Shown here: positions 1 through 64,000 of the stretch, piece after piece
How the letters are laid out: every line of letters begins with the position of its first letter
How positions within the stretch are numbered: position 1 is the first letter of the stretch
Assembly (NCBI GenBank): GCA_013374835.1
Contig: CP055307.1
Location: 813,304 to 877,303, forward strand
Origin: Candidatus Woesebacteria bacterium
GTDB lineage: Bacteria; Patescibacteriota; Microgenomatia; UBA8517
Direction of reading: 5' to 3'
DNA length: 64,000 bases
Notes under the pieces: generated by a model
What the model saw: the letters and a program-made list of their open reading frames with translations, nothing else
What the model was told of the DNA's origin: nothing
Databases searched by the model: none
Program-made: the position numbers and the translations under genes

Positions 1-96
1 AGTTATTTTATTGACATGTACCCCTTATTATTGACTCAGGGAAAAACAGATACAATAAAAAAGAATATAAACCACCCTAAAGATTACACAAAGTAT

Positions 97-125
97 TTTC
101 AAACAAAAAGACTTGGTATTATAAT
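97..125 (+). promoter_or_regulatory. putative sigma70-type promoter (TTTCAA-N17-TATAAT) upstream of the 178 CDS
   Basis: TTTCAA at 97-102 and TATAAT at 120-125 with 17-nt spacing, about 50 nt upstream of the 178 start. Context is AT-rich, so this could be chance. Confidence 0.25.
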
Positions 126-177
126 TCGTCTCTATCAAAAGGATTACAATTTAGATTAGAGTAAAATTTTAGAAAGA

Positions 178-894
178 ATGGGATTATCAAAAACATTTCA
201 TGAAACTATCGGTGTTGGTATTGCAAAAGCAAGAGAAGCTGCTGCAAAAAGAAGATTAAAGGAATTAGAGCCAGGAGAACACTTAGTAGAACCAATGCCT
301 GTATATATAAGTCAATTTGCAAATGCAGATAGAAATCTAATTGAAGGGTTTTATAGACGAATTAAGGATAAAGTTGCAGCAGAAAGATTCGGAGCCGAAG
401 ATCTAAACCAATTTAGCTATTGGGCGTGGAGATCTTGTGGCATCGCTTGTATCCAGGCAGTACTTCAGACAGTCTATGAATACCGTGGTGATAAATTTGA
501 ACTAACTACAATGGATTTGATTCGAGAGGGGTTAGAGTTGGGTAGATATGATATTGAAAAAGATGTCGGTTGGTATCACAAAGCCTTAGTCGATCTTTCC
601 CGTAAACACGGATTGGAGAGTTGTATGCAAAAATTTATTCCCGCGCCCGAGATAGCTTTAATTATATCAAATAATAATTATGTCATTTCTTCAGTAAAAA
701 GTAATAGCGGTGGTCATTTGTTGCTTTTATATGGTTTTAAATTAAAGAGAAAAGACGAACTTGTGGGTTTTTGGTATCACGATCCTAATAATTTTAAAAC
801 CGATGGCATGAACAGATTTATATCCAAAGAAGAATTCAACAAATTGTCGACACGCAGAATTATAAGGATATCTTTAAAGAATCAATTGGTTTAA
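178..894 (+). CDS. papain-like cysteine peptidase domain protein (peptidase C39-like)
   Basis: Cys in [12 protein letters not shown] and a downstream His ([10 protein letters not shown]) in the spacing expected for the C39-like fold. No signal peptide. No adjacent ABC transporter. Confidence 0.45.
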
Positions 895-2864
895 AGCTTG
901 GTTTTATTTAGAGAGAGAGCATTGAGAACGACTATTATTGAGCTAGCGCTCATGAAAAGAGCCCCCCATTCGGGTCTTAGTAATATCTCCCACGGGTAGA
1001 AAACTCCCGCTGCAGCTGGAATTGCAAGAACATTATAACCTGCTGCCCAGAAAAGATTTTGCTTTATCTTTGTGTTTACTATTCTTGCAAGCTTAATAGC
1101 TTTTACAACATCCATGATGTTACTTTTTACAAGAATTATTTCTGCCGACTCTATGGCCACTTGAGTTCCTGCTCCTATTGCAATTCCCACATGAGCTTGA
1201 GTTAGGCTTGGTGCGTCGTTTACTCCATCCCCTACCATAGCGACCACGTTATTCTTTTTCTGCTTCTGAAGTGCCTTAATTTTTTCAACTTTTTCGTCGG
1301 GCAAAACCTCTGAATAAACCGTATCTATTGAAAGCTCTTTTGCCACTTTTTCGGCAACTTCCTTTTTATCGCCAGTAAGCATTGCTACTTTTATCCCCAT
1401 TTCGTGAAGCATTCTAACGGCTCTTTTTGACTCCGGACGTATACTATCCTCAAGAGAAATTTCGCCAATGAACTTTTTGTCTCTAGCTACTAGGACTTCA
1501 GTTTGAGAGAGTTTTTCTTCAAGTTTAGGAATTTTTATGCCGTATTTTGCCATCATTTTCTTGTTTCCCATCAATACTCTTGATCCACTCACAATTCCTT
1601 CTGCGCCTTTGCCGGGGATGGATTTGAAAGATTTAACAGGATTTATTCTAAGACCCCTTTTTTTTGCTTCTTTTACTATTGCCTTAGCTATTGCGTGCTG
1701 AGAGTGGGATTCTAGAGAAGCTGCAAGTGCAAGTGTAGTGTTGTTGGCTACTTTTGATACTTGGAATTCGCCTTGAGTCAGAGTTCCTGTTTTATCGAAA
1801 ACAATGTAATCTATTTTTTTTAAAGCTTCAAGGCCTTTCATGTCTCTTACTAATATTCCGTTCTTCGCTGCAATAGCGGACGAAATTGTTGTAACAGTGG
1901 GAATGGCAAGACCTAATGCGTGCGGGCAGGCTATTACTATCACAGCAATTGCGAGCGTAACTGCAAATACCGCGCTTTGTCCTGACACCGCGTACCAAAA
2001 AATAAATGTGCCAACGGCTATTGTTATTGCGGTGAAGGTTAAATATCTTGCTGCTTTATCTGCAAGAGCTTGAACAGCAGGTTTTGAATTCTGAGCAACA
2101 CTTACTAAATCCATTATTTGAGAAAGGGCTGACTCTTTACCTGTTTTGGTTATTTTAACCGTCAGGCTCCCATTTTGGTTGATGGTGCCACCAATTACAC
2201 TACTCCCCTTTCTTTTTTCAACAGGCACAGATTCACCTGTAAGCATTGATTCGTTTACCAAAGATTCTCCGCTTATGACCACTCCGTCTGCCGGTATGCT
2301 TTCGCCCGGCTTAACTAAGACAAGGTCGCCTTTTGAAAGAGACGAAGTATCTATATCAATAATTTCTTTGCCCATAATTTTGTGCGCCTTGGAAGGAATG
2401 AGCTTTGCAAGCTCTTTTAAGGCTCCACCTGTTTTGGATACTGCTCTCATTTCCATCCAATGTCCGAGCAGAAATGCCGAAACCAATGTTGATATCTCCC
2501 ACCAGAGTGACTCTGCCGGAAAAAGAAAAGTGCTTGAAGCCGAAAATAAATATCCCGAAATAACAGCCAAACTGACAAGAGTCATCATTCCGAAGTTTTT
2601 TGTTTTAATTTCTTCTTTTGCCGCTTCAAAAAAGGGCGTGCCGCCATAAAGCGATACCGCCGTACCAAGAAGAAAAAGCGCTAAATTTTTATATGGAAAG
2701 TTTATTGCAAAATTAAACCACTCGCCTATTTTTGGCGAAAGAAAGAGTATGGTAACGGTAAGAGGAAGAGTTATTAAAAAGCGCCTTCGGAAACCTTCTG
2801 CCATCGATCGATGGTGATCTCCATGATTTACGTGCGTATGGCTATGGTCTTTCATGCTTGGCAT
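891..2864 (-). CDS. copB: heavy-metal (copper) translocating P1B-type ATPase, CopB-like subtype
   Basis: DKTGTLT phosphorylation motif, GDGVNDAP hinge, TM6 CPH motif (CPHALGLA), TM8 MSASS, and a His-rich N-terminus ([12 protein letters not shown]). The start overlaps the upstream rhodanese gene by 13 nt. Confidence 0.9.
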
Positions 2865-4048
2865 GCACCTCTCCCTTGGTTACTTTGATAGGGTAAATCC
2901 CCTACTTCTTTGTATATTCTCGCAGCTCCTTGCGCCGATGAGTAATCATTCCCCAGAGCGGTTTTTGCATCTACCGTATCCCATTTTATACCCTGCCTTT
3001 CGAAAAAAGTTGCCAAATATAAATATGTGTCAGGAAACCACATTGAATTCAGAGATAGAATGTATTTGTAAATTTCTCCCTCGCTTTTCCCTTCTGATAC
3101 AAGGAGTTCTATCACTGCAAGCGCCGCCATGCCGTGATTGCAATCCGGGAAGGCTGTGTGATTGCCACAGCATGGTCTATAAATATTTGAGGCTATTTCA
3201 TAGACTCTTTGCTGCTCGTCTTGGGTAAAATTTATCAAGTTAAGCTTGCCTAGATAATTTGTTGCATTTCCTTTGGATAGCGTCCAGCCTCCGGTTGATG
3301 CGAAGTTGCCTTTGGTGTCTTTGTAGGTAGTTCCCATAGGGCCTACTTCATATACTAAGCTTCTCTGAGCAAGTCCCAATGCCCAAAGGGTATTGAGAAT
3401 AAAGCGACTATTTTGATTATCAATCTTAATCAAGCTGTCTGAGCCTTTTGTCAGTATAAGCCTTTGTTCGTCAGTAAGGCTCATGAGTTCTCCATATTTT
3501 TGGTAATCTATCACGCCTGTTTCGACCAACTTCTTGGCTGTATTTTTCCAACCAACCGGAAGTGTTACCCCGTCTTGCGGAGCTATTTTATTTACTAACT
3601 TTGACAGGTCAAGCGTTTGGTATCCCGCTTTTTTCCATCCTTCCATACCACCTGATAAGTAGCTTACGTTTTTGTAACCTAAGCCCTTTAGTGTCTGAGC
3701 GGCTTTTTTACTCATGGATCCGGTTTTGCAATAAAGAATAATTCTAGCTTCTTTATCTTTAGGAAGCTTTTCCTTACTTGCAATTAAAAAATCATATTCT
3801 ATAAATAAATCTGTCTTTTCGATTTCACCCTCATAAGGAGTGTGGACGTTTATAAAAATAAAATCTTTGTTTTGGAGATTATCGCTAAGCTCTCGTATTG
3901 AAATATCTGAGACTCGATTTTTGTCTTTGTTAATCAAAACTCCCGATCGCGTTGCTAATAGCATAATACCCGGAAATACGGTGCCTAAAAGGATAATCTT
4001 TCGAAAACTAAACTTATGAAGTTTTTTTGTAAATTTATTAGATAACAT
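2852..4048 (-). CDS. membrane-anchored rhodanese-domain protein with a Cys-rich C-terminal domain of unknown function
   Basis: N-terminal TM helix. Rhodanese active-site region is [15 protein letters not shown]...GGMEGW. A roughly 250-aa C-terminal domain carries [14 protein letters not shown]. Translationally coupled to copB. Confidence 0.6.
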
Positions 4049-4571
4049 AATTTATTAGATAAAAAACAACAAAACTTAATAAAAGCATCGCACCAAGACT
4101 AAAAATTATCGGCTGATACGGGAAAAGAACCTTTCCTTTTGATTTTTTAATCGCTTGGTTTATAAGATCCGTAGAATAAAAGATGGCTCCGCCAAAAACA
4201 ACACCGAATACCAGCTTTGGGAGATTTAAGATTAAGCCGTTGTGTTCATTTACCAGTCCGAACTTATAAAAAGAGAGAACGGTGAGTATAAAAGTCGCAA
4301 GATATATTACAAACGATTGCATAGGGATAAAGCGTTTCTTTAGTGTATTTGCAAACCAGAGGCTCATTGCCCCAAGAAATGCCGCAAACCATATGCCCGT
4401 TATGGAGTCGTCTATTCCCAATATTCTTGAGAAAGAAAGGCCGGCTCCGGCACCGGCTACGCAGAGAGGACAATGGGCATGTGCCAAAGGCGGATTTAAA
4501 AGTGAAAGGTTAAAAATAAAAAAAAGCTGAAAAAAAAGAACAAAAATATACTTGAGCATTGAATTTTTCAT
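4038..4571 (-). CDS. polytopic membrane protein with HAHCPLC motif
   Basis: Several hydrophobic helices and HCPLC near the first helix. Overlaps neighbours by 11 nt and 7 nt gaps, so operon context supports it. Confidence 0.5.
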   Translation of the reverse strand: MKNSMLKYIFVLFFQLFFIFNLSLLNPPLAHAHCPLCVAGAGAGLSFSRILGIDDSITGIWFAAFLGAMSLWFANTLKKRFIPMQSFVIYLATFILTVLSFYKFGLVNEHNGLILNLPKLVFGVVFGGAIFYSTDLINQAIKKSKGKVLFPYQPIIFSLGAMLLLSFVVFYLINYVI

Positions 4572-4577
4572 TTATTC

Positions 4578-5072
4578 TCAATTTACTACTGTGCCCTCAA
4601 ACTTTAATTCCTTTATGCCTTCAGGATCTGAAAAGAAAAGCCAAACAATTCTTTCAAAATATCCCATGCCCTCAGATCCATGCGCCGCCGGGTCGAATTC
4701 TACTTTAACCGTCGCCACTTCATCGGCTGGAATATCTATATTGATTGGAGGATTTTTGTCAGTCGCGTGCTCCATTCCGAATAATTTTGACTCCTTACCA
4801 TTTATCGAAATAGAAGCATTAGTGCACATGCATGAAGTTGCTATTTTTTTTAGCTTTATAGATTTTCCCGATTTGTTTATTACCTTGTATTCTTTTTTTA
4901 CAAGTCCACCGTTTATTGGGACATTGCCTAAATCATAAGACGCGGGGTCTACGCTAACTGCGCCCACTTCGCCCAAAACTTTATTTTTGCCATCATTAAA
5001 TGTAGAAATACCTACGATTGAAAGAAATGAAATAATAATAAGAAATAAAAATGTTTTAATGTCTTTTCCCAT
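4578..5072 (-). CDS. secreted protein, DUF1573-like (TSCxCT motif)
   Basis: N-terminal signal/anchor followed by a beta-rich domain with TSCMCTNASI, resembling the conserved SCGCT of DUF1573 family proteins. Confidence 0.45.
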   Translation of the reverse strand: MGKDIKTFLFLIIISFLSIVGISTFNDGKNKVLGEVGAVSVDPASYDLGNVPINGGLVKKEYKVINKSGKSIKLKKIATSCMCTNASISINGKESKLFGMEHATDKNPPINIDIPADEVATVKVEFDPAAHGSEGMGYFERIVWLFFSDPEGIKELKFEGTVVN

Positions 5073-5343
5073 TTTTTTCCGACTTTCTAAAAACGGATAC
5101 TATTTCTTCAATTAATTTCTTCTTTTTTGCAGGAGGCGAGCTGATTTTATCCAATACGCATGTCTCAAGGTGTCCTCTTAAAATTATTTCATCTACTTTT
5201 TTAAGTGCTGCCTGGACTGCTTGAGATTGATGGATGATATCGGGACAGTACGCCTCTTCTTCAACCATGCGAATTACTTTTTTTAGGTGTCCGTCAATTA
5301 TCAAAAGCCTTTTAGATGTTTGTTTTTTGATTTTATTATTCAT
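5056..5343 (-). CDS. csoR: copper-sensing transcriptional repressor, CsoR/RcnR family
   Basis: YCPDIIHQSQAVQAALKKVDEIILRGHLETC gives C-x24-H-x3-C ligand spacing, as in Cu(I)-CsoR. I moved the start to the ATG at 5343, which is preceded by the G-rich SD GGGGGGGGTAGGG. The ORF track began at an upstream TTG at 5364. Confidence 0.8.
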   Translation of the reverse strand: MNNKIKKQTSKRLLIIDGHLKKVIRMVEEEAYCPDIIHQSQAVQAALKKVDEIILRGHLETCVLDKISSPPAKKKKLIEEIVSVFRKSEKNGKRH

Positions 5344-5346
5344 CTT

Positions 5347-5404
5347 ATTCCCTACCCCCCCCAAAGGGATATTAAATATTAAAAATAAATCTTTAGTTTG
5401 TCAA
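5347..5404 (-). promoter_or_regulatory. consensus sigma70 promoter (TTGACA-N17-TAATAT) with GC-rich pseudo-palindrome/G8 tract in the 5'UTR of csoR; putative CsoR operator
   Basis: Minus strand reads TTGACA (5404-5399), a 17-nt spacer, TAATAT (5381-5376), then ATCCCTTTGGGGGGGGTAGGGAAT (5370-5347) directly before the csoR ATG. Inverted TCCCT/AGGGA arms flank a G8 run. Confidence 0.55.
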
Positions 5405-5410
5405 TGCTGA

Positions 5411-5836
5411 TTATTCAACTACCAGCGTTCCTTCCATTCCAAGCTGTCTGTGATTGCCTATATCGCAGTAGAATGTGTAAATTCCAGGCTCCGCTTCGAA
5501 ACTAAATTCCATACCACTTTTAAGGTTTTCTTTAACTCCCAGCTCGTCTATCACAAAAGTGTGAATACCGCTGTTTTCCGCTACTTTGATAGTAATTTTC
5601 GGACCTTTTACCGTAATCTCGTTTGGTTCAAAGAAATAATTGCCTGATCTTATTTCAACCATTTCTATTTCAGCTTGATCGCTTTCCGCAGACTCTTTAT
5701 CAACATTTTCCCCTACCTCTTGATTGCTAGTAGTCATAAAAACATTTTGATTTCCTTTACCTTTAAAAACATAAATTCCTACTAATAGCAGCACTATTAC
5801 ACCAAGTGCTACTATAATGCCAGTATTTTTAATCAT
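5411..5836 (-). CDS. membrane-anchored cupredoxin (azurin/plastocyanin-like type-1 copper protein)
   Basis: N-terminal TM anchor. His in SGIHTF. C-terminal FYCDIGNHRQLGM gives C-x4-H-x4-M, the azurin-like ligand spacing. Confidence 0.75.
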   Translation of the reverse strand: MIKNTGIIVALGVIVLLLVGIYVFKGKGNQNVFMTTSNQEVGENVDKESAESDQAEIEMVEIRSGNYFFEPNEITVKGPKITIKVAENSGIHTFVIDELGVKENLKSGMEFSFEAEPGIYTFYCDIGNHRQLGMEGTLVVE

Positions 5837-5852
5837 CAGCTATCACCCCCTT

Positions 5853-6335
5853 TTAATCTAGATATTTATCCGGGTTTTTTTTGAACATATCTAAACAAGT
5901 TTTTTTACAAAAGTAGAATTGACGTTTTTTATACTTATAAGAAAACGGTGCTGTTTTGGGACACAATCTTGTTTTACAGACAGGATCGTGCGCCAAAGGG
6001 ACAAGATCACTCATTTTTTTATTTAAGATTTTTTCGAAATCTGTATTTTTGTATTTTTTGATCAAAAACTCACGTATAAGGCTTGTTGATTTAATAAAAT
6101 TAGGATCTGAAATTTTATAGAAAACATTTTTGCCTTTTTTATTTGTTTCAACAACGCCCGCGTCGCGAAGGATGCCAAGATGCTGACTTAGATTGGCTTG
6201 TGGAATATCGAGCATTTCTTCGATTTCTGCAACACATAGTTTTTTGCTTCCAAGAAGGCTTATTATTTCCAATCTTTTAGGGTGGCTTATGGCTTTAAGA
6301 AGATCAGCGTGGAGTTTGAATACTTGATGATACAT
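5853..6335 (-). CDS. ArsR/SmtB-family HTH regulator fused to a C-terminal Cys-rich YHS/TRASH-like metal-binding domain
   Basis: wHTH region LCVAEIEEMLDIPQANLSQHLGILRDAGVV. C-terminal tail CKTRLCPKTAPFSYKYKKRQFYFCKKTCLDMFKKNPDKY. Confidence 0.75.
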   Translation of the reverse strand: MYHQVFKLHADLLKAISHPKRLEIISLLGSKKLCVAEIEEMLDIPQANLSQHLGILRDAGVVETNKKGKNVFYKISDPNFIKSTSLIREFLIKKYKNTDFEKILNKKMSDLVPLAHDPVCKTRLCPKTAPFSYKYKKRQFYFCKKTCLDMFKKNPDKYLD

Positions 6336-6377
6336 ATTCGATATTTCGAATATATTACTTTCTAAGTTTTAAGTCAA
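6334..6377 (-). promoter_or_regulatory. promoter-operator cassette copy 1: TTGACT-N17-TATATT overlapping perfect palindrome ATATTCGA-TATT-TCGAATAT at the ArsR-like start codon
   Basis: Minus strand: TTGACT (6377-6372), 17-nt spacer, TATATT (6354-6349). The palindrome at 6334-6353 runs into the ATG at 6335-6333. The cassette lies in the last codons of ccdA. Confidence 0.5.
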
Positions 6378-7086
6378 TAAGCGCTTCTGAATTTTTTAAA
6401 ACAAAAGCCGAGAGAGTTCCGTATATACCAGTTAACATTAAAACGCCGAAAATTATTAATAATATACCGGATATTTTTTTTATATTTGGCCCGTATTTAT
6501 TTAGTATTTTTAACTTGGGGTAAAAAAAATCAAACGACAATCCGATTAATAAAAAGGGTAAAGAAAGACCCAGCGAAAATAAAAAAAGAAGAATTAGCGC
6601 AGAAGAAAAGGCTTGGGAAAAACTTATCCAAAGAAGTATTGTTGCCAAGACAGGTCCCACACACGGGGTCCATGAAAAAGCAAAAAACGCGCCAAGAATA
6701 AACCCTCCTGCTAAAGAGAATTTTGTCGGCCTCCGGTTTATAGAATAAGTTTTGTAGAATAAATCTATCTTTATAAATTCACCTAATAAAAGCCCCAGAA
6801 ATATAATTAGTACTGCCGAAACTAATCTAATGAATTCGCTATACATCGCTACGGATCTGGCTAGCGAATTTATTGTTGCTCCCATTATAAAAAATACCGA
6901 AATAAAACCCAGAGTAAAAAGTACTGCGTTTTTTAAAAATATTATTTTTGATTTTTTGTTTCCAATACCCGACGCTGAAAGATAGCTAACATAAATGGGG
7001 GCTATGGGGACTAAACAACCCGCAAAAAAAGTTAAAAAACCGGCAATAAATGAGGTCAAAAAATTAACGATCGAAATCGGAGGCAT
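6355..7086 (-). CDS. ccdA: cytochrome c-type biogenesis / thiol-disulfide transporter CcdA (DsbD-beta family)
   Basis: Six-plus TM helices with the conserved Cys-containing motifs FLAGCLVPIAPI and SWTPCVGP. Confidence 0.8.
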   Translation of the reverse strand: MPPISIVNFLTSFIAGFLTFFAGCLVPIAPIYVSYLSASGIGNKKSKIIFLKNAVLFTLGFISVFFIMGATINSLARSVAMYSEFIRLVSAVLIIFLGLLLGEFIKIDLFYKTYSINRRPTKFSLAGGFILGAFFAFSWTPCVGPVLATILLWISFSQAFSSALILLFLFSLGLSLPFLLIGLSFDFFYPKLKILNKYGPNIKKISGILLIIFGVLMLTGIYGTLSAFVLKNSEALIDLKLRK

Positions 7087-7091
7087 TAAAT

Positions 7092-7829
7092 TTAATTAAG
7101 CATTGCGTCAACCGCGCTTTTTAGCTGATCAAGCGGTATAGCTCCGGGAATTAGTTTTGTTTCTCCTGTTTCAGTATTTAGGAGTATATTTCCAGGCGTG
7201 CCGGTAACACCAGCACGGACACCCGAGTCGTAGTCAGCACTTACCAGATCTGCCGTTTCGCCCGAATCAAGACATGTTTGGAATCCTGCTTGATTTAATC
7301 CAATTTCTACAGCAAAATCAGGAAGAAGTGCTAGATCCAGACCATTATTCGCCGGGGTTACTTCGAATATTTTATCTATATATTGCCAAAAAGCTTCTTC
7401 TCCACCAAGCTTTCCTGCGCATTCTGCCGCCTCTGCCTCTTTAGGCGCTTTTGAATGTAGCTGCTCCAAAGGAAAATGCCTATAAACCCACATAACTTGA
7501 CCATTATACTCCTCCATTAACCTTTGTACAGTTTCATGAAAGTTCTTACAAAAAGGACACTCAAGATCCGAGTATTCTATAAGCGCTAACTTAGCACCTC
7601 TATCGCCTCTTACCCAATCTTTATCTGTGACTGGATCGACATCTTTTGCTATAGGCTCGACGGGAGCTGTTGGATTATTTTTTAGCGCATTCGAAGCTTC
7701 ATTTTTGGAAAGCACTTGCCCCTTTTCCATCATTTTTACTTTTGTCCAGAGGCTACCGATTATAAACGACCCAACAACAAGAGCGATAACCAGTAAGTAA
7801 ATGAAGGCATTGTTTTTGTTAATATTCAT
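7092..7829 (-). CDS. membrane-anchored thioredoxin-fold thiol:disulfide oxidoreductase (DsbA/TlpA-like, CPFC active site)
   Basis: DLECPFCKNFHE CxxC motif in a thioredoxin-like domain. N-terminal TM anchor. I placed the start at the ATG at 7829; the track used an upstream TTG at 7871. Confidence 0.75.
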   Translation of the reverse strand: MNINKNNAFIYLLVIALVVGSFIIGSLWTKVKMMEKGQVLSKNEASNALKNNPTAPVEPIAKDVDPVTDKDWVRGDRGAKLALIEYSDLECPFCKNFHETVQRLMEEYNGQVMWVYRHFPLEQLHSKAPKEAEAAECAGKLGGEEAFWQYIDKIFEVTPANNGLDLALLPDFAVEIGLNQAGFQTCLDSGETADLVSADYDSGVRAGVTGTPGNILLNTETGETKLIPGAIPLDQLKSAVDAMLN

Positions 7830-7871
7830 ATTCAATATTTCGAATATATAAACTCTTTTAACCCATGTCAA
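7828..7871 (-). promoter_or_regulatory. promoter-operator cassette copy 2: TTGACA-N17-TATATT overlapping palindrome ATATTCAATATTTCGAATAT at the thioredoxin-like gene start
   Basis: Minus strand: TTGACA (7871-7866), 17 nt, TATATT (7848-7843). The 20-bp palindrome at 7828-7847 differs from copy 1 by one base and again overlaps the ATG at 7829-7827. Confidence 0.5.
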
Positions 7872-7878
7872 CTACCAA

Positions 7879-8610
7879 TTACTCAATATGCGCAAGGACA
7901 TACATAAGAGAAATGCCGAGAATAAAAATGGCGAAATAGATAAGAGATTTTTTGAGACTTGTTTCATTTCTTATTTCTGGCATTAAGTCTGATGAAGCAA
8001 TATATATAAATCCTCCTGCTGCAAAGGGTGTCAGAAATTCTATAAATATATATCTATAAGAGGAGATATAGTAGCCCATCAAACCACCTAAAACAACCAT
8101 AAGAGCGACACAAAAATTGAGGATAAGAGCCTTGGATTTTCCCCACCCTGCATAGAGAAGTACACCGAAATCACCGATTTCTTGAGGTATTTCATGTAGC
8201 GCGACTGCTACGACCGTAACCCAGCCGAGTCTTACATCAACCAAAAAACTTGAAGAGATAATAAGCCCGTCGATAAAATTATGAACAGAATCTCCTATCA
8301 AATTCATTATACCCATCGCATGGCGATCGCATTGTCCTTTATGGCAGTGGCGCCAATGAAAAATTTTCTCAACCAGAAAAAAAACGATAAATGAAAACAA
8401 AACTAATAAAAATGCCTTTTCTGCTTCGAAATTTTCAAGAGATGCTGGAAGAAGATGAAGAAATGCGCCACCCATAAGAGATCCTGCTGATAAAGATATC
8501 ATATAGAATATAGCTCGCTCAAGCGTTTTTGTGGCAATTCCAAGAGTGAAAATCCCAATCAAAGCCCCGGACGATATTAGAAATGTGGAAAAAACTATAT
8601 ATAAAATCAC
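7879..8610 (-). CDS. zupT: ZIP-family divalent metal (zinc/iron) transporter, ZupT-like
   Basis: HNFIDGLII and HEIPQEIGDFGVLL signature helices of ZIP transporters. Confidence 0.8.
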   Translation of the reverse strand: MILYIVFSTFLISSGALIGIFTLGIATKTLERAIFYMISLSAGSLMGGAFLHLLPASLENFEAEKAFLLVLFSFIVFFLVEKIFHWRHCHKGQCDRHAMGIMNLIGDSVHNFIDGLIISSSFLVDVRLGWVTVVAVALHEIPQEIGDFGVLLYAGWGKSKALILNFCVALMVVLGGLMGYYISSYRYIFIEFLTPFAAGGFIYIASSDLMPEIRNETSLKKSLIYFAIFILGISLMYVLAHIE

Positions 8611-8784
8611 TTACAAGCATTCTAGCACAATTTTTAATTGCTGTAAGTTTAAATTATTGTATCACCTTTTCTTATGACCTTCCGATTAACACATTGACTA
8701 CCCCGCCTCTGTTCTGTAGGATTTAATAACCTTTTTAAGAGTAATTAAGTCGTTTCTCATAAGCATGATGGTGGATTATGCAGT

Positions 8785-9093
8785 ATGGAGTTACCTTTGT
8801 TAAAATTAATTATGGATGAAACAAAAAAGCTTCTGGTTTTGAAAAAAGATGGATCAAGTGAAGTTTTTAACCCCGATAAAATTGCTAAAGTTGCACATGC
8901 GGCTGGATTAAGCGAAGATGAAGCCCTTGATATCTCCGAAAAGATAACCAATAAATTGATGAAAGAAAACGCAAATAAAATAACAAGCCTCAGAATTAGA
9001 AACATGGTGGCTTTCGAGCTTAAAAAAAGAGATAAATACGCCCATGACCTTTATATTTGGTACGAAAAGACAAAAGACAAAAATGGCCGCTAA
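8785..9093 (+). CDS. stand-alone ATP-cone domain protein
   Basis: KKDGSSEVFNPDKIAKVAHAAGLSEDEALDISEKITNKL...ITSLRIRNMVAFEL matches the ATP-cone fold. There is no NrdR zinc ribbon and no RNR catalytic domain. Confidence 0.5.
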   Translation: MELPLLKLIMDETKKLLVLKKDGSSEVFNPDKIAKVAHAAGLSEDEALDISEKITNKLMKENANKITSLRIRNMVAFELKKRDKYAHDLYIWYEKTKDKNGR

Positions 9094-9400
9094 ATACAAG
9101 GAATACTTCCAGTTGATGCTTAAAAACCACAAAGAAGACTTTGAAAAATTTCGTGATATTCATGACAGATACTCTTTAAACCAGCACGAGCTCCAAAAAG
9201 AGTTTAACGAAGTGGGATCAAAAATTGTTCGTATCGTAAGAAACTGGGAAGACAAGCTTTGTAATAGATCCGAAGGGAGCGGATATGGAAAGTTTAGCAG
9301 CGCTTTATCCGAAAAATTCAATGAGGAGGTAAGGCGCGAGTTTCCGATGTTTGATTCAATAGGCTTGGCTATTTTTGAGATTAAAAAAATTAATCTTTAA
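9044..9400 (+). CDS. hypothetical protein (likely real start at the internal Met near 9083)
   Basis: Long ORF with no same-strand alternative. Overlaps the 3' end of the ATP-cone gene in another frame. Confidence 0.35.
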   Translation: MTFIFGTKRQKTKMAAKYKEYFQLMLKNHKEDFEKFRDIHDRYSLNQHELQKEFNEVGSKIVRIVRNWEDKLCNRSEGSGYGKFSSALSEKFNEEVRREFPMFDSIGLAIFEIKKINL

Positions 9401-9869
9401 GGGATGATTCGTATTTTCTTAGCGCTTCGAGCTGTTCTTTTTCCAAGTGGATTTCAGGTCGTGCCTTTTTTACTCTTTCTACCGCTCTTTTAACGCTACT
9501 GCCTTTTGAAATAAGATAAGCCGATACTAAAGTAGGAGATCTGCCATGGCCGTAAAGACAGTGAACAAAAACTTTGATATTGCTTTTGACTAACGAGTCT
9601 AAAAATGCCACACCCGCTGATAGCTGACTTTGGCTTGGAGCTTTTCTGTCCGGTACTTTAAGCCAAAGAAAGTGTAAAAGATCGGGAACGCCCATCCGAC
9701 GCTTGTCGTCAAGATCAATTTCTGCTTCTACTCCAAGCTTTTTGAGAAAATCATTATAGCTGTGCTCCTCACAGCAGAGGTTTGAACCTAAAAAAATTTG
9801 GTCTGTGATTTGACTAAAATCGTATTCTTGTTTGTGATCTTGAGGCATAATTAAAACTTTATTTCCCAA
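9390..9869 (-). CDS. dual-specificity/tyrosine protein phosphatase (CX5R)
   Basis: VHCLYGHGRSPT is the HCxxGxxR(S/T) P-loop of the PTP/DSP superfamily. Confidence 0.7.
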   Translation of the reverse strand: MGNKVLIMPQDHKQEYDFSQITDQIFLGSNLCCEEHSYNDFLKKLGVEAEIDLDDKRRMGVPDLLHFLWLKVPDRKAPSQSQLSAGVAFLDSLVKSNIKVFVHCLYGHGRSPTLVSAYLISKGSSVKRAVERVKKARPEIHLEKEQLEALRKYESSLKD

Positions 9870-10270
9870 TCAAGACTCGGGATTCTTAAGGTTTCTTCGC
9901 GGAAGTTGACAATATCGAGTTCTTTTTCCATTTTTTGTATACGCTCTTTTATCTTTAGAATTTCTTCGTCTTTAGAGTATGGTGATAGGTTTTTGATCTC
10001 GGGCTGAATTGGCACCGTAGGAAGCGGAGATGGAGTTTGCTCTAGGTTATTGCTTTTAATCATTCTGAAAGCAAAGGCTGCTATAAATACTATAAAAATT
10101 AGAAGTACCAAAAAAGCTGCAAGTTTTATCAATTTATTTTTAAAATCTAAATTTGTAATTTCTTGTAAAATTAAATTAATTTTTTGTTTAATAGAATTTT
10201 TTTTATCCACCTTGCTCACGTCGATAGGAGTATCTATCTCATTATTTATTTCACTATTATTGTTATCCAT
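9851..10270 (-). CDS. hypothetical single-pass membrane protein
   Basis: Central TM helix (LAAFLVLLIFIVFIAAFAF). Overlaps neighbours as in an operon. Confidence 0.45.
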   Translation of the reverse strand: MDNNNSEINNEIDTPIDVSKVDKKNSIKQKINLILQEITNLDFKNKLIKLAAFLVLLIFIVFIAAFAFRMIKSNNLEQTPSPLPTVPIQPEIKNLSPYSKDEEILKIKERIQKMEKELDIVNFREETLRIPSLDWEIKF

Positions 10271-10273
10271 AAT

Positions 10274-11089
10274 TTAGGTCTCTTCAAATTCTTTGACAAT
10301 TTCTTTCATAAACTGGTTTGCTTCCCTTAAAAATTGGTTTGATTCTTGAAGAAGGCTGATTGTATTATTGTAAACTTTTTCTAAATCCTTGTCTTTGATA
10401 CTACCGGACTGTATCGACGCAATATTGGTCTGAGCGGCTACTTCTTTGTCTATACTTCTTGTTAGCTTGTTTTCTGTTTCTATGATCCATCTTTCTATTT
10501 TTGTGGTATCGTGATCACCTTTTTGACGAACTTTTTCGGTTTTATTTTTGATATCCTCCAGGATGGAGCTTGTTTCGGTCTTAAATATTTCCACCTTTCC
10601 GACGGGTACAACAAGAAGGACTTCGTAAATTAAAGGTTTAGTTAAAAAAAAATGCTCTGCAGCCTCAAGCGAATCTTCTGAAAGATCAGTAAGTGTTCCA
10701 GCAGAGGGAATCTGGCTTTTGTGATTTTTAAACCAGGCCACTTCGCTATCTATTCGTGTAAAAAGCCCTTGTTTTTCGGCATCCGTAATCCCATCCGATT
10801 CGGAAAGAAGCATTCTTAATGTAGTAAGATATGTTATTACCACGTCGTCTCTTTTTTCAAGCATTATTGCCGTTGCGTCTCTGGCTTTTGTTTGAGATGC
10901 AAGAGTTTTTGCCTGATTATACTGAGTTTTGGCAAGAAGATAATCAGAGTGTGCCTTTTTATAAAGCTCGAAGGTATAAACATAATCTTTGTAGGCTTTT
11001 TGATAATCAAAATCTTCTTGGGAAAAAGTGACGTGGACCGAGAAGAAAAATAGTATAAAAAATAAAAGAATCCCCAAGAGTCTTTTCAT
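10274..11089 (-). CDS. hypothetical secreted protein
   Basis: N-terminal signal peptide (LLGILLFFILFFFSVHVTFS). Helical, charged remainder. Confidence 0.5.
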   Translation of the reverse strand: MKRLLGILLFFILFFFSVHVTFSQEDFDYQKAYKDYVYTFELYKKAHSDYLLAKTQYNQAKTLASQTKARDATAIMLEKRDDVVITYLTTLRMLLSESDGITDAEKQGLFTRIDSEVAWFKNHKSQIPSAGTLTDLSEDSLEAAEHFFLTKPLIYEVLLVVPVGKVEIFKTETSSILEDIKNKTEKVRQKGDHDTTKIERWIIETENKLTRSIDKEVAAQTNIASIQSGSIKDKDLEKVYNNTISLLQESNQFLREANQFMKEIVKEFEET

Positions 11090-11113
11090 AGAATTTATTG
11101 TAGCAAAAAATGC

Positions 11114-12460
11114 TTAACAGATTCTATATAAAGGATCACTAAGAATAATCCTTATTCTGTTTAATTGTTTCCTCATTTTTTTAAACCCGGTAGATTCATT
11201 TTGTCTTATTCTTTCTCTTGTTACTCCAAAAATTTTTGCAATTTCTTCGAGTGTAAGACCTTCTCTTTCATAAATTTTCCTGAATAAATTTATATCTACC
11301 TCATCCAATTCGTTTGGATTGCTTGGTAACGGGATATCAAGATTAAGGTCTGAAATATACTGAAGGTATTCTTTATCGTTACTAAAAGATACATCTTCCC
11401 CAATTAAAGAGCCACTTCGCAGCAAAAGTACTGCAATTTCTCTTTTGCTAAAATCGTATTTTGTTTTTCTAGCTTGATTTTCATTTTTTGCAAGAGTCAG
11501 TAAATATTCTCTTATACTGCGACGGAAATCTTTATGTGATATTTCATAGTCTATATTAGAGTTCGTATCCCTTACGGTCTCGCCAAGAGTTATGTCATTA
11601 TTATCTTTGCCATTTATTTCTAATGGCTTATCAAGAGATGTCGGTTTTTGAACAGATTCGCGTATAAATCTAATTGTATTTACACTAATACCTAAATCTT
11701 CGGCTATTTCTTCATCGGTTATGTTTGTGCTTCCTAAATGCTGGAATAGCTTTTCCTCAGAACGTCTAATGCGAAAATAAAGATGAGTTATATCTTCAGG
11801 GAATTTTATTAGCCGACCGTTGCTTTTGATATAGCGAAGTATTGCTTGCCTCACCCAAATAGAAGCATATGTAGAAAATCTTTTACCAAGAGTGTGGTCA
11901 TACTTTTGTACGGCTTTTATTAAACCAATTGTTCCTTCCTGAACAAGATCTTCGAGCGGTATATTTAATCTGTTGTTTTCGTATTTGCGTGCAACAAAGA
12001 GCACAAGCCCCAAATTGGCTTCAATCATAATTTGTGCAGCTTTTTCGGATGTTTCGGGATCGAACGCAGTGGAATTTATCATCTTTGAAAGAAATATTTC
12101 TTCAGGATGTGTAAGAAGGCGTACGTTCCTGTGTTTTTTTGAATACCGGCTTATAATAAATTCTTCAAAATATTCGTCCGTTAATATGGAATCTTTTGAA
12201 CCTGTTGCTATCTTGTGATTTTCAGACGACCAATAATTTTCATCAAAAACTGCTATCGCTGCAAGTATTGCCAATACCCTTTGGTGCGTATTTTCATCGG
12301 TTATTCCCAATTCCGAAAGGTGCACTTGAGATATGGCAACAGGCTCTTTACCGAATTCGTGAAGCAAAGGGGCATAACCATAGAGTTCACGAATTCTGAT
12401 TGATACTTTGAAATATTTATCCTGTTCTAAATTTTTGGGTATATTAAATTCTACAGTCAT
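11114..12460 (-). CDS. rpoD: RNA polymerase sigma-70 family factor (RpoD-like)
   Basis: Region 2 DLVQEGTIGLIKAVQKYD...FSTYASIWVRQAI and region 4 LTLEEIAKIFGVTRERIRQ. Confidence 0.85.
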   Translation of the reverse strand: MTVEFNIPKNLEQDKYFKVSIRIRELYGYAPLLHEFGKEPVAISQVHLSELGITDENTHQRVLAILAAIAVFDENYWSSENHKIATGSKDSILTDEYFEEFIISRYSKKHRNVRLLTHPEEIFLSKMINSTAFDPETSEKAAQIMIEANLGLVLFVARKYENNRLNIPLEDLVQEGTIGLIKAVQKYDHTLGKRFSTYASIWVRQAILRYIKSNGRLIKFPEDITHLYFRIRRSEEKLFQHLGSTNITDEEIAEDLGISVNTIRFIRESVQKPTSLDKPLEINGKDNNDITLGETVRDTNSNIDYEISHKDFRRSIREYLLTLAKNENQARKTKYDFSKREIAVLLLRSGSLIGEDVSFSNDKEYLQYISDLNLDIPLPSNPNELDEVDINLFRKIYEREGLTLEEIAKIFGVTRERIRQNESTGFKKMRKQLNRIRIILSDPLYRIC

Positions 12461-12515
12461 ATTGAGGCGGAATATAACAGCTTTTCAGAGTGTTTGTCAA
12501 TTTTTAACCCGTAGT

Positions 12516-13166
12516 TCAGCCAAGAGCTGTTAGTGTTTCTATCGAAATATCTGTAAAATCGTCAACAACAAAATCTGCTCCCTCAAGGCTTTCGAACCCC
12601 TCGTGATTCGCGATCCCAATTGCTTTCATACCCGCTCTCTTTGCCGCCATTATCCCGGCGTTTGCATCTTCAAAAACCACGCATTCTTCAGGGATAACTT
12701 CGAGTTTTTTTGCTGTTAACAAAAATATATCCGGCGCCGGTTTTGAATTCTCAACTTCTTCGATTGTGGTAAAAATGTTGAAGAATTTTCTGAGTTTAAA
12801 TCTCCTGTTAACGATTTCTAAAACGTGTTTATCGTTTGATGTAGCAAGCGCTTTTTTTAAATTGTGCCTTGCCAGCTCCACAGCGAATTTTTCAAAACCT
12901 TTTTTAAATGTTACTCTATCTATAAGGCTTAAATACTTTGACTGTGTTTTATTTATCAAATCTTTGATTGAAAGGTCTGTTTTTATATCGTATTTTTTAA
13001 TAAATTTGAGCCAATTTGCCTGAAGTCCCACTCCTGATGTTTGAGGATGGGGATCTTTTGTCTCTATCCCCAATTCGGACAAGACTTGATTAAACGCCTC
13101 TGCGTAAACCGACTCGTTTGACAGGATTGTGCCATCCAAATCAAAAATTGCAGCCTTTATTTTCAT
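12516..13166 (-). CDS. HAD-superfamily hydrolase (beta-phosphoglucomutase-like)
   Basis: N-terminal DxD motif AAIFDLDGTI. C-terminal GDxxxD-like motif (FEDANAGIMAAKRAG). Confidence 0.8.
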   Translation of the reverse strand: MKIKAAIFDLDGTILSNESVYAEAFNQVLSELGIETKDPHPQTSGVGLQANWLKFIKKYDIKTDLSIKDLINKTQSKYLSLIDRVTFKKGFEKFAVELARHNLKKALATSNDKHVLEIVNRRFKLRKFFNIFTTIEEVENSKPAPDIFLLTAKKLEVIPEECVVFEDANAGIMAAKRAGMKAIGIANHEGFESLEGADFVVDDFTDISIETLTALG

Positions 13167-13170
13167 AAAC

Positions 13171-14616
13171 TTATGCTTTTAATATACGCGAGCCCTCTCT
13201 TGTGTCGATAATTTTATAACCTTTAAGCTCTATTTCTTTTCTTAGTTTATCTGCATTTAGATAGTCACCTTTTTTTCTAAATTCATCTCTTTGTGCATTA
13301 AGACTTAATATTTTTTGAGGAATTTCAGCCCCGGCGCTACTTATTTCAGCTATTTTAAGACCCAAAACTTCGTCAAAAAGATACATCAAATCCAGCTTAT
13401 CCGAGCTTGGAATATTGCTTTTTACAACCGCCCAGAGGACAGCCAACGCCTTTGGTGCATTGAGGTTGTCATTTATGCTACTTATAAAATCTTGCCTGAA
13501 AGAATCTATTTTTTGCATTTTTTCTTCGGAAAGAGTTTTTCTTTCACTTTCGTTTTCATTTTTTATTTCTCTTGCAATAGAGTATAAATTAGAAAGTGTG
13601 TTTTGTGCTGATTCGAGTGCTTCCCAAGTGAAATTTAGCGGATCTTGATAGTGTGCGTTTAAGTATAAATATCTAAGAGCAATCGGGTTTATTTTTTTCT
13701 TTTCAACATCCGAAACCGTATAAAAATTACCAAGACTTTTGCTCATTTTTTTACCTTCGACCAGAAGAAAGCGCACGTGAAGCCAATATTTTACAAACAG
13801 CTTCCCTGTCGCACCTTCCGATTGAGCAATTTCATTCGGATGATGAATTTGTTTTAGATCTTCTCCGCCTGCGTGAATATCAAAGGATTCTCCCAAGTAT
13901 TTCATGCTCATGGCCGAGCACTCGAGATGCCAACCAGGAAAACCTATTCCCCAAGGACTTTCCCATTCCATATGCCGCTCGCCGGGATTATTGCTAAGTT
14001 TCCACAAGGCAAAATCTCTGGGGTCTTTTTTCTGGAGATTTTTTGAAACGCGCGCGCCTTCTTTTATTTCGTCAAGATCGCTTAACTGTCCGTATTTTTT
14101 GCCTGTTGCTTCTTCAAATTTTTTTATATCGAAATAGATCCCGTCGTCGATTCTGTAGGTTAAGCCTTTTGATTCGAGATTTTTAATCAGTTCAACCTGC
14201 TCTTTAATATGATCAGTGGCCCTTGCAAAAAGCGTTGGCTGCGAAAGATTTAATTTTTTAAAATCGCTTAAAAATGCCTTGGAATAAAAATCAGCAATTT
14301 GCCACGCTGTTTTACCTTCTCTTTTTGCTCCTTTTTCCATTCTATCCTCACCAGTATCCGCATCTCCCTGATTATCGCCAGTAAGATGGCCTACATCAGT
14401 AAGGTTCATAACGTATTTAACCTTGTAGCCATTGAATCTAAGTGTCCTATAAAGAACATCTGCAACTGTATATGTTCTAAAGTTGCCGATTGAGGCATAA
14501 TCATAAACCGTCGGGCCGCAAGTGTACATTTTTACTTCGTCAGAATTAAGAGGCGTGAACTCTTCAACTTTTCTGGTAAGCGAATTGTAAATTTTAAGCA
14601 TATTAAGATTATACAA
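13171..14616 (-). CDS. cysS: cysteinyl-tRNA synthetase
   Basis: MYTCGPTVYDYASIGNFR with HIGH-region equivalent, and KMSKSLGN. Confidence 0.9.
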   Translation of the reverse strand: MYNLNMLKIYNSLTRKVEEFTPLNSDEVKMYTCGPTVYDYASIGNFRTYTVADVLYRTLRFNGYKVKYVMNLTDVGHLTGDNQGDADTGEDRMEKGAKREGKTAWQIADFYSKAFLSDFKKLNLSQPTLFARATDHIKEQVELIKNLESKGLTYRIDDGIYFDIKKFEEATGKKYGQLSDLDEIKEGARVSKNLQKKDPRDFALWKLSNNPGERHMEWESPWGIGFPGWHLECSAMSMKYLGESFDIHAGGEDLKQIHHPNEIAQSEGATGKLFVKYWLHVRFLLVEGKKMSKSLGNFYTVSDVEKKKINPIALRYLYLNAHYQDPLNFTWEALESAQNTLSNLYSIAREIKNENESERKTLSEEKMQKIDSFRQDFISSINDNLNAPKALAVLWAVVKSNIPSSDKLDLMYLFDEVLGLKIAEISSAGAEIPQKILSLNAQRDEFRKKGDYLNADKLRKEIELKGYKIIDTREGSRILKA

Positions 14617-14627
14617 CTTATATGTTT

Positions 14628-15062
14628 TTAATTTTTTGCGCCACGGCCGGTTTCGCGAAATGCCATTTTTTGCATTATTTTTGCCTTAATGCCTTTTGCA
14701 GAAGGAAATCCTCTCTTAGGTTTACTTTCAGGTACTATTAATCCTTTCTCTTCCTCATCATCTTTTCCAATTAACTCTTCCTGCTTCTGAGACCATTCCT
14801 TATATTCTTTTTGCCTTTTTTCGAAAAGCAATTTTTCTTCGTCTTGAATTTCTCTCAAGCGCTTTCGCCAGAACGCAAGCAATTCTTCTTCCTTTTTTTT
14901 AAGATCTTCTTTTTTAAGCCTAGCTGTTTCTTGCTTGGCAAATAAGGGCGGATTTATTGCTCTTTCGGATGACAATCCCGCTTGATTTAATGCGGATTTT
15001 AAGAATTCTCTTGATTCGTCTTTTGCAAATTTTAATAGCTTTTGCTTTGGTTTTTGATTCAT
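14628..15062 (-). CDS. hypothetical charged (Lys/Glu-rich) protein
   Basis: Clean ORF filling the gap between recR and cysS with a 3-nt overlap with recR. Confidence 0.45.
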   Translation of the reverse strand: MNQKPKQKLLKFAKDESREFLKSALNQAGLSSERAINPPLFAKQETARLKKEDLKKKEEELLAFWRKRLREIQDEEKLLFEKRQKEYKEWSQKQEELIGKDDEEEKGLIVPESKPKRGFPSAKGIKAKIMQKMAFRETGRGAKN

Positions 15063-15673
15063 AGCGCTTTTCTGCCCTCGAATGATTCTATTAATGTTGA
15101 TTCGTCTGCAAATTCGAGAGAGGCACCTGTCGGAATACCTACTCCAAGGCGGCTTATAATTAATCCCTTACCGTTTGAGGATTTAAGATTTTTTATTCTT
15201 TTGACAAGATACATCGAAGTTGCCTCGCCTTCCATTGTGGGATTTGTGGCGATTATTACTTCTTTTACCCTTGGGCTTTTGACTCGTGATATTAGGTCTT
15301 CAATATAAAGCTCATCAGGCCCTATATTTTCAAGAGGATTTATTGATCCGTGGAGCACGTGATATACGCCTTTATATTTTCCTGTCTTTTCAAAAGCCAA
15401 GATATCAAGCGGCTGTTCAACTATAAGAATTTGTGATTTATCTCTTGATTGATCTTTACACACAGGGCACGGATCTACCTCCGAAACGTTTTTACAAATA
15501 CTGCAAAGCACTGTGTGCCTTTTAAGGTTTGCGAGAGCTTCCGAGAAACTATCAAGCTCTTCTTGGGGTACATGCAGAAGATAAAAGCTTAAGCGCTGTG
15601 CGGTCTTGGGGCCAATACCAGGAAGCTTTTCAAAAGACTCTATTAAATTTTTTAATGGTTTTGCTATTTTCAT
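15059..15673 (-). CDS. recR: recombination protein RecR
   Basis: HhH, then C4 zinc finger CSICKNVSEVDPCPVC, then Toprim domain. Confidence 0.9.
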   Translation of the reverse strand: MKIAKPLKNLIESFEKLPGIGPKTAQRLSFYLLHVPQEELDSFSEALANLKRHTVLCSICKNVSEVDPCPVCKDQSRDKSQILIVEQPLDILAFEKTGKYKGVYHVLHGSINPLENIGPDELYIEDLISRVKSPRVKEVIIATNPTMEGEATSMYLVKRIKNLKSSNGKGLIISRLGVGIPTGASLEFADESTLIESFEGRKAL

Positions 15674-15712
15674 GTCTATGGTAATTTTAGCAAAGAAGTT
15701 AAGAAGTAGATA

Positions 15713-15997
15713 TTATTTTAATCCACCAAGAAGACCACTTAGGCCGCCGCCCATTTCCATCATTTTTTGGGCTGCTTTTTTTTGTACTTTTTTGAAAGCT
15801 TCGTTTACAACCTTTTCGATGTCTTCGCGTCTTTCTTCGCCGTCTTTGATATAAATTACTTTTTGATCAGCCGACACTTTGACGACGATATTATCTTTTT
15901 CAACCGTTTCGGTCACTTCAGCAAGCTCGCTTTGAAGCTTTTTAGCTTGCTTTCGCATTTCCAAAAGTTCTTTTCCTTTTTGAATTTTGTCAAACAT
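15713..15997 (-). CDS. ybaB: nucleoid-associated protein YbaB/EbfC
   Basis: Size, coiled-coil character and C-terminal GLLGGL, in the conserved dnaX-ybaB-recR order. Confidence 0.85.
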   Translation of the reverse strand: MFDKIQKGKELLEMRKQAKKLQSELAEVTETVEKDNIVVKVSADQKVIYIKDGEERREDIEKVVNEAFKKVQKKAAQKMMEMGGGLSGLLGGLK

Positions 15998-15999
15998 AT

Positions 16000-17451
16000 T
16001 TAATTTCCGAAAATTTCCTTAGCTGCTTGAATTATATCTTCATCCTGTCCTTGAGTCAAAGGTATTTCTTTTTTGACAGGTAATGGCTTTTTTCTCTCTG
16101 TAAGCTTAAGACTTACTTTTATTTTTTCACCTGTCACTTCTTCAAGGATTTTTTCAAGCATCGATTTATTTTTTTGCTCCTCAAGCTGCTCTTTATGAAA
16201 TCTATAGTAAACACCTATTGTCAGATTTGAACCGTTATAACTCAAGGGCTCTGTTGCGCGAAGAAGGGCTTCTATTGTCGTATTTTTTCCTCTGATCTCA
16301 GAAAGAAAGCGAAACCAGAGCTTTTCGTCAAACGCGTTAAAAACAAGCGGTTCAGGTGTGATCTTTTTTGTTTTTTTTAATTTTTTTTTAACAATAACTG
16401 GCTCTTTTTTCTTTAAACACCATTTGCAGGCTGCGATCTCAAGAGGCAAATAAGGAATCGGAGAGAAAGAAAAATCTTTAGATGAAGAAATCAAAAGTTT
16501 AATAAGGCTTATTATTTCTTTTTTGGAAAAGCCATAATCCGTGTAATTAACAACGCCTTCTTTTGAAAGAAGTGCTTTTCTGAGCTCTTCAACAAGAGCT
16601 TCGATGAACCGATTGGGGTTAACGTTCTCATCCGACATTTTTTGAAGCAGATTTAAGATTTTTAGATTATCTTTTTGATAAAGCAGCTTTATAAAAATTT
16701 CTACATTTACCTCTTCCACCTCCAAAAGATATTTTTTTGCTTCTTTGAACTTAATTGAGTTTTTAACAATCAGGCTTTCAAGAATCTTTGCGGCATCCCG
16801 GAAGGAGCCGTCCGAAACTTTGGCTATCAAAGAAACCACGCCGTCTTCAACATCTAGCTTTTCACCTTTAATTATTCTTGTAAGCTGCCTATTAATCTCC
16901 GCTTCGTTTGCTTTTTTAAAGGGAACCAGTATTAAACGAGATCTTACTGTAGCAGGAAGCTTTTCCGGCTCAGTAGTGGCTAGGATAAATACTACGTGAC
17001 TTGGCGGCTCTTCAAGAGTTTTGAGAAATGCGTTTGCGGCTTCTATTGTAAGCATGTGCGCTTCATCTATGATGTAAATTTTTTTCCTTGAATTTACTGG
17101 CGAAAGGGCTATGCTTTCTTTGAGGGATCTAATATCATCTATGCCGCGATTACTTGCCGCATCAAGCTCGATAACATCCATACTTTGACCTTTTTCTATG
17201 GCTTTACATTGAGCGCATTTGTTGCAAGGTTCAGAAAGCTTGTCTTTGTTTTTCTCGCAGTTAATTGCCTTTGCCAGAATCCTTGCTGCTGAAGTTTTGC
17301 CGGTACCTTTAGGACCTGCAAACAAAAAGCCATGTGGCAGAGATTTTGCTTCGATTATCTTTTTGAGTGAAACCCTTACACTTTCTAGGTCCAGTTCATC
17401 TATTTTCTGAGGCCTGTATTTAAGATAAAGCGTCATAGGATCAATAAACAA
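16000..17451 (-). CDS. dnaX: DNA polymerase III subunit gamma/tau
   Basis: Walker A GPKGTGKTS and Zn module CNKCAQCKAI of the AAA+ clamp loader. Confidence 0.85.
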   Translation of the reverse strand: MFIDPMTLYLKYRPQKIDELDLESVRVSLKKIIEAKSLPHGFLFAGPKGTGKTSAARILAKAINCEKNKDKLSEPCNKCAQCKAIEKGQSMDVIELDAASNRGIDDIRSLKESIALSPVNSRKKIYIIDEAHMLTIEAANAFLKTLEEPPSHVVFILATTEPEKLPATVRSRLILVPFKKANEAEINRQLTRIIKGEKLDVEDGVVSLIAKVSDGSFRDAAKILESLIVKNSIKFKEAKKYLLEVEEVNVEIFIKLLYQKDNLKILNLLQKMSDENVNPNRFIEALVEELRKALLSKEGVVNYTDYGFSKKEIISLIKLLISSSKDFSFSPIPYLPLEIAACKWCLKKKEPVIVKKKLKKTKKITPEPLVFNAFDEKLWFRFLSEIRGKNTTIEALLRATEPLSYNGSNLTIGVYYRFHKEQLEEQKNKSMLEKILEEVTGEKIKVSLKLTERKKPLPVKKEIPLTQGQDEDIIQAAKEIFGN

Positions 17452-17486
17452 TTTACTAGTTTTGAATGATTATTAAAAGAGGTATT

Positions 17487-17885
17487 TTAATCGTGGTGAA
17501 TGCCAATGAGGTGAAGTGAGCCGTGTTCTACGAGTGATAAAACAGAATCTTCAATTAACATTTTTTCTTTTTCGGCAATTTCAACCGCTTTCTCAAAAGA
17601 AACAACAATTTCTCCCAAGTAAATTTTTTTTTCAGGCGGAAAAACAAAATGCTTTTTTATCTCAGCATTCGGGAACGAAAGCACAGGATGGCTGTCGGCC
17701 AAAGAATCCTTTTCTTTAAGATATTGTTTTGCCATTTTTACTACTTTGGTGTGAGAAAGTAACGCTACGGAAGCTTCCGAATCCGAGACTATTCCGTTTT
17801 CAACCAGCGTTTTTTTGACTGCATCTTTAATCTTTTTGGCGCTAACAGGATATTGTTTATCTTTGAATACTGTAATTTTAATCAT
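17487..17885 (-). CDS. ybeY: rRNA maturation endoribonuclease YbeY
   Basis: C-terminal HGSLHLIGIHHD, the H3xH5xH metal-binding motif. Confidence 0.8.
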   Translation of the reverse strand: MIKITVFKDKQYPVSAKKIKDAVKKTLVENGIVSDSEASVALLSHTKVVKMAKQYLKEKDSLADSHPVLSFPNAEIKKHFVFPPEKKIYLGEIVVSFEKAVEIAEKEKMLIEDSVLSLVEHGSLHLIGIHHD

Positions 17886-18325
17886 TTCTGAAGCAATTTT
17901 TTAAGACGCTCGGCAATTCTTTCTGGTCTTGCTCTGCTTTTAAGTTTTGGCACTAAAACACCCATAATTTGTCCCATTTGAGACATATCTGCCTTTGGAA
18001 AATTAACAAGTTCTTTTTGAATTTGTCTATCGAGATCTTCATCCGAAATTTCAGGAGGAAAAAATTCTTTTAATACAGAGAGTTCTTTCTGTTCTTTTTC
18101 GAAAAGATCTATGCGTGAGGCTTTCTTATATGCATCCATTGCTTCAACTCTCTTTTTGGCTTCTTTTCTCACGACAGCAATCTCTTCTTCCTCGCTTAGA
18201 CTTCTACCTTTTTCAATTCTTTCGTAATTAAGAGCAGAAGAAAGCATTCTTAGTGTTGACAGGCGCACTTGATCCTTGGATTTCAGGGCGTTGGCAATTT
18301 TTTCTACTAGAGAATCAGTAATCAT
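17882..18325 (-). CDS. GatB/YqeY domain protein
   Basis: Full-length similarity to the YqeY family (LSTLRMLSSALNYERIEKG...). Confidence 0.7.
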   Translation of the reverse strand: MITDSLVEKIANALKSKDQVRLSTLRMLSSALNYERIEKGRSLSEEEEIAVVRKEAKKRVEAMDAYKKASRIDLFEKEQKELSVLKEFFPPEISDEDLDRQIQKELVNFPKADMSQMGQIMGVLVPKLKSRARPERIAERLKKLLQK

Positions 18326-18645
18326 ACTTTCCTTTCTTTTGTAATCCCTGCCAAAAAATGTATATGCATATGCTTAACCAAAGCCGCATTACCGATATTT
18401 GTAGCTAGACGAAAACCATCTAAACCCATTTTTTTGTAAAACGATATGGCAATTTGCCTTGCTTTTTCCCACGTCAAGCCATCTGTATCCGATATGTCTT
18501 TTATATGTTTTTTGGGCACTATCAAAAAATGTATGGGTGCGCTTGGATTGATATCTTTAAAAACAACAAAATCATCGTCCTCGTATTCAAAATCTACAGG
18601 GATTTTCTTATTTACAATCTTACAAAAGATACAATCCTCTTTCAT
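18322..18645 (-). CDS. HIT-family nucleotide hydrolase
   Basis: Histidine triad HMHIHFLAG. Confidence 0.8.
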   Translation of the reverse strand: MKEDCIFCKIVNKKIPVDFEYEDDDFVVFKDINPSAPIHFLIVPKKHIKDISDTDGLTWEKARQIAISFYKKMGLDGFRLATNIGNAALVKHMHIHFLAGITKERKV

Positions 18646-18689
18646 TCTGAAAGCAGTATACTTTTTCGGGGCTAAATAGGCAAGACGCT

Positions 18690-19700
18690 CTAGATTAATT
18701 TCACTATTTCTTTTGCCAGCTTATCTGAGTCATGCCTTATAAGAGACCTTCTTAATTTATCTCCTTTTTGCGACCTATATATATTTTTTGAAACCAAATC
18801 TTTTAATACAACTTTTAATTTACTGTTTGATTTCAAGTCGTTTACTACGTATTCCGAGTGGGCTTTTTTGTATTTTTTCAATACTTCTTTGGGAAAAGTT
18901 TTGTTTCTGTTAACCAGACAAACATCGACAACTTCTCCCCCCAAATATTTATTGATCTCATTAAGATAATCAGAACTTCTAAAACCCATTGTCTGTCCAA
19001 ATTTATTCATCAGATTTACAATAAAAATTTTTTTAGCGGCTGAAGAACGAATTGATTTTGCCACCCCACCCACCACAAAATTGCATATTATGCTTGTATA
19101 TAGATCGCCGGGACCAATTATTATACAATCGGCCTTTCTTATAGCGTTTATTGCTTCCGGATTTGCTTTGGCAGGAGGAAAAACTTCTATTTTTACAATT
19201 TTTTGATTTCCGTTTTTTTTAACAGGTTCATCAATTAGATGTTCTCCTAAAATTTTTTCTCCATTTTCGTAATGAGCGACGAGATGAGTATTATCAAAAG
19301 TTACAGGTATTACTTCACCGCCAACCCCCAAAAGCCTGCATGTTGCTTTAATTGCTTTTTTCTGGGATCCATAAATATCACTAAGAGCGGCCATGAAGAG
19401 ATTACCAAAAGTCATTCCAGAAATTCCTGTCCCCTGCGAATACCTATATGTAAAAAGTTCTCTTATTATGCCGTTTGCGTCTTCTGATGCAAGCGCTACT
19501 ATGCACTGCCTAATGTCCGATGTAGGAAGGATGCCAAACTCATCCCTTAATACCCTATTGCTACCACCAGAGTCAGTCATTGATACGATAGCAGATATAT
19601 GAACAGGATATTTTTTTAGCCCCTTAAGGACAGTATATGTGCCGGTACCACCACCTATTACGGCAACCCTTGCGGCTTTAGTCGTCCCTTGCTTGATCAT
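18690..19700 (-). CDS. YvcK/CofD-like gluconeogenesis-factor family protein (UPF0052)
   Basis: N-terminal VIGGGTGTYTVLKGLK glycine-rich loop and the overall family pattern. Confidence 0.8.
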   Translation of the reverse strand: MIKQGTTKAARVAVIGGGTGTYTVLKGLKKYPVHISAIVSMTDSGGSNRVLRDEFGILPTSDIRQCIVALASEDANGIIRELFTYRYSQGTGISGMTFGNLFMAALSDIYGSQKKAIKATCRLLGVGGEVIPVTFDNTHLVAHYENGEKILGEHLIDEPVKKNGNQKIVKIEVFPPAKANPEAINAIRKADCIIIGPGDLYTSIICNFVVGGVAKSIRSSAAKKIFIVNLMNKFGQTMGFRSSDYLNEINKYLGGEVVDVCLVNRNKTFPKEVLKKYKKAHSEYVVNDLKSNSKLKVVLKDLVSKNIYRSQKGDKLRRSLIRHDSDKLAKEIVKLI

Positions 19701-20926
19701 TTTTGGGAAGCAAAATAATCAGATAAATATTCTTTGTCTATAAGTTGAACTTGTTCGGAAGATCTTTCTTTTATTTCAACTTTGGAGTCCGTCTTTTTTG
19801 ATACAACTATTCTAATTGGAATGCCTATAAGATCTGCATCTTTAAGTTTTTCTCCAGCTCCTATTTCTCTATCATCCCAAAGGACTTCAATACCTTGATC
19901 TATTAATGATTTGTATAGCTTTTCCGTTTCCTTTGCTCCGGGAAGCTCGAGCAAATGAACATCAAAAGGAGCTATCTGGGGTGACCAGATTATTCCGGAA
20001 TCATCATGGGACACCTCGACCCAAGCTCCAATGGCGCGCGATGTTCCTATACCGTAGCTTCCAAAATAAACAGGTTTTCTTTTCCCGTTTTTATCGGTAA
20101 AGTGAACATTCATTCTTTCAGAATAGTAAGTGCCGAAAGAAAATATATTTCCAACTTCTATTGATTTTGCTTTTGAAATACTGTCCTTTTTGCATAAGGG
20201 ACATTTATTCCCTCCTTTGAAAATCTCTTTATTTTGCGCCCAGCCACAGGATTTACAATAGTAGATTGTGTCCTCGCCAGAATCTGCAATGACCTGAAAT
20301 TCGTGGGTTATATTGTCTGTAAAAACACCTCCGCCCGCTTCCGTAACTATTGTTTCAAAGCCTATTCTAGAAAAAATATTTAAATAAGCTTTTTTGACTT
20401 TTTCATAAAATCCATTTAGATCTTCTTCGTTTTCGTGAATACTGTAAAGATCCTTCATCAAAAACTCTCTTCCACGCAATATTCCAGAACGGGCGCGTAG
20501 TTCGTTTCTAAATTTTGTTGAAAAATGGTAAAGCGCTAGAGGTAAGTCTTGATAGCTTGAGATATGTTTTCTGACGAGATCCAGAAAAATTTCTTCATGT
20601 GTAAAAGAGAGAGCAAAATCTTTCTTTCTTGTATCTTTAAGCTTATACATTACTTCATCAGCCTTGTCCCATCTCCCTGTTTCATTCCAAATCGTTTTTG
20701 GATGCAAAAGAGGCATGAGAATTTCTTGACAGCCGATTTTATTTAATTCTTCTCGGATTATGTTTTCAATTTTATAGACAACTCTTTTTCCCAAGGGAAG
20801 AAGCGTCCAAGAGCCCGTCATAAGCTGATCAATAAAACCCGCTTGAACAAGAAGGCGATGGTTTATACTTTCTGCTTTTTGGGGGGACTCTTTTTTGGTT
20901 CTAGGAAAAAGCTCACTTTGCCTCAT
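19697..20926 (-). CDS. proS: prolyl-tRNA synthetase (minimal form without INS editing domain)
   Basis: SINHRLLVQAGFI; class II motifs HEEIFLDLV...FRNELRARSGILRGREFLMKDLYSIH; Cys4 insertion CKSCG...CPLCKK. Confidence 0.85.
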   Translation of the reverse strand: MRQSELFPRTKKESPQKAESINHRLLVQAGFIDQLMTGSWTLLPLGKRVVYKIENIIREELNKIGCQEILMPLLHPKTIWNETGRWDKADEVMYKLKDTRKKDFALSFTHEEIFLDLVRKHISSYQDLPLALYHFSTKFRNELRARSGILRGREFLMKDLYSIHENEEDLNGFYEKVKKAYLNIFSRIGFETIVTEAGGGVFTDNITHEFQVIADSGEDTIYYCKSCGWAQNKEIFKGGNKCPLCKKDSISKAKSIEVGNIFSFGTYYSERMNVHFTDKNGKRKPVYFGSYGIGTSRAIGAWVEVSHDDSGIIWSPQIAPFDVHLLELPGAKETEKLYKSLIDQGIEVLWDDREIGAGEKLKDADLIGIPIRIVVSKKTDSKVEIKERSSEQVQLIDKEYLSDYFASQK

Positions 20927-20942
20927 TTAAGATAGTATATAT

Positions 20943-22046
20943 TTACTCTATTAGGCTGTCTACAAATTCCGAAAGCGAATTTGCGGATAAAAGTTTTGGA
21001 ATTTCGCCCGCTGTAACTAAAAGCATTAGGAAAAGAAGAACCACCATGCCGGCTATATGAATTGATGATTCAATTTTGGGGAGTATTTTTTTGCCAAGAG
21101 CCGCTTCGATTGATATCAAAAGTACCCGCCCGCCGTCCAACGGAGGAAATGGAATTAAATTCACAAGCGCTAAATTTATTGATATTATTCCGACAAATTC
21201 GATAAGGGGCAGTAATCCTATACTTGCTACTTCTGCTATAAATACCGTCACACCAAGAGGGCCCGCTATTCCCTTTGGCTTTTGTCCTTTGAAAAGTTCG
21301 GAAAAAATAAACTCAAAGCCGGCTATTGTTTTTTCGGAAACATATGCTGCTTTTTGTGCTCCATATTTTGTATAAACGAAAGGTCTTTCAATAACTGGGG
21401 GGTAGTAAATCTCATGTGGTATAAATTGAATACCAAGAAGCCCTTCACCTTCTGGTGATTCTAATCTTATAACTAATTCCACATCTTTGGTCTTTGTAAT
21501 ACCATCCGCTTGGGATTCTACTTTTAGCATTACTGCTTTTCCTTTGTTTTTTGCTATCAGATCCGGAAAATATTCATAGTCCAGATTTTTTTTGCCGTTA
21601 AATTCTACTATCACGTCACCTTTTTTGAGACCTGCGACTTCGGCGGGTGAAGTAACTGAAACATCGGTAATTTGTACTCCGCGCGGAATACCTGTGTACC
21701 AGTATATTATCGAAAAACAAATTATTGCGAAAAGAAAATTCATTAAAATTCCTGCTATTGATATAAAAACTCTTATAAGCTTTGATTTATTAACAAAGGC
21801 TTTTTTCGGTTTAGTTACTCTATCTTCGCCGGACTCACCGTGAAGCCTTACAAAACCTCCAATCGGGAGTGCGTTTAGAGAATAAATAGTACTTCCTATC
21901 TTGACTCCCCAAATCCTTGGAGGAAGACCTATACCAAATTCTTCAACCCACACTCCAAAGAGCTTTGCGACCAAATAATGGCCAAGTTCATGGATGAGTA
22001 TGAGTACAGAAAGAGAAATGACTGCGATTATTATTAAAGAAATCAT
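20943..22046 (-). CDS. rseP: RIP zinc metalloprotease RseP (site-2 protease, M50 with PDZ)
   Basis: HELGHYLVAKLFG HExxH in TM1, a PDZ-like middle region, and a C-terminal LDGG motif. Confidence 0.85.
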   Translation of the reverse strand: MISLIIIAVISLSVLILIHELGHYLVAKLFGVWVEEFGIGLPPRIWGVKIGSTIYSLNALPIGGFVRLHGESGEDRVTKPKKAFVNKSKLIRVFISIAGILMNFLFAIICFSIIYWYTGIPRGVQITDVSVTSPAEVAGLKKGDVIVEFNGKKNLDYEYFPDLIAKNKGKAVMLKVESQADGITKTKDVELVIRLESPEGEGLLGIQFIPHEIYYPPVIERPFVYTKYGAQKAAYVSEKTIAGFEFIFSELFKGQKPKGIAGPLGVTVFIAEVASIGLLPLIEFVGIISINLALVNLIPFPPLDGGRVLLISIEAALGKKILPKIESSIHIAGMVVLLFLMLLVTAGEIPKLLSANSLSEFVDSLIE

Positions 22047-22047
22047 A

Positions 22048-22599
22048 TTAACCTAGAAGTTCTTTTTCTTTTGCCTCCCCCAGTTCGTCTAATAATTTAT
22101 TGTATTTATCGACCAAATTTTGGATACTTTTTTCATGCTGGAATCTTTCGTCTTCTGAGATTTGTTTTTTTTCAAAGCTATCTCGAACTGCGTTTATTGC
22201 ATCAACTCTTATTCTTCTTATCATTATTTTACCCTGTTCGAGCTTTGAGTTTAGCAGTTTAACAAATTTTTGTCTGTCCTCTGTTGTAAGAGGCGGAATT
22301 GAAATTCTAATAATATCACCGTCTATTGAGGGGTTAAAGCCTAAGTTTGCAGCAATAATTCCTTTTCTAATATCGCCGATTATTGATTTATCCCATGGGT
22401 CGATAACTATTGTCTGGGGATCGGGCGATGTAATTGAGGAAAGCTCGATTAATTTTAGTTTTTGTGTGCCGCCATAAGCGTCTATTATGATATTTTCTAC
22501 AAGTGAAGGAGTTGCGCGACCTGTTCTTATGCCCGCAATATCGGACTTAATAAGATTAACAACCTCATCCATCTCATGCTTAATCTTGGCTTCATCCAT
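22048..22599 (-). CDS. frr: ribosome recycling factor
   Basis: Full-length RRF pattern (DAYGGTQKLKLIELSSITSPDPQTIVIDPWD). Confidence 0.9.
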   Translation of the reverse strand: MDEAKIKHEMDEVVNLIKSDIAGIRTGRATPSLVENIIIDAYGGTQKLKLIELSSITSPDPQTIVIDPWDKSIIGDIRKGIIAANLGFNPSIDGDIIRISIPPLTTEDRQKFVKLLNSKLEQGKIMIRRIRVDAINAVRDSFEKKQISEDERFQHEKSIQNLVDKYNKLLDELGEAKEKELLG

Positions 22600-22634
22600 C
22601 TTTGGTTATTATAGCACGAAATAATTTCAAAAAA

Positions 22635-23093
22635 TTATTTACCTATCTCAATTCTCTTAAAACGCCCGAGGCGGATATTCTCTCCGGTTTTTGTAATTGT
22701 TTCTTTTATTAGATCTTCGACCTTTTTTGCAGGGTCTTTAATAAAATCCTGGCTTAGGAGCTCTTTTTCATTTTTGGGGTCCATAGATGCGACCTGCATT
22801 GCAAGGTCCTCACCTAAATTTTGAAAAAGCTCGTTTTTGGCGACAAAATCAGTTTCAACAAGAAGCTCAAGCATACTTGCCACTTTGCCCGTGTGGTGTC
22901 TGTAAACAAAAACAGAGCCTTGGGTAGTATCTCTGTCAGCTCTTTTTAAAACCTTTTCAAATCCTTCTTTTTTGAGAATTTCTATGGCTTTTTTTTCGCT
23001 TCCACCAACTTCTTCCAAAACCTGTTTTACCCTCATTACGGGAGCACCTGTTTCGTCTCTTAATTTTCGTATCTGATCACTATTTATCGCCAT
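22635..23093 (-). CDS. tsf: elongation factor Ts (short form)
   Basis: N-terminal UBA-like QIRKLRDETGAPVMRVKQVLEE. I chose the start at the internal Met to reduce overlap with rpsB. Confidence 0.8.
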   Translation of the reverse strand: MAINSDQIRKLRDETGAPVMRVKQVLEEVGGSEKKAIEILKKEGFEKVLKRADRDTTQGSVFVYRHHTGKVASMLELLVETDFVAKNELFQNLGEDLAMQVASMDPKNEKELLSQDFIKDPAKKVEDLIKETITKTGENIRLGRFKRIEIGK

Positions 23094-23796
23094 TTTTTTT
23101 GAGTTTCTTGTCTTTTCCTTTTCCATCTAAAACCGCTTGACAGAAAAGATCGAGTACATATTCAATCGCTTTTGTCGCGTCGTCATTCATTGGAACAGGC
23201 CAGTTAACGCCTTCCGGGTCCGCGTTTGAATCTACAACTCCGACGATCGGTATTCCAAGCTTATTTGCCTCTTTAACTGCCATAGATTCTTTGTGCGTAT
23301 CCAAAATTACAAGAAGATCAGGCAAGTCTTTCAGGCCGACTATTCCACCAAAATTTTTTTCAAGCTTTTCGATTTGACGAGTCATTAAGAGTCTCTCTTT
23401 TTTTGTGTAGCCTTCTTTTTTGGCAACCTTTATTTTTTCCTTAAGGTCGTTTAGATTTTTGATAGATTTGACGATTTGATCAAAATTCGTAAGTGTACCC
23501 CCAAGCCATCTTTCATTTATATAAGGACAAGAAGTTTTCTCGGCTATTTCTTTTATTTTATCTTTAGCTTGCTTTTTGGTTCCAACAAGAAGGATTGTTT
23601 TGCCGCGTGAGGAAAAGTCTTTAATTGCTTCCAAAGCCTCTTTGAGCAGCTCGTGAGTTTTGATTAAATCAAATACGTAAACTCCGTCTTTAACTGTGTA
23701 CATAAAAGGCTTCATTTTAGGATTCCAACGCTTATATTGGTGTCCAAAATGAGCACCTACTTCAAGCAGCTTATCTAGTGACAATTCGGTTGACAT
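23080..23796 (-). CDS. rpsB: 30S ribosomal protein S2
   Basis: LLEVGAHFGHQYKRWNPKM. The ATG at 23796 is preceded by the SD AAGGAGGT; the track start was an upstream GTG. Confidence 0.9.
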   Translation of the reverse strand: MSTELSLDKLLEVGAHFGHQYKRWNPKMKPFMYTVKDGVYVFDLIKTHELLKEALEAIKDFSSRGKTILLVGTKKQAKDKIKEIAEKTSCPYINERWLGGTLTNFDQIVKSIKNLNDLKEKIKVAKKEGYTKKERLLMTRQIEKLEKNFGGIVGLKDLPDLLVILDTHKESMAVKEANKLGIPIVGVVDSNADPEGVNWPVPMNDDATKAIEYVLDLFCQAVLDGKGKDKKLKKNGDK

Positions 23797-24026
23797 ATAT
23801 TTACCTCCTTGGTCCTCCACTTGCCAGAAGTAATTCAGGAGGTTTCCGGCAAGTGTGTGTTTTTGACTTTTATGATTATAGCAGTTTTAAAAACAAAATC
23901 AAAGAGATAATTATTTTCTATCTAATTGGTATTCTTTTTTGCTTTTTCATAGCAGTAAGTGGCTTCGATTAGTTTTTCCAAGAAAACTTGCGTTTACTTT
24001 TTATTATTAGAAACAAGTAAATAATT

Positions 24027-25280
24027 TTATTTGTAGAATAACTTCACTATACACTCAAGTGTATCAATATCTGTTGGATTCAAATAATAACCTTTATGTC
24101 TCATTTCTTCAGCATACCTTCTGCCTTGGGCCTTGAAAAATTTCCCTAGTTTTTCTTGGCCTGCTCGTATTCTGTATTCAACAAAGTCTTTAGTAATTTC
24201 TGCAAGTATCTGACGATCTTCTGAGGTTAAATTTACGAATTGTTCTTTCTCCGACTGAAGTGAGGATATTATGGTATCAATTTTCCAAGTAATACGAGAG
24301 TACTCTTTTCGGATGATTTCGAGTTGATCTGGCGCAATGTCATTGTTGTATGTCATTATAACAAACGGTAAGTATCTAGCTACAAAACCTAAGCCAATGC
24401 TTTTAGCCTTTTCAAGAGAAATAATTGGTATTTTGGGCAGCAATAGATAAGTATGGTGGAAACCACTTGTTAATAAAGATGTATAGGGAATATTATGTGT
24501 TGCCACTACGGCGCCTTGAGCTAGCGTCAATTCAGATAATTCATACTTTTCTACAATCAGTTCGGGCATGAGCGCAACACCTATTTTTGGATCTAAGACA
24601 TATCCTTCTAGGCCAATTGAATCTAGGGGCAAACCATATTCTCTTACCCTTGAAATCATAACTCTTGGTGGCAATTGATAAAAAAAGCTACGCACATGTT
24701 TAGTATTTTTAGGGTAAATAATTTTGTCTTTTATTAAAGCTTCTCTGTCCTTTGGAATATCTACCATTAAGACGTTTCTTTTTTCTGAATGAAAACGACG
24801 ATTTCCACATACAGTGCAAGAGTTTAAACTAATACTATCAACCGATTGCATGTAACCACAGGCGTTACAAATGTTTACACTCACAGAATCTATATAGATA
24901 ACGCCAGAAGTAAAAAGCAGTCCAATTTTTTTCTCAAGCCAGGTTTTTGTGGTGTCATCATCATCTCTAATTATATCTCTCCCTTCTTTCGGGATTCCTA
25001 ATTCTTTTAAAATATTGTATTTATCAATTAGAAGTGAGGTAGAAAAATCTCTTCTAGATTTATATCGATCTTGCTGGGCTGAAAATGCCTTGTCCATTCT
25101 CACGCCTACACAATTCCATAAATCTACTCTAGGTATTTTCCTTCCAGATTCATATTCGACTACTCTAGTTATATTTTCGGCCACAAGCATAGGAATGAAA
25201 CGATGAACAACTCTCTCGTTTCTCGTGTCAAGGTTCTCAGCCGCTGATGCAGTAATTATTTTCTGCTCAGACTCTATCAT
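24027..25280 (-). CDS. hypothetical protein with internal Cys4 zinc ribbon
   Basis: CNACG-x13-CTVCG ribbon. No other motif recognised. AT-rich flanks on both sides. Confidence 0.5.
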   Translation of the reverse strand: MIESEQKIITASAAENLDTRNERVVHRFIPMLVAENITRVVEYESGRKIPRVDLWNCVGVRMDKAFSAQQDRYKSRRDFSTSLLIDKYNILKELGIPKEGRDIIRDDDDTTKTWLEKKIGLLFTSGVIYIDSVSVNICNACGYMQSVDSISLNSCTVCGNRRFHSEKRNVLMVDIPKDREALIKDKIIYPKNTKHVRSFFYQLPPRVMISRVREYGLPLDSIGLEGYVLDPKIGVALMPELIVEKYELSELTLAQGAVVATHNIPYTSLLTSGFHHTYLLLPKIPIISLEKAKSIGLGFVARYLPFVIMTYNNDIAPDQLEIIRKEYSRITWKIDTIISSLQSEKEQFVNLTSEDRQILAEITKDFVEYRIRAGQEKLGKFFKAQGRRYAEEMRHKGYYLNPTDIDTLECIVKLFYK

Positions 25281-25401
25281 ATTATTAAAAAAATAACTTT
25301 AAAGCCTATAATAGTCTAAGTTTATTTGTATCTTTACAAAATTAGTTATTATATTTTAAGTATAATTTAATATTCAATTTAACATTAATTAACGGATTTT
25401 T

Positions 25402-26913
25402 ATGAAAAAAGAAGAAAAAATTTGTATATACCAAAATGAAGACGGAAAACTTTATATGCCCGATTCTAGGGTTAATATCCAGAAAAGATACCAGGCCCCA
25501 ATCAATGACGTCTTAAGCTTTTTTAAAAAATTAAACAATAAAAATATATATAGTATTTATTTAAGGGGATCTGTTGTTTTCGGATTGGGAATAAAAAATA
25601 TTTCTGATATTGATTTTTTTATAGTAACTTTAAAGCCATTAACTGATTTTGACATACTAGCAATTAAAAAATATGTTGGTAAGTTAAACAGAAAATATTC
25701 TTTTATAACTAGATTTGACATTGGATATTTTACTTTAGATCAAATATTGTCAATGAAAGAGAATGTTCTGATTAAATTAACTTCGGTATGTTTATATGGT
25801 AAGGATATTAAAGAAGAAATTAAGAACCCCAAGCCTGGTAGAGATGTTGCCATTTCCTTACCACACTTAGAAGAAAAGATGCTAAAAACCAAGAATGAAA
25901 TTAGGGCTGGTCTATACGATAAAACGAACACGAAAGCTATGTGTGTATGGATAATGAAGCACATCGTTAGGTCTGGTTTTGAACTCGTGTCTGAGCGAGA
26001 AAAATGTTTTACCAGGGATTTAGGTTTGTGTTTTGAGAAATTTTCAAAGTATTACTTAGACAAAAAGGGGGATATGCATAAAGCATTAACTCTAGCCTTA
26101 GAACCAACAAATAATACTAAAGTAATAGAAAAAATATTTAGTGGCCTGGGTGATTGGTTAGTGTTTGAAGGGAAAAATTTAGGGCTAATTTCTGTTAATT
26201 GTGATGATATAAATAGAATTGTCACCGAGAAGGTTGAATCTCTTTTTGGCAGAGACAGAATTATTTGCTTGCTGCGTTATGGTCCAAAAATCCAATTTGA
26301 CGGTATATCCCCTGCGGATTTTGATTTTTTATTATTGCTTGATAAATATCAAGACAAAGATTACTTGTTGTTATCATTTTTTAAAAAACTAAATCTTCCG
26401 GTAGAAATATTTATCGACTATAGGGATCAAATTCTTTTAAGGGGAATTAAAAATTATCAAAGAGGTCGACATGGATCATACTTCTTTAAAATTCTTGCTT
26501 CGGCAGACACTTTGTTGGGTAAGAATTTTTATAAAGAAAACGAAAGCGAGTTGGATAGAAACAAAATTAATTCAGATTTGTTATATAGAGTTGAAGAATA
26601 TTTTTATAGAATACAAAAATCTGTAATCGATGAACAGAATTCTAGCAAAAAAGAAATAGAAAAATATTTGGGTAGAATTATAACCGATTTACTTTTAGTG
26701 GCTGGTGATATTCAATTCTCAGACATGCATAGATATCACTACACAAGAGTGATGTCTGACATACTAGAACAGACTAATGTCATAAGCGCTGAAACAAAAA
26801 AATTAATAGCCAAACTTCAATCTAAACCACACGTTGATATCAACCTTTTGAGTAGACTTATCGGTGTATTATATAAACAGTATATAGAAATAAGACAGAA
26901 TACTCGATTATGA
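25402..26913 (+). CDS. tandem Pol-beta-superfamily nucleotidyltransferase domain protein
   Basis: Two hG[GS]-x9-13-DxD cores: LRGSVVFGLGIKNISDIDFFIV near residue 50, and LRYGPKIQFDGISPADFDFLLLL near residue 290. Each is followed by a helical region. Confidence 0.6.
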   Translation: MKKEEKICIYQNEDGKLYMPDSRVNIQKRYQAPINDVLSFFKKLNNKNIYSIYLRGSVVFGLGIKNISDIDFFIVTLKPLTDFDILAIKKYVGKLNRKYSFITRFDIGYFTLDQILSMKENVLIKLTSVCLYGKDIKEEIKNPKPGRDVAISLPHLEEKMLKTKNEIRAGLYDKTNTKAMCVWIMKHIVRSGFELVSEREKCFTRDLGLCFEKFSKYYLDKKGDMHKALTLALEPTNNTKVIEKIFSGLGDWLVFEGKNLGLISVNCDDINRIVTEKVESLFGRDRIICLLRYGPKIQFDGISPADFDFLLLLDKYQDKDYLLLSFFKKLNLPVEIFIDYRDQILLRGIKNYQRGRHGSYFFKILASADTLLGKNFYKENESELDRNKINSDLLYRVEEYFYRIQKSVIDEQNSSKKEIEKYLGRIITDLLLVAGDIQFSDMHRYHYTRVMSDILEQTNVISAETKKLIAKLQSKPHVDINLLSRLIGVLYKQYIEIRQNTRL

Positions 26914-27626
26914 CGACGGTAAAATCATCTCAATATAAAAATTTATATTTTACCTATGCTTTATCAAAGCCAAGGCCTTCTTACAATACGATAATAATTC
27001 TTGACGGCTTGCCAAGCAATCCATCTGTTAAGGATCAGCTAATACAAAAACTATCACAACATGGGCTTGATGTCTTTTTCCCAAGGTATGAGGGAACTTG
27101 GGAATCGAGGGGAGAATTCTTAAAAAAGGCCCCAAGCAAAGCTATTATTGAATTTATCAAAGCGTTGCGAAGCGGCATCATCTTAAATGACAAAAAATAT
27201 ATTGCTCAAAAGATATTTATTTTGGGAGCAAGTTTTGGCGGTGGGGTTGCCTTAGATATTGCCGGTCAAAATATTGCCGATAAGATTTGTACCATCTCGC
27301 CGGTAATAAGTTTTAAAAAGGTTGTCGGAATAGATACTTTAGAAAACTATTTAAGAGTGGTATTCCCTAGGGATTATCGCTTTAATCCAAAAAATTGGCA
27401 TAGACTTTTAGAAGATGATCTGTGGAGCCTAGATGATAACAAAATAAAAAATTCTTCTGATATTTTAATCATAGCCGGAGATGCTGATGATCAGATTAAA
27501 AAGGCTGATATTCTCAAATTTGGGAAAAAGAACAAAATCAGAATTAGTATTTATAATCTTGGCCACATAACCCTGAGTAAGATTACAAAACCTATGTTGG
27601 GAGAAATTTTAGGATTCTTTTCTTAA
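26910..27626 (+). CDS. alpha/beta-hydrolase (Ser-Asp-His) coupled to the upstream NTase gene
   Basis: Nucleophile elbow GASFG, later IIAGDADD and LGHITL. The ATGA start overlaps the upstream stop codon. Confidence 0.7.
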   Translation: MTTVKSSQYKNLYFTYALSKPRPSYNTIIILDGLPSNPSVKDQLIQKLSQHGLDVFFPRYEGTWESRGEFLKKAPSKAIIEFIKALRSGIILNDKKYIAQKIFILGASFGGGVALDIAGQNIADKICTISPVISFKKVVGIDTLENYLRVVFPRDYRFNPKNWHRLLEDDLWSLDDNKIKNSSDILIIAGDADDQIKKADILKFGKKNKIRISIYNLGHITLSKITKPMLGEILGFFS

Positions 27627-27656
27627 TAAAAATATTAGAAAATTTTGTTACTGGAG

Positions 27657-28553
27657 TTAACTACTATCTGCTATTAATAACAGATTTGAAAACAGATTAT
27701 AAATAGTAACAGGCCCAACTCCTCCCGGTACGGGGGTGACAAACGATGCCTTTTTTTTAACAGATTCAAAATCAATATCACCCTTTGGGGATCCTACGTC
27801 TATTAAGACGCTACCTTCTTTAATCATATCTTTGCTGATTAGATTCGGAGTCCCTGTTGCGCTTATAACTACATCTGCCGATTTTGTAATTTCGGCAAGA
27901 TTTTTTGTTTTTGAGTTACATTTAAAAACAATTGTAAATTTTTCTTTTTCAAGCAATTTAACCAAAGCGCTCCCTACCATCCCTCTCGCTCCAACGATCG
28001 CTATAGATGAATTTTTACCAATGTTTGAAGCTTGAGTAAGAATATCAAAGACGGCCTTTGCAGTGGGATGAATATATGAATCGCCCCTTAAACCGTCCAC
28101 ATCTTTTTTTCTTGGAATTGTTTTGATTATTCTGGATTTGTATTTTTTAAGCCTTGCCGGCAACGGAAGCTGAACTAAAATACCATGGACTTTTTTGTCT
28201 TTTCTTACCTTTTTAATGTACTTAATTATTTCTGAAGCTTTTGTTTCCTCTTCGAAAAATTTGGCCGTAAATTTAATACCAACTCTTGCCGCCGCTTTCA
28301 TTTTAAGAGAAACATAAAGAGCACTCGCAGGATCGTTTCCGACCATAACCACAACAAGATGGGGGAAAATTCCGTAATTTCTTTTTAATTCCTCGACTTT
28401 ATTTTTTATTATTGATTCTTCCAGTTCAGCCCATCGACGTCCGTTAAAAATTACTGTCATATTCGTTATTTTAGCAAATGATTGGCGACTAATTCTAAAA
28501 AACACAAGTATTGTAACAAAAATAGAGAAAAAAAATAGAAAGCGATATTCCAA
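27657..28553 (-). CDS. folD: bifunctional methylene-THF dehydrogenase/methenyl-THF cyclohydrolase
   Basis: NADP Rossmann motif IVGARGMVG and the FolD family pattern. Carries an extra N-terminal hydrophobic segment. Confidence 0.85.
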   Translation of the reverse strand: MEYRFLFFFSIFVTILVFFRISRQSFAKITNMTVIFNGRRWAELEESIIKNKVEELKRNYGIFPHLVVVMVGNDPASALYVSLKMKAAARVGIKFTAKFFEEETKASEIIKYIKKVRKDKKVHGILVQLPLPARLKKYKSRIIKTIPRKKDVDGLRGDSYIHPTAKAVFDILTQASNIGKNSSIAIVGARGMVGSALVKLLEKEKFTIVFKCNSKTKNLAEITKSADVVISATGTPNLISKDMIKEGSVLIDVGSPKGDIDFESVKKKASFVTPVPGGVGPVTIYNLFSNLLLIADSS

Positions 28554-28566
28554 GAAATAAGATCTG

Positions 28567-29787
28567 CTATAAGGTGGGGAATTTTCTGCAAAGAGATTTC
28601 ACTTCTTTGTTTATTTTATCTACCGAATCTCCTAAGTAGACTCTATTTATAAAATCCGCTATAAGCATCATTTCTTTCACCCCCATACCCCGCGTTGTAA
28701 CGGCGGGCGTACCAAGTCGAATACCAGAAGGATTGTTCGGTGGATTGGGGTCACCGGGAATAGAATTATAGTTAACTATAATTCCTGCTTTTTCTAATTT
28801 TATCGAAAATTCCTTTCCCAAAACGCCTTTTTGCCTAAGATCTATAAGAATAATATGATTATCTGTCCCCCCCGAAACAAGATCAAAACCTTTAGATTTA
28901 AGCTCTTTTGCTAGGGTTTTCGAATTTATGATAATTTGTTTGACATATTTTTTGAAGCTCTCTGACTGTGCAGCTTTTAAGGCAATAGCAATAGCTGCTG
29001 TTTGGGCGTTGTGCGGACCGCCTTGAAGTCCGGGGAATACTGCCCTATCAATCTTCTTTGCCATATCAGGATCCCGTCGTAAACCCTTTTTTGTCACCAT
29101 TATAAGTGCCCCGCGCGGACCTCTTAAAGTCTTATGAGTCGTTGTGGTAACAACATCTGCATCTCTTACAGGCGACGGATGGACACCGGCTGCCACAAGG
29201 CCAGCAATATGGGAAATATCAGCAAGAAGAATTGCACCCACCTTATCTGCAACTTGCGAAAAAAGTGTCCATTCAAGTTTTCTCGGATATGAGGTAGTAC
29301 CTGCGATAATTATTTTTGGTTTAACTTTTTTGGCGAGTTTTTCAAGCGCTTCGTAATCAATAAAACCATCTGCGCCAACTTCATACTGAAAACTCTGAAA
29401 AAATTTACCTGAAAAAGTAATTTTTGGGTGACCGTGGGTAAGATGGCCCCCTGAGGATAATGCAAGACCTAGGATTTTATCACCCGGATTAAGAAGCGCC
29501 ATATAAACTGCCGAGTTTGCCGGTGAGCCTGAATAGCTTTGTACGTTTGCATAAGGAACACAAAACAACTTTTTAGCTGTTTCAATTGCAATGCTTTCTA
29601 TCTGATCAATGTATTTATTTCCTTGATAGTAGCGCTTTCCTGGATATCCTTCTGAGTACTTATTATTAAGCATACTACAAAGAGCCTGCCTTACTTCCTT
29701 CGGCGCATAATTTTCAGAGGGAATTAGCATTAAGGTTTCTTTCTGCCGCTTTTCTTCTTTTCTGATTAAATTTTTAATTTTCGTCAT
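28567..29787 (-). CDS. glyA: serine hydroxymethyltransferase
   Basis: PLP-lysine region TTTTHKTLRGPRG and an SHMT-typical N-terminus. Confidence 0.9.
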   Translation of the reverse strand: MTKIKNLIRKEEKRQKETLMLIPSENYAPKEVRQALCSMLNNKYSEGYPGKRYYQGNKYIDQIESIAIETAKKLFCVPYANVQSYSGSPANSAVYMALLNPGDKILGLALSSGGHLTHGHPKITFSGKFFQSFQYEVGADGFIDYEALEKLAKKVKPKIIIAGTTSYPRKLEWTLFSQVADKVGAILLADISHIAGLVAAGVHPSPVRDADVVTTTTHKTLRGPRGALIMVTKKGLRRDPDMAKKIDRAVFPGLQGGPHNAQTAAIAIALKAAQSESFKKYVKQIIINSKTLAKELKSKGFDLVSGGTDNHIILIDLRQKGVLGKEFSIKLEKAGIIVNYNSIPGDPNPPNNPSGIRLGTPAVTTRGMGVKEMMLIADFINRVYLGDSVDKINKEVKSLCRKFPTL

Positions 29788-30422
29788 TTTTCAAATATTT
29801 TATCGAGTATTCTTGAGATTTCTTGTGATACTTGTTTAACAGATACTTCTCCATCTACGACAAACCAATCAAGGCCTCCCCAGTTGTCTCTTGCCATTTC
29901 TCTATAGGCATTAACCAGTTTTTGCATATATTCAATCCCTTCTTTGTCAAATGGGTCATTATCTTTTTGTTCTTTGCTTTTTCTTTGAATTGCACACTGT
30001 GCGTTTACATCGAGAAGAATAACCGCGTCTGGAAGATGTTCATCCATTACTACCTTAGATATTTCTATTATCTGATTCATATCCCCACCTTCAGCATAAC
30101 CTTGATAGGCGGCTGTTGAGGTGTGGCTTCTGTCTGTTAGTATAGATACTCCTTCACTTATATTTGGGGTAACCACTTCATCGAGCCAAAGCTTTCTGGC
30201 GGCAAAAAAAAGAGCCACTTGCCCCTCCGGACCGATAAGATTTTTTTCTTTAAGATTGAATATCAGTTCTCGAATTTTTTCAGCGCTTTCTACACCTCCC
30301 GGCTCTCTTGTTACCAACAACCTTATGCCTTTTTCCTGAAGATATTCTTTTGCATGTTTTATTTGTGTTGTTTTTCCGCTTCCTCCTACTCCCTCAAATA
30401 CGATAAATTTTCCTCTTTCCAT
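29784..30422 (-). CDS. tmk: thymidylate kinase
   Basis: P-loop FIVFEGVGGSGKTTQ and a DRS-like lid. Confidence 0.9.
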   Translation of the reverse strand: MERGKFIVFEGVGGSGKTTQIKHAKEYLQEKGIRLLVTREPGGVESAEKIRELIFNLKEKNLIGPEGQVALFFAARKLWLDEVVTPNISEGVSILTDRSHTSTAAYQGYAEGGDMNQIIEISKVVMDEHLPDAVILLDVNAQCAIQRKSKEQKDNDPFDKEGIEYMQKLVNAYREMARDNWGGLDWFVVDGEVSVKQVSQEISRILDKIFEK

Positions 30423-30451
30423 CCTCCCACTATTAATCTAAAATTGGGCTG

Positions 30452-31384
30452 ATGTCAACTTTTAAAAACGGGGTTGATGAGCAATATTTGGCACTTCTTG
30501 ATGATATTTTACAAAACGGCGTCGAAAGCGATGATAGAACGGGAACCGGGACTAAAAAAGTTTTTGGGAGAATGCTTAAATTTGATTTGACACTTGGCTT
30601 TCCTCTTCTAACCACAAAAAAAGTGTGGTTTAAGGGTGTAAAAGAAGAGCTTCTTTGGTTTATAAAGGGAGAGCGAAATATTAGAAATCTTGTAATTAGT
30701 GGTGTAAATATCTGGAACGAATGGCCTTTTCAGAAATATCTTGAATCAAAAGGTCTGTCCAAGCGCTATCCGAAATATTCTCCCTCATGGAAAAAGAAGA
30801 TGGATGAGTTTGTTGGAAAAATTAAGTCAGATGCTAACTTTGCAGAAAAATACGGAGATCTTGGACCTATATATGGATACGTCTGGCGTCACTGGAAAGG
30901 AAGGGACGGACAGGTTGATCAGTTAAAAAAAGCCATTGACTTGATAAAAAATAGTCCCCACTCAAGGAGGATAATCGTCACTGCTTGGGATCCTTCTACG
31001 CTGGAACAAGTAGCGCTTCCACCTTGTCATCTTTATTACCAATTTCAGGTGGTTGGCAATAGTTTAAATTGCTTTATGCTTCAGAGATCTGTCGATACAT
31101 TTCTCGGGCTTCCGTTTAATATTGCTTCGTATGCTCTTTTAACGCATATAGTTGCAAAGGTTGCAGGCAAAGTTCCCGGAGAATTAACAATGGCTTTGGG
31201 AGATACCCACCTTTATTTAAATCATATAAAACAAGCTAAAGAACAATTATCCCGCACGCCCAAAGCTTTACCAAAACTTATCTTAAATCCAAAGCTTTGC
31301 GATATTGACAATATTAATTCTGATTGGATTGAAATTGAAGGTTATAATCCACATCCACCCATAGCAGCACCTATTTCAGTATGA
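30452..31384 (+). CDS. thyA: thymidylate synthase (ThyA type)
   Basis: Active-site PPCH (ALPPCHLYYQF) and DRTGTGT. Confidence 0.9.
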   Translation: MSTFKNGVDEQYLALLDDILQNGVESDDRTGTGTKKVFGRMLKFDLTLGFPLLTTKKVWFKGVKEELLWFIKGERNIRNLVISGVNIWNEWPFQKYLESKGLSKRYPKYSPSWKKKMDEFVGKIKSDANFAEKYGDLGPIYGYVWRHWKGRDGQVDQLKKAIDLIKNSPHSRRIIVTAWDPSTLEQVALPPCHLYYQFQVVGNSLNCFMLQRSVDTFLGLPFNIASYALLTHIVAKVAGKVPGELTMALGDTHLYLNHIKQAKEQLSRTPKALPKLILNPKLCDIDNINSDWIEIEGYNPHPPIAAPISV

Positions 31385-31902
31385 AAATATCAATTGTTGC
31401 CGCAGTAAGTTTAAATAACACAATAGGGAAAAACGGAAAGCTTCCTTGGAATATAAAAGAGGATCTAGCAAGATTTAAAAAAATTACCACGGGACATCAT
31501 GTCCTAATGGGAAGAGCCACTTTTGAATCTATAGGAAAAGCTCTACCAAAAAGACAAAACATCGTAATCACTTCGGACAAAAAATTTAAAGCACCTGGGA
31601 TTTTTGTATTTGACAATCCGGAAAAGGCAATTGTTTTTGCTAAAAAACGCAAGGAGAACGAACTTATGATTATCGGTGGTGAATCGATTTATAAATATTT
31701 TTTGGAAAAATCTGATAGTATTTATCTTACGAGAATTCTTAAGAAATATAGTGGAAATCGGCATTTTCCCAAGATTGATTTTAATAAATGGATTGAGATT
31801 AAAAAAGAAACTCACAAAGAAAAAATGCCGCCTTTTGAATTTGTGGTTTTGGAAAGAAAGAAACGCCCGGTGTGCGATGCTTCTTATCAGCTGTGGAATT
31901 AA
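31381..31902 (+). CDS. folA: dihydrofolate reductase
   Basis: ISIVAAVSLNNTIGKNGKLPW and GRATFESIG DHFR motifs. Overlaps the thyA stop. Confidence 0.85.
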   Translation: MKISIVAAVSLNNTIGKNGKLPWNIKEDLARFKKITTGHHVLMGRATFESIGKALPKRQNIVITSDKKFKAPGIFVFDNPEKAIVFAKKRKENELMIIGGESIYKYFLEKSDSIYLTRILKKYSGNRHFPKIDFNKWIEIKKETHKEKMPPFEFVVLERKKRPVCDASYQLWN

Positions 31903-31908
31903 AAGAGT

Positions 31909-32484
31909 TTACTGTGAGAGATAATCGAATACTGCTTGTGACCACCAAGTCATCTTTTTTCTAAACGGCTTTAACTCGTTAATAGTAAGAAATTTTGCCT
32001 CAGTTATTCCCTTGTCTCCTGTGTACTTAAATTCTTCAGAATCTCCTTTGAAAATCCAGACCAAGCCGGTGTGGACTAAGTTTACCGGCTTTTTATTATT
32101 TACTTTTATTAAACCCAAAAAAACTTTTGAGACTATTTTGCCTTGATAGTCTATTTCTTCATTAAATTCACGTTCAGCTGCTTTTTCCAGAGAATCGTCG
32201 TATTCTTCTACATGTCCGCCAAGAAGTATTGGCCACATGTCATGCAGACGGGATTCGGAACCTGAAGTCGGTATTTTATGGATAAAAAACTTATTTTTAA
32301 AAGATAATGCTATTTGAACAATAATCTGTTGATATGAAGGATCCTCTTCGAGCAAATCTCTTTCGATAAATTCAGCGTGCTTATTAATAATTGAAACAAC
32401 ATCTTTCCATTTGGCCGTTTGAAATCCATTTGGAATTTCTTTTGGGAAAAGAGTATTTGTTTTTATAGCCAATATTTTTGCCAT
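31909..32484 (-). CDS. NUDIX hydrolase
   Basis: Nudix box GGHVEEYDDSLEKAAEREFNEEIDY. Confidence 0.7.
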   Translation of the reverse strand: MAKILAIKTNTLFPKEIPNGFQTAKWKDVVSIINKHAEFIERDLLEEDPSYQQIIVQIALSFKNKFFIHKIPTSGSESRLHDMWPILLGGHVEEYDDSLEKAAEREFNEEIDYQGKIVSKVFLGLIKVNNKKPVNLVHTGLVWIFKGDSEEFKYTGDKGITEAKFLTINELKPFRKKMTWWSQAVFDYLSQ

Positions 32485-32489
32485 CTAAT

Positions 32490-34448
32490 TTATTTTTTGC
32501 TTTCTATTTTTCTTGGATCTGTCCAACTTGCCCAGGTGCAATCTGGGTAGCGGGAGCAGCCGAAAAATTTTCTACCCTTTTTGGTCCTTTTAATCACAAC
32601 TTCTCCTTTTTTGCATTCGGGACATTTCATTTTTAGCTTTTGTTCGTATTTTTGAGTATATTTACAATCGGGAAAACGCGAGCAGGAAATAAATCTCCCA
32701 AATCTTCCCATTCGTATTACCAGCTCACCGGCTTTGCATTCAGGACACTTTTCCCCAAGCTTTTCAGTTTCTATTTTAACCCTTTCTGCTTTTTGTTCAA
32801 TTGTATTCAGTTTATTTACAAAAGGGTACCAAAAATCTTTAATTATTTTTTTCCACTGCAAATCTCCTTCGGCTATTTTGTCCAGATTCTCCTCCATTTC
32901 TGCCGTAAATCCATAATCAAATACTTCTGGAAAATTTTGGACTAAAAAATCATTAACTGCCGTCCCAATTGCAGTAGGTACAAATTTCCCTTCATCCTTT
33001 TCTACATAATTTCTAATAAGAATTGTTGAAATAGTCGGTGCATAAGTTGAAGGGCGGCCGATTCCTAGCTGTTCAAGCGTTTTTATTAAAGAAGCCTCGT
33101 TAAATCTTGACGGCGGCTGTGTAAAACACTGTTCTTTGTGGATCTTAATAAAATCCAGGTTTTCCCCCTTTTTGACTTCTGGGAGATAGATTACAGTTTC
33201 AGAGGTATCCTTTGTACTTGCATAAAGCGTAGTCCAACCGTCAAATTTCATCGTCTGACCGGATGCTTTAAGGGTGTATTTAGATAGAGCTGAAACAATA
33301 ATTGTCTTTCTATCATAGAGTGCTTCGGACATCTGGCATGCTATAAATCTTTTCCAGATAAGCTTGTAAAGCTTTTGGGAATCGTTTGCAAAGCGCCCTT
33401 TTGTAGCCGGTTCTTTAAGAAAAGGGTTTACTACCCTTATTGCCTCGTGTGCTTCTTGAGCGCTTTTGCTTTTGGTTTTATAGACTCTTTCTTTTTGAGG
33501 CAAATATTTAGCTCCAAACTCTTTTTGAATAAGTGAGCGTACCTTTTGAACAGCAGATTGTGATAAATTTGTAGAATCTGTTCTATGATATGTTATTAAA
33601 CCTTCTTCATACAGTTTCTGAGCAACGCTCATCGTTTTTTTTGAAGACCAGCCGAAAACCCTTGATGCGCTTTGTGTCATTGTAGAAGTGGTAAACGGAG
33701 GATAGGGATTATTTCTGATTTCACGCGTAGAAACGTCTTCTACTTTATAATCCGCACCGGAAAGATCTTTGACTATATCATCCGCCTCATTTTTGTTTCT
33801 AACCACGGCTTTTTTGTTATTAATTTTTGTCAAAAAGGCGATAAATGTTTTTTTGTCGCCGGATTTTGCCAGCTCTGCGCCTATTTCCCAATATTCCTCT
33901 GGGGTAAAATTTTCTATTTCCCTTTCCCTTTCGACAATAAGCCTTACTGCTACGGACTGAACTCTTCCGGCTGAAAGTCCACGGCGAACTTTTTTCCAAA
34001 GAAGCGGAGAAAGCTTATATCCTACAAGCCTGTCTAGTACTCTTCTTGCTATCTGGGCGTTGACGAGATCAAAATTTATATCCCTTGGATTTTTGATCGC
34101 TTCGAAGACTGCTTCCTTTGAAATTTCGTGAAATACTATTCTTCTTGTTTTTCCGTTTCCAATTTCTTCTTTTACATGTGCTGCTATTGCTTCACCTTCA
34201 CGATCCGGATCCGATGCTAGAAAAATTAGGCTTGCTTTTTTGGAAACCGACTTAATTTTTTGAATTTCTTTTTTTCTTTTTTCGATCAACAAGTAATCCG
34301 GCTCAAAGTCTTTCTCTATATCCACACCAAGCTTGGATTTCGGTAGATCCTTAATGTGGCCCATAGTTGCCTCAACAGAATAGTTTTTATCAAGAAACCG
34401 GCTTAGCGTACGTGCTTTGGTCGGCGATTCGACGATAATAAGATTCAT
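32490..34448 (-). CDS. topA: DNA topoisomerase I
   Basis: Toprim N-terminus, active-site Tyr region (ITYHRTDS) and C-terminal Zn ribbons (CPECK repeated). Confidence 0.9.
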   Translation of the reverse strand: MNLIIVESPTKARTLSRFLDKNYSVEATMGHIKDLPKSKLGVDIEKDFEPDYLLIEKRKKEIQKIKSVSKKASLIFLASDPDREGEAIAAHVKEEIGNGKTRRIVFHEISKEAVFEAIKNPRDINFDLVNAQIARRVLDRLVGYKLSPLLWKKVRRGLSAGRVQSVAVRLIVEREREIENFTPEEYWEIGAELAKSGDKKTFIAFLTKINNKKAVVRNKNEADDIVKDLSGADYKVEDVSTREIRNNPYPPFTTSTMTQSASRVFGWSSKKTMSVAQKLYEEGLITYHRTDSTNLSQSAVQKVRSLIQKEFGAKYLPQKERVYKTKSKSAQEAHEAIRVVNPFLKEPATKGRFANDSQKLYKLIWKRFIACQMSEALYDRKTIIVSALSKYTLKASGQTMKFDGWTTLYASTKDTSETVIYLPEVKKGENLDFIKIHKEQCFTQPPSRFNEASLIKTLEQLGIGRPSTYAPTISTILIRNYVEKDEGKFVPTAIGTAVNDFLVQNFPEVFDYGFTAEMEENLDKIAEGDLQWKKIIKDFWYPFVNKLNTIEQKAERVKIETEKLGEKCPECKAGELVIRMGRFGRFISCSRFPDCKYTQKYEQKLKMKCPECKKGEVVIKRTKKGRKFFGCSRYPDCTWASWTDPRKIESKK

Positions 34449-34474
34449 AAGAAATTAAAAATATTTAAAAATTT

Positions 34475-35134
34475 TCATTTTGTCAAATTTATGCTCTTAA
34501 CGTACTCTAATACTTCTTTTGGAGATTTCGCAATCCTTGCGCCGTTTTCAAGCAAAAAATTAGGCGCTTCTGCAAGTGGAGACGTAATTGGCCCCGGGAC
34601 TGCAAAAACCTCTCTACCCAACTCTGCTGCATAGGAAGCGGTTGAGATGGTTCCACTTTTTTTCTTTCCCTCGACAACAATAACCGCAAGCGAAAGTGCC
34701 GCTATTGTACGATTTCTTGCTAGAAAGTTGTTGCCATACGGCTTTGTCCCAAGAGGAAACTGGCTTATTACCGCCCCACTTTTTATAATTCTTTTAAATA
34801 ATTTCGCATTTTCCGGCGGATAGACAATATCAAGCCCGGAACCTAAAACTGCTATTGTTCTTCCTTTGGCTTTGAGAGCGCTTTCGTGCACCACCGTATC
34901 TATACCCCTTGCTAGTCCTGAAATAATTGTTATTCCGTTTGAAGATAAATAAAATGAGAAGTCCGACGCTATTTTTTTACCATAAGAACTCATCAATCTT
35001 GATCCAACTATAGCTACGGCCCGACGATCTTCTGGTTTTATTTCCCCCGCATAGAATATTTTTGGGGGTAAATCCGTGTTGACTAGATTAAGAAGCTTAA
35101 TTTTCATTACTCTTTCTTCGAAACCAATACTCAA
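34475..35134 (-). CDS. dprA: DNA-processing protein DprA (Rossmann-like core only)
   Basis: VAIVGSRLMSSYGK...GLARGIDTVVHESAL core. Short form without SAM/DML1 extensions. Confidence 0.75.
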   Translation of the reverse strand: MSIGFEERVMKIKLLNLVNTDLPPKIFYAGEIKPEDRRAVAIVGSRLMSSYGKKIASDFSFYLSSNGITIISGLARGIDTVVHESALKAKGRTIAVLGSGLDIVYPPENAKLFKRIIKSGAVISQFPLGTKPYGNNFLARNRTIAALSLAVIVVEGKKKSGTISTASYAAELGREVFAVPGPITSPLAEAPNFLLENGARIAKSPKEVLEYVKSINLTK

Positions 35135-36719
35135 GAATGTCGCGTGCTATGGGTGCTGCTTCGCTTGAGCCTTCTCCCCCTTCCTCGACGAGGATAGTCA
35201 ATACAATTTCTGGATTATCAATTGGAGCATAAACCGTAAACCAAGCATGAGTTGTGTCCTCTTTTGAAGTTTCCGCAGTACCTGTTTTACATGCGACTTC
35301 GGGGGTAAAATCAAAAAATGGATATGCAGTACCTCCTTGGGAGCAAGCTCCCTTCATGCCTTCTTTTATGATTTCAAGATTTTCTTTTGAAATAGCTAGA
35401 CTTTTACACGACTTTTCTATATCGGCATTTATATGGGGTACGCAAAGCTCGCCCTTAATAAGTGCCGCGACAGCCATGTTTGCGGCAAGTGGAGTAACTA
35501 AGAGATCACCCTGACCTATAGCTACATGAAAAGTGTTTCCTAGAAACCAGCGCTCTCCAATTACCGCTTTTTTCCATTCGGGTGAGGGCACCAAGCCTTT
35601 TGATTCCGAAACTAAATCTATTCCTGTTTTCTCATTAAGACCGAAATTTTTAGCCCATTCTACTATAGTGTCAATACCTGTTAGCTCTCCCAAATTATAA
35701 AAAAAAGTATCTGTTGAGCGGGCAATAGCCCGGGGAAGATTGATTATTCCTTCTGTACGCCCATATTGGGTAAAATACCAGTTTGTGTAGCTAAAGTCAT
35801 TTACAATAATTATCCCTTTGTCCTCGTATGTAAAATCCTTGTCTATTACTTTTGATTCCAAAGCCGCAGTTGCCGTCACCATTTTAAAAATTGAGCCGGG
35901 ATGATAAAGACCGGATATCGCCCTATTAAAAAGTGGCATTGACTTATCATCCAGTATTGATTGGAGCTTATTTTTATTTTGGTTTTCGCTACTTGCAAAT
36001 AAGTTTGGATCGTAGCTTGGAGAAGAATAGATTGCCAAAATTTCGCCGTTCGGATCAGATGCCACTATTGCTCCGCGTTTTCCGGTAAGTCTTAGGGAAA
36101 CTGCGTTCTGAAGACCTATATCTATGGTTGTTGTTAGGTCTTGGCCATTTTTGGGGTTTTTTCGCGCGAAGGTTCTTATTTTTTTACCGAAAGTATCAAC
36201 CTCCAAGAGTTCTTCACCGTCTATTCCTCTTAGAAGGCAGTCGTAGTATTCTTCCAGTCCACCTCTTCCTACCATTGAGCCTAATTTTCTAACCCCCTTT
36301 TCTTTACACTGGGGATTTACTTTACCGACTTCCTTGCTGTTTACTTCTCCCAAATATCCGCTAACATGGGCAAATTTTTCACCCAGAGGGTAATGCCTTG
36401 TCCAAATAGCTATTGACTCTTCATTTGGCGAGTCTGCCTTTTTGGCCTCCATGCTAAGCTTCGGCGTAAGGGTGAAATTAAAATAATCCATTTTGTTATC
36501 CACGAGAACCTTGCCATTTCTATCGAGTATTTGCCCTCTGGGTGCAGGAATAACTATTGTACGAAGACGATTTCCTTCGGCCAAATCTCTATAATAAGAG
36601 CCTTTTATTATTTGAAGCTCTATTGCCCTTGCCAAAAGAATAAAAAAACCAAGAAACAATATCCCTTTTAAAAACCAAGAAAGCCAGCTTTCTTTTTGGG
36701 CACTTGAAAAAGTCTCCAT
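35097..36719 (-). CDS. mrdA: penicillin-binding protein 2 (peptidoglycan D,D-transpeptidase)
   Basis: SIFK (SxxK), a later SxN and a KTGT triad. N-terminal TM anchor. Adjacent to mreB. Confidence 0.85.
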   Translation of the reverse strand: METFSSAQKESWLSWFLKGILFLGFFILLARAIELQIIKGSYYRDLAEGNRLRTIVIPAPRGQILDRNGKVLVDNKMDYFNFTLTPKLSMEAKKADSPNEESIAIWTRHYPLGEKFAHVSGYLGEVNSKEVGKVNPQCKEKGVRKLGSMVGRGGLEEYYDCLLRGIDGEELLEVDTFGKKIRTFARKNPKNGQDLTTTIDIGLQNAVSLRLTGKRGAIVASDPNGEILAIYSSPSYDPNLFASSENQNKNKLQSILDDKSMPLFNRAISGLYHPGSIFKMVTATAALESKVIDKDFTYEDKGIIIVNDFSYTNWYFTQYGRTEGIINLPRAIARSTDTFFYNLGELTGIDTIVEWAKNFGLNEKTGIDLVSESKGLVPSPEWKKAVIGERWFLGNTFHVAIGQGDLLVTPLAANMAVAALIKGELCVPHINADIEKSCKSLAISKENLEIIKEGMKGACSQGGTAYPFFDFTPEVACKTGTAETSKEDTTHAWFTVYAPIDNPEIVLTILVEEGGEGSSEAAPIARDILEYWFRRKSNEN

Positions 36720-36720
36720 A

Positions 36721-37755
36721 CTAACTTGTAATTTTTATTTTTTTGAGCAGCGAGTTGTCGTGAAGCAGTTTTCCACATCCCCGAGCAACACAGGAGATTG
36801 GATCATTTGCAACTTCTACTTTTGTTTTTGTGGCTTCTGAAATAACTTTGTCGATACCCTCAATCAGCGATCCACCTCCGGCAAGAACTATTCCTGACTT
36901 TAAGACGTCCGATAAAAGCTCGGGAGGGGCTTCTTCAAGCGAATCTTTTACGTGTCCTACTATTTCTTGGATTATAGGTGCAAGGGCTTCGCGAACTTCA
37001 TCGCTTGAAAGTTTTTGCGATCTTGGAAGGCCTGTTTCCAAATCTCTGCCTCTTACTACTAAAAATTTTTCTTTTGTAGCAGTTGCAGATCCGATACCTA
37101 TTTTGATTTCTTCAGCTGTAGGCTGACCCAAAAGCAAAGAATACTTTAGCCTAAAATAGTTTATAATTGCCTCATCCATTTCGTCTCCCGCTACTCTTAT
37201 TGATCTGCCCAGCACTATGCCGCCAAGTGAAATTAACGCAATTTCAGTAGTACCGCCTCCGATATCCACGATAAAAACACCGTTTGGATCCTCTATGGAA
37301 ATATCCGCGCCAATTGCAGCGGCAACAGGCTCTTCCACAAGACAGGCGTACCTAGCTCCTGCTGAAAGTGCCGCATCAACTACGGCTCTTCGCTCTACTT
37401 CGGTTACACCGGAGGGAATACCAACAACCACTCTTGGTCGGGGTATTTTGGGTATTGTTGAACCGGATTCGTGGACTTTTTTAATATAGTAAGATAGCAT
37501 TGCCGAAGTCGCATCAAAATCCGCTATGACTCCGTCTTTTAACGGTCTTATTGCTTCTATTGAAGCAGGAGTTCTACCCACCATTTTTTTTGCGGAAGCA
37601 CCAATACTAAGAATTTCTTTTGTTTTTTTATGTCGAGCAACTACCGAGGGCTCTCGTATTACAATGCCTTTTCCTGCAACGAACACAAGAGTGTTTGCTG
37701 TGCCAAGATCTATTCCTATATCATGACTGAACAATCCAAAGAGTCTATTGATCAT
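36721..37755 (-). CDS. mreB: rod shape-determining actin homologue MreB
   Basis: DIGIDLGTANTLV phosphate-1 motif and the full-length MreB pattern. Confidence 0.9.
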   Translation of the reverse strand: MINRLFGLFSHDIGIDLGTANTLVFVAGKGIVIREPSVVARHKKTKEILSIGASAKKMVGRTPASIEAIRPLKDGVIADFDATSAMLSYYIKKVHESGSTIPKIPRPRVVVGIPSGVTEVERRAVVDAALSAGARYACLVEEPVAAAIGADISIEDPNGVFIVDIGGGTTEIALISLGGIVLGRSIRVAGDEMDEAIINYFRLKYSLLLGQPTAEEIKIGIGSATATKEKFLVVRGRDLETGLPRSQKLSSDEVREALAPIIQEIVGHVKDSLEEAPPELLSDVLKSGIVLAGGGSLIEGIDKVISEATKTKVEVANDPISCVARGCGKLLHDNSLLKKIKITS

Positions 37756-37808
37756 AACAGATTGAATTATACTATGTATAATGTTTTACGCATTATAACA
37801 CTTGTAAA

Positions 37809-39773
37809 ATGCCTAGAACTTATAAAAAAACAATATCTTTTTTTTACAAATTACTTTTTTTCTTAACGCCATTTATTTTTTTACCTTTTACAAGCGAGAT
37901 TTTTGAGTTTAATAAATTAGTTTTTATCTATTTTTTGGCTTTGACAATTTTATTTTTGTGGATTTTAAGGTCTTTAACTGAAAGAAAAATTATTTTTAGT
38001 CGCACAATATTAGACTTGCCTTTACTTTTTTTTATTTTATCCCAAGCCGTTTCCACTTATTTTTCAATAGATACAAGAACTTCTGTTTTCGGGTATTATT
38101 CACGGTTCAACGGCGGTTTTTTATCCAGTATCGCCTACTCAGTTTTGTACTGGGGGTATGTTTCTAATGTCGCGAGTAAAGAAAGCCGTGTAATGTTAAG
38201 AAATTCCATATTTTCAGGTTCAATTCTATCAATTTGGGCCGGATTTGAACATTTCGGCAAAAGCCCGAGCTGTTTTATTTTAAAGGGAGAATTGGGTGCT
38301 GACTGCTGGGTACAAGACGTTACTCACAGAGCTTTTGCAAGTTTTGGGCAGCCTAATTGGCTTGCTGCTTGGCTTGTAACAATTACTCCTCTAAGTTTTT
38401 TGATGTTTAAGGGAAAGATTAGTATCTTAATCTTTGGGTTAATTTACAGTGCGATTTTATTCACTAAATCAAGATCCGGGCTTTTGGGGTTTTTGTTCAC
38501 CTATCTAGTTTATCTTTTTCTTACAAGAAAACGGATAGCTTTTCTTGGAATATTTATAATTGCAATAATTTCAGCGATTTTTGGGACACCTTGGTCAAAC
38601 TCTGTGATAACCAAAGGCCGTGCCTATGAAGAGCCGGGTGCAGACGTTTTAATAACAGAAAGTAGCGACATAAGAAAAATAATTTGGAAAGGGGCTTTTG
38701 ATATTTTTAAAAACTATCCCTTATTCGGCTCGGGGGTTGAGACTTTTGCGTTTTCATATTACAAATATAGGCCTGTTGAACATAACTTAACCAGCGAGTG
38801 GAATTACATTTATAACAAAGCGCACAATGAATACCTAAATTATCTTGCCACAACCGGTATTTTCGGCTTTTTGGCCTATATGTTAATCATTGCCGCTTCG
38901 ATCAAAATGATTGTTATTTCCAAGTACGATTATAAAAATGCACTTTTGGCCGGATATCTAGGGCTTTTAATAACAAACTTTTTCGGATTCAGCGTGGTTT
39001 CCACTTCGATAACCTTTTTTCTTTATCCGGCATTATGCAAAAAAGACGAAAAACCAATAAAAAGTAGCTTAAAAATTAAAAGTTCTTCAGTGGCATTGAG
39101 TATAGTTTTTTTGTTAATCGCTTATGTTTTTGGGCTAGTTTTGATTGCGCGATATTATGCTTCTGATTACTATTATGCAAAGGCTATAAAGAGCTTATCG
39201 CGTAAAGATTACGCTGAATCGGAATATTTTTTTAATAAGGCTTTAGGTTTAAACAACGAGCCTCTTTACTGGGCGCATTTTTCTTCAGCTTTATCGGCAA
39301 AAGCTCTAGATGAATTTTTTAGCGGTATTGATTATCAAGAAACGGTAGCTAACGCAGAATACGCCTCCGAAAAGGCATATTCACACTCACCCAGAAACAT
39401 AAAAATTCTTCAGATAATATCAAATTCTTATGTCGACATGTCCCAGATTGACGGCAAATATTTATTTAAATCTATTGAGATACTCAAAAGAATCATTGAT
39501 TTGTCCCCTACTGACCCAAGAAATTACTATGTTTTAGCGCTTAGCTACGCTAAAGCTGGGAATTCTGAAAAAGCAATAGAGCACCTTAAAAAAGTTTACT
39601 TTATTAAACCTGACTATGAAAAGGCTTTTATCTTTCTATCAGTTTTGTACGCCCAGCGGGGTGATTATAAGTCTGCCGTTTCGACGCTTGAGTATATAAA
39701 AGAGCATATTACTCAAAACAACAAATTTGTGAATGAAAAATATTCAGAATATTCGCGCTTAATTGAACAGTGA
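37809..39773 (+). CDS. O-antigen ligase/Wzy_C-like polytopic membrane protein with C-terminal TPR repeats
   Basis: At least ten TM helices with a large loop containing ...NEYLNYLATTGIFG.... The C-terminal roughly 200 aa are TPR-like (ALSYAKAGNSEKAIEHLKKVYFIKPDYEKAF). Confidence 0.7.
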   Translation: MPRTYKKTISFFYKLLFFLTPFIFLPFTSEIFEFNKLVFIYFLALTILFLWILRSLTERKIIFSRTILDLPLLFFILSQAVSTYFSIDTRTSVFGYYSRFNGGFLSSIAYSVLYWGYVSNVASKESRVMLRNSIFSGSILSIWAGFEHFGKSPSCFILKGELGADCWVQDVTHRAFASFGQPNWLAAWLVTITPLSFLMFKGKISILIFGLIYSAILFTKSRSGLLGFLFTYLVYLFLTRKRIAFLGIFIIAIISAIFGTPWSNSVITKGRAYEEPGADVLITESSDIRKIIWKGAFDIFKNYPLFGSGVETFAFSYYKYRPVEHNLTSEWNYIYNKAHNEYLNYLATTGIFGFLAYMLIIAASIKMIVISKYDYKNALLAGYLGLLITNFFGFSVVSTSITFFLYPALCKKDEKPIKSSLKIKSSSVALSIVFLLIAYVFGLVLIARYYASDYYYAKAIKSLSRKDYAESEYFFNKALGLNNEPLYWAHFSSALSAKALDEFFSGIDYQETVANAEYASEKAYSHSPRNIKILQIISNSYVDMSQIDGKYLFKSIEILKRIIDLSPTDPRNYYVLALSYAKAGNSEKAIEHLKKVYFIKPDYEKAFIFLSVLYAQRGDYKSAVSTLEYIKEHITQNNKFVNEKYSEYSRLIEQ

Positions 39774-40329
39774 TATAATTTATACTTATATGATACTTAA
39801 AATTGTTGATATAAAACATCCTGCTCTTCGAAAAAAATCCAAAGAGGTGGTAAAAATCGATAAAAAGATAAAATCTCTTGTTTCGGACATGAAAGAAACT
39901 CTGCTTTCTCAAAAAGACCCTGAGGGGGTTGGGCTTGCAGCACCCCAAGTGGGGAAAAATTTGAAAATATTTATCATGCACTATCCAGAAGCGGGGATAA
40001 TTACAAAAGAGGTTATAAACCCAAAAGTTATTAGTATATCTAAAAAAAAGATAAAACCTAAAAACAAAAGGAACGAAAATATACTTGAGGGCTGTTTATC
40101 AATCCCCCATTTTTATGGACCTATCAAGCGCGCATCTAAAATCACTATTGAATATCAAAATATTGAGGGGGAAAAAATTAAAGAACAGTTTAGCGGTTTT
40201 CCCGCACAAATAGTGCAACATGAGATGGATCACCTTATCGGCGTGATATTTGTTGACCACATACTTAAAAACAAATCTCCGCTTTATCATATTAAAGGCA
40301 ATGAGTGGGAAGAGGTAGAGCTAACATGA
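39763..40329 (+). CDS. def: peptide deformylase
   Basis: GVGLAAPQVG, EGCLSIP and QHEMDHL motifs. Confidence 0.85.
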   Translation: MNSDIIYTYMILKIVDIKHPALRKKSKEVVKIDKKIKSLVSDMKETLLSQKDPEGVGLAAPQVGKNLKIFIMHYPEAGIITKEVINPKVISISKKKIKPKNKRNENILEGCLSIPHFYGPIKRASKITIEYQNIEGEKIKEQFSGFPAQIVQHEMDHLIGVIFVDHILKNKSPLYHIKGNEWEEVELT

Positions 40330-41249
40330 AAATCGTATTTTTCGGCACACCTTACTATTCGGCAAATATTTTGAAGCTTCTTTATAAAAATTATAATAGG
40401 AACGGTGGAATTATCGGAGTTGTTACACAGCCTCCTAAACCGGTAGGCAGAAAACAGTTTCTTGAATACAGCCCTGTTGACAATTTCGCCCATAAAAGAA
40501 AAATACCAATATTTAGAGATTTTACCGATATACCAAAAGCAGACTTAGGTATTTTAGCTGCTTATGGAAACATTGTTCCCAAGATGGTTTTGGAAAAATT
40601 TAAGTATGGGATACTAAATATCCATCCCTCGCTTTTGCCAAAATATAGAGGTGCTTCTCCTGTCCAAGCAGCAATCGCCGCCGGGGAGCGCTTTAGTGGA
40701 GTTAGCGTAATCAAGATGGATGAGAAGCTTGACCATGGACCAATTGTTTCCAGCTTTAAAGAGGAGATAAGACCGGATGATACACAGGGTTCTTTAACGG
40801 AAAGATTGTTTGAAAGATCCGGAGAATTTATCTTGCGACTTATCCCGAGCTATATCAGCGGAAAAATTAAGCTTAAAGCGCAGGACGAATCCTCTGCAAG
40901 CTTTACTACTCCAATAAAAAGGGAACACGGATTTATTTTACCGGAATTTATTAAGAATGCTCTAGAGGGAAAAGAGTCGTCCAAGGATTGGGATATAGCT
41001 TTTTTGAAAAATTTTACTCAAAAAGCAAACGCAATAACTATCGAAAGATTTATCAGGGCGACAAATCCCTGGCCAGTTGCTTTTAGCGAAATTACTTTAG
41101 CTGGGAGGATAAAAAAAAGGCTTAAAATATTTTCAGCGAGAATTGAGGACAAAAAGTTAATTTTGGAGCGTGTTCAGCTGGAGGGTAAAAACACAGTTAG
41201 CTACAAACAGTTTATGGAAGGGTATCCTGAAGCTAGATTTGAAAAATAG
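40326..41249 (+). CDS. fmt: methionyl-tRNA formyltransferase
   Basis: MKIVFFGTP N-terminus and the HPSLLPKYRGASP formyltransferase motif. Start placed at the ATG at 40326. Confidence 0.85.
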   Translation: MKIVFFGTPYYSANILKLLYKNYNRNGGIIGVVTQPPKPVGRKQFLEYSPVDNFAHKRKIPIFRDFTDIPKADLGILAAYGNIVPKMVLEKFKYGILNIHPSLLPKYRGASPVQAAIAAGERFSGVSVIKMDEKLDHGPIVSSFKEEIRPDDTQGSLTERLFERSGEFILRLIPSYISGKIKLKAQDESSASFTTPIKREHGFILPEFIKNALEGKESSKDWDIAFLKNFTQKANAITIERFIRATNPWPVAFSEITLAGRIKKRLKIFSARIEDKKLILERVQLEGKNTVSYKQFMEGYPEARFEK

Positions 41250-41472
41250 CTTCCTTTTTATCTTTTTTTAACCTTTTAATGCATCTTGTGCATATGTAAA
41301 CTTTTTTGTTTATTCCGTTTACCTTTAGCGTAATAGGTTGAAGATTTGGTTTGAAAACACGTTTTGTGGGGGTAACTTTATTTTTCCAACGCTTACCCGC
41401 CACACCTCTTCGGTGCTTTCGGCTTTTTCCTACGACCGAACTTTTGTGACAAATAAAACAAACGCTTGCCAT
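41233..41472 (-). CDS. rpmB: 50S ribosomal protein L28
   Basis: Pattern CxICxK...GxxxSH...PNLQ...VCTRC, typical of zinc-ribbon L28. Confidence 0.75.
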   Translation of the reverse strand: MASVCFICHKSSVVGKSRKHRRGVAGKRWKNKVTPTKRVFKPNLQPITLKVNGINKKVYICTRCIKRLKKDKKEAIFQI

Positions 41473-41532
41473 ATAAACTCCTTTAGATAATAGACAAGTT
41501 CATATTATAATAGTAAAGTTATAGATTCACAA

Positions 41533-42171
41533 ATGCTTGATACACTCTTTTCAAACCCAGCCTCATTTTTTATATGGATAGCCGCTCTTGTTTCGGCTAT
41601 TACGGTTCATGAGTTTGCCCATGCTTGGACTGCCGTTAAGCTTGGAGACCCTACTCCGAAGATTCAGGGAAGACTTACATTAAATCCACTGGCACACCTT
41701 GATCCCTTAGGGACATTAATGCTTCTTGTTGTGCGTTTCGGCTGGGGAAAGCCTGTACAATTTGACCCATATAATTTGGCCAATCCCAGGCGCGATGCGG
41801 CTATTATTTCTCTGGCCGGGCCATTTAGCAATCTCTTTTTTGCCGCAATTTTATCTATAATAATTCATTTTGTTGTTACGCCTTTTTCGCTACTTGCTAC
41901 AATACTTACACCTTTTATTTTTTTGAATATTATCCTTGCCGTTTTTAATCTACTGCCCATTCATCCTCTTGACGGCGGGAAAATACTTGTCGGATTTTTA
42001 CCAGAAAAGGACGCGCATACTGTAGATATTTTTTTAAAACAGTATGGAATTTTTATACTAATTTTGCTTATTTTCCCTATCTGGAGCGGAGTTTCTCCCG
42101 TTTTTACGATTCTATCTCCAATAATTAATTTCCTTCTTTCCATATACATACCCGGTGTAATGGCACTTTGA
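41533..42171 (+). CDS. site-2 protease family (peptidase M50) membrane metalloprotease
   Basis: HEFAHAW HExxH in a TM helix and a later LLPIHPLDGG motif. Confidence 0.75.
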   Translation: MLDTLFSNPASFFIWIAALVSAITVHEFAHAWTAVKLGDPTPKIQGRLTLNPLAHLDPLGTLMLLVVRFGWGKPVQFDPYNLANPRRDAAIISLAGPFSNLFFAAILSIIIHFVVTPFSLLATILTPFIFLNIILAVFNLLPIHPLDGGKILVGFLPEKDAHTVDIFLKQYGIFILILLIFPIWSGVSPVFTILSPIINFLLSIYIPGVMAL

Positions 42172-42209
42172 TTTTTCGTGTTATAATAATAATGACCCTG
42201 CTAAAGGGA

Positions 42210-42372
42210 GGATAGCTAGGCACATTTCCTGACTAAAAATCACTCCGGGAGCCCCGCTCAGGGCGGAGCGCTTCGAAGAAATTCGAAGCAGACGGGTGTC
42301 CGATTTCCCGAGGGAGACGGACCAGTCTAGCCCACCTGGTCTAGTACCAGGAAATCGCCTAGTTCCCGCGGC
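42210..42372 (+). ncRNA. ffs: structured GC-rich RNA, most consistent with signal recognition particle RNA (ffs)
   Basis: A GC island in AT-rich DNA. A long-range helix pairs CTAGGCACATTTCCTG (42218-42233) with CAGGAAATCGCCTAG (42349-42363). An internal hairpin CTTCGAA-GAAA-TTCGAAG carries a GNRA tetraloop and is followed by AAGCAGAC, resembling the GGAA/GAAGCAGCC domain IV motif. Ends are approximate. Confidence 0.4.
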
Positions 42373-42453
42373 GGGGTCGTACCGTTAAGTTTAAAAATCA
42401 AAATTAAAAATTATCTTCTTTGCTGATATAATATTCACATATGCTTTTGTTGT

Positions 42454-42526
42454 GCCTGGGTAGCTCAGTGGTTAGAGCACATGTTTTGTAAACATGGGGT
42501 CGTGGGTTCAAATCCCACCCTAGGCT
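42454..42526 (+). tRNA. tRNA-Thr (anticodon TGT)
   Basis: Manual cloverleaf: acceptor GCCTGGG/CCTAGGC, anticodon stem CATGT/ACATG with loop TTTGTAA, T-arm GGGTTCAAATCCC. Confidence 0.9.
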
Positions 42527-42546
42527 CAAGATAAAAATAAAGATTT

Positions 42547-42630
42547 GCCAAGGTGACGGAGTGGACAAACGTAGCAGTCTGTAAAACTGCCGGTCGAAAG
42601 GCCTACCCAGGTTCGAATCCTGGCCTTGGC
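42547..42630 (+). tRNA. tRNA-Tyr (anticodon GTA), long variable arm
   Basis: Acceptor GCCAAGG/CCTTGGC, anticodon loop CTGTAAA, long variable arm, T-arm CAGGTTCGAATCCTG. Confidence 0.9.
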
Positions 42631-42641
42631 ACAACTTCCTC

Positions 42642-43814
42642 TTACCAACAGATAAACCAAAGACAGCGTTTATTTTCTTCCTGAGGTTCTGGGGTAGATT
42701 TTGGGGATAATTTTGCCGTAGGACTTGGAGTGAATGTTGGGAATGGACTTCTCTCCTCTTGTTTTGTGATTGAAACTCCCTGTATTTCTTCACTGACTGG
42801 CTGTGACAACTTTAGATTGAAACTAGGAAGTGAATTAAAAAATTCGTCTTTAGAAACAGAAATAGATATCATTGAATCAGGAAAAAGATGAGGAACCATT
42901 ATCCAGGTTGAATCAGAATTTACAGTTGTTGTGAATGTTTTTGTTTGGCTGGGATCAGAATTGTTTACAACCTTTAGATTTACTTCTGCTCCTGAAAAGG
43001 CAATTCCTGTTATTGTTGGTTTAAGTGTTGTTAGTTGGTATAATGGTTTGATAAAAAGAGGATTAAAGCTGGATATTATTCCTGTATTTGATCCTGTTAT
43101 TTTGTTAATCTGGAGGGGAAACCAAGTGGAGGCAGACAATCCCCTGTTTCCTGCCGAATAAATCCCTTCTTTGGTTTGGAAATCAATGGTGTTACTTTCA
43201 AATGAATAACCCCATTTATCAAAAACCTTTACTTTGGCCTGATAAGTTCCTGGGGATAGGTTTATTGGTTCTGATTCAACAGTATTTGTTGTTTCAGAGA
43301 TAATAACATTTCCATCTGTTCCAATAAGATCCTTGGACACCTTTGAGATGTATTTATTCCAATTTCCATCTTTTCCAAGATATATTTCAAAATGGGAGAT
43401 ATTATCCTTAATATAATCAAGATTTTTAGATGGGATCTTAAATGAAATAATTGGTCTTTCTCCCGTTGTTTCAACAGAAAAAAGTGTAAAAGGCCAGAAG
43501 ATAAAAGCCTGCTCTTCCTCAACAGCTGATTGATATGATGTTGCCCTGATGTGGGCAGAAAAACCATAAGATTCACTCCACTGATCTTTTGGGGTAACAC
43601 CTGACCATGGTTCAAATTCATGGTGGAATTCATATATAGTTTGGGAATCAGAATTATCCCTTGATGTCAAATAAGTTGGAGTAACAAATCCTTGGTTATT
43701 GATATTAATCTCAATCTTTCTGATATTAAACTTTCCCCTCTCACCTAAAAGAGCATTACCAGAAAGCTTCATTCTTCCCCCATCAAGATTCTCAGGTGGA
43801 TAGTTGATATTCAA
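42642..43814 (-). CDS. hypothetical beta-rich (Ig-like) protein with C-terminal Pro/Ser/Thr linker
   Basis: Long ORF with Ig-like repetitive beta segments. C-terminus is SPFPTFTPSPTAKLSPKSTPEPQEE followed by only about 10 residues, ending 12 nt from tRNA-Tyr. Confidence 0.5.
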   Translation of the reverse strand: MNINYPPENLDGGRMKLSGNALLGERGKFNIRKIEININNQGFVTPTYLTSRDNSDSQTIYEFHHEFEPWSGVTPKDQWSESYGFSAHIRATSYQSAVEEEQAFIFWPFTLFSVETTGERPIISFKIPSKNLDYIKDNISHFEIYLGKDGNWNKYISKVSKDLIGTDGNVIISETTNTVESEPINLSPGTYQAKVKVFDKWGYSFESNTIDFQTKEGIYSAGNRGLSASTWFPLQINKITGSNTGIISSFNPLFIKPLYQLTTLKPTITGIAFSGAEVNLKVVNNSDPSQTKTFTTTVNSDSTWIMVPHLFPDSMISISVSKDEFFNSLPSFNLKLSQPVSEEIQGVSITKQEERSPFPTFTPSPTAKLSPKSTPEPQEENKRCLWFICW

Positions 43815-43844
43815 AGAAGGCGTTGTAATAGATTGATAGTCATT

Positions 43845-45044
43845 TTAAATAAGCACTCTTCGATTAACTTCATCGCCAATATAAAGTTTATTACCATCTA
43901 CAAAAGAAAAACACGGCTGACCCATCGTTCTACTGGTACGCCCCTCATAATTTACCATTCGAGTGTCGATATCAGGTTGGCCCAATACAGCATCTGCACT
44001 AGAATTATGGGAATTTGGCAAAGAATTAAATATTAAAACTCGATGATTACCCAAATCTGAAATAAAAATATTGTTTCCTTTTAAATAAACGTAAACGGGA
44101 GTTTTGAGAGTGTTTGCTCCACTTAAAGAACTTCCTTGATTAGCAGAATTAGAAAAAAAATTTTCTTGTCCTATAACAATGTCTGCAGGCTGATTATTAT
44201 AAGTAGGAAAGCTATTCCAAACAATAACCCTGTGATTATTTGTATCTGCCACCAATAAAATTTTCTGGTTGCTAAATACACTAGAAGGGTAAGACATTGA
44301 AGAAGGGCCAATACCCCCATGATTAATGTCCTTTGTATTAAAATCTGGCTGGCCAAGAACCATGTCAGCAGCTGCATTATTTTCAGTTGGGATATCATTA
44401 AATACCAAAACCCTGTTATTACCCGAATCGGCAATAAAAAGTTTATCTCCATCATAAAAAACGCCTTCAGGCTGCCAAAGAGTTCTGTTAGTTGGTGCTG
44501 ATAAACCTTGATTTGCTTTATTGCTCGAGAAATCCGGTTGTCCAATTACAATATCTGCATCCGCTTGATTATTCGAGGGAACACTATTGAAAACAAGGAC
44601 TCTGTTGTTATTTCTATCAGCAATTATAAGTTTCTCACTATCTGTAGTTAAACCAACAGGATGGCATAGGGTATGTGCACTTTTTCCTCCGTTATTGCAA
44701 GTGGAGGAAACAAAATCAGGTTGACCAAGAACTATGCTTGCAGGGGAACCATTCACCTGCGGAATTTCATTGAATATTAACACACGATGGTCTAATTGGT
44801 CAGAAACTATCAGTTTACTTCCAACAATAACTCCCCCTTGAACACCTTGTGACAATTTATCTTGTGCAGGGAAACTTACAGGATCAGAAACAAAATCCGG
44901 TTGCCCCACAACCACACTTGCTGACATATTGGTGTAGTAGGCCAATAATTGATGGTTAATGATTAATGGACAAAAAAATAAGAAGGTTAAACTTAAAAAT
45001 ATACTTATAAAATTTATTAAAGTTTGTGTGTAAAGCTGAAACAA
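43845..45044 (-). CDS. secreted NHL-repeat (six-bladed beta-propeller) protein
   Basis: N-terminal signal/anchor. Six roughly 48-aa repeats with [IV]V[LIV]GQPDF...NRVL[IV]FN. Confidence 0.7.
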   Translation of the reverse strand: MFQLYTQTLINFISIFLSLTFLFFCPLIINHQLLAYYTNMSASVVVGQPDFVSDPVSFPAQDKLSQGVQGGVIVGSKLIVSDQLDHRVLIFNEIPQVNGSPASIVLGQPDFVSSTCNNGGKSAHTLCHPVGLTTDSEKLIIADRNNNRVLVFNSVPSNNQADADIVIGQPDFSSNKANQGLSAPTNRTLWQPEGVFYDGDKLFIADSGNNRVLVFNDIPTENNAAADMVLGQPDFNTKDINHGGIGPSSMSYPSSVFSNQKILLVADTNNHRVIVWNSFPTYNNQPADIVIGQENFFSNSANQGSSLSGANTLKTPVYVYLKGNNIFISDLGNHRVLIFNSLPNSHNSSADAVLGQPDIDTRMVNYEGRTSRTMGQPCFSFVDGNKLYIGDEVNRRVLI

Positions 45045-45132
45045 AACCTACTTAGCCGATTTTTTATTTATAAATATACATACCTTGTGATTCATTCTAA
45101 GTAAATTTTGAAATAAAGATCAAGGCATCTTT

Positions 45133-46053
45133 TTAATGTGTATCTCGCACCAGTTCCGGTTGAACAAAAGCGTTCATATAGGTTTCTATGAATTCTTCGT
45201 TTATAATTTTACCTTTTTTGTTTACTGTTAATTTTACTAACAATCCTTTTTTTGTTTCTTCGCTCCACATTTGATCAAAAACCAAATTACCAAGCGAGTA
45301 ATAAATTGGTTTTCCTTCTAGATACTCTATCTTTTGTACCCAGTGCGGGTGATGACCAGCAATTACGTCTGCCCCGCTCTCAACTATTTTTTTAGCCAAA
45401 TCTTTTTGATAAATTTCAGGCTCAGATTTATACTCCACTCCCCAGTGGATACCGACAACAAGAAAATCAACTTCTTTTTTTGATTCTGAAATCAGCTTAA
45501 AATCTAAATCTTTAGGAGTGTTTGTTAAAAAATCGAATCCGAGAAAACCTATTTTTATATCCCCTACTTTTATTGTTTCAAGATTATCAAAGCCAACAAA
45601 TTTTATCCCAGATTGGTCCAAAATTTTTTTTGTTTCTTCTATCCCTTCTTGTCCGTAATTACTCGCATGGTTGTTGGAAAGAGTTACAACGTCAACTCCA
45701 GCGAATAACAAACCTTCAATCATTTTTGGATCTGTGCAAAATTTAAATCCACTATCTGTTTTTGGACAACCGGATACGATAGGGTTTTCAAGATTAACAA
45801 AAAAAATATCGGCACTTTTTGTTAAATTTGCAATTTTTCTAAACGGATAAGCATAATCTCCTGTCTTAATACTTTCTATCATTACAGATCTAGCGAGCAT
45901 TACGTCCCCTCCGAGAAGGATTGTGGCCGTTAATTCCTGTTGAAGTTTAGACTTGGACAAAGGGGTTGTTTTAGGTACATTTTTATTAAGAAACAAGGAT
46001 GAAATTGCCAATACAAAAATAAAAATTACTAAAATTGAAGCTGCTATTTTCAT
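45133..46053 (-). CDS. capA: CapA/PgsA-family metallophosphatase (poly-gamma-glutamate capsule biosynthesis-like)
   Basis: N-terminal anchor and the CapA pattern ILLGGDVML...FVNLENP...GHHPHW. Confidence 0.75.
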   Translation of the reverse strand: MKIAASILVIFIFVLAISSLFLNKNVPKTTPLSKSKLQQELTATILLGGDVMLARSVMIESIKTGDYAYPFRKIANLTKSADIFFVNLENPIVSGCPKTDSGFKFCTDPKMIEGLLFAGVDVVTLSNNHASNYGQEGIEETKKILDQSGIKFVGFDNLETIKVGDIKIGFLGFDFLTNTPKDLDFKLISESKKEVDFLVVGIHWGVEYKSEPEIYQKDLAKKIVESGADVIAGHHPHWVQKIEYLEGKPIYYSLGNLVFDQMWSEETKKGLLVKLTVNKKGKIINEEFIETYMNAFVQPELVRDTH

Positions 46054-46105
46054 TTTCTTATTATAAAATATGACTTGTAATAACAGTTATTATTTGTAAA
46101 ACCTT

Positions 46106-46177
46106 GCCTGGGTAGCTCAGGGGTAGAGCACTTTCTTGGTAAGAAAGGGGTCGCGGGTTCAAATCCCGCCTCAGGCT
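46106..46177 (+). tRNA. tRNA-Thr (anticodon GGT)
   Basis: Acceptor GCCTGGG/CTCAGGC, anticodon stem CTTTC/GAAAG with loop TTGGTAA, T-arm GGGTTCAAATCCCGC. Confidence 0.9.
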
Positions 46178-46300
46178 CAGATGGCTAATTATCAAGAGGC
46201 TTCAATTTACAAAAAATATATGTTAAAATCTGAACTCATGGCAAAAAGGCTGTATAAAAAAAAGCCTTGAGCATTAAGCTTTTTGCTTTTAGATAACCAA

Positions 46301-46474
46301 AATGGCACAAAATAGGACAGATAAAATAGTTGCGCTTGTTTGTAGCGAGTGCAAGAGACAAAACTATATCACCACCCGAAATAAGAGGAATATGGAGGGG
46401 AAGCTTGTGCTTAAAAAGTACTGTAAATTCTGTAAAAAGACTACTGAGCATAAAGAATCTTCAAAGCTTAAGTA
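46301..46474 (+). CDS. rpmG: 50S ribosomal protein L33 (zinc-ribbon type)
   Basis: 57-aa ORF MAQNRTDKIVALVCSECKRQNYITTRNKRNMEGKLVLKKYCKFCKKTTEHKES, absent from the ORF track. It has the L33 CxxC...CxxC and TxKNKR pattern. Confidence 0.85.
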
Positions 46475-46477
46475 GAA

Positions 46478-46906
46478 ATGGTAGAATACAATCCCGATCA
46501 CCCGAATGCTAATATCCACGGAATGGTGGGAGAGGGCGGTGAACCAACCTGTGAAACCAAAAATGGTAATTTATGCACCGGCTGCTGCCACGCTCTTGAG
46601 GTAAGAGATACAAACTCTGGTTTTAAAAAGAATGCAGGAAAGCCGTGTGAGCATCAATTGTATGGACAGGGTTGTAGGTTTATATTGGAAAATACAAGTG
46701 GTAGACCTTCTATTTGCGAAGCGTATCACTGCTCTTCGGATATCTATAAACTAGCTACAAGCCCCGATCCCAAAATAAAATATGCCGCATTTCAAAGAAT
46801 TGCAATGTCTTTAACAGCTGCAAATTATAATGGAGAGATAACAGATAAGGAATATAATGATTTACTTAATCGGTTTAGTCCTCAACTATTTGTTCGGCAA
46901 GAATAG
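46478..46906 (+). CDS. hypothetical Cys-rich protein
   Basis: Starts 4 nt after rpmG. Has nine Cys in the first 90 residues (CETKNGNLCTGCCH...CEHQLYGQGC...CEAYHC). Confidence 0.5.
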   Translation: MVEYNPDHPNANIHGMVGEGGEPTCETKNGNLCTGCCHALEVRDTNSGFKKNAGKPCEHQLYGQGCRFILENTSGRPSICEAYHCSSDIYKLATSPDPKIKYAAFQRIAMSLTAANYNGEITDKEYNDLLNRFSPQLFVRQE

Positions 46907-47174
46907 TTATTAAAAAATTGTGCCTTTCTCTTGCGATTTCTTTTAATCTTTTGCTAAGTTCTTCTCTATCCACTTCAAATGGTGACACATCTAAATCTGC
47001 TATCTTGACAGCCAAGGCTACTGCATTAAACCTTTGACTCGGGTTAAGCTCTATTCCGTTGACGGTTAATTGCACTTGACTATTTATTCTATCTCCTAAA
47101 CTTTCTATACTCAATATCACGCACCTCCTTTTAATTAAAATTAGAAAAAATTTTTTACTTTTTACAAGCGGCAT
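46875..47174 (-). CDS. hypothetical small protein
   Basis: Only ORF covering 46907-47174. Overlaps the convergent gene by 32 nt. No motif. Confidence 0.3.
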   Translation of the reverse strand: MPLVKSKKFFLILIKRRCVILSIESLGDRINSQVQLTVNGIELNPSQRFNAVALAVKIADLDVSPFEVDREELSKRLKEIARERHNFLITILAEQIVED

Positions 47175-47318
47175 TTAATTGCTATAATGATTTTTGGGGT
47201 AATCACCCCCTTTGCTCCAGCCAAAAAATTTTGCATTAGTACTAAAGCAGCGCTTAATCAAAGGGCATGGTGAAAAACTAGACTGTCTGAAAGATTCGGG
47301 ATAAAATATATATTGTTT

Positions 47319-47389
47319 AGGTCTGTCGTTCAGTGGTAGGACCCGGGTCTCCAAAACCCGTGACGGGGGTTCGATTCCCTCCAGACCTG
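47319..47389 (+). tRNA. tRNA-Trp (anticodon CCA)
   Basis: Acceptor AGGTCTG/CAGACCT, anticodon stem CGGGT/ACCCG with loop CTCCAAA, T-arm GGGGGTTCGATTCCCTC, discriminator G. Found in the classic position upstream of secE-nusG. Confidence 0.9.
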
Positions 47390-47416
47390 CACCATGGAAT
47401 TGACTCGACATTAGTC

Positions 47417-47860
47417 ATGGCATCAGAAAATAATTTTCTACTAAATAATGAAAGAATAAATGCGTTTCCATTTAGCGCTCTTAGTCTGAGGCTCCAAGAG
47501 CTCGGTTTTCGTGAATTTGTGAAACCTAATCATAAAATAATAACAATACCCAAGGATATAAGTTGTGAATTACCTAAACCTGCTGATTTAGAAATAAACG
47601 GTATTTCAGTTTGTACCACAACAGAAGAGGAACTATCATCGCGTGTTATCACCCTTCCTTTAGATGCATGGAACCTTGATAATTTTGAGCCCAATGTATT
47701 TAGAAAAAATGGAATATATCAATTTAATTTTATAATAGAAGCCGAAAATTACTATCTTAAATTAATTTCTCATGATCCTTCTTTCCCAAGAGATTCACTT
47801 TGTTTTTCTATTAACAAACAGCAAATAATTCTTTTACCCATTGTGATATCCAACTATTAA
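47417..47860 (+). CDS. hypothetical protein
   Basis: The track ORF began with GTG inside the tRNA. The first ATG, at 47417 and downstream of the tRNA, was taken as the start. A 1-nt gap separates it from the next gene. Confidence 0.5.
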   Translation: MASENNFLLNNERINAFPFSALSLRLQELGFREFVKPNHKIITIPKDISCELPKPADLEINGISVCTTTEEELSSRVITLPLDAWNLDNFEPNVFRKNGIYQFNFIIEAENYYLKLISHDPSFPRDSLCFSINKQQIILLPIVISNY

Positions 47861-47861
47861 A

Positions 47862-48560
47862 ATGAGCATTTCCATAGAAAGAGCTGAAAATAATAAATTC
47901 GATTCTATTGATCGCGAAGAGGCAAGATGTATATTAGGAACCACCTCTTCAACCAATAGAATCGAATTTACTACATACGAAAATAAGGTAGTAATTAAAA
48001 AGGTATTTGCCCGAAAGGATGGAGAAAAATATGCATCAAATGAAGCATGCATACTAAGGCACCTTGCAGAAAAAACTTATAGAACTAATGTTGTTTTTCC
48101 TAGACTCGCTAAAGATGATATCATCTGGGACGAGGAAGGTAACCCCTGTTTGTATATAGCACCCGAACCTAAATATACTCCATTTTCAGCCGATAAGTCT
48201 ATCAAGCTTGAACTAGATGGCAAGACTGCACCCATAAAATTACAGAATTGTTTTAAAGCTATTTGTGTCATGCATACTAAGTATAGTGTACTTCATAATG
48301 ATCTTCATCTTGATAATATTGGTTTTTTACCACCTTATACTGGATCTTCCTTAATAAGAAACATGATTATTGACTTTGATCAATCAGAAAAATGCAATTA
48401 TTTGACCCCAAGAGAAATTACAAAAGATTTATTTATATTCACCAAAAACCTTTTAGCTATTTGCGAAGAAGAAAAAAGTGCAAAACAACGGATACGCGAA
48501 ATAGTTTTAATAACCTACCACGATTTAATTGATGTTGATACACTCTTTAATCAATTATAA
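47862..48560 (+). CDS. small protein-kinase-like fold protein (APH/ChoK/Kdo-kinase-like)
   Basis: VVIKKVF with a beta3-Lys candidate; catalytic-loop-like VLHNDLHLDNIGF (HxDLHxxN); metal-binding-like IIDFDQS. Confidence 0.55.
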   Translation: MSISIERAENNKFDSIDREEARCILGTTSSTNRIEFTTYENKVVIKKVFARKDGEKYASNEACILRHLAEKTYRTNVVFPRLAKDDIIWDEEGNPCLYIAPEPKYTPFSADKSIKLELDGKTAPIKLQNCFKAICVMHTKYSVLHNDLHLDNIGFLPPYTGSSLIRNMIIDFDQSEKCNYLTPREITKDLFIFTKNLLAICEEEKSAKQRIREIVLITYHDLIDVDTLFNQL

Positions 48561-48635
48561 ACAATACCACTATTTGACAGAGATCTTGAGATAATTCTAT
48601 TCTGAATGTAGAAAAATGTTTCTTAAAGCAAGGGG

Positions 48636-49034
48636 GTGAGGAAAGTGGATAAAAAATTTTGTATAAAGTTTATCGGATACTGGACGCTTAATGCCCTTGT
48701 CTTGTCGCTTGCCGACTCGCTCTTCCCCGATATGTTTGAGCTGGGTAATGAATACATTACTACCCCATCTGCTGCAGTGTTTTCGGGATTTTTTTTAACT
48801 GTGCTTCTATTTATGGCAAAGGGGTTGGCAAAGACTTTTAATTTAAATAAAAAAGGCAGATACGCAATGTTTCTTTATTATTGGTTGGCGGCCAGTGCCG
48901 GGATTTGGCTTACCGCAAGAGCGGCTGATGTAAGCGGGTTCGGAGTTTCTCGTTTTACTTGGGCTTTGGCTTGCGGTTTTGCAATATCTTTTTCAAACTG
49001 GCTTGCCCGACAGGCGTTTAAGGGAATTAACTAG
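48636..49034 (+). CDS. hypothetical 4-TM membrane protein
   Basis: Four predicted hydrophobic helices. Same strand as the kinase-like gene. Confidence 0.5.
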   Translation: MRKVDKKFCIKFIGYWTLNALVLSLADSLFPDMFELGNEYITTPSAAVFSGFFLTVLLFMAKGLAKTFNLNKKGRYAMFLYYWLAASAGIWLTARAADVSGFGVSRFTWALACGFAISFSNWLARQAFKGIN

Positions 49035-49082
49035 GCAAGAATTGTAGAATTGTAAGGTATTCATTAGTGATGCTTTTTGATA

Positions 49083-49613
49083 TTACTGTTTTATCTTTAG
49101 GATAGCTGGTTTTAGATTTATCCAAAGGTAATCGCGTTCGCCCATGCGCGCCGCGCTTTTTGCAAGTGGAATTATCTCAACTTCACTCTTATCACCTATT
49201 ACTTTAAATTTAAACGAAGCGAGCGTTTTTGCACCCTCAACAATCTCTCCATTAAAAGCCATTCCATAGCTTACTTTGATTAATCCGAGAGAATTATCTA
49301 TTTTTTCTTCGAGTTTGTTTGTTTTACTCCAGATTGTGCCTTCGCGAACAGACACCAGCTCGAGTGTTTTTGGATCAAAACTTATAGTAAATGCTACTGC
49401 GTGGAGAAAAGAGTTTTTTCCGACTCCCTTTTTAAGGGATATTGTAAGCGAATTGGTCTCCCCTTTTTGCCAGGCTTTTTCGTGCCCGCTAAAAACCGCA
49501 TCAAAGTCATTTTCTGAATCATTGTTTTTTGAAGAAAAAGTAAAATAAACGAAAATAGAAAATGCGATAATCGCTATTCCAATCAAAAAAATTTTTATCC
49601 GAATTTTTGGCAT
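49083..49613 (-). CDS. signal-anchored protein with cohesin-like beta-sandwich domain
   Basis: N-terminal anchor, then ...HAVAFTISFDPKTLELVSV...GLIKVSYGMAF...ASFKFKVIG, a cohesin-like sequence pattern. Confidence 0.45.
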   Translation of the reverse strand: MPKIRIKIFLIGIAIIAFSIFVYFTFSSKNNDSENDFDAVFSGHEKAWQKGETNSLTISLKKGVGKNSFLHAVAFTISFDPKTLELVSVREGTIWSKTNKLEEKIDNSLGLIKVSYGMAFNGEIVEGAKTLASFKFKVIGDKSEVEIIPLAKSAARMGERDYLWINLKPAILKIKQ

Positions 49614-50792
49614 TTATAAAGAAGTGCCGAAATTTTCAAAAAGTATTATATAATCCAGAAGGTTGATCTTGCCATCTGTATTCAGATCCGCATTGGGATA
49701 GGCTGACGATTCTTTACTAAAATATTCAAGAAGAAGTGTGTAGTCAAGAATATCAACTTTGCCGTCTCTATTTATATCGCCCGGAATAATTCCGCCCGGA
49801 GTCGGGCTCGGGCTTAATGAAGGACTGGGCGAGCCTGTAGCACCCGATACGAAAACTTCAGCCGGCAAGGCTTCTTTCAGCACGTTTTGTTGCCCTTGAC
49901 CGTAGGCTACTGCGATTGTCTGCTGATTTATAAACGATAAGCTGGACTGACCACTTTTTATCGCCGTGAAGGTGAAGGCTGCAATGTTCCCTTGCTCTTT
50001 GATATTGTGATTTTCAGGAGGAAGAATTTGAGTATAGTGGATTGTGCCCGCTTCGGTATTAACATTGGGGCCTACAATATCCGGATTTTGGAAGTAATCA
50101 AGCGCATCTATTTTTTCAAAGCGAAGTATATTGGGATCGTACTTTATAAACATTTCGACTCCTACCAAATCTACTCCCCCACTATTTACCCAGGCATAAA
50201 TTCTAACTTCGTCGCCCACATTGTATCTGGATTTATCAGGGCTTAAACGCAAAGATACAAACGTGTTATAAATATTTAGGCTTAAAAATGAATATTTTGT
50301 AATTACATTGACACTTCCTTCCCCTACTGCTACTGCCAATGTTTTTCCTTCGTTTAGACTAATATTTGTGTTTCCGGTTTTTAGGGTCTTAAAAGTAATT
50401 TGGGCTATAGTTCCACTTCCAGTAACAGGCGTATCGTTTGGCTTTACTATAAGCGTATAAAAAATCTCCCCCGATTCAATTCTTGGACCTATTACATCCG
50501 CCGACTGCATAAAAGCACCCTTTGAAACTACCGTAGGCTCAAGAAATTCCGGATCGAAATCAATATACAGCTCTGCTCCTACAACATTGTTTTCGCCTGT
50601 TTCCATGTTCACAGAGAGAGTGTATTCCTCGTTGAGCCTAACTGCTTTGTCACCTACCAAAGAAAGCTGTGTTGCCGGGGCCGTTTTTTTGGTGGTTATT
50701 TGAGTTTTTTGACTTAAGAAAACCGCTGAAACAATTCCTAAAATGATAAATAAGATAAAAATTATGAAAAGAGCCTTATTTCCAATCTTCAT
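49614..50792 (-). CDS. signal-anchored protein with two cohesin-like domains and a C-terminal type-I dockerin-like module
   Basis: Two roughly 140-aa repeats (AELYIDFDPEFLEP...; VEMFIKYDPNILRF...). C-terminal GDINRDGKVDILDYTLLLEYF and ADLNTDGKINLLDYIILFENFG match the DxNxDGxxxxxD calcium-loop repeats. Confidence 0.6.
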   Translation of the reverse strand: MKIGNKALFIIFILFIILGIVSAVFLSQKTQITTKKTAPATQLSLVGDKAVRLNEEYTLSVNMETGENNVVGAELYIDFDPEFLEPTVVSKGAFMQSADVIGPRIESGEIFYTLIVKPNDTPVTGSGTIAQITFKTLKTGNTNISLNEGKTLAVAVGEGSVNVITKYSFLSLNIYNTFVSLRLSPDKSRYNVGDEVRIYAWVNSGGVDLVGVEMFIKYDPNILRFEKIDALDYFQNPDIVGPNVNTEAGTIHYTQILPPENHNIKEQGNIAAFTFTAIKSGQSSLSFINQQTIAVAYGQGQQNVLKEALPAEVFVSGATGSPSPSLSPSPTPGGIIPGDINRDGKVDILDYTLLLEYFSKESSAYPNADLNTDGKINLLDYIILFENFGTSL

Positions 50793-50794
50793 AT

Positions 50795-51505
50795 TTAATT
50801 AAAACGTTTCCCAAAATTTTCTAAAAGGATTATATAATCGAGCAAATTCACTATGCCATCGCTATTAATATCCGCTCTGACATCGGGTGAGGGGCTAATC
50901 AAGACTCCTGAAACCACAGTCACCGAAGCGTTTTGAGGCGAGATGATAAGATTTCTTTGGCTTGGATCGGTATTAAGGCTTACTACCTGCATAGAATTTG
51001 TGACGAAAGAGAGACTGCTTGAATTAATGGAAGCAATGCCTCTAAGTGTAAAACTTGCCACTTCAAAATTTCCCGATGGAGCGCTTGAGAATTTATCGGA
51101 AGGGACAACAAAGACGGCGTAAAACTTGCCACTTGAGTTAGCTTCTGCCGGAGTACTAACCAGGCTTTCTCCACTGGTTTTTTGAGGAATTACAAAATTC
51201 TCCGAAGGAGTTATACTAACTAAATTGAGTGCGTTTTTATCAAATTCGACATCAACACGCACAAAAAATATTTTTTCGTTTTGAACTGAGGAATTAAGCA
51301 TTATTTTGTATTGCTGGTTTTGATTTTGAGAAAGCACAGATGTTTGTGGAGTGATGCTTAGAGTTGCTGTTGCAGCTGCTTCTGACTGTCTTGTTTCTTT
51401 TGATTTTTGTACTGAAACTAAGGCTACAACCAGTGACACGATAAAAAAGAAGATAAGAAGCACACCCAGAAGATAATGCGGCTTAATCTTTTTAAAATTT
51501 GCCAT
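50795..51505 (-). CDS. signal-anchored protein with C-terminal dockerin-like repeat
   Basis: N-terminal TM anchor, a beta-rich middle, and C-terminal ADINSDGIVNLLDYIILLENFG. Confidence 0.5.
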   Translation of the reverse strand: MANFKKIKPHYLLGVLLIFFFIVSLVVALVSVQKSKETRQSEAAATATLSITPQTSVLSQNQNQQYKIMLNSSVQNEKIFFVRVDVEFDKNALNLVSITPSENFVIPQKTSGESLVSTPAEANSSGKFYAVFVVPSDKFSSAPSGNFEVASFTLRGIASINSSSLSFVTNSMQVVSLNTDPSQRNLIISPQNASVTVVSGVLISPSPDVRADINSDGIVNLLDYIILLENFGKRFN

Positions 51506-51661
51506 ATAGAACTAGATTAATCATATACCAAAATAATTTTGGGAAGCAAAAAAGCCAATTTAGGGAATGATTTTTAAAGCATAATTTGCTAAAATTGGCT
51601 TTAGGTGATGACTCTATGAAAAACATCTTTGTTGCTTTGATGAAAGGAGGCGAAATTATAA

Positions 51662-51853
51662 ATGGTCGTCGTCAAGAAGAAAAAAGGAGAATCAGACGAA
51701 AAATTAATTGCGAGGTTTCGAAAAAAAGTAATTTCTTCCGGGATTATCCCAGAATTTAGGGACCGGGAAAGATACAAAAAAAAATCTGAAGAGCGTGCCG
51801 AGAGAAAAAAAAGAGTCAGATTTCAGATTGAGCTTGAGAAAAGAAAGAACTGA
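51662..51853 (+). CDS. rpsU: 30S ribosomal protein S21
   Basis: 63-aa basic protein with the S21-like pattern (KLIARFRKKV...IPEFRDRERYKKKSEERAERKKR). Confidence 0.8.
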   Translation: MVVVKKKKGESDEKLIARFRKKVISSGIIPEFRDRERYKKKSEERAERKKRVRFQIELEKRKN

Positions 51854-52520
51854 TAAACTGCTTTCTATGTTCTTTTGATGCGCCAAAGCGAATGATTGCT
51901 TCTTTATGGGATTTGGTACCGTATCCTTTGTTTTTATCCCATTCATAAATTTTTAGTGTTTTTTGTTTTGAAAGAAATGTCATTGTTGCGTCCCTTTCCA
52001 CTTTGGCAATTATTGATGCGGCAGCGATTGAGATTGATTTTTGATCTCCCTTGATAATGGGAGTTTGATTTTTTTTGCCTATTCCATTGATATAAGGAAC
52101 GTAAAAGGCATCAAGAAGTAAATGGATAATGGTTGATGACTGATGATTAATAGCGCGGCGGAAAGCTTTTTGGGTTGCTTTTACAATGCCTTTTTGGTTT
52201 ATTGTCTTAACGTCGGACTCTCCTATTGCCCACAAAAGAGCATTTTGCTTTATCCAGAGGCTTGCTTCTTCCCTTTTTCGCGGGGAAAGAAGCTTTGAAT
52301 CATTAATTTCCACTTCGAGCTTTGTTTTAGGCTTAAATACTACAAATCCTGCCATTACGGGACCTGCGAGAGCACCTCTACCTACCTCATCCGCCCCCCC
52401 AACTAAGAGCCCTTTTTCCCAAAATTTTGATTCGTAGCTAAAGTCGGGCAGACTTTTTCCTTTTCTTTTCCCATTCATCCTTGTAATTTTGAGGATAATA
52501 CTCAAAAATTGCGTTAGCAA
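51816..52520 (-). CDS. rnhB: ribonuclease HII
   Basis: GADEVGRGALAGPV catalytic DEVGRG motif. Confidence 0.85.
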   Translation of the reverse strand: MLTQFLSIILKITRMNGKRKGKSLPDFSYESKFWEKGLLVGGADEVGRGALAGPVMAGFVVFKPKTKLEVEINDSKLLSPRKREEASLWIKQNALLWAIGESDVKTINQKGIVKATQKAFRRAINHQSSTIIHLLLDAFYVPYINGIGKKNQTPIIKGDQKSISIAAASIIAKVERDATMTFLSKQKTLKIYEWDKNKGYGTKSHKEAIIRFGASKEHRKQFISSFFSQAQSEI

Positions 52521-52875
52521 GAGTTTCTATTATGCTTTTTACTTGAGCATCTTTCAAACTAGCTAAAGCTAAAGCTGCCATTATCTTTGGGTTTGTCAAA
52601 ACCATGTGTCTTGCTAAATCTTCGTGTGTTACTCCATTAATCTTCATTCGCAAACAGGCCGTTTGAAGCGTCACTGGGTTATCAGGCGCAAGATTAGTCC
52701 AATAATCTGCCTGATCCGCTGAGCTTACGTCTAAATTAAAAGCAATAGGAATAAAATGAGTATATATTTTTTTATACTCATCGCTGTTTATATCGATTGG
52801 ATTTATTTTTCTTTTTTTTTCTACCCGCCTAACAGCAGTACTTGCTCGATGCAGCCTCTCTGTTTTACTAGACAT
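52438..52875 (-). CDS. hypothetical protein
   Basis: ORF overlapping the rnhB start by about 80 nt. No motif. The real start may be internal. Confidence 0.35.
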   Translation of the reverse strand: MSSKTERLHRASTAVRRVEKKRKINPIDINSDEYKKIYTHFIPIAFNLDVSSADQADYWTNLAPDNPVTLQTACLRMKINGVTHEDLARHMVLTNPKIMAALALASLKDAQVKSIIETLANAIFEYYPQNYKDEWEKKRKKSARL

Positions 52876-52953
52876 ATTTTGATATATTATACCTTATTTG
52901 TTCTACCCTCTTTTTGTTGTGATTTTTACTTAAATGTTATAAAATAGCTAACT

Positions 52954-53139
52954 GTGAAAGCAGTGATTGGCTATTTAAAGGAAGTTAAGGGTGAGCTTGA
53001 CAGAGTTGATTGGCCAAAAAAGGATGAGGTTGTTAGGCTTACTGCCATAGTTTTTCTGGTTTCAGCTATTGTAGGCGCATATCTTGGTGGACTTGATATA
53101 GCCTTTACAAAATTGATTGAGCTAATAATTGCAAAATAA
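52954..53139 (+). CDS. secE: preprotein translocase subunit SecE
   Basis: 61-aa single-TM protein with ELxxVxWP ([11 protein letters not shown]) directly upstream of nusG. Confidence 0.85.
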
Positions 53140-53144
53140 GATAT

Positions 53145-53768
53145 ATGGATACAGATCAGAATAAAAAAGAAGAAAGCGTTTACGAAAAAGGCACGGGAAA
53201 GAAAAAAATTCCCGGACATATTGTAGTTAGCAAAACTTCGGATGAAAATGCCAAGTGGTATGTTGTGCACACTGCAAGCGGACATGAAGTAAGAGTTGCC
53301 GAAACTTTAAGGCAGAGAGTTGAATCTATGAATTTAAAAGAGCGGATTTTTGAACTTCTTGTGCCTACTCAGGATAGGGTGATAGTAAGGGGAGGCAAAA
53401 AGGCAAATATAAAGGAAAAAATTTTCCCGGGGTATTTACTTGTAAAAATGATATTGGATGATAATAGCTGGCTTGCTGTAAGGACAACTCCGGGGATAAC
53501 GGGATTTGTGGGAATTGGAAATCAGCCCACACCCCTTTCCGAAAGCGAGGTTTCAAATATCCAAAAGTTTATTTCCTCTCCCGCTCCGAGATTCAAAACG
53601 AGGCTTTCTGTGGGTGAAGCTGTCAAAATTACGGACGGGCCTTTTAGTGATTTTCTCGGGACAATAAACGAAGTTGATGAGGAAAAAGGAAAGGTAAAAG
53701 TGCTTATTTCTATTTTTGGAAGAGAGACCCCCGTTGAACTTGACTTTCTTCAGGTAACGAAGGTCTGA
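53145..53768 (+). CDS. nusG: transcription termination/antitermination factor NusG
   Basis: NGN domain [12 protein letters not shown] and C-terminal KOW ([18 protein letters not shown]). Confidence 0.9.
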
Positions 53769-53780
53769 ACTGTTAAAAAA

Positions 53781-54920
53781 TTATTTTTTAGTTAGAATTA
53801 ATACGTAGCTTCTTCTATCAAAAGTGTTTTTAATATTAATTCCAGGATGTAATATTTTATCAATTTCTGAATAATCCAATTTTTTGATCTCGAATCCTAG
53901 AAGTTTTGATATTTGTTCAATCGCTTCAGGATTGGAATTTTCTGGTGTTACTGTTTCTAGAATAATCAATCTACCCCCTGTTTTAAGAAGTATATAAGCT
54001 TTTTCTAGAATTGCCTCAGGATCAATTGTGTCTTTGTCTGTTAATCCGCGTTTTATAATATATCTTTGACCTGTTGAGCCAAAAACGTCCTTTGCCAGTA
54101 AAAGATCAACTGAGCCTGGTGATATTGTAGAATCATCAATATTCCTAAAATCAGCAGTTATTGGTATTTCGTTTTCATGGTAAGTTAATCTTGAAAGATC
54201 TTCTGCTCTTTCCGGATTTCTTTCTATAAGATACATGGTATCTCTATTCACATCGATAAATTCTGGATTCAAAAAAATAAGCGAATTATTTGTACCAGCG
54301 CCGATATCAACCGCTATTCTTCTTTGCCCGGACTCATCTTCTTTGCTTTTATCAACATCTGCTCTTTTTTTGAAAACAAATGCTATGTTATCTTCTCCCG
54401 TAGCCGCTTCTAAGCCTTCATCAAATATTTTGTTGACTTCGTAACCTTTATACTTTTCTTCAAGTTCAAAACCTGCAGCTATGTAACTTTTTTCAATTTC
54501 ATCGGCCAGTTTGTTTGAATCTTGATTGATGGGAATTGCTGTTTCAAGCACAACGACTTTGCCTCCCTGAGATGCAACCCGATAACTTTCAGATGCAATA
54601 GAACTAATATTAATATCAAAAAATTGTCCGCTAAAACTGCCATCAGGCCTTAGAGTGTTTAGTTCTCTTGAACTAAACAAGTCTTTTGAAAAAATTAGTT
54701 TTGTAGATTCATCACGTAAAGGCATTCTAGATCCGTCGGCTATAACTGGTATTAAGTTGGTATCTTTATAGTGTTTTGATAAACCTTCTAGCCAGATCGG
54801 GTCTTTTTCAAGAAGAACTGCTCTATCTGTTTTCCAATTGAATAAATCTAGCCGCAGGCTCTCGATATTTGACGTAACTCTGGGACCAATTTCTACAGCG
54901 AGAGTATCGGGGCTATCCAT
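53781..54920 (-). CDS. protein with two tandem class-I SAM-methyltransferase-like halves
   Basis: Half 1: LAVEIGPR, IADGSRMPL, GKVVVLE. Half 2: IAVDIGAGT, ITADFRNI, GGRLIILE. Confidence 0.5.
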   Translation of the reverse strand: MDSPDTLAVEIGPRVTSNIESLRLDLFNWKTDRAVLLEKDPIWLEGLSKHYKDTNLIPVIADGSRMPLRDESTKLIFSKDLFSSRELNTLRPDGSFSGQFFDINISSIASESYRVASQGGKVVVLETAIPINQDSNKLADEIEKSYIAAGFELEEKYKGYEVNKIFDEGLEAATGEDNIAFVFKKRADVDKSKEDESGQRRIAVDIGAGTNNSLIFLNPEFIDVNRDTMYLIERNPERAEDLSRLTYHENEIPITADFRNIDDSTISPGSVDLLLAKDVFGSTGQRYIIKRGLTDKDTIDPEAILEKAYILLKTGGRLIILETVTPENSNPEAIEQISKLLGFEIKKLDYSEIDKILHPGINIKNTFDRRSYVLILTKK

Positions 54921-54955
54921 TGTTAAATTATAATAAAATTCTTATATTACAAAAA

Positions 54956-55216
54956 TTAGGAGTTATCGATATTGGTATTTTCGTCATCAAATGATAGGTA
55001 ATATGCTTCAATTTGTGCTTCTATGTGTCTCATTCCCCTGCTTTGTACTCTTTCCTTGCCACAAGACATCGCTAGATCAGGTCTTTCAGAATCTTCCAAA
55101 CTACGAAGCTTTAGACCACAATCTTGTGGAAGATGTTTTTTTGATCTATCAGTTTCAATTTCTGCCGCAATTTGGCTTAACTCACTAGCAAGGGATCTAT
55201 ATGGTCTATCTATCAT
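54956..55216 (-). CDS. hypothetical small protein
   Basis: ORF only. Confidence 0.3.
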   Translation of the reverse strand: MIDRPYRSLASELSQIAAEIETDRSKKHLPQDCGLKLRSLEDSERPDLAMSCGKERVQSRGMRHIEAQIEAYYLSFDDENTNIDNS

Positions 55217-55249
55217 AAGAACGAGATTATAGTAGCATGTTTACTTAAA

Positions 55250-55492
55250 TTATCCAATAAATATTTCCGGTGGAGTGAAGCCATTTAGATACTCAAGCCT
55301 CCTTTTGATATCCAAACGAAGCTCGTCAATTTCTTCACAGCCTCGCGCATAGTTATCCAAAACAGATAGTATATAGGCAAGTTGGTCTTCGGGATAGTCC
55401 TGTATCAACTTCCTTAGATTACATCCACGACCTTCTGCTTGTTTGCACTCACCTTTTGCAACACAAGCATGAATACATCCTCGTTCGAGCAT
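55250..55492 (-). CDS. hypothetical small Cys-rich protein
   Basis: CIHACVAKGECKQAEGRGCNL...ARGCEE. Diverges from rplK. Confidence 0.4.
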   Translation of the reverse strand: MLERGCIHACVAKGECKQAEGRGCNLRKLIQDYPEDQLAYILSVLDNYARGCEEIDELRLDIKRRLEYLNGFTPPEIFIG

Positions 55493-55570
55493 AGCTCTAT
55501 TATATATCTTATAATACTAATCTTTACTTTTGACAAATAAATAGTAGAATATGAATACCTCTGGTTAAAT

Positions 55571-56005
55571 ATGGCCACAAAGAAAGTTTTAACTACAGTT
55601 AAGGTAAATCTAAAAGCTGGTGAAGCAACACCCGCTGCTCCACTAGGGCCTATTTTGGGACAACACGGCGTAGCCATTATGGACTTTGTCAAGGCTTATA
55701 ATGACAAAACAGCAGAAAAAAAGGGCCAGGTTATCCCGGCTGTTATTACTATTTATGAGGATAGAAGTTTTGATTTCGAGCTTAGGCTTGCTCCTGTTTC
55801 CGAGATGATTAAAAAGACATTAAAAATTGAAAAGGGGTCCGGGGCAACGCCAAGGGATATTGTAGGTACCTTAAGTGATTCGCAAGTTAATGAAATAGCA
55901 AGGGAAAAAATGGCGGATCTGAATACTGATAATATTGAAGCAGCGAAGCGAATTGTCGCCGGAACTGCACGGAGCATGGGGGTAAAAATCAATGGGAAAA
56001 ACTAA
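55571..56005 (+). CDS. rplK: 50S ribosomal protein L11
   Basis: KAGEATPAAPLGPILGQHGV and a KOW-like N-terminus. Confidence 0.9.
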   Translation: MATKKVLTTVKVNLKAGEATPAAPLGPILGQHGVAIMDFVKAYNDKTAEKKGQVIPAVITIYEDRSFDFELRLAPVSEMIKKTLKIEKGSGATPRDIVGTLSDSQVNEIAREKMADLNTDNIEAAKRIVAGTARSMGVKINGKN

Positions 56006-56702
56006 AACAGCAATAGTCGGAGAAACAGGAAAAGATTCAGATCTTAAAAATGCAGAACCTGTCCTTGAAAAACCAGAGGCAGAAGAAACCCAAAAATCTT
56101 ACAAAAGAGCCAAAAAGGAGCGAGGAAAAAGATATAAGGAAATGAAATCCAAAATAGATAAAAACAAGCTTTATTCAATTAAAGACGCTTTAAAGCTTAT
56201 TAAGGAAACACACCTTGCAAAGTTTGACGGTACAGTAGAGCTTCATATAAAAACAAAAAAAGAGGATATCCAGATCAATCTTGAATTACCGCATTCCACA
56301 GGAAAAGAAAAACGCATTGAATTAGCAAATGAATCAACAATAAAAAAACTTGAATCGGGAAAAATAGATTTTGATATACTTCTAGCAACGGCCGAATTTA
56401 TGCCTAAATTGGTGCCTTTTGCAAAAATTTTGGGTCCACGTGGACTTATGCCAAATCCCAAAAATAAAACCCTAATAAAAACCGAAAAAGAAGCAGAATC
56501 TTTTTCCGCAAAAAGCGTGACAATAAAGACGGAAAAGAAGCAGCCTGTTATCCACACCACAGTCGGCAAGCTTTCAATGGACCCAACTAAAATTGCTGAA
56601 AATATAAAGGCAATATTTGACGCTATCGGCGTTAAAAACATAGATCGCGCGCATGTTTGCGCCAGCATGTCTCCTTCTGTGAAGATTGATCTGAATAGTT
56701 GA
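55992..56702 (+). CDS. rplA: 50S ribosomal protein L1
   Basis: KFDGTVELHIK and ILGPRGLMPNPK motifs. Confidence 0.9.
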   Translation: MGKTKTAIVGETGKDSDLKNAEPVLEKPEAEETQKSYKRAKKERGKRYKEMKSKIDKNKLYSIKDALKLIKETHLAKFDGTVELHIKTKKEDIQINLELPHSTGKEKRIELANESTIKKLESGKIDFDILLATAEFMPKLVPFAKILGPRGLMPNPKNKTLIKTEKEAESFSAKSVTIKTEKKQPVIHTTVGKLSMDPTKIAENIKAIFDAIGVKNIDRAHVCASMSPSVKIDLNS

Positions 56703-56707
56703 GAAAT

Positions 56708-57241
56708 TCAACTGCTTCTTGCTCTTATTAGTTTCCTGATTAGCTGTCTGCAAAATAGCTCGGGAACATTAATACCCTTATCATTAAAATCTTTGGAAAG
56801 CAATTCTGCGGCTCTCATGTGAGATTCTCTTTGACTATTATCTAAAAAAACTACTTCCCCGCTCAATGATTCCCTTTCGCTACCCCGCTCATCAATGAAA
56901 TTTTTATGCCTGTCTCTAAGTATAGCCTCGTACTCTATGATTGCGGATATTGTTTCTTTAGAATAAAAATCGCTTTGGATATCAAAAACGAGTCGAAGTT
57001 TCTGAGAAAAAAAATCATCTAAAGTGGCCCTTGCTCTTTTGCTATTTAAAAATTGAGTTCTTTTCTGGTCTTTATCTAAATTCGGTTGAGGATTTCTGTC
57101 ATAATAAGTAAGTATGTCTTCTTTAAAGTATTCGCTTTCTTCAAATTTTTGCATAAACAAAACAGGGTCATTTGTAGTCTCTGGACCTCTTTCTTTTCCT
57201 TTATCAATTTCTAATTCTGTAGCATCGTCATTCATTTTCAA
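56708..57241 (-). CDS. hypothetical protein (paralogue of the next gene)
   Basis: N-terminus TNDPVLFMQKFEESEYFK resembles TDDPLLFVNKAVSNPEYKY of the upstream ORF. Sits between rplA and rplJ on the opposite strand. Confidence 0.45.
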   Translation of the reverse strand: MKMNDDATELEIDKGKERGPETTNDPVLFMQKFEESEYFKEDILTYYDRNPQPNLDKDQKRTQFLNSKRARATLDDFFSQKLRLVFDIQSDFYSKETISAIIEYEAILRDRHKNFIDERGSERESLSGEVVFLDNSQRESHMRAAELLSKDFNDKGINVPELFCRQLIRKLIRARSS

Positions 57242-57635
57242 ATCTTCTATTATTATATAAAATGCTCACCATCCCGCGTGCAAAATGTATATTAGGAGCA
57301 ATCTTAGCATCAACGAGCGCTCTTGCTGCTTTATTGTGGAGGCCCTTTTTGATGAAATTCATAAGATCCTTTTCTTGATCAATGGTGCCTTTTTTAGCAA
57401 AATCATCTGAGAACTCTGAATATGATCGAAATTTGTCCTTAAAATCATCAGGATATTTATTTTTATTATATAAAAGTCTTAAAACTGAGGCATTAAAATC
57501 TGTTACAAAAATCTCACTTGCCAAGCCAGACTCTGCATATTTATATTCTGGATTAGAAACAGCTTTATTTACAAATAACAATGGGTCATCTGTTTGCGAA
57601 ATATTACTTTTTATTTCACCGTTCTCTTTATTCAT
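57228..57635 (-). CDS. hypothetical protein (paralogue of 56708-57241)
   Basis: Overlaps its neighbours by 14 nt and 4 nt. Shares an N-terminal motif with the downstream ORF. Confidence 0.45.
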   Translation of the reverse strand: MNKENGEIKSNISQTDDPLLFVNKAVSNPEYKYAESGLASEIFVTDFNASVLRLLYNKNKYPDDFKDKFRSYSEFSDDFAKKGTIDQEKDLMNFIKKGLHNKAARALVDAKIAPNIHFARGMVSILYNNRRFENE

Positions 57636-58186
57636 GATCGCTTAGCTGTTATTATTTTAGATGTTACAAGCCCGAGAAAGATTTCTTTATTGAAAGGTGC
57701 CGGTAATACAAGTTGTTGCATTTCAATATTTGCAATTGTGGAAAGCCCTTCAAAAACAACATAAGGAATGTTTCTATCGGAAAAATAACTGTTGGGTTTT
57801 AGTATAAATCTTTGTTCTGGAAGTCCTTTTTTGTTCCCCGTGACCTGACTATGAAGTAAGAACTCTCCGCTACGAATTCTGGTTTGGAGAATCTTAAGAA
57901 CCTCAAAAAAATCACAGTGTTCCCTGATTCCATGTTCACAGTAAGCAGGTTCTCCTTTCTTTGCCTTGCGACATCTCAAAATTGCATAGTCAAGAAATTT
58001 TTTTCCAAAAGAATAATAGACATCCTCTACTCTTATGCAACAGCCGTCGATTTCTCCATTGCGATAATCTTCTAATAACGTAAGACTATTTTCCAATGTT
58101 AGTAAAGGATATCTGCTATCTATAATCTCAGTTAGTGTTGCAGGGATAGATTCGCGCTTACCTACCGAATTTTCAATCTGAGTCAT
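57632..58186 (-). CDS. hypothetical Cys/His-containing protein
   Basis: First gene of a three-gene minus-strand set. Contains GCCIRVED...CRKAKKGEPAYCEHGIREHC. Confidence 0.45.
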   Translation of the reverse strand: MTQIENSVGKRESIPATLTEIIDSRYPLLTLENSLTLLEDYRNGEIDGCCIRVEDVYYSFGKKFLDYAILRCRKAKKGEPAYCEHGIREHCDFFEVLKILQTRIRSGEFLLHSQVTGNKKGLPEQRFILKPNSYFSDRNIPYVVFEGLSTIANIEMQQLVLPAPFNKEIFLGLVTSKIITAKRS

Positions 58187-58264
58187 TTTTTCCTATAGTA
58201 GCTTAAATTTATAAATTGGTCAACTAAAAATAAACTTGTCTTTTGACTTTTTCGGGTTAGAAGT

Positions 58265-58350
58265 TTTATAATAAATTTATCCGAAGACAGGGTGCAGATA
58301 AATAAGTCACCCCGAGGAGCAAACTCGCGCTTCGGGCGCGTTTTTTTATT
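58265..58350 (+). promoter_or_regulatory. rplJ (L10) leader with terminator-like hairpin plus U-tract immediately before the start codon
   Basis: CGCGC-TTCG-GGCGCG at 58326-58340 followed by T7 at 58341-58347, 6 nt before the rplJ ATG. Upstream CAGGGTG/CACCCCG helix. Position matches L10-leader autoregulatory elements. Confidence 0.45.
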
Positions 58351-58353
58351 GAT

Positions 58354-58884
58354 ATGAAATCAGATACTAAAATTAAACCTGAAAAAAAGAAAAGGGTAGA
58401 AGAGCTTTCTGCTATCATGAAATCTGCTAAAGGCTTCGCATTGATAGACTACAGCTCTCTTGATGTAAAGTCTCAGCAGGAGCTCAAAAAAAGGCTCAAG
58501 AAAGCTGGGGCAAATATGCTTGTAGCTAAAAATACGCTCCTTAAAATTGCCGCAATAAATGCCGGATTTAAGGAAATCTCAGATAATGAAAATGCTTTAA
58601 CCAACCAAACTGCCTTGGTTTTTTCAAATAGCGATCCTGTTTCCCCTATTCAAATCGTAGGAAGATTTCAAACTGAAACCGAAATCACAGATTTTAAAGC
58701 TGGCATTATTGAGGGTATTTTTCAAGATAAAGAAAGCTTAATAAGAATATCAAAACTTCCGAGTAGAGATGAACTTTTGGCAAGAGTTGTCGGAGCAGTG
58801 TCTTCACCTTTGTATGGAATAACAGGAATTTTAAATGCAAACATGCAAAAGCTTGTTTGGATTTTAACCGAGGCAAGGGGGTGA
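58354..58884 (+). CDS. rplJ: 50S ribosomal protein L10
   Basis: Full-length L10 pattern (GANMLVAKNTLLK...). Confidence 0.9.
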   Translation: MKSDTKIKPEKKKRVEELSAIMKSAKGFALIDYSSLDVKSQQELKKRLKKAGANMLVAKNTLLKIAAINAGFKEISDNENALTNQTALVFSNSDPVSPIQIVGRFQTETEITDFKAGIIEGIFQDKESLIRISKLPSRDELLARVVGAVSSPLYGITGILNANMQKLVWILTEARG

Positions 58885-58889
58885 AAATT

Positions 58890-59315
58890 ATGGCAGCAGA
58901 AGATAAAGAGAATAAAAAAGTAAGCGAGAAGGTTGGAAAAATTGTCGATGAAATTAGCAAGCTTTCCGTGCTTGAGCTATCCGATCTTGTAAATGAATTG
59001 CAGGATAAACTCGGAGTTTCACCTGTTGCTATGACTGCTCCAGCTGTAACCTCTACGACAAACACAGGAGAGCCTGCCAGTGAATCGTCTTCTGACGAAG
59101 GCGGCAACAAAACCGTTGTTCTTACTAACGCAGGTGCAAACAAAATAGCTGTCATAAAGGCTATACGCGAGATCAATCAGAATCTTGGTCTTAAGGAAGC
59201 AAAAGATATGACAGAAGCGGTTCCAGCTGAGATATTGAAAGATGTTAAGGCAGAAGAGGCAAAAGAAGCAGCCGAAAAATTAAAAGCAGCTGGAGCAACA
59301 GTTGAATTGAAATAA
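58890..59315 (+). CDS. rplL: 50S ribosomal protein L7/L12
   Basis: Ala/Glu-rich hinge and C-terminal KAIREINQNLGLKEAKDMTEAVPAEILKDV...AGATVELK. The ATG at 58890 is preceded by AGGGGG. Confidence 0.9.
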   Translation: MAAEDKENKKVSEKVGKIVDEISKLSVLELSDLVNELQDKLGVSPVAMTAPAVTSTTNTGEPASESSSDEGGNKTVVLTNAGANKIAVIKAIREINQNLGLKEAKDMTEAVPAEILKDVKAEEAKEAAEKLKAAGATVELK

Positions 59316-59326
59316 AATAATTAAGA

Positions 59327-59360
59327 CAAAAAACCCCGCGACTATGTCGGGGTTTTTTGT
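59327..59360. terminator. bidirectional Rho-independent terminator between rplL and the convergent gene
   Basis: AAAAA-CCCCG-cgactatgt-CGGGG-TTTTTTG. The A-tract upstream and T-tract downstream allow use on both strands. Confidence 0.65.
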
Positions 59361-59404
59361 TGGAAAAAGATCTATTTAAATAATAAGGGATTCAGTTGCT
59401 AGGT

Positions 59405-60139
59405 CTATTGACTTGTCAAAAATTTAATAAGATCAAGAAGTTTGTCTGGAGGAAAACTTGCCAAGGTCGCCTCAGGAAGTTCTTCAAGCAGTAAAGCTGA
59501 GAAACTCTTGTCTATCTCAGCTAATCTTTCATTTTCTTTGACTGTCTTTTGATATCCTTTCCACAACCTTTCGTTAAATCGCATAATCACTTTATTTAAG
59601 TGCTCATCAGAAATATTAGGCAATGCTATTGTAAGTAAGTCAGCGGCAGCTTGTTCTAAACCCCTACCTCGCGTTTCCTCTTTTGGCTCACCACCAACAA
59701 CAATTGCACCCGGGTATTCAGACTCTTTTGCAGATTCATAGCACCATTTGATTAAAGCTTCAAATTTCTCTCTGCCAAGCGCTGCAAAAACTCCTGCTGC
59801 CCTATCTGTTTTGTCAGTCAATTCTGAGTCCCCAATCTGTTCAAGGTCTGCCCATCTTTCACCTTTTGGTCTTTGACGATCATAAACCCAAACCCCGACT
59901 ACTTGCCCATCTTGGTTCAATTTAACTCTTGCTCGAAATTGTGTGTGGGTAGTGAGCTTCTCTCTTTCTTTGTCACCAATCTCTAAATTAATACCAGCTT
60001 GGCGCAGAGCTTCTCTTAAAAATTCTCTTGTATCACCATCAAAAAAAACAGGCCCTAAATTATCTAAAGATTCTTCAATTCGTGAAATAATTTTTTCTCT
60101 AGGGTTATTGATTTGTTTTTGCTCTAGCTCATTGGTCAT
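59405..60139 (-). CDS. hypothetical acidic protein
   Basis: Clean 244-aa ORF with no motif. Locally GC-richer than its surroundings by eye. Confidence 0.5.
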   Translation of the reverse strand: MTNELEQKQINNPREKIISRIEESLDNLGPVFFDGDTREFLREALRQAGINLEIGDKEREKLTTHTQFRARVKLNQDGQVVGVWVYDRQRPKGERWADLEQIGDSELTDKTDRAAGVFAALGREKFEALIKWCYESAKESEYPGAIVVGGEPKEETRGRGLEQAAADLLTIALPNISDEHLNKVIMRFNERLWKGYQKTVKENERLAEIDKSFSALLLEELPEATLASFPPDKLLDLIKFLTSQ

Positions 60140-60294
60140 GTTGTTACATATTGTATCATATCGGCGCTATCTTATTATGTAATAACCATATGTATTACCT
60201 ACTAAGGTTTATTGTCTTTTGTTACAACGTTCTACAACAGTAAAACAGAAGAGTGATATGGTTGCAATAAATTATAGGATTTTCTCGATGAAGT

Positions 60295-61188
60295 TTAGCC
60301 TTTTACTATCTTTTCGAAATACTTAATAATCTCTAAAGCTACATTAACACCCGTGTATCTTTCAAAACCCGTAAACTGGGGTCCGGGGTTGATTTCTAAA
60401 ATATAGGGTTTGCCTGTCTCTTTATTAATCATAATGTCAACTCCGGCGATTTCTGTCTTCATTACTTCACTTGTTCTTTCGGCTATATTTCTGATTTCTG
60501 GGTATAAATTTAAATCAAATAATTCTCCCCTACCTCCTTGACTAATATTGCTTCTAAACTCTCCTTCACGAGTTGGTATGCGTTTCATTGCTCCAATTGC
60601 TTTATATCCAACTGTAAATACTCGAATATCTCCGTCGTTGGGAATAAATTCACGAATCACAAAAGAAGGTGAAACTCCTTCTAAATCTTTGGCAATTGTT
60701 TTAAGTTCCTCAAGATTATCTGCCTTAAAGACACCTTTTCCTTGTCTGCCTTCACTGACTTTGATAATTAAAGGGAAGCTAAAACTATTAATCACATAGT
60801 TAATGGATTTCGAATCAAAAAGTACTGCAGAATACGGAAATGGTAGAGAATTTTCAGTTTGCTTGAGATAATCAATTGCGGGAGTAAGATAAAAATTGTA
60901 ACTAGGATCTATAGCTTTATAATTAACTATTTTGGTCTTTCTGGTTTTATTTAAAAAAAGACAAGCTGTGTACCATTCCCATCTGCGTTTTCCTGCTGAC
61001 CAGAGGTAAATTAAATCATAATTCTTAAGGGTTTTTCCTCTAAGCGTCGGGTTAAAAAAATCTGACCCAGTTTCTATTATAAGCTCGTTTGTGTAGCAGC
61101 CTTCTACTTTGTGTCCTCGTTTTTCTCCTTCTTCCTGGAGGCGAATCAACTGATTGTTTTTAACTAAACCAACTATTAAAATCTTCAT
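60295..61188 (-). CDS. RimK-family ATP-grasp ligase (alpha-L-glutamate ligase-like) 3 of 3
   Basis: ATP-grasp core FPLIIKVSEGRQGKGVF, EFRSNISQGGRGELFDL, IAGVDIMINKETGKPYILEINPGPQF. Confidence 0.75.
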   Translation of the reverse strand: MKILIVGLVKNNQLIRLQEEGEKRGHKVEGCYTNELIIETGSDFFNPTLRGKTLKNYDLIYLWSAGKRRWEWYTACLFLNKTRKTKIVNYKAIDPSYNFYLTPAIDYLKQTENSLPFPYSAVLFDSKSINYVINSFSFPLIIKVSEGRQGKGVFKADNLEELKTIAKDLEGVSPSFVIREFIPNDGDIRVFTVGYKAIGAMKRIPTREGEFRSNISQGGRGELFDLNLYPEIRNIAERTSEVMKTEIAGVDIMINKETGKPYILEINPGPQFTGFERYTGVNVALEIIKYFEKIVKG

Positions 61189-62057
61189 CTTGCGTTTGCT
61201 ATGGCATATTCAACGAATACTTTTCCGATATTTTCATTATATGCTTTTTCCATACCTACAAAACCTGCAGTATGGTTTACTTCGAGAACATATTTTTTGT
61301 TGTCTTTAGTTATGAGCAAATCTACTCCGCCAATTTCGAGACCAACTGCCTTAAGGGCAGATTTTGCCAAATTTAGACCGTCTTCATCTAGATCAAATTT
61401 TTCGACACGCCCGCCTAAAGAAAAATTTGCTCTGAACTCACCTTTTGCTGGTATCCTTCTCATTGTAAAAACCCTGTCTCCAATAATTAAAACACGAAGG
61501 TCGTATTTATAGGGAATAAATTCTTGAAGGATAAAATTTTTAGCTTCATGGGAATGTTTTTCTGCATCTTCGATAAATCTATAAAGACCATTTAAATTAG
61601 AAATTTTGAACACATTTGCTCCTTTTCCCATGCGTGTAGATTTAATCACCAACGGGAAGCCTAAATAGCTTGATAAATTTTTGTAGTCTGAAAAATTTCT
61701 TGATTGAGCAGTGTTTGGAACCGGGATTTTGTTTAAAGCCATCTTTGTCAAATCAGATGTTTTATTTATAAGATATTGATCGGAAAGAAAATTGTTGTCA
61801 AATATTTTAATTCCCTTTTTTCTTAATCCTAGAAGAACGACTATAATTGGTTTTATTGAACTAAATATTCCTCTTGTAATTATTATATTGAATTCTTGAT
61901 CCGTAAGACCTTTTACGCTCAAACTTCCTCCAAATATATTGAAGGAAAAATTGCTTAAATCTATTAGAGTAAAGCCGTGATTTAGTGCTTTTATTTCTTC
62001 TTTAATGCGTCTATTTTCAATAAGTGAAGGAAGTGTTGTAACTAAAGCTACCTTCAT
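61185..62057 (-). CDS. RimK-family ATP-grasp ligase 2 of 3
   Basis: FPLVIKSTRMGKGANVF, GEFRANFSLGGRVEKFDL, IGGVDLLITKDNKKYVLEVNHTAGF. Has 4-nt overlaps with both neighbours. Confidence 0.75.
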   Translation of the reverse strand: MKVALVTTLPSLIENRRIKEEIKALNHGFTLIDLSNFSFNIFGGSLSVKGLTDQEFNIIITRGIFSSIKPIIVVLLGLRKKGIKIFDNNFLSDQYLINKTSDLTKMALNKIPVPNTAQSRNFSDYKNLSSYLGFPLVIKSTRMGKGANVFKISNLNGLYRFIEDAEKHSHEAKNFILQEFIPYKYDLRVLIIGDRVFTMRRIPAKGEFRANFSLGGRVEKFDLDEDGLNLAKSALKAVGLEIGGVDLLITKDNKKYVLEVNHTAGFVGMEKAYNENIGKVFVEYAIANAR

Positions 62058-63379
62058 TTTTTTCCTCTTGCCTCCTTTACTTTTTCAATTGGAATATGCG
62101 GATCAACTAAAAACCCTTTGAGATTTTTCCTGCCGATTATTACCGGATATTTGAGAGCCATCCTTTTTGCAACTGATGCAGGAGTTACTATTTTTCTTCC
62201 TGCAAGCCAAAAGGTGAGACTGATAACAGGTCTTTCTTCTTTCCCCAATGAGCTTTTGAAAGATTTCGTCCATAAAATATTGTTCTTATCAAGTAGTCCT
62301 AGTTCTTTGGCTAAATCTTTACTTATCGATGTTCTCCACGCTCCTGTGTCAATTTTGGCAAAAATTTTTTTTCTCTCCCCCTTCTTCATACCTTTTATTT
62401 TTATTTCTTCAAGAGATGATATTGTTTTAATTCCTTCATCTGCTTTGACTCTATCTGAAAAATCGGACATGAAGAGCGCTTTTGCAATCTTAACCCCATG
62501 CTCTGCATCTCTTACTTTAAGATCTTCTACCCTTTCAAGCCTTTTTCTAAGTCCTGCCATGTTAGCAAGCTGTATCTGGGTACCGGGCTGATAGTTTAAC
62601 TCAAGAACCATCGGCCCTTTAGTAGGATGAAGAACAATATCGACCCCTAAAAGTCCAAGCCCAGATGCTTCTTGGCTCAAAACCGCAATTTTTAGCATAT
62701 CTGTCCAATGAGGAATTTTAATACCGTGAAGCTTTCTTTTTGTGCCAGGTTTATAGCGAATTTGATTACCATACCAAATAGCCTTTGTAGTTATACCTGT
62801 CGCTATATCAACTCCCACTCCTATTGCACCCTGGTGCAAATTTGCTCGGCCGCCGGAGTCTTTTGTGGGAAGACGCAACATGGCCATTACCGGCACTTTG
62901 TTAAAGACAATAATTCTTATATCGGGCGTACCGCGATAGGCATATTTTCTGAAAGCTTTATGACGAGGTACATATTCCTGAATAAAGGCTGCGTCCGGTG
63001 AGTTGTGCATGCTGAAAGCTCCTTCTAAAATATCTAAAACATGGAGTTTTAAATCCTCTTCGAGTATTTTTTTTCTACTGGTTGTGATCCAACCTGTTTT
63101 GTCTTTGGACTTCTTTTTAATTACTATAATCCCATTTCCTCCCAGTCCTCTGCTTGGTTTAACTACAAAAGCTTCAGGCAGGCTGTTCCAATCAAAATCA
63201 AGAATATCTTTCGGCTTTATAAATTTTTTATATATTAACGGAGTCGGGATATTGGCCTTTTTAAGCACTTTTTCAGTCAACAGCTTTGATGAAGCAATTC
63301 GCTTTGACTTTGGTTTATTGTATTGATATGAAAAAAGTTGAGTTCTTGCGTTAAGACCCAAGATGTTTTGAACTTTCAT
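62054..63379 (-). CDS. ATP-grasp ligase fused to a C-terminal retropepsin-like aspartic peptidase domain (DTGA; DUF785/putative ATP-dependent zinc protease family)
   Basis: N-terminal ATP-grasp (VVKPSRGLGGNGIIVIKK, HQGAIGVGVD, LLGVDIVLHPTKGPMVLELNYQPG). The C-terminal roughly 130 aa carry IFAKIDTGAWRTSIS with the retropepsin D-T-G-A signature. Confidence 0.65.
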   Translation of the reverse strand: MKVQNILGLNARTQLFSYQYNKPKSKRIASSKLLTEKVLKKANIPTPLIYKKFIKPKDILDFDWNSLPEAFVVKPSRGLGGNGIIVIKKKSKDKTGWITTSRKKILEEDLKLHVLDILEGAFSMHNSPDAAFIQEYVPRHKAFRKYAYRGTPDIRIIVFNKVPVMAMLRLPTKDSGGRANLHQGAIGVGVDIATGITTKAIWYGNQIRYKPGTKRKLHGIKIPHWTDMLKIAVLSQEASGLGLLGVDIVLHPTKGPMVLELNYQPGTQIQLANMAGLRKRLERVEDLKVRDAEHGVKIAKALFMSDFSDRVKADEGIKTISSLEEIKIKGMKKGERKKIFAKIDTGAWRTSISKDLAKELGLLDKNNILWTKSFKSSLGKEERPVISLTFWLAGRKIVTPASVAKRMALKYPVIIGRKNLKGFLVDPHIPIEKVKEARGKK

Positions 63380-63383
63380 AGAT

Positions 63384-64000
63384 TTAGCCTTTAATTAGTT
63401 TTCTGAATCTCCAGTATTCCAATACGCGAAGACCTGTATATTTTCCTAATATGAGATCGAAAATCGCAACAGATAAAAGAGTAATTTCCGGATTGAGCAA
63501 AGCATAACGCTGAAGCGACTGTGTTGTAAGAAACATAAATGATATCAAAGACAAAATAATTGTTTCCGTTATAAAAGTTACCGCTGTACGTGCACTTTTT
63601 CCAAGCTGAAGTTTGGTAAAATCTTCCGCAAGAAGAACCAAAAGCAGCACAGGAAAAATCGAAACATCGGTAAGTCCTGGAATTTTGACCAAGGGTGCAA
63701 GAAACAATACTAAAAGAACTCCACAGACAACAAACCAGAGAATCAAAGACATCCTCGGTAGGTATTGCAGCTTAATTTTTATTTTCCTTAAAAGAATTCT
63801 GAAAAATGTTGAGGCAGAAACTATAACTAAAAACAGTAAAAGACCAACGACAGGACCAATTGCGACAAATACTATTGATAAAGCGGCCGGCAGAAAAATA
63901 CCAAATCCTCTTAAACCTATTATATGGCGCGTTGCTGCTATAACAGCGGTTATTAAGGGCAAAAGAATTAAAAGGACTATTGTATTAGGCGGCACTCCCG
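63384..64000 (-). CDS. polytopic membrane protein, 5' end beyond window (possible 7TM module of the RimK-associated membrane protein family)
   Basis: Six or more hydrophobic helices. The ORF is still open at the window edge, so the N-terminus is missing. It lies 5 nt upstream of the ATP-grasp genes. Confidence 0.45.
   Translation of the reverse strand, partial: GVPPNTIVLLILLPLITAVIAATRHIIGLRGFGIFLPAALSIVFVAIGPVVGLLLFLVIVSASTFFRILLRKIKIKLQYLPRMSLILWFVVCGVLLVLFLAPLVKIPGLTDVSIFPVLLLVLLAEDFTKLQLGKSARTAVTFITETIILSLISFMFLTTQSLQRYALLNPEITLLSVAIFDLILGKYTGLRVLEYWRFRKLIKG

Follow-up and report, generated by a model that had tools for sequence, protein, structure and literature searches.

The window analysed here, a stretch of 64,000 nt, carries ten ORFs on the minus strand between positions 891 and 8610 (all features below are on this strand). 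Read 5′ to 3′, they encode a ZIP permease, a membrane thioredoxin, CcdA, an ArsR-YHS regulator, a cupredoxin, CsoR, a DUF1573 protein, a membrane protein with an HCPLC motif (“HCPLC protein”), a rhodanese fusion and a CopB-type ATPase. This is the order given in a preliminary description, which read the locus as one copper/thiol-redox operon of a reduced genome. Gene content, order and the copper and thiol-redox theme were borne out, and a Patescibacteria/Microgenomates-type metagenome contig is consistent with a reduced genome. Profile searches together with structure and sequence alignments upheld all ten protein assignments. In the profile search of the ten proteins every domain call passed the curated Pfam cut-off, the HCPLC protein falling in no family; matches were obtained for the cupredoxin, CsoR and CopB, the assignments that the description had itself singled out as open to refutation. 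A search of the full-text literature found no description of this ten-gene architecture, in agreement with the preliminary description, which did not recognise it as a described cop, cus or cue system.

The uppermost gene encodes a ZIP-family metal permease of 243 aa (7879..8610; PF02535, 152.6 bits); a ZupT model aligns to its residues 11-236, which supports the long form of the ORF. Downstream lies a membrane-anchored, DsbA-like thioredoxin-fold protein with a CPFC motif (7092..7829; 245 aa from ATG 7829, in an ORF that reaches 7871). It matches the Pfam models Thioredoxin_4 (76.7 bits) and DSBA (53.4 bits) and has a single N-terminal hydrophobic segment, and its PDB relatives include the disulfide isomerase 4N30 (E 7e-23) and the ScsC copper-resistance proteins 6NEN, 6MHH and 4GXZ (E 1e-6 to 4e-5). 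The adjoining CcdA, a DsbD-core membrane thiol-electron carrier of 243 aa (6355..7086; PF02683, DsbD_TM, 60.4 bits), has six hydrophobic segments, with Cys in AGCLVPIAP and WTPCVGPVL. An ArsR/SmtB-type repressor of 160 aa with a C-terminal YHS/TRASH metal-binding domain follows (5853..6335; HTH_5 53.4 bits, YHS 39.5 bits, NF033788 86.1 bits against a cut-off of 55). Its sequence reads C-x22-C-x3-C, and the metal to which it responds may not be copper. The membrane-anchored cupredoxin (5411..5836; 141 aa; Cupredoxin_1 38.5 bits, Copper-bind 27.5 bits) has the type-1 ligands His…Cys-x4-His-x4-Met, which align with those of 4HCF and of the N-terminal cupredoxin of the Cu nitrite reductase 2DV6.

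CsoR (5056..5343; 95 aa from ATG 5343; PF02583, Trns_repr_metal, 79.1 bits) carries a Cu(I) ligand triad: its Cys, His and Cys line up with those of YC…HLETC in M. tuberculosis CsoR (2HH7), residues that we take to be the Cu(I) ligands C36/H61/C65. Overlapping csoR by 17 nt, the next gene (4578..5072) encodes a 164-aa DUF1573 Ig-like protein (PF07610, 38 bits) that is anchored at its N-terminus and carries TSCMCT, a CxC motif. TSCxCT occurs in 71 of 75 relatives, FGM and a His are also conserved, and selenoprotein forms of DUF1573 have a UGC motif (PMC9312934). The HCPLC protein (4038..4571; 177 aa) combines a signal-like segment, the motif A-H-C-P-L-C and about three further hydrophobic segments, and has no match in Pfam or NCBIfam. 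Its 153 homologues, of which the few with a source name are from Woesebacteria, conserve AhCPlC, and it is distantly related (hhalign E 1.5e-5) to a 147-aa CPxC…CC family of other loci with the XC domain described below. The last gene encodes a CopB-type (P1B-3-like) copper P-type ATPase of 657 aa (891..2864) with E1-E2_ATPase/Hydrolase domains, CPH in TM4 and no HMA domain; it scores 598 bits against TIGR01511 and 602 bits against TIGR01525. In the alignment with A. fulgidus CopA (E 4e-141) “acphalgla” faces “acpcafgla,” so that CPH stands where CopA has CPC. The His-rich N-terminus noted earlier likewise stands, 6 of its first 30 residues being His.

The rhodanese fusion consists of a rhodanese domain (3614..3916; active-site loop C107-K-T-G-S-M-S) and, in residues 146-398, a domain that we call XC (2855..3613; YRPCCGN[14 protein letters not shown] and a C-terminal GxCxx tail). 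XC, about 250 aa long, is an unmodelled domain without a match in Pfam or NCBIfam; its CC…CxH is invariant, and it also has a C-terminal Cys. The only fold to stand out for XC was the thiol reductase CcmH, to which the sequence link is weak (hhalign E 0.085; Pfam CcmH not matched). Relative to CcmH, XC has a vicinal CC in place of CxxC, an extra Cys-x-His, a C-terminal Cys and an added α/β subdomain of ~130 aa. CcmH works with CcdA/DsbD and CcmG/ResA in the reducing branch of cytochrome c maturation, whereas the partners of XC are copper genes. The rhodanese is absent from most XC proteins: in over 50 loci the match sets in only near residue 148. Two DPANN archaeal loci likewise carry the rhodanese–XC protein.

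Short gaps and overlaps between the genes had been described, and these stand except at two starts. Independent gene calls and comparison with a relative place the starts of CsoR and the thioredoxin at ATG 5343 and ATG 7829, so that the upstream gaps measure 67 nt (not 46) and 49 nt (not 7), respectively. Promoter-like sites with operator-like palindromes precede three internal genes. The site before the thioredoxin gene (7843..7871; TTGACA-17-TATATT, 11/12 consensus matches) has the top score of the consensus scan within 1-10000. Before arsR-YHS lies TTGACT-17-TATATT (6349..6377; 10/12 matches), its -35 falling within the 3′ end of ccdA. Each of the two overlaps, at the -10, a copy of one 20-nt palindrome that abuts the following ATG: copy 1 (7828..7847; ATATTCGAAATATTGAATAT) at ATG 7829, and copy 2 (6334..6353), a perfect 8-4-8 palindrome ATATTCGA-AATA-TCGAATAT, at ATG 6335. 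Exactly two copies of the palindrome are present in the 64 kb, where chance would give 0.07, and it is a putative operator of ArsR-YHS. A box ATATTC-N8-GAATAT occupies the same position before the ArsR-YHS genes of related loci L074 and L080 and, with one mismatch, L068.

The third internal site, TTGACA-17-TAATAT (5376..5404; 10/12 matches), lies inside the 67-nt gap before csoR. On its 3′ side is a C/G-tract pseudo-palindrome (5347..5372; ATATCCCTTTGGGGGGGGTAGGGAAT), a candidate CsoR-type operator with no second copy in the window. Most related loci have an equivalent C/G-tract box (e.g., ATATCCCCTATAGGGGGATAT) ahead of csoR, at the promoter of the module and often beside TTGACA; these boxes agree with CsoR sites as published (PMC10318464).

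Judged from these sites, the ten genes are probably a copper-stress island of three or four separately switched units and not one operon. A single unit, as the preliminary description held, with one promoter ahead of ZIP driving it all, appears unlikely. Its ten genes are co-directional with short or overlapping gaps, and we found no convincing intergenic terminator; the terminator-like matches lie inside coding sequence, and their number, 11, is no excess over the 8.1 of shuffled sequence. The promoter scan overall returned 28 sites against 27.5 in shuffles, and with no such excess, read-through from upstream promoters could still give long transcripts. Co-directionality is weak evidence for an operon, because every long ORF at 9390-25280 is also on the minus strand. 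The single unit is contradicted by the promoter and operator sites exactly at internal gene starts, by the presence of two different repressor genes, each directly behind its own candidate operator, and by the closest relative (L084/L085; 94% identical), which has the other nine genes but no ZIP. There the equivalent of window positions 7855-8888 is replaced by 244 nt, and in L084 the same thioredoxin promoter and operator stand at the head of the cluster. The promoter-like site before ZIP in our window (8619..8647; CTTACA-17-TAGAAT with a TG extension, 9/12 matches) is weak alone. ZIP is probably a separate unit outside the conserved cluster.

To examine conservation we compared 80 loci from other species, fetched through XC, counting neighbours on the same strand within 5 kb. 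Contig ends cut many of these loci, and the counts are thus lower bounds: DUF1573 lies near XC in at least 63, CsoR in at least 50, CsoR or ArsR in at least 55 and a Cu-ATPase in at least 52, and HCPLC or CcdA lies ≤1.5 kb from XC in at least 63. The order csoR–DUF1573–(CPxC membrane protein or CcdA)–XC–Cu-ATPase is found repeatedly in Patescibacteria, hundreds of which share the core gene set. This core pairs a copper pump with uncharacterised cysteine-rich membrane-anchored proteins. Its parts vary: CcdA takes the HCPLC position in many loci, ArsR-YHS replaces CsoR in L036, L068, L074 and L080, and in L036, L041, L043, L045, L068 and L074 it is DUF1573, not XC, that carries the rhodanese. 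The partner ATPase is of the CPC type with HMA in 29 related loci and of the CPH type in 17, both being copper exporters. Co-conservation therefore holds for the lower five genes and fails for the ten-gene set. ArsR-YHS, CcdA and the thioredoxin are found again but in varying order, ZIP is near XC in 2/80 loci, and the cupredoxin is near XC in 0/80. A word index gave only 7 cupredoxin homologues, those in other genomes lying outside copper clusters or only loosely near copper genes; the cupredoxin is a rare, lineage-specific addition.

We favour, with some confidence, a reading in which copper export controlled by CsoR and ArsR-YHS is combined with a thiol-reducing and Cu(I)-handling relay, in three or four adjacent same-strand units. 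Unit A, the core (5343 down to 891), would comprise csoR–DUF1573–HCPLC–rhodanese/XC–copB. A rise in cytoplasmic Cu(I) would release CsoR, through its Cys-His-Cys, from the G-tract operator at its own promoter. CopB would then export Cu(I), and DUF1573 (CxC), HCPLC (CPLC) and XC (CC…CxH and the C-terminal Cys, plus the rhodanese Cys) would be co-produced as membrane-anchored proteins. We infer that these three lie on the outer face of the membrane; the soluble domains have one N-terminal hydrophobic segment each, and a simple charge count fixes the orientation of none. S. pneumoniae CupA is an example of a membrane-tethered protein on the cytoplasmic side. The three proteins may accept and buffer exported Cu(I), or maintain exofacial thiols in the reduced state by passing on reducing equivalents. 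Unit B, from 7829 to 5411, would comprise the dsbA-like trx–ccdA and then arsR-YHS–cupredoxin, under the two palindrome copies assigned to ArsR-YHS, which may sense metal through its TRASH-type Cys3 domain. CcdA would move electrons outward from cytoplasmic thioredoxin to the CPFC protein, which could isomerise, or reduce again, the disulfides that copper stress creates, those of unit A proteins among them. The cupredoxin may be an add-on that binds copper or transfers electrons, and ZIP, as unit C, may be unrelated to the genes beside it, with a promoter-like site of its own. The trx/ccdA and arsR/cupredoxin gaps (5 and 16 nt) and the overlaps in unit A fit co-transcription inside each unit.

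Such a system would resemble cop plus Scs/CueP in its working, but with new parts. With CsoR-regulated cop operons (B. subtilis csoR–copZA; M. tuberculosis cso) it shares a Cys-His-Cys CsoR, a C/G-tract pseudo-palindromic operator at csoR’s own promoter and a P1B copper-exporting ATPase in the regulator’s unit. It differs in having no CopZ/HMA chaperone, in the DUF1573, HCPLC and rhodanese-XC genes between regulator and pump, and in a pump that is CPH/His-rich (CopB-type), not CPC/HMA. DsbD-like ScsB and thioredoxin-like ScsC of the Scs system are both Cu(I)-binding proteins that guard thiols of the envelope during copper stress (PMC10907172; PMC8900818). Salmonella ScsABCD and CueP share with the window a metal-controlled DsbD-family carrier beside a thioredoxin-fold CxxC protein, ScsC structures matching the window thioredoxin at E about 1e-6. 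Here, however, CcdA is the membrane core only, without the periplasmic domains of ScsB; ScsA and ScsD are missing; the regulators are ArsR-YHS and CsoR instead of CpxR/CueR; and the candidate clients, XC and DUF1573, are unrelated to CueP. The organism, as one of the Patescibacteria, probably has a single membrane, unlike the Salmonella host of Scs.

Archaeal CopR/CopT, with an HTH plus a TRASH domain, control copper genes (PMC7830388). They share with ArsR-YHS the fusion of a DNA-binding domain to a TRASH/YHS Cys3 metal-sensing domain, but the DNA-binding part in the window is ArsR/SmtB-type (HTH_5), not Lrp-like, and the host is bacterial. Cupredoxins in copper resistance have precedents in CopI (Rubrivivax) and CupA (S. 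pneumoniae), the latter a cytoplasmic, membrane-tethered cupredoxin-fold chaperone with a Cys/Met Cu(I) cluster. All share a small cupredoxin fold with an N-terminal membrane segment, among copper-resistance genes. The CopI model gives the window protein only 16.7 bits (cut-off 280), its classical type-1 H-C-H-M ligands are those of plastocyanin/azurin, unlike CupA, and it is not a conserved companion of the module.

The rhodanese points to sulfur chemistry, which is superfluous in a copper/thiol model. The lower module might be a reactive-sulfur (persulfide) response, with CsoR acting like CstR, the rhodanese and Cys proteins trafficking sulfane sulfur and the ATPase a bystander; we consider this quite improbable. 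CstR-type CsoR paralogues typically repress adjacently encoded rhodaneses (PMC10318464), the rhodanese fused to XC or DUF1573 has an invariant active-site Cys, and the ArsR part gives a sub-threshold match to the BigR model (70.6 bits, cut-off 155). The regulator nevertheless retains the triad of a Cu(I) sensor and is much closer to CsoR of M. tuberculosis and T. thermophilus (E 1e-12) than to 7MQ1-type proteins (E 3e-6), presumably CstR. Moreover, the copper ATPase stays within 5 kb of XC in at least 52 of the 80 loci, and the rhodanese is dispensable.

Very unlikely is a role in cuproprotein assembly, with CopB feeding copper to the cupredoxin or to a different exported cuproprotein, whose Cys ligand the thiol relay would keep reduced: a type-1 cupredoxin does lie in mid-cluster, and CcdA, the thioredoxin and the CcmH-like domain are cofactor-maturation parts of the kind used for cytochrome c and CuA, but the rest of the module persists where the cupredoxin is missing, its homologues elsewhere are not beside copper genes or only loosely near them, and control by the CsoR repressor means expression when copper is in excess, a pattern suited to detoxification more than to supply. 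Assembly of this kind would parallel TlpA/Sco or CcoI-type delivery pathways.

The ten genes between positions 8610 and 891 all lie on the minus strand and encode, in order of transcription, a ZIP transporter, a DsbA-like thioredoxin with a CPFC motif, CcdA, an ArsR-YHS regulator, a cupredoxin, CsoR, a DUF1573 protein, a membrane protein with the motif HCPLC, a rhodanese fusion protein and a CopB-type ATPase. The ORF listing bore out these genes and their order as given in the preliminary description, and its protein assignments passed the curated Pfam cut-offs, apart from the HCPLC protein, which has no match in Pfam or NCBIfam. The minus-strand products matched Zip (152.6 bits), Thioredoxin_4 and DSBA (76.7 and 53.4 bits, both for the thioredoxin), DsbD_TM (60.4 bits, CcdA), DUF1573 (38 bits), Rhodanese (46.8 bits, residues 84-141 of the 398-aa fusion) and E1-E2_ATPase (184.4 bits). 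Two starts required correction. Independent gene calls on the same contig place the CsoR start at ATG 5343 and that of the thioredoxin at ATG 7829, and homology to the closest relative begins at 7854, downstream of the upstream TTG 7871 of the thioredoxin gene. Gaps of 67 nt before csoR and 49 nt before the thioredoxin gene follow from these starts. Other junctions are gaps of 5 nt (thioredoxin/ccdA), 16 nt (arsR/cupredoxin) and 6 nt (DUF1573/HCPLC), or overlaps of 17 nt (csoR/DUF1573), 11 nt (HCPLC/rhodanese fusion) and 13 nt (rhodanese fusion/copB). As all long ORFs from 9390 to 25280 are also on the minus strand, the shared direction of the ten genes says little. The organism is a member of the Patescibacteria (CPR) of the Microgenomates/Woesebacteria type, as the nearest named homologues bear these labels; the remaining window holds housekeeping genes, and an Rfam search of 1-10000 returned no RNA family. 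At 178-894 on the plus strand, a 238-aa ORF without a Pfam family is convergent with copB (891-2864, minus strand) and overlaps its stop codon by 4 nt, with no terminator-like structure between the two. In the closest relative (L084), the counterpart of this ORF is followed, about 200 nt further on, by an rve_3 integrase gene.

Two candidate metal sensors and the pump were examined by profile match and sequence motif. CsoR scored 79.1 bits against PF02583 (cut-off 22.8) and aligned with M. tuberculosis CsoR 2HH7 (E 1.4e-12), with "aycpd" and "ghletc" opposite "aycvd" and "nhletc". The Cys, His and Cys of its YC…HLETC motif align with what we take to be the Cu(I) ligands C36/H61/C65 (M. tuberculosis numbering). 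The persulfide sensor CstR has two reactive Cys and no His at the metal-ligand position; the window protein has the His, and it scores far lower to 7MQ1-type proteins, presumably CstR, than to true CsoRs. Its residue pattern is thus that predicted for a Cu(I) sensor rather than a CstR. The second regulator has a winged helix-turn-helix (HTH_5, 53.4 bits, cut-off 22; NF033788, 86.1 bits, cut-off 55) followed by a YHS part (PF04945, 39.5 bits, cut-off 30.3) in which we read C-x22-C-x3-C. The YHS/TRASH motif was reportedly defined by Ettema in 2003 as C-x(19-22)-C-x3-C. In NCBIfam, the ATPase falls in the copper P1B group (TIGR01525, 602 bits, cut-off 346; TIGR01511, 598 bits, cut-off 397). It carries the DKTGT phosphorylation motif ("fdktgtlt" aligned with A. 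fulgidus CopA), and its TM4 reads ACPHALGLA (CPH) where A. fulgidus CopA has ACPCAFGLA (CPC). Because of this CPH, a His-rich N-terminus (6 His in the first 30 residues) and the absence of any HMA domain in the Pfam search, we assign it to the CopB type (P1B-3), with copper as the predicted substrate.

The cupredoxin scored 38.5 bits against Cupredoxin_1 (cut-off 27) and 27.5 bits against Copper-bind (cut-off 21.2). Its His…Cys-x4-His-x4-Met ligands are in register with 4HCF, 2DV6 and 6TFD ("ihtf" and "ycdignhrqlgmeg" lie opposite their ligand regions); the match to 2DV6, a Cu nitrite reductase, is to its N-terminal cupredoxin. CcdA has two membrane Cys and six hydrophobic segments. The rhodanese is of the single-domain (PspE/GlpE-like) kind, with a profile match and its catalytic Cys in a 6-residue loop.

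Candidate regulatory sites suggest that the cluster consists of several units: csoR through copB, the thioredoxin-ccdA and arsR-cupredoxin pairs, and the ZIP gene. The 20-mer ATATTCGAAATAT(C/T)GAATAT has exactly two copies in the 64 kb, where chance predicts 0.07. One minus-strand copy (6334-6353) is a perfect 8-4-8 palindrome that overlaps the -10 of a TTGACT-17-TATATT promoter-like site and runs into the ArsR-YHS ATG; the other (7828-7847, minus strand, one mismatch) overlaps the -10 of TTGACA-17-TATATT and runs into the thioredoxin ATG. This last promoter-like site is the best of the first 10 kb, with 11/12 matches. An ATATTC-N8-GAATAT box also lies directly 5′ of the ArsR-YHS ATG in two unrelated loci of other species, L074 and L080, the 20-mer of the latter being identical to a window copy, and with one mismatch in a third, L068. 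The recurrence is a phylogenetic footprint of the putative ArsR-YHS operator. In another locus (L030, 5270-5289), the box occurs with no ArsR-YHS gene detected nearby, about 17 nt upstream of a small ORF starting MCYNCGCDNPDD, whose product may be a small, Cys-rich protein that binds metal and is controlled in a similar way. The candidate -10 ends only ~13 nt before the ATG of arsR-YHS (6335) and of the thioredoxin gene (7829), likewise in L074 (8809) and L080 (~6987), and no Shine-Dalgarno sequence was found between the candidate -10 and the ATG. The mRNAs that start there may be leaderless or nearly so.

A different candidate operator, ATATCCCTTTGGGGGGGGTAGGGAAT (5347-5372, minus strand), is unique in the window and follows TTGACA-17-TAATAT in the gap before csoR. 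Equivalent palindromes, such as ATATCCCCTATAGGGGGATAT or ATACCCCTAGGGGGTAT, lie 5′ of csoR in most related loci and often abut TTGACA. Published CsoR sites are pseudo-palindromes that include at least 4 consecutive G or C (PMC10318464), and the boxes match this description, which at the level of sequence makes them candidate CsoR operators. An inverted-repeat finder missed the operators upstream of ZIP and csoR because their arms are short; they were found by eye and confirmed by pattern search. The promoter scan as a whole gave 28 sites against 27.5 in shuffled sequence, that is, no enrichment, so it is the operators, with their placement and conservation, that speak for several units.

The closest relative (L084/L085) is 94% identical across window positions 412-7854 and carries thioredoxin through copB. 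It has no ZIP gene, and its cluster begins at the same thioredoxin promoter and operator. On this comparison we rejected ZIP as a member of the system. The preliminary description had read all ten genes as one copper/thiol-redox operon; with candidate operators inside the cluster and a relative that has no ZIP gene, such a single transcription unit seems unlikely to us, and read-through between units is possible. The stretch 7855-8888, which spans ZIP with its upstream region and reaches into the 5′ end of a divergent ATP-cone gene, corresponds in L084 (5737-5980) to 244 nt with three short GNRA-type hairpins, for example GCGTAAGC; the alignment identifies the difference as an indel. Upstream of ZIP, at 8619-8660, nested inverted repeats (ACTTACA…TGTAAGT around CAATT-AAA-AATTG) overlap a promoter-like site and may be the operator of some further regulator.

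Thousands of relatives of the rhodanese fusion protein are in the databases, and the best 120 are full-length at 51-96% identity. Its C-terminal domain of ~250 aa (residues 146-398), which we term XC, is encoded in at least 598 genomes, based on a scan of one genome per GTDB species. These include many Patescibacteria lineages, and the rhodanese-XC protein was also found in two DPANN archaeal loci. We retrieved 80 loci through XC, searched them with profiles of the ten window proteins and counted neighbours on the same strand within 5 kb of XC; contig ends cut many of the loci, so the counts are lower bounds. DUF1573 was found in 63/80 loci, a copper ATPase in 52, CsoR in 50, an ArsR-type regulator in 11 (either regulator in 55) and a DsbA-like thioredoxin in 13, and HCPLC or CcdA lay within 1.5 kb of XC in 63. 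ZIP was in none (on the opposite strand within 9 kb in 2). The cupredoxin, which the preliminary description had singled out as notable, was likewise near XC in 0/80 loci. It had only 7 homologues in a word-index search, and those of other genomes lie outside copper clusters, so the emphasis on it is not supported.

The module is variable in its parts. XC occurs without rhodanese in more than 50 of the 80 loci, and in six (L036, L041, L043, L045, L068 and L074) rhodanese is fused to DUF1573 instead. In L036, L068, L074 and L080, the module is headed by ArsR-YHS, not CsoR. Of the partner ATPases, 29 have CPC plus HMA and 17 have CPH. Cysteine motifs recur almost throughout: TSCxCT was found in 71 of 75 DUF1573 proteins, and 75 of 80 XC proteins have both CC…CxH and a C-terminal Cys. 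CcdA occupies in many loci the position that HCPLC has in the window. The notion that HCPLC replaces CcdA is true only in part, and some lineages have a CcdA-like gene and a CPxC gene together.

XC has an invariant stretch beginning YRPCCGN and a G-x-C tail at its C-terminus. It is covered by no model in Pfam or NCBIfam, and 20 members gave no Pfam match even at E ≤ 10. An exhaustive HMMER scan of 1.84 billion representatives identified 586 relatives (50% identity representatives), 419 of them at E ≤ 1e-10. Among ten longer XC proteins, Pfam found BNR repeats in only one. A fold search with the full-length fusion model returned rhodanese matches only, and XC was re-modelled alone to see the rest of the protein. 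The XC model shows the three-helix-bundle fold of the CcmH/NrfF periplasmic domain. A sequence-profile search of the PDB with XC found nothing useful and did not find CcmH. With hhalign, the CcmH segments PKCQNQ-DIADSNAP…GKSDGEIVDYMV aligned to the XC profile in the expected register, at an E of only 0.085. In place of the LRCxxC motif of CcmH, XC has R-P-C-C, and the second Cys alone aligns. XC therefore includes a helical subdomain that resembles CcmH but differs from it in the Cys pattern; membership in the CcmH/NrfF family was rejected, given the missing LRCxxC and the lack of a significant profile match. For DUF1573, no solved relative was found by sequence. DUF1573 also has selenoprotein forms with a UGC motif (PMC9312934, PMC13188914), an indication that the CxC serves in redox chemistry or metal binding.

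We propose that cytoplasmic Cu(I) would derepress the CsoR unit and that CopB would export the Cu(I). DUF1573, HCPLC and XC each have a single N-terminal hydrophobic segment (HCPLC with ~3 more after its motif), and CcdA partners act outside the cytoplasm, so we assume that all three are on the outer face of the membrane. There they could bind and buffer the Cu(I) leaving the pump, or act as a relay for reducing equivalents. Counting charges by the positive-inside rule did not settle the orientation of the proteins, including the cupredoxin with its one N-terminal hydrophobic segment. ArsR-YHS would sense metal via its TRASH-type domain and derepress the thioredoxin-ccdA pair and its own arsR-cupredoxin pair, and CcdA with the CPFC protein would maintain exofacial cysteines in reduced form during copper stress. 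A CstR-like reactive-sulfur system is quite improbable, given the His ligand in CsoR, the linkage to the ATPase and the optional rhodanese. Cuproprotein maturation is very improbable, as none of the 80 related loci has the cupredoxin and control by a repressor fits detoxification.

Every element of the cluster has precedents, among csoR-cop operons, Scs, HTH-TRASH regulators and cupredoxins in copper resistance. The archaeal regulator CopR senses metal through a TRASH-type domain (PMC7830388), and the sensing proposed for the window ArsR-YHS would be similar. Salmonella offers a precedent for the thiol-protecting role proposed for CcdA and the CPFC protein: its Scs proteins ScsB and ScsC both bind Cu(I), and they shield the thiols of the envelope (PMC10907172). 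Unlike ScsB, however, the window CcdA is only a 243-aa DsbD_TM core without periplasmic domains (36.9 bits to the DsbD model, cut-off 330). The thioredoxin belongs to the same superfamily as ScsC (E ~1e-6 to ScsC structures) but is closer to 4N30, and Pfam and NCBIfam identified no ScsA or ScsD among the ten genes. The cluster resembles the Tso selenoprotein operon in domain types only, with scores below the NCBIfam cut-offs (TsoB 28.4 and 17.9 bits versus 805; TsoR 41.8 versus 115).

Literature searches around DUF1573, CsoR, CcdA, rhodanese, copper and Patescibacteria (CPR) found no description of the module. A conserved CsoR-box module in which a copper ATPase is joined to DUF1573, to either a CPxC membrane protein or CcdA, and to the unmodelled XC appears to be undescribed in the literature searched; it is widespread in Patescibacteria. 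Three independent lines tie XC to copper: the conserved candidate CsoR operator at the promoter, conserved adjacency to copper ATPases, and domain swaps (rhodanese, DUF1573, CcdA). We tentatively suggest, as a possibility short of a likely one, that csoR-DUF1573-CPxC/CcdA-XC-Cu-ATPase is an undescribed copper-handling system in which XC represents a new protein family that binds Cu(I) or reduces thiols. XC would descend from the CcmH/CcdA branch of cytochrome c maturation, a branch that would have been re-used to receive, reduce or sequester copper at the pump exit. To our knowledge, the hosts of the XC module have no cytochromes c.

Patescibacteria and DPANN archaea have tiny genomes in which most conserved genes of unknown function are uninterpretable, and XC, a domain in neither Pfam nor NCBIfam, can now be connected with a definable stimulus and pathway. 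Should copper be handled on the outer face of the membrane by XC, DUF1573 and the CPxC membrane proteins, these would form a new class of copper chaperones or reductants. DUF1573, some of whose members are selenoproteins, would then gain a testable function, and the system would show how ultra-small episymbionts cope with copper. The two candidate operator motifs provide handles for reading metal regulons in uncultured lineages.

Three further conserved proteins were noted next to XC. A membrane protein family of ~147 aa, with CP(I/A)C(A/T)GV in the first helix and a C-terminal CC, is encoded directly before XC (L048 1320-1763, L051 9433-9876, L053 7881-8324, L059 9233-9682, L067 7885-8322 and L075 9202-9666) and is a distant relative of the window HCPLC protein (hhalign E 1.5e-5). 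A ~170-aa protein, absent from the window, adjoins XC in many Parcubacteria and Saccharibacteria-type loci (L038, L040, e.g., 9291-9803, L047, L061, L064, L066, L070 and L083); it contains "…NEGETWC(I/V)(S/A)KHLL…", ends in CCDE or CCEE and lacks an obvious signal sequence. Several loci encode, between csoR and XC, a conserved ~137-aa membrane protein that carries NHANCLAAIPGS…C(V)(N/G)GM (L038 8785-9198, L047 8771-9184 and L061 8878-9294).

Follow-up and report, generated by a model that had tools for sequence, protein, structure and literature searches.

A probable autoregulatory CsoR operator of type-2 form before the copper-efflux operon of a Woesebacteria-like bacterium

The GC-rich element that directly precedes csoR in the 64,000-nucleotide stretch of DNA analysed here (hereafter the window) is very likely, on the sequence evidence, an ordinary autoregulatory operator, of a known kind, for the CsoR repressor encoded immediately downstream. 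The idea of a CsoR autoregulatory operator in the form of a GC-rich pseudo-palindrome with C/G tracts goes back to the original prediction, and is backed by the boxes of relatives as well as by the published operator architecture. Counted against it are a degenerate right arm (GTAG), a weight-matrix score below the median, an Ile at position 4 of the RLXR motif and a promoter match at chance level.

Layout of the csoR region

The features of the region are the following.

5853-6335, minus strand: ArsR-family HTH fused to a YHS/TRASH metal-binding domain, two genes upstream of csoR
5411-5836, minus strand: cupredoxin, between the ArsR-YHS gene and csoR
5399-5404, minus strand: predicted -35 hexamer TTGACA in the promoter of the csoR operon (consensus; conserved in three lineages)
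5376-5381, minus strand: predicted -10 hexamer TAATAT, with a 17-nt spacer from the -35 (10/12 consensus matches together with TTGACA)
5353-5372, minus strand: putative core CsoR operator ATAT-CCC-TTT-GGGGGGG-GTA, a type-2-like pseudo-palindrome (weight matrix, spacing)
5355-5362, minus strand: G8 tract, made up of the right-arm G-tract of the dyad (G7) and one further G (alignment with locus L024)
5347-5354, minus strand: 3' extension TAGGGAAT, a half-site-like repeat outside the core dyad, with an AGGGA at SD distance (comparison with relatives)
5056-5343, minus strand: csoR, 95 aa, Cu(I)-sensing repressor (PF02583, ligand residues, homolog N-termini)
4578-5072, minus strand: DUF1573 protein with a CMC motif, downstream of csoR
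4038-4571, minus strand: 177-aa membrane protein (HCPLC), downstream of csoR
2852-4048, minus strand: 398-aa rhodanese fusion, downstream of csoR
891-2864, minus strand: CopB-type P1B ATPase (His-rich N-terminus, CPH motif), downstream of csoR

Read along the minus strand, TTGACA (5404-5399) is followed by 17 nt, TAATAT (5381-5376), TTAAT, the 24-mer ATCCCTTTGGGGGGGGTAGGGAAT (5370-5347), AAG and the ATG of csoR (5343-5341). The TTGACA-17-TAATAT promoter and the G-rich element before csoR are present on this strand as first described, with some details to be amended: TAATAT and the 24-mer are 5 nt apart and not about 7 nt, and the 'aataag' placed before the ATG counted AAT twice, as AAG alone separates the 24-mer from the ATG. 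The promoter is predicted to be of the sigma-70 type (TTGACA-17-TAATAT at 5404-5376), with transcription expected to start at about 5368-5371. The whole operator, ATATCCCTTTGGGGGGGGTA plus the extension TAGGGAAT (5372-5347), would then cover roughly +1 to +25 of the predicted transcript. It extends from near the predicted start as far as the SD-like AGGGA, in agreement with the overlap of both elements that had been proposed. The GGG of TAGGGAAT ends 6 nt before the csoR ATG, and the AGGGA may serve as the SD sequence.

Three closely related lineages were compared: lineage A with the window, L001 (100% identical) and L002 (99.96%, from a different SRA run); lineage B with L003, L083, L084 and L138-L141 (~93.5% DNA identity); and lineage C with L142. 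Both hexamers are unchanged in lineages A, B and C, whereas 3 spacer positions are substituted in lineage C. Promoter-like sites as such are common (25 in 8.5 kb vs 23.3 expected), and a 10/12 match is not rare in DNA of 36% G+C. The stop codon of the cupredoxin gene lies just 7 nt from the csoR -35. A second promoter with TAGGGA as its -10 was considered for the window and rejected, as the ATTTAA 17 nt upstream of it matches TTGACA at only 2/6 positions.

The genes downstream of csoR (891-5072, minus strand) overlap or stand only 6 nt apart, and from these overlapping or near-abutting reading frames the genes from csoR to copB are presumed to be co-transcribed. Their order (csoR, DUF1573, 177-aa membrane protein, 398-aa rhodanese fusion, P1B ATPase) is kept in dozens of Microgenomates loci (L004-L036 and others). 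The C-terminal ~250 aa of the rhodanese fusion are rich in Cys and gave no Pfam match. On the other side of csoR, the ArsR-YHS gene possesses its own promoter-like TTGACT-17-TATATT at 6377-6349, and its product is a candidate for a second metal sensor, encoded immediately before the CsoR unit. No terminator-like site was found between the ArsR-YHS/cupredoxin unit and the CsoR unit. Genes for a CcdA/DsbD-type membrane protein, a DsbA-like thioredoxin and a ZIP metal transporter follow directly upstream (6355-8610, minus strand), so that these and the copper genes form an 8-kb metal and thiol-redox homeostasis cluster.

The CsoR protein and its start codon

The csoR product belongs to PF02583, an all-helical domain of about 90 aa (E = 2.7e-22; 79.4 bits vs a cut-off of 22.8; profile positions 2-78 of 78). 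Cys33, His58, Cys62, Tyr32 and Glu80 are invariant in 39 sequences, that is, the window CsoR and 38 homologs. Among solved structures, M. tuberculosis CsoR (2hh7, E = 1.4e-12) is the closest, and the AYC...HLETC of the window protein matches its Cu(I) ligands position by position in the alignment, indicating a copper-type CsoR and not a protein of the RcnR, InrS, FrmR or CstR type. The x-C-H-C fingerprint (C36/H61/C65 in M. tuberculosis) and the second-shell Tyr/Glu are both found in the window CsoR, and it lacks an N-terminal His such as RcnR or InrS have. Among the DNA-binding residues, R12 (R1) and Q39 are conserved; position 4 of RLXR is Ile (RLLI), as it mostly is across the clade, and the Arg at this position (R4) is also absent from M. 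tuberculosis CsoR (RLKT). No co-variation of this position with the arm sequence of the operator was observed, and proteins of the RLAR type (for instance, at the L007 locus) share the ATAT arms.

Alignment with the N-termini of the 38 homologs places the csoR start at ATG 5343. Given this alignment, and because in lineage C the upstream start falls out of frame, a 102-aa version starting at TTG 5364 was discarded. Public gene calls nevertheless use TTG 5364 as the csoR start (in lineage B, an upstream ATG), and thereby yield a 102-aa product whose N-terminal residues (MGGVG...) are translated operator sequence. The calls concerned (window 5344-5364, minus strand) are P0001, P0108, P0005, P0006, P0030, P0048, P0069, P0078 and P0085; a look-up of P0001 on contigs returned no match. 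Similar artefactual N-termini occur in many homologs (YPPGGD, IPPGGI, YPRGGD and IPLGGT).

Operator architecture and known CsoR/RcnR sites

The 24-mer ATCCCTTTGGGGGGGGTAGGGAAT is unique in the 64-kb window, with 0 occurrences expected by chance, and exact, 3-mismatch, regex and weight-matrix searches detected no further operator copies in the window. The regex gave weak matches at 47354 (inside tRNA-Trp), at 39917 (overlapping long ORFs and probably coding) and at 53423. In a same-length alignment with L024 (TATCCCCATGGGGGGGATAGGGATA), the eighth G of the window tract occupies the position that in most relatives is taken by the A of the right-hand ATA arm. The G run therefore forms an arm of the dyad rather than serving as a spacer for TCCCT and AGGGA. 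Those inverted TCCCT/AGGGA arms around the G8 do exist as a pair, as was first noticed, yet they are not the conserved dyad, since the G tract itself is a half-site arm; the conserved dyad is ATATCCC(C) vs the G-tract plus (A/G)TA. The two G/C tracts of the window site are separated by TTT (CCC-TTT-GGGGGGGG), within the 2-4 bases of type-2 sites, and are strongly asymmetric (C3 vs G8). Its left ATAT arm is perfect, its right arm is GTAG vs the consensus ATAT and keeps TA alone, and the ATAT-13 spacing is kept. Like type-2 sites, which lie on the promoter of csoR or of a copper-efflux operon, it is placed on the csoR promoter and is conserved at orthologous loci.

The G8 at 5355-5362 is the only G8 run in the window, and two G7 runs elsewhere (28867 and 52394) fall in apparent coding sequence. 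Such a run had been called statistically odd for an AT-rich genome, a view that does not hold: 0.61 are expected by chance per 64 kb, at least one appears in 37/100 dinucleotide-preserving shuffles, and G/C runs of at least 7 are present in 27/97 of the relatives' boxes. As the G8 run and the promoter match are both within chance expectation, function is not established by sequence alone, and it is the comparative evidence that raises the element above chance.

Operators of the CsoR/RcnR family have been divided into two types by Iwig and Chivers, as summarised in PMC3902906. In type 1 sites, AT-rich inverted repeats flank a single G/C tract 3-8 bases long, while type 2 sites, the class of the known CsoR sites, possess two tracts 2-4 bases apart and bind two tetramers each (PMC3902906). 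The G tracts take an A-like conformation that is selected by the protein (PMC3902906). With two tracts in C3-TTT-G8, the window site has the form of a type-2 CsoR operator. The type-2 sites of Streptomyces lividans are csoR-4375, copZA1 and copZA2, the validated copZA2 site reading ATACCCCCTAGGGGTAAGG; the experimentally validated Streptomyces consensus is ATATACCCCTNAGGGGTATAT, with ATAT arms 13 bp apart, and external extra GTA dyads have been described for copZA1 (PMC3902906).

The window site shares with those of S. lividans the 13-bp distance between AT-rich arms, which frame a C-tract, short spacer and G-tract. As here, one S. lividans site is located upstream of csoR (autoregulation) and others control a copper P-type ATPase; moreover, the right half of the window site, GGGGTAGGGAA, resembles GGGGTAAGG of copZA2. 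In contrast to Streptomyces, the tracts of this clade abut the ATAT arms directly (TAT-C/G-ATA, not TAC/GTA), and the central spacer is nominally 5 and often filled by an extra C or G; the window itself differs further in its asymmetric C3/G8 tracts and GTAG right arm. An arm distance 4 bp greater than that of canonical CsoR sites was considered and discarded, because alignment with the full Streptomyces 21-mer gives an identical ATAT-13-ATAT.

Compared with type 1 sites, the G8 is at the upper end of the 3-8 range of tract lengths, and the proposed A-form shape readout would apply to it. The site differs from that of E. coli RcnR (TACT-G6-N-AGTA) by the second tract, CCC, with TTT between, which gives it the type-2 form expected for CsoR rather than RcnR; likewise, the His-rich set of RcnR is absent from the window protein, which has the x-C-H-C fingerprint. 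The likeness to M. tuberculosis CsoR consists in the identical AYC...HLETC and in an autoregulated operon that has csoR first and ends in a copper ATPase. The half-sites of the M. tuberculosis cso operator contain two G tracts each (GGGGTGGGATAC), similar to G8-TA-GGG in the window. On the other hand, up to 22 bp separate the inverted GTA/TAC arms of the M. tuberculosis site (PMC3902906), and the window has a single left C tract.

The box in relatives

The genome scan gave 80 related loci and the metagenome scan 55. An identical CsoR protein is encoded in two independent Logan assemblies, and among named relatives Candidatus Woesebacteria bacterium UBA1430 is the nearest (99% protein and 93.6% DNA identity). 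A C-tract/G-tract box is found close upstream of csoR in nearly all of ~95 non-redundant relatives, which are mostly Microgenomates/Patescibacteria. Many loci with a Woesebacteria-like gene order around csoR bear the title 'uncultured Gammaproteobacteria bacterium' (L005-L007, L012, L014, L020, L023, L033-L035, L039 and others), which is probably a placeholder or erroneous taxonomy of the MAG records.

From 50 non-redundant distant relatives that share the exact frame AT-CCC-N7-GGG-AT, with the window and its near-identical relatives left out, we obtained the clade consensus ATAT-CCCC-N5-GGGG-ATAT (ATATCCCC-N5-GGGGATAT). The weight matrix built on these sequences gives 25.7 bits for 5372-5343, the top match in the 64 kb and within the training range (18.4-37.5), albeit under the training median of 31.6 bits. 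The only other match above 12 bits in the window is the same site on the opposite strand, the next unrelated one reaches 11.4 bits, and the maximum in shuffled windows is 13.8. These results place the window site in a conserved family of csoR-linked boxes, as its sole member in the 64 kb. The 11.4-bit match (ATATCCCTTAAAAAGGGAG, 49413-49442, minus strand) is regarded as chance, as it scores below the shuffle maximum.

The position of the box relative to the promoter follows two discrete patterns. In 27-31 relatives it comes right after the -10 hexamer, as in the window, with TTGAC ~30 nt before the box. In 32-38 relatives (32/95 in one count; for instance L010, L015, L021, L025, L027, L029, L031, L034 and L035) it fills the spacer between -35 and -10; TAGGAT/TAGGGT stands as the -10 in 23/32 of these, and the start codon follows 6-14 nt beyond. 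Such an arrangement implies a leaderless or near-leaderless csoR in which the external half-site doubles as the -10. An extension comparable to TAGGGAAT (G-tract-(N)TA-RRG) is present in 20/95 distant relatives. Since the box is not transcribed in the spacer-embedded relatives, its conserved function is suggested to reside at the DNA level.

Proposed mechanism

At low copper, apo-CsoR would bind the C-tract/G-tract pseudo-palindrome, with two tetramers per site as in characterised systems, and would recognise the AT-rich arms together with the A-like shape of the G tracts. The bound repressor would stop RNA polymerase from initiating or from escaping the promoter, and it may act in addition as a roadblock to read-through from the upstream cupredoxin gene. 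Cu(I) at Cys33/His58/Cys62 would free the repressor from the DNA, and its release would derepress csoR and the genes for the DUF1573 protein, the membrane protein, the rhodanese fusion and the CopB copper ATPase. The binding, stoichiometry and copper response of the window CsoR are thus pictured by analogy with the characterised proteins.

Alternative explanations

One variant departs from the ordinary operator in the manner of binding. The grammar of the clade may combine a single half-site on the left with a long G tract and, outside the dyad on the right, a second half-site, which is the SD in the window and the -10 in the leaderless relatives. It seems unlikely, however, that this grammar reflects CsoR binding other than by two tetramers on one dyad and that, in addition, the G8 gives rare spacing variants and hence a bet-hedging derepression of copper efflux.

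We consider it very improbable that the G8 is a slipped-strand, phase-variable tract that switches csoR and the copB operon at the level of expression or translation, as the original prediction had envisaged. The tract does lie in a regulatory region, and homopolymers of 8 G are long enough for slippage in principle. Poly-G contingency loci are known in Neisseria, Haemophilus and Campylobacter, and the 8-G homopolymer in a regulatory region resembles them; the window differs in that the assemblies show no length polymorphism and in that the position of the tract is neutral for reading frame and promoter spacing. The G8 is identical in all loci of the three lineages listed above (up to ~6.5% DNA divergence, more than 10 independent samples), even though the neighbouring bases vary: between lineages the flanks differ by CCCTTT vs CCCCAT, an inserted A, AAT vs AAA, and TAGGGAAAAAG vs AGGGGAAAA. 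The suggested search for G-tract heterogeneity among strain variants returned G8 in every assembly obtained for lineages A-C and no length variant, with the limit that consensus assemblies can miss rare within-population variants. The 102-aa product P0108 (MGGVGKKM...) occurs exactly on 24 contigs; it is made only if the G8 keeps the upstream ATG in frame, and these contigs must therefore carry an in-frame G8. The 95-aa MNSKIKK form, which would be expected from a G7 or G9 allele, is absent from the 90% cluster.

Geometry also speaks against such a switch. With the tract situated between the -10 on one side and the SD and ATG on the other, a change of length would hit the geometry of the operator and not the frame, the promoter spacing or translation, contrary to the effect on csoR and copB translation first suggested; the frame of the upstream in-frame TTG/ATG is itself not conserved in lineage C. 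Between species, the lengths of the C and G tracts vary solely within a fixed AT-13-AT frame and trade off against the spacer, indicating that the total length of the box is constrained.

An RNA-level role, in which a 5'-UTR hairpin (CCC/GGG or UCCCU/AGGGA) masks the SD and controls translation, is likewise hardly probable. The transcribed palindrome can fold (MFE -7.8 kcal/mol) and AGGGA stands at SD distance from the ATG, but the fold is no better than that of shuffled sequences (z = -0.33; 69/200 shuffles fold at least as well), the Rfam search gave no match, and in 32/95 relatives the box sits untranscribed between -35 and -10.

There is similarly little probability that the box is the operator of another regulator, for instance the ArsR-YHS protein (5853-6335), a second regulator of metal type encoded nearby. 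The box accompanies csoR in dozens of loci in which the ArsR-YHS gene was undetected within the fetched flanks, and it matches the published architecture of CsoR-family operators. Finally, a chance GC-rich stretch without function, to which the G8 alone or the promoter match alone would be no obstacle, is extremely improbable and already contradicted by the comparative data, given a weight-matrix score far above the shuffles, a site unique in the 64 kb and a box conserved at orthologous positions over a phylum-level range.

Conclusions

The autoregulatory CsoR operator described here leaves the understanding of how CsoR works unchanged. Our literature search found no papers on CsoR operators in Patescibacteria, and the clade motif with its two promoter architectures is hence a modest but useful annotation result. 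It corrects a recurrent mis-annotation of the csoR start codon, by which the operator is translated into protein, and supplies a clade-wide model, ATAT-CCCC-N5-GGGG-ATAT, that is usable for predicting CsoR regulons in Patescibacteria. For the copper-efflux operon of an uncultured Woesebacteria-like bacterium with a reduced genome, it provides a confident cis-regulatory annotation, comprising promoter and repressor site, in organisms for which almost no transcriptional regulation has been documented experimentally.

Follow-up and report, generated by a model that had tools for sequence, protein, structure and literature searches.

The 64-kb stretch of DNA that we analyzed (the window) carries two near-identical promoter-operator cassettes on its minus strand, about 1.5 kb apart, and their dyads, O1 and O2, are probably operators of a copper-responsive autorepressor, an ArsR-family protein with a C-terminal YHS/TRASH sensor domain (ArsR-YHS) whose own gene starts at one of the two sites. 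Of 78 testable Patescibacteria species genomes, 64 have the same core, ATATTC-N8-GAAT at −18 to −1, directly before the ATG of their arsR-YHS orthologue.

Both cassettes noted in a preliminary description of this DNA proved real, with TTGACx-N17-TATATT and then an ATG at each place, although they end at 6333 and 7827 and not, as given there, at 6334 and 7828. The 22-mer TATATTCGAAATATCGAATATG has two minus-strand copies in the window, at 6354-6333 (exact) and at 7848-7827 (one mismatch), and no further copy with up to three mismatches was found in the 64 kb. One hundred dinucleotide-preserving shuffles of the window gave no match; with two copies where none is expected by chance, we rejected a chance or frequent-repeat origin. 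The description had itself named a frequent repeat away from gene starts as grounds for refutation, and in 64 kb we saw two copies only, each ending in a start codon. A looser half-site pattern with three mismatches was not enriched (8 observed versus 5.4 expected), which leaves the two full sites as the ones that count. In a consensus scan of 7 kb, the promoter of copy 2 (P1) was the top match, agreeing with the sigma-70 consensus at 11 of 12 positions across a 17-nt spacer, and the promoter of copy 1 (P2), also with a 17-nt spacer, agreed at 10 of 12 and came next, level with seven further sites of that score. A repeat search returned the cassettes as a 26-nt direct repeat with 92% identity. 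For recent segmental duplication as their origin there is little sign in the window, where the likeness ends at the 26-nt core and the −35 box; in the closely related genome L144, the copies match each other at 77% along 74 nt, a weak hint of duplication.

The palindrome differs somewhat from the one first described. Copy 2 does have a single mismatch, but the 20-mer of copy 1, which had been called perfect, is symmetric at 18 of 20 positions: its 8-bp arms ATATTCGA and TCGAATAT match perfectly and flank the 4-nt spacer AATA. Moreover, comparison across species gives a conserved dyad of 24 bp instead of 20, which reaches through the ATG as far as the first base of codon 2. Both window sites fit ATATTC-N8-GAATAT, and at the DsbA-like gene of the sister genome (L001/L144) the core arms, ATATTCGA/TCGAATAT, are free of mismatches. 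Copy 1 had been placed inside the last codons of ccdA; this is correct for its −35 box and spacer, which lie in the last seven codons, but not for the palindrome, since O2 falls within the 19-nt gap between ccdA and arsR-YHS save for its outermost base, 6355, the last base of the ccdA stop codon TAA (6357-6355). The two ATGs were rightly assigned as the start codons of the ArsR-YHS and thioredoxin-like (DsbA-like) genes: there is no in-frame start upstream of 6335 and 25 of 25 aligned homologues open with Met-Tyr there, and the ATG at 7829 precedes an N-terminal membrane anchor that aligns with homologues. The features are collected in Table 1.

Table 1. Cassettes, predicted control elements, and genes around them, in window coordinates; positions with a sign are relative to the ATG.
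Feature	Position	Strand	Description
Cassette, copy 1	6377-6333	minus	TTGACT 6377-6372; 17-nt spacer 6371-6355; TATATT 6354-6349; CGAAATATCGAAT 6348-6336; ATG 6335-6333
Cassette, copy 2	7871-7827	minus	TTGACA 7871-7866; 17-nt spacer; TATATT 7848-7843; CGAAATATTGAAT; ATG 7829-7827
P1 −35 box TTGACA	7866..7871	minus	in the 49-nt gap from the ZIP stop codon (7879) to the dsbA-like ATG
P1 −10 box TATATT	7843..7848	minus	doubles as left arm of O1; at −19 to −14 (class A register)
O1, predicted operator	7826..7849	minus	24-bp dyad, −20 to +4, ATATATTCGAAATATTGAATATGA; spans the DsbA-like ATG (7829-7827); single arm mismatch, C to T
P2 −35 box TTGACT	6372..6377	minus	within ccdA codons I-D-L
P2 −10 box TATATT	6349..6354	minus	doubles as left arm of O2
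O2, predicted operator	6332..6355	minus	24-bp dyad, −20 to +4, ATATATTCGAAATATCGAATATGT; spans the arsR-YHS ATG (6335-6333) and the T of codon 2; 8-bp arms perfect
DsbA/Thioredoxin_4-like oxidoreductase, membrane-anchored, 245 aa	7092..7829	minus	first gene of P1 unit
CcdA/DsbD-type thiol-disulfide transporter, 243 aa	6355..7086	minus	second gene of P1 unit; Pfam DsbD_TM 1.9e-16
ArsR/SmtB winged-helix regulator with C-terminal YHS/TRASH domain, 160 aa	5853..6335	minus	predicted binder of O1 and O2
Cupredoxin, membrane-anchored, 141 aa	5411..5836	minus	second gene of P2 unit; own Shine-Dalgarno sequence GGGGGTGA
Separate control region P3, TTGACA-N17-TAATAT	5347..5404	minus	precedes csoR-like gene
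csoR-like operon	891..5364	minus	adjoins the arsR-YHS/cupredoxin unit

The genes at the cassettes were identified by Pfam matches. The DsbA-like protein matched Thioredoxin_4 (2.7e-21) and DSBA (3e-14) and is 44% identical to a homologue in locus L007, which also follows an operator-bearing promoter; the cupredoxin matched Cupredoxin_1 (1.2e-09) and Copper-bind (4.3e-06). The adjoining csoR-like operon encodes a CsoR/RicR-like repressor, a DUF1573 protein, a 177-aa membrane protein, a fusion of rhodanese with a CCGN...DCNHG segment, and a P-type ATPase lacking an HMA domain, and BLAST tallies placed several of these gene families directly behind arsR-YHS in other species. After P3, at 5370-5347 and in front of the csoR-like gene, is a G-tract pseudo-palindrome, ATCCCTTTGGGGGGGGTAGGGAAT; no ATATTC-N8-GAATAT-like site with up to three mismatches was found at P3, which stands outside the AT-rich operator system.

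The 78 species-level genomes encode regulators 46 to 64% identical to the window protein, with one exception at 96% (L001), and the full dyad, A-Y-ATATTC-N8-GAATAT-G-T, extends over 24 bp from −20 to +4 with the start codon inside. In the 64 loci, the invariance of arm positions −17 to −13 and −2 to −1 is partly a product of the selection filter, but the A at −20 and the T at +4, which are free of that filter, are also invariant and mutually complementary, and the right arm GAATATGT mirrors the left arm and is equally conserved. Across the loci and the window (908 kb), the core matched 93 times with at most one mismatch and 73 times exactly, nearly all at arsR starts; by a hand estimate, composition predicts about 0.3 exact matches. 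The occurrence of the dyad in register with the arsR-YHS ATG, together with its SqrR/YgaV-like core, supports the autoregulation by ArsR-YHS that had been proposed from the window and that we consider probable. The constraint on the DNA may in turn help to fix the protein's N-terminus, with Met-Tyr invariant and the T at +4 pairing with the A at −20.

Extra operator copies within 6 kb on either side are rare (5 of 80 loci: L001, L012, and L016, with tandem sites in L010 and L050); two cassettes in one cluster are a trait of the lineage and not of the family. L001/L144, like the window, has its second copy ahead of the DsbA-like gene. In L003 and L007, the DsbA-like gene lies directly upstream of arsR-YHS behind a promoter of the form TTGACx-N17-TATATTCATAATAYTGAATTA, which brings to three the additional species genomes with a site of this type at a DsbA-like gene (L001/L144, L003, and L007). 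These sites support the earlier proposal that the thioredoxin-like/ccdA pair is co-regulated with arsR-YHS. In L012 and L016, the operator also stands in front of other cluster genes. We additionally scanned metagenomes with the motif ending in ATG, leaving out codon 2 of arsR-YHS. Among the matches listed, the majority were chance matches with short ORFs, at least 19 had an ATG opening an ORF of at least 90 aa, and of these at least 14 were ArsR-family genes and at least one was a DsbA-like gene (in a sister genome). The motif alone thus led back to the regulator's own protein family, although the scan is no census of the regulon. Also among the matches listed, an operator with the start codon inside occurred with ArsR proteins lacking YHS in unrelated, partly GC-rich contigs, and because of this the design could be of great age and widely distributed, as an autorepressor module whose leaders are very short or absent.

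We observed that the promoter position co-varies with the dyad in two registers. Where −19 is a T, the −10 box is TATATT and the −35 box starts at −42/−43 in 19 of the 25 best placements; where −19 is a C, the −10 box is TAATAT at −12 to −7 and the −35 box starts between −37 and −35 in 27 of 31 placements. The −10 box thus shifts by 6 to 7 nt while the position of the dyad relative to the ATG stays constant, and the dyad overlies the core promoter in either register. The −10 boxes of the window end at −14, 13 nt before the ATG, and transcription is predicted to start near −7, at about 6342-6340 for P2 and 7836-7834 for P1. There is no room for a Shine-Dalgarno sequence before the ATG because the operator abuts it, and the window cassettes are therefore predicted to give leaders of ∼7 nt without one. 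For the other register, found in 33 relatives or roughly half of the loci, the geometry predicts initiation at the A of the ATG, as in L013 and L060. Of the original expectation that these transcripts are leaderless or nearly so, it is the "nearly" that applies to the window: the geometry of the −10 box gives the ∼7-nt leader there and not a 5′-terminal AUG. Model bacteria translate poorly from 7-nt leaders that lack a Shine-Dalgarno sequence. Short leaders look like a general property of the window's genome and not a peculiarity of these cassettes. Our search found no paper on leaderless genes in CPR bacteria, and one paper reports loss of the anti-Shine-Dalgarno motif in a subgroup of Parcubacteria only (PMC9297842).

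The predicted binder belongs to the ArsR/SmtB family, scoring 86.1 bits against NCBIfam NF033788 (cut-off 55) and matching Pfam HTH_5 (2.4e-14) and YHS (5.5e-10; 39.5 bits versus a cut-off of 30.3), with a weak match to Arc_trans_TRASH. Its AlphaFold2 model (mean pLDDT 92.3; block means of 87-95 for the YHS domain) matched Rv0081, SmtB, HlyU, SqrR, and BigR with target-normalized TM-scores of 0.71 to 0.84, and SqrR and BigR were among the best matches of the N-terminal domain in both sequence and fold, at 31 to 34% identity. None of the structure matches was a solved structure holding an HTH and a YHS domain together. Against the BigR model NF040642 the protein scored 70.6 bits, below the cut-off of 155; ArsR-YHS resembles the SqrR/BigR/YgaV subgroup in its predicted DNA recognition but is not a member of it. 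In an alignment of 25 sequences, no cysteine was invariant in residues 1 to 100, and C120-X22-C143-X3-C147 was invariant, in agreement with the YHS/TRASH signature C-X19-22-C-X3-C. The window protein has four cysteines in the YHS region (C120, C125, C143, and C147); because its Thr122 and Cys125 replace the Met and Ser found in more than 90% of relatives, its metal site may differ from theirs.

The preliminary description had named Cu, Zn, and Ag side by side; the gene context favors copper over an equal choice. The regulator gene is usually the head of a copper operon: 61 of 80 loci have a CopA-type ATPase gene downstream in the same orientation, immediately so in 30, and this Cu-type P1B-1 ATPase with an HMA domain is the dominant neighbor of arsR-YHS. 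All four CopA-like examples tested passed the Cu-ATPase model TIGR01511 (600-636 bits versus a cut-off of 397). Other immediate neighbors are DUF1573, a multicopper oxidase, and an HMA-DsbD_2-cupredoxin fusion. In the window, however, the P-type ATPase gene sits at the end of the csoR-like operon and not behind O1 or O2, so here the link to copper comes from the cupredoxin gene and from what is homologous in other species.

The sequence comparisons establish the two sites and how rare they are, their conservation and register between species, the joint shift of promoter and dyad, the domains, and the gene neighborhoods. We infer the identity of the protein at the site, repression as opposed to activation, the metal, the transcription start, and the mode of translation initiation, and the mechanism that we propose combines them. 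Without metal, the winged-helix dimer would sit on A-Y-ATATTC-N8-GAATAT-G-T; as this dyad takes in the −10 box together with the predicted transcription start and the start codon, RNA polymerase would be kept off P1 and P2. P2 would serve arsR-YHS and the cupredoxin gene, and P1 the DsbA-like gene and ccdA. Cu(I), or less probably some other thiophilic metal, would be taken up by C120, C143, and C147 of the YHS/TRASH domain and the protein would leave the DNA, so that the regulator, the cupredoxin, and the repair of thiols and disulfides in the envelope would all be induced.

The alternative that deserves most attention, which we nevertheless regard as unlikely, is that ArsR-YHS binds the site and answers to an effector other than copper, such as Zn, Cd, Ag, Hg, or a reactive sulfur species or oxidant acting on the three cysteines. 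The nearest characterized DNA-binding domains include those of the persulfide sensors SqrR and BigR, the window protein has its four YHS-region cysteines, and the cluster contains the rhodanese fusion, the DsbA-like gene, ccdA, and, next to P1, a ZIP transporter gene. Against this, the sensing cysteine pair of SqrR/BigR is without an invariant counterpart in the winged-helix domain, the score against the BigR model is less than half its cut-off, the neighbors are mostly the Cu-type ATPase with multicopper oxidase and cupredoxin in addition, and the ZIP gene is missing from the sister genome, which retains both cassettes.

Two other readings dispense with ArsR-YHS at the DNA. That the palindrome works as RNA, with a hairpin that sequesters the AUG and sets translation or stability in place of a protein-bound DNA site, is in our judgment very improbable. 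In read-through RNA from P1, copy 1 can form a 10-bp hairpin into which the first two bases of the AUG are paired (−9.2 kcal/mol, z = −3.3), and copy 2 folds at −5.0 kcal/mol. However, the predicted P1 and P2 starts lie inside or past the dyad, so each promoter's own transcript would lack the left arm; arsR-YHS is the first gene after its promoter in most species; and the arms are fixed in sequence with no co-variation, whereas the central 8 bp are often noncomplementary (−12/−5 in 29 of 64 and −10/−7 in 28 of 64). A known RNA family at the cassettes was rejected: Rfam gave nothing there for E values of up to 1 in 4800-9000, and only tRNAs in the whole window. Least probable of all, though by little, is that another regulator, such as the CsoR-like repressor encoded 500 bp downstream, acts here, or that the motif is a repressor-free core-promoter or initiation context. 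A second metal-sensor gene does adjoin, and, as the left arm is the −10 box, some of the conservation may be promoter conservation. Yet the dyad accompanies arsR-YHS in most genomes and a CsoR-like gene is present in just 4 of 80 loci; the right arm is without a promoter role and is conserved all the same; and the dyad stays put when the −10 box moves. We rejected the CsoR-like protein as the binder, given that it has its own G-tract site and seldom co-occurs with the dyad; O1 and O2 are AT-rich and contain no G/C-tract pseudo-palindrome of the CsoR type.

The copper-responsive ArsR-YHS autorepressor thus remains our preferred reading. CPR bacteria are nearly all uncultured, and we know of no experimentally defined transcription-factor site in them; a limited literature search found none, nor any paper joining "ArsR" and "YHS domain" or on ArsR-YHS fusions. 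ArsR-YHS and its dyad offer a concrete predicted regulator-operator pair with a predicted effector across many CPR lineages, and a small predicted regulon of copA, DUF1573, the uncharacterized CCGN...DCNHG protein, multicopper oxidase, cupredoxin, and DsbA/CcdA. The pair could be reconstituted in vitro or in Escherichia coli without culturing the hosts, and the promoter that has moved 6 to 7 nt over a fixed operator provides a natural series for comparing short-leader with leaderless initiation. A broader proposal, on which we are close to evenly divided and lean slightly against, is that ArsR-YHS serves the Patescibacteria as their main copper sensor, with the −10 box, transcription start, operator, and four initial coding bases all compressed into 24 bp.

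The mechanism, in which an autorepressor of the ArsR family occupies an inverted repeat at the promoter of its own gene, is a textbook one and a familiar type of switch. Among the closest solved relatives of the DNA-binding domain are the persulfide-sensing autorepressors SqrR, BigR, and YgaV, which share the winged-helix fold; ATTC-N8-GAAT is the deduced SqrR recognition motif and is also in the YgaV footprint, and it lies over the polymerase recognition/start region of their own operons (PMC9774250; bioRxiv 10.1101/2020.03.22.001966). ArsR-YHS differs in lacking the conserved winged-helix cysteine pair, in its extra C-terminal YHS/TRASH domain, and in having copper-export genes, not sulfide-oxidation genes, as neighbors. 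The archaeal HTH-TRASH regulators (Sulfolobus CopT/CopR and Halobacterium VNG1179C) follow the same logic, a DNA-binding domain fused to a C-terminal TRASH domain, with the gene located beside that of a copper P-type ATPase (PMC3600143). The DNA-binding domain of the CopT/CopR type is Lrp-like and not ArsR-type, and VNG1179C has been described as an activator, whereas a site over the −10 box and start indicates repression; ArsR-YHS is an analogue of CopT/CopR, with the same architecture and copA adjacency and a different HTH, and not a member. SmtB, CzrA, CadC, and NmtR match it in fold and are homodimeric autorepressors on AT-rich inverted repeats over their own promoters, as the position of our dyad over the −10 box and predicted start would have it, but their metal sites are in the core fold (alpha3N, alpha5), whereas the invariant cysteines of ArsR-YHS are only in the appended YHS domain. 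Classical ArsR/SmtB repressors are released from DNA by metal. The CopY and CsoR repressors and the CueR activator fill the same physiological role, with the regulator gene ahead of copA, but their protein families and operators are unrelated to ArsR-YHS, which in the window sits beside a CsoR-like gene. In the lambda cI mRNA from PRM and in Tn1721 tetR, the repressor start codon is at or next to the transcription start without a Shine-Dalgarno sequence; here, by contrast, the start codon belongs to the operator dyad, and a ∼7-nt leader is predicted in place of a 5′-terminal AUG.

Two look-alike, putative promoter-operator cassettes are present in the window, as the preliminary description had claimed: copy 1, with promoter P2, precedes arsR-YHS, which encodes an ArsR regulator with a C-terminal YHS/TRASH domain, and copy 2, with promoter P1, precedes a DsbA-like gene. 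With three or fewer mismatches allowed, TATATTCGAAATATCGAATATG (22 nt) matched only these two sites in 64 kb and had no match in 100 dinucleotide-preserving shuffles, and a repeat search of the window returned the copies as a 26-nt direct repeat of 92% identity. A consensus scan of 7 kb placed P1 at the top of the promoter matches (11/12), with P2 next (10/12), tied with seven other sites. The 3' ends first assigned to the cassettes were one base too short, and the proposed 20-bp perfect palindrome does not hold as a whole, but resolves into two arms of 8 bp, ATATTCGA and TCGAATAT, that match perfectly across a 4-nt spacer; the one mismatch noted in copy 2 is real and lies in an arm. Similarly, copy 1 had been placed inside the last codons of ccdA, which is correct for its -35 box and spacer (the last seven codons) but not for the dyad, which, apart from position 6355 at its outer edge (the final base of the ccdA stop codon), occupies the 19-nt gap that follows. 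ATG 6335 is the sole possible start of arsR-YHS, with a Met-Tyr N terminus in 25/25 aligned homologues, and the DsbA-like ATG at 7829 lies upstream of a membrane anchor that aligns with homologues. A lone half-site, TTCGAATAT, within the DsbA-like coding region is probably due to chance.

Cassettes and genes of the window cluster, with other window features discussed in the text
Feature	Coordinates	Strand	Detail
Copy 1 cassette	6377-6372; 6354-6349; 6335-6333	minus	TTGACT, 17 nt, TATATT, CGAAATATCGAAT, ATG
Copy 2 cassette	7871-7866; 7848-7843; 7829-7827	minus	TTGACA, 17 nt, TATATT, CGAAATATTGAAT, ATG
Lone half-site	7359-7377		
ZIP transporter	8610-7879	minus	
DsbA/Thioredoxin_4-like protein	7829-7092	minus	membrane-anchored
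CcdA/DsbD_TM	7086-6355	minus	
ArsR-YHS regulator	6335-5853	minus	ArsR (HTH_5) + YHS
Cupredoxin	5836-5411	minus	own Shine-Dalgarno sequence
csoR-like promoter and pseudo-palindrome	5404-5341	minus	TTGACA-N17-TAATAT; G-tract, ATCCCTTTGGGGGGGGTAGGGAAT
CsoR/RicR-like repressor	5343-5056	minus	
DUF1573	5072-4578	minus	
Membrane protein	4571-4038	minus	
Rhodanese fusion	4048-2852	minus	
P-type ATPase	2864-891	minus	no HMA domain
Example genes, -10-like hexamers/possible short leaders	45133-46053; 53781-54920; 22048-22599; 36721-37755; 7879-8610	minus	

The regulator family comprised 360 proteins at E <= 1e-5, nearly all from Patescibacteria, and a one-genome-per-species scan yielded 361 relatives, the best 80 of which supplied the comparison loci; closest to the window was Candidatus Woesebacteria UBA1430 (L001; 96% amino-acid identity). 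An alignment of the 70-nt upstream regions of the orthologues showed ATATTC-N8-GAAT directly abutting the ATG in 64/78 usable loci; the regulators of these loci, L001 apart, are only 46-64% identical to the window protein. Some dyad positions were constrained by the filter that selected the loci, but -20, -19, +3 and +4 (A of the ATG being +1) lie outside it; A at -20 was complementary to T at +4 in 64/64 loci, and C at -19 to G at +3 in 33/64. Because these filter-free positions are fixed and mirrored, we take the dyad to span 24 bp, A-Y-ATATTC-N8-GAATAT-G-T, start codon included; the 8 bp in its center are AT-rich but vary between loci, often without self-complementarity. By our estimate from base composition, chance would give about 0.3 exact matches to the core in 908 kb (loci and window together), where we found 93 with 0-1 mismatch (73 exact), nearly all of them at the start of arsR-YHS. 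Of the 14 exceptions, most can be accounted for: the dyad is displaced by 2-15 nt (L004, L016, L036, L039, L052, L072, and L080), there is an extra codon (L064), or arsR-YHS is internal to an operon and the site is found further upstream, at the operon promoter (L003, L007, and L012). Two loci carry tandem dyads 41-44 nt apart upstream of arsR-YHS (L010:13-73 and L050:5939-6002), which could permit cooperative binding. Where arsR-YHS follows a DsbA-like gene in L007 (5930-6001), a good TTGACT-N17-TAATGT promoter without the dyad looks like an unregulated internal promoter.

The dyad core, ATTC-N8-GAAT, is identical to the recognition site that has been deduced for Rhodobacter SqrR, and it also lies within the footprint of E. 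coli YgaV on its own promoter (PMC9774250); operator oligonucleotides are given in bioRxiv 10.1101/2020.03.22.001966. In ArsR-YHS (AlphaFold2 model, mean pLDDT 92.3), the N-terminal domain has SqrR and BigR among its best sequence and fold matches. This correspondence with a known operator class, together with the strong phylogenetic footprint, supports the promoter-operator interpretation; binding and repression by ArsR-YHS, its effector, and the transcription starts are all computational inferences. A hairpin acting in RNA is unlikely: only the read-through RNA can form one (-9.2 and -5.0 kcal/mol), the pattern of variation gives no support, and there was no Rfam match. The G-tract site of the adjoining CsoR-like repressor, at that gene's own promoter, is quite unlike the dyad, and its gene occurs in only 4/80 loci; its presence beside arsR-YHS puts two different putative copper sensors side by side.

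A motif-only metagenome scan used ATATTCKAWWWWWYGAATATGV, with the second codon of arsR-YHS purposely left out. Most of the matches listed were chance matches. In 19 of those listed, the ATG opens an ORF of ≥90 aa; of these 19, 14 were ArsR-family genes and one more was the DsbA-like gene of the sister genome. Eleven ArsR-family loci among the matches listed (L087, L088, L107, L124, L138, L148, L156, L159, L180, L183, and L189) lack a YHS domain and lie on other, partly GC-rich contigs; they have ATATTC-N8-GAATATG with the ATG as start codon, and most encode a Q-x-x-[LIV]-S-Q-H-L recognition helix (S-R-H-L in L107 and L180). The operator-in-start-codon design thus reaches beyond the CPR family.

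The promoter occupies one of two registers over the dyad. With T at -19 (31 loci, including the window), the -10 box is TATATT at -19 to -14 and the best -35 hexamer begins at -42/-43; with C at -19 (33 loci), TAATAT-like hexamers at -12 to -7 form the -10 box and the -35 hexamer begins at -37 to -35. The promoter therefore shifts by 6-7 nt while the dyad stays constant relative to the ATG, and either register sacrifices one dyad position to form the -10 box, as would be expected of a repressor site obliged to overlap the core promoter. From these registers, window-type transcripts should start near -7, with a predicted 7-nt leader, AUCGAAU, and no Shine-Dalgarno sequence, and C(-19)-type transcripts should start at +1. 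The suggestion of leaderless or nearly leaderless transcripts would thus hold as "nearly" for the window and fully only for the C(-19) relatives. Short leaders are probably the norm for this genome: by crude ORF calls, a Shine-Dalgarno-like motif precedes only about 9/72 window genes, and -10-like hexamers cluster with their ends at -11 to -7 from start codons (18/71 genes, roughly threefold above background). Transcripts with a very short leader or none may be the general mode in this Woesebacteria-like genome. The operator is not bound to such starts, since in L016 (2015-2100) the same promoter-operator, TTGACA-N17-TATATTCGAATATGCGAATAT, drives DUF1573, a CCGN protein, and a membrane protein from a ~50-nt leader bearing a clear Shine-Dalgarno sequence, AAGGAG.

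Copper is most likely the effector, judging from gene neighborhood, invariant cysteines, and precedent. In 66/80 loci there is a CopA-like ATPase no more than 6 kb away; it is downstream on the same strand in 61/80 and immediately downstream, often overlapping the stop codon, in 30/80; the four tested pass the copper P1B-1 model TIGR01511 and have HMA domains. Other immediate neighbors include DUF1573 (12 loci), multicopper oxidase (3 loci), an HMA-DsbD_2-cupredoxin fusion, and an uncharacterized CCGN...DCNHG protein. The sole invariant cysteines of ArsR-YHS, C120-X22-C143-X3-C147, form the YHS/TRASH signature, and the archaeal copA regulators of HTH-TRASH type serve as a functional precedent (PMC3600143). 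At residues 122 and 125 the window regulator carries Thr and Cys in place of the Met and Ser of >90% of relatives, giving its YHS region four cysteines rather than three cysteines and a methionine. The window's copper ATPase, DUF1573, and CCGN protein (part of the rhodanese fusion) lie behind the csoR-like gene rather than behind arsR-YHS, in an operon that also includes the membrane protein. The CCGN...DCNHG family, with the motif YRPCC(G/D)N...F(P/Q)DCNHG, occurs in 21/80 arsR-YHS loci and had no Pfam match (window 2852-4048, minus strand, C-terminal 250 aa; L012:5039-5998; L016:2649-3611); in L012, the operator contains the ATG of this gene, with the register unchanged.

Proposed co-regulation of the thioredoxin-like/ccdA pair is likewise supported by sequence comparison. 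The copy 2 cassette also precedes the DsbA-like gene and ccdA in the sister genome (L001/L144; 93% nucleotide identity), and in L003 and L007 arsR-YHS is immediately preceded by a DsbA-like gene whose promoter bears TTGACx-N17-TATATTCATAATAYTGAATTA, so that control by ArsR-YHS over envelope thiol-disulfide genes appears to recur. Copper stress is known to be linked to periplasmic disulfide repair (the Scs and DsbC systems), and such control is in keeping with that link. Homology between the window and L144:1-1300 and L001 starts at ~7861, inside P1; the sister genome has an ATP-cone gene directly upstream in place of the ZIP transporter gene, which is therefore a lineage-specific insertion or loss adjoining the cassette.

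The system is of value mainly because it gives an uncultured radiation a regulator-operator pair that can be tested. The evidence supports a system that would behave like an autorepressor of the ArsR/SmtB family, recognizing DNA in the SqrR manner and sensing through a TRASH-type domain. Both ArsR/SmtB autorepression and the operator class are known.
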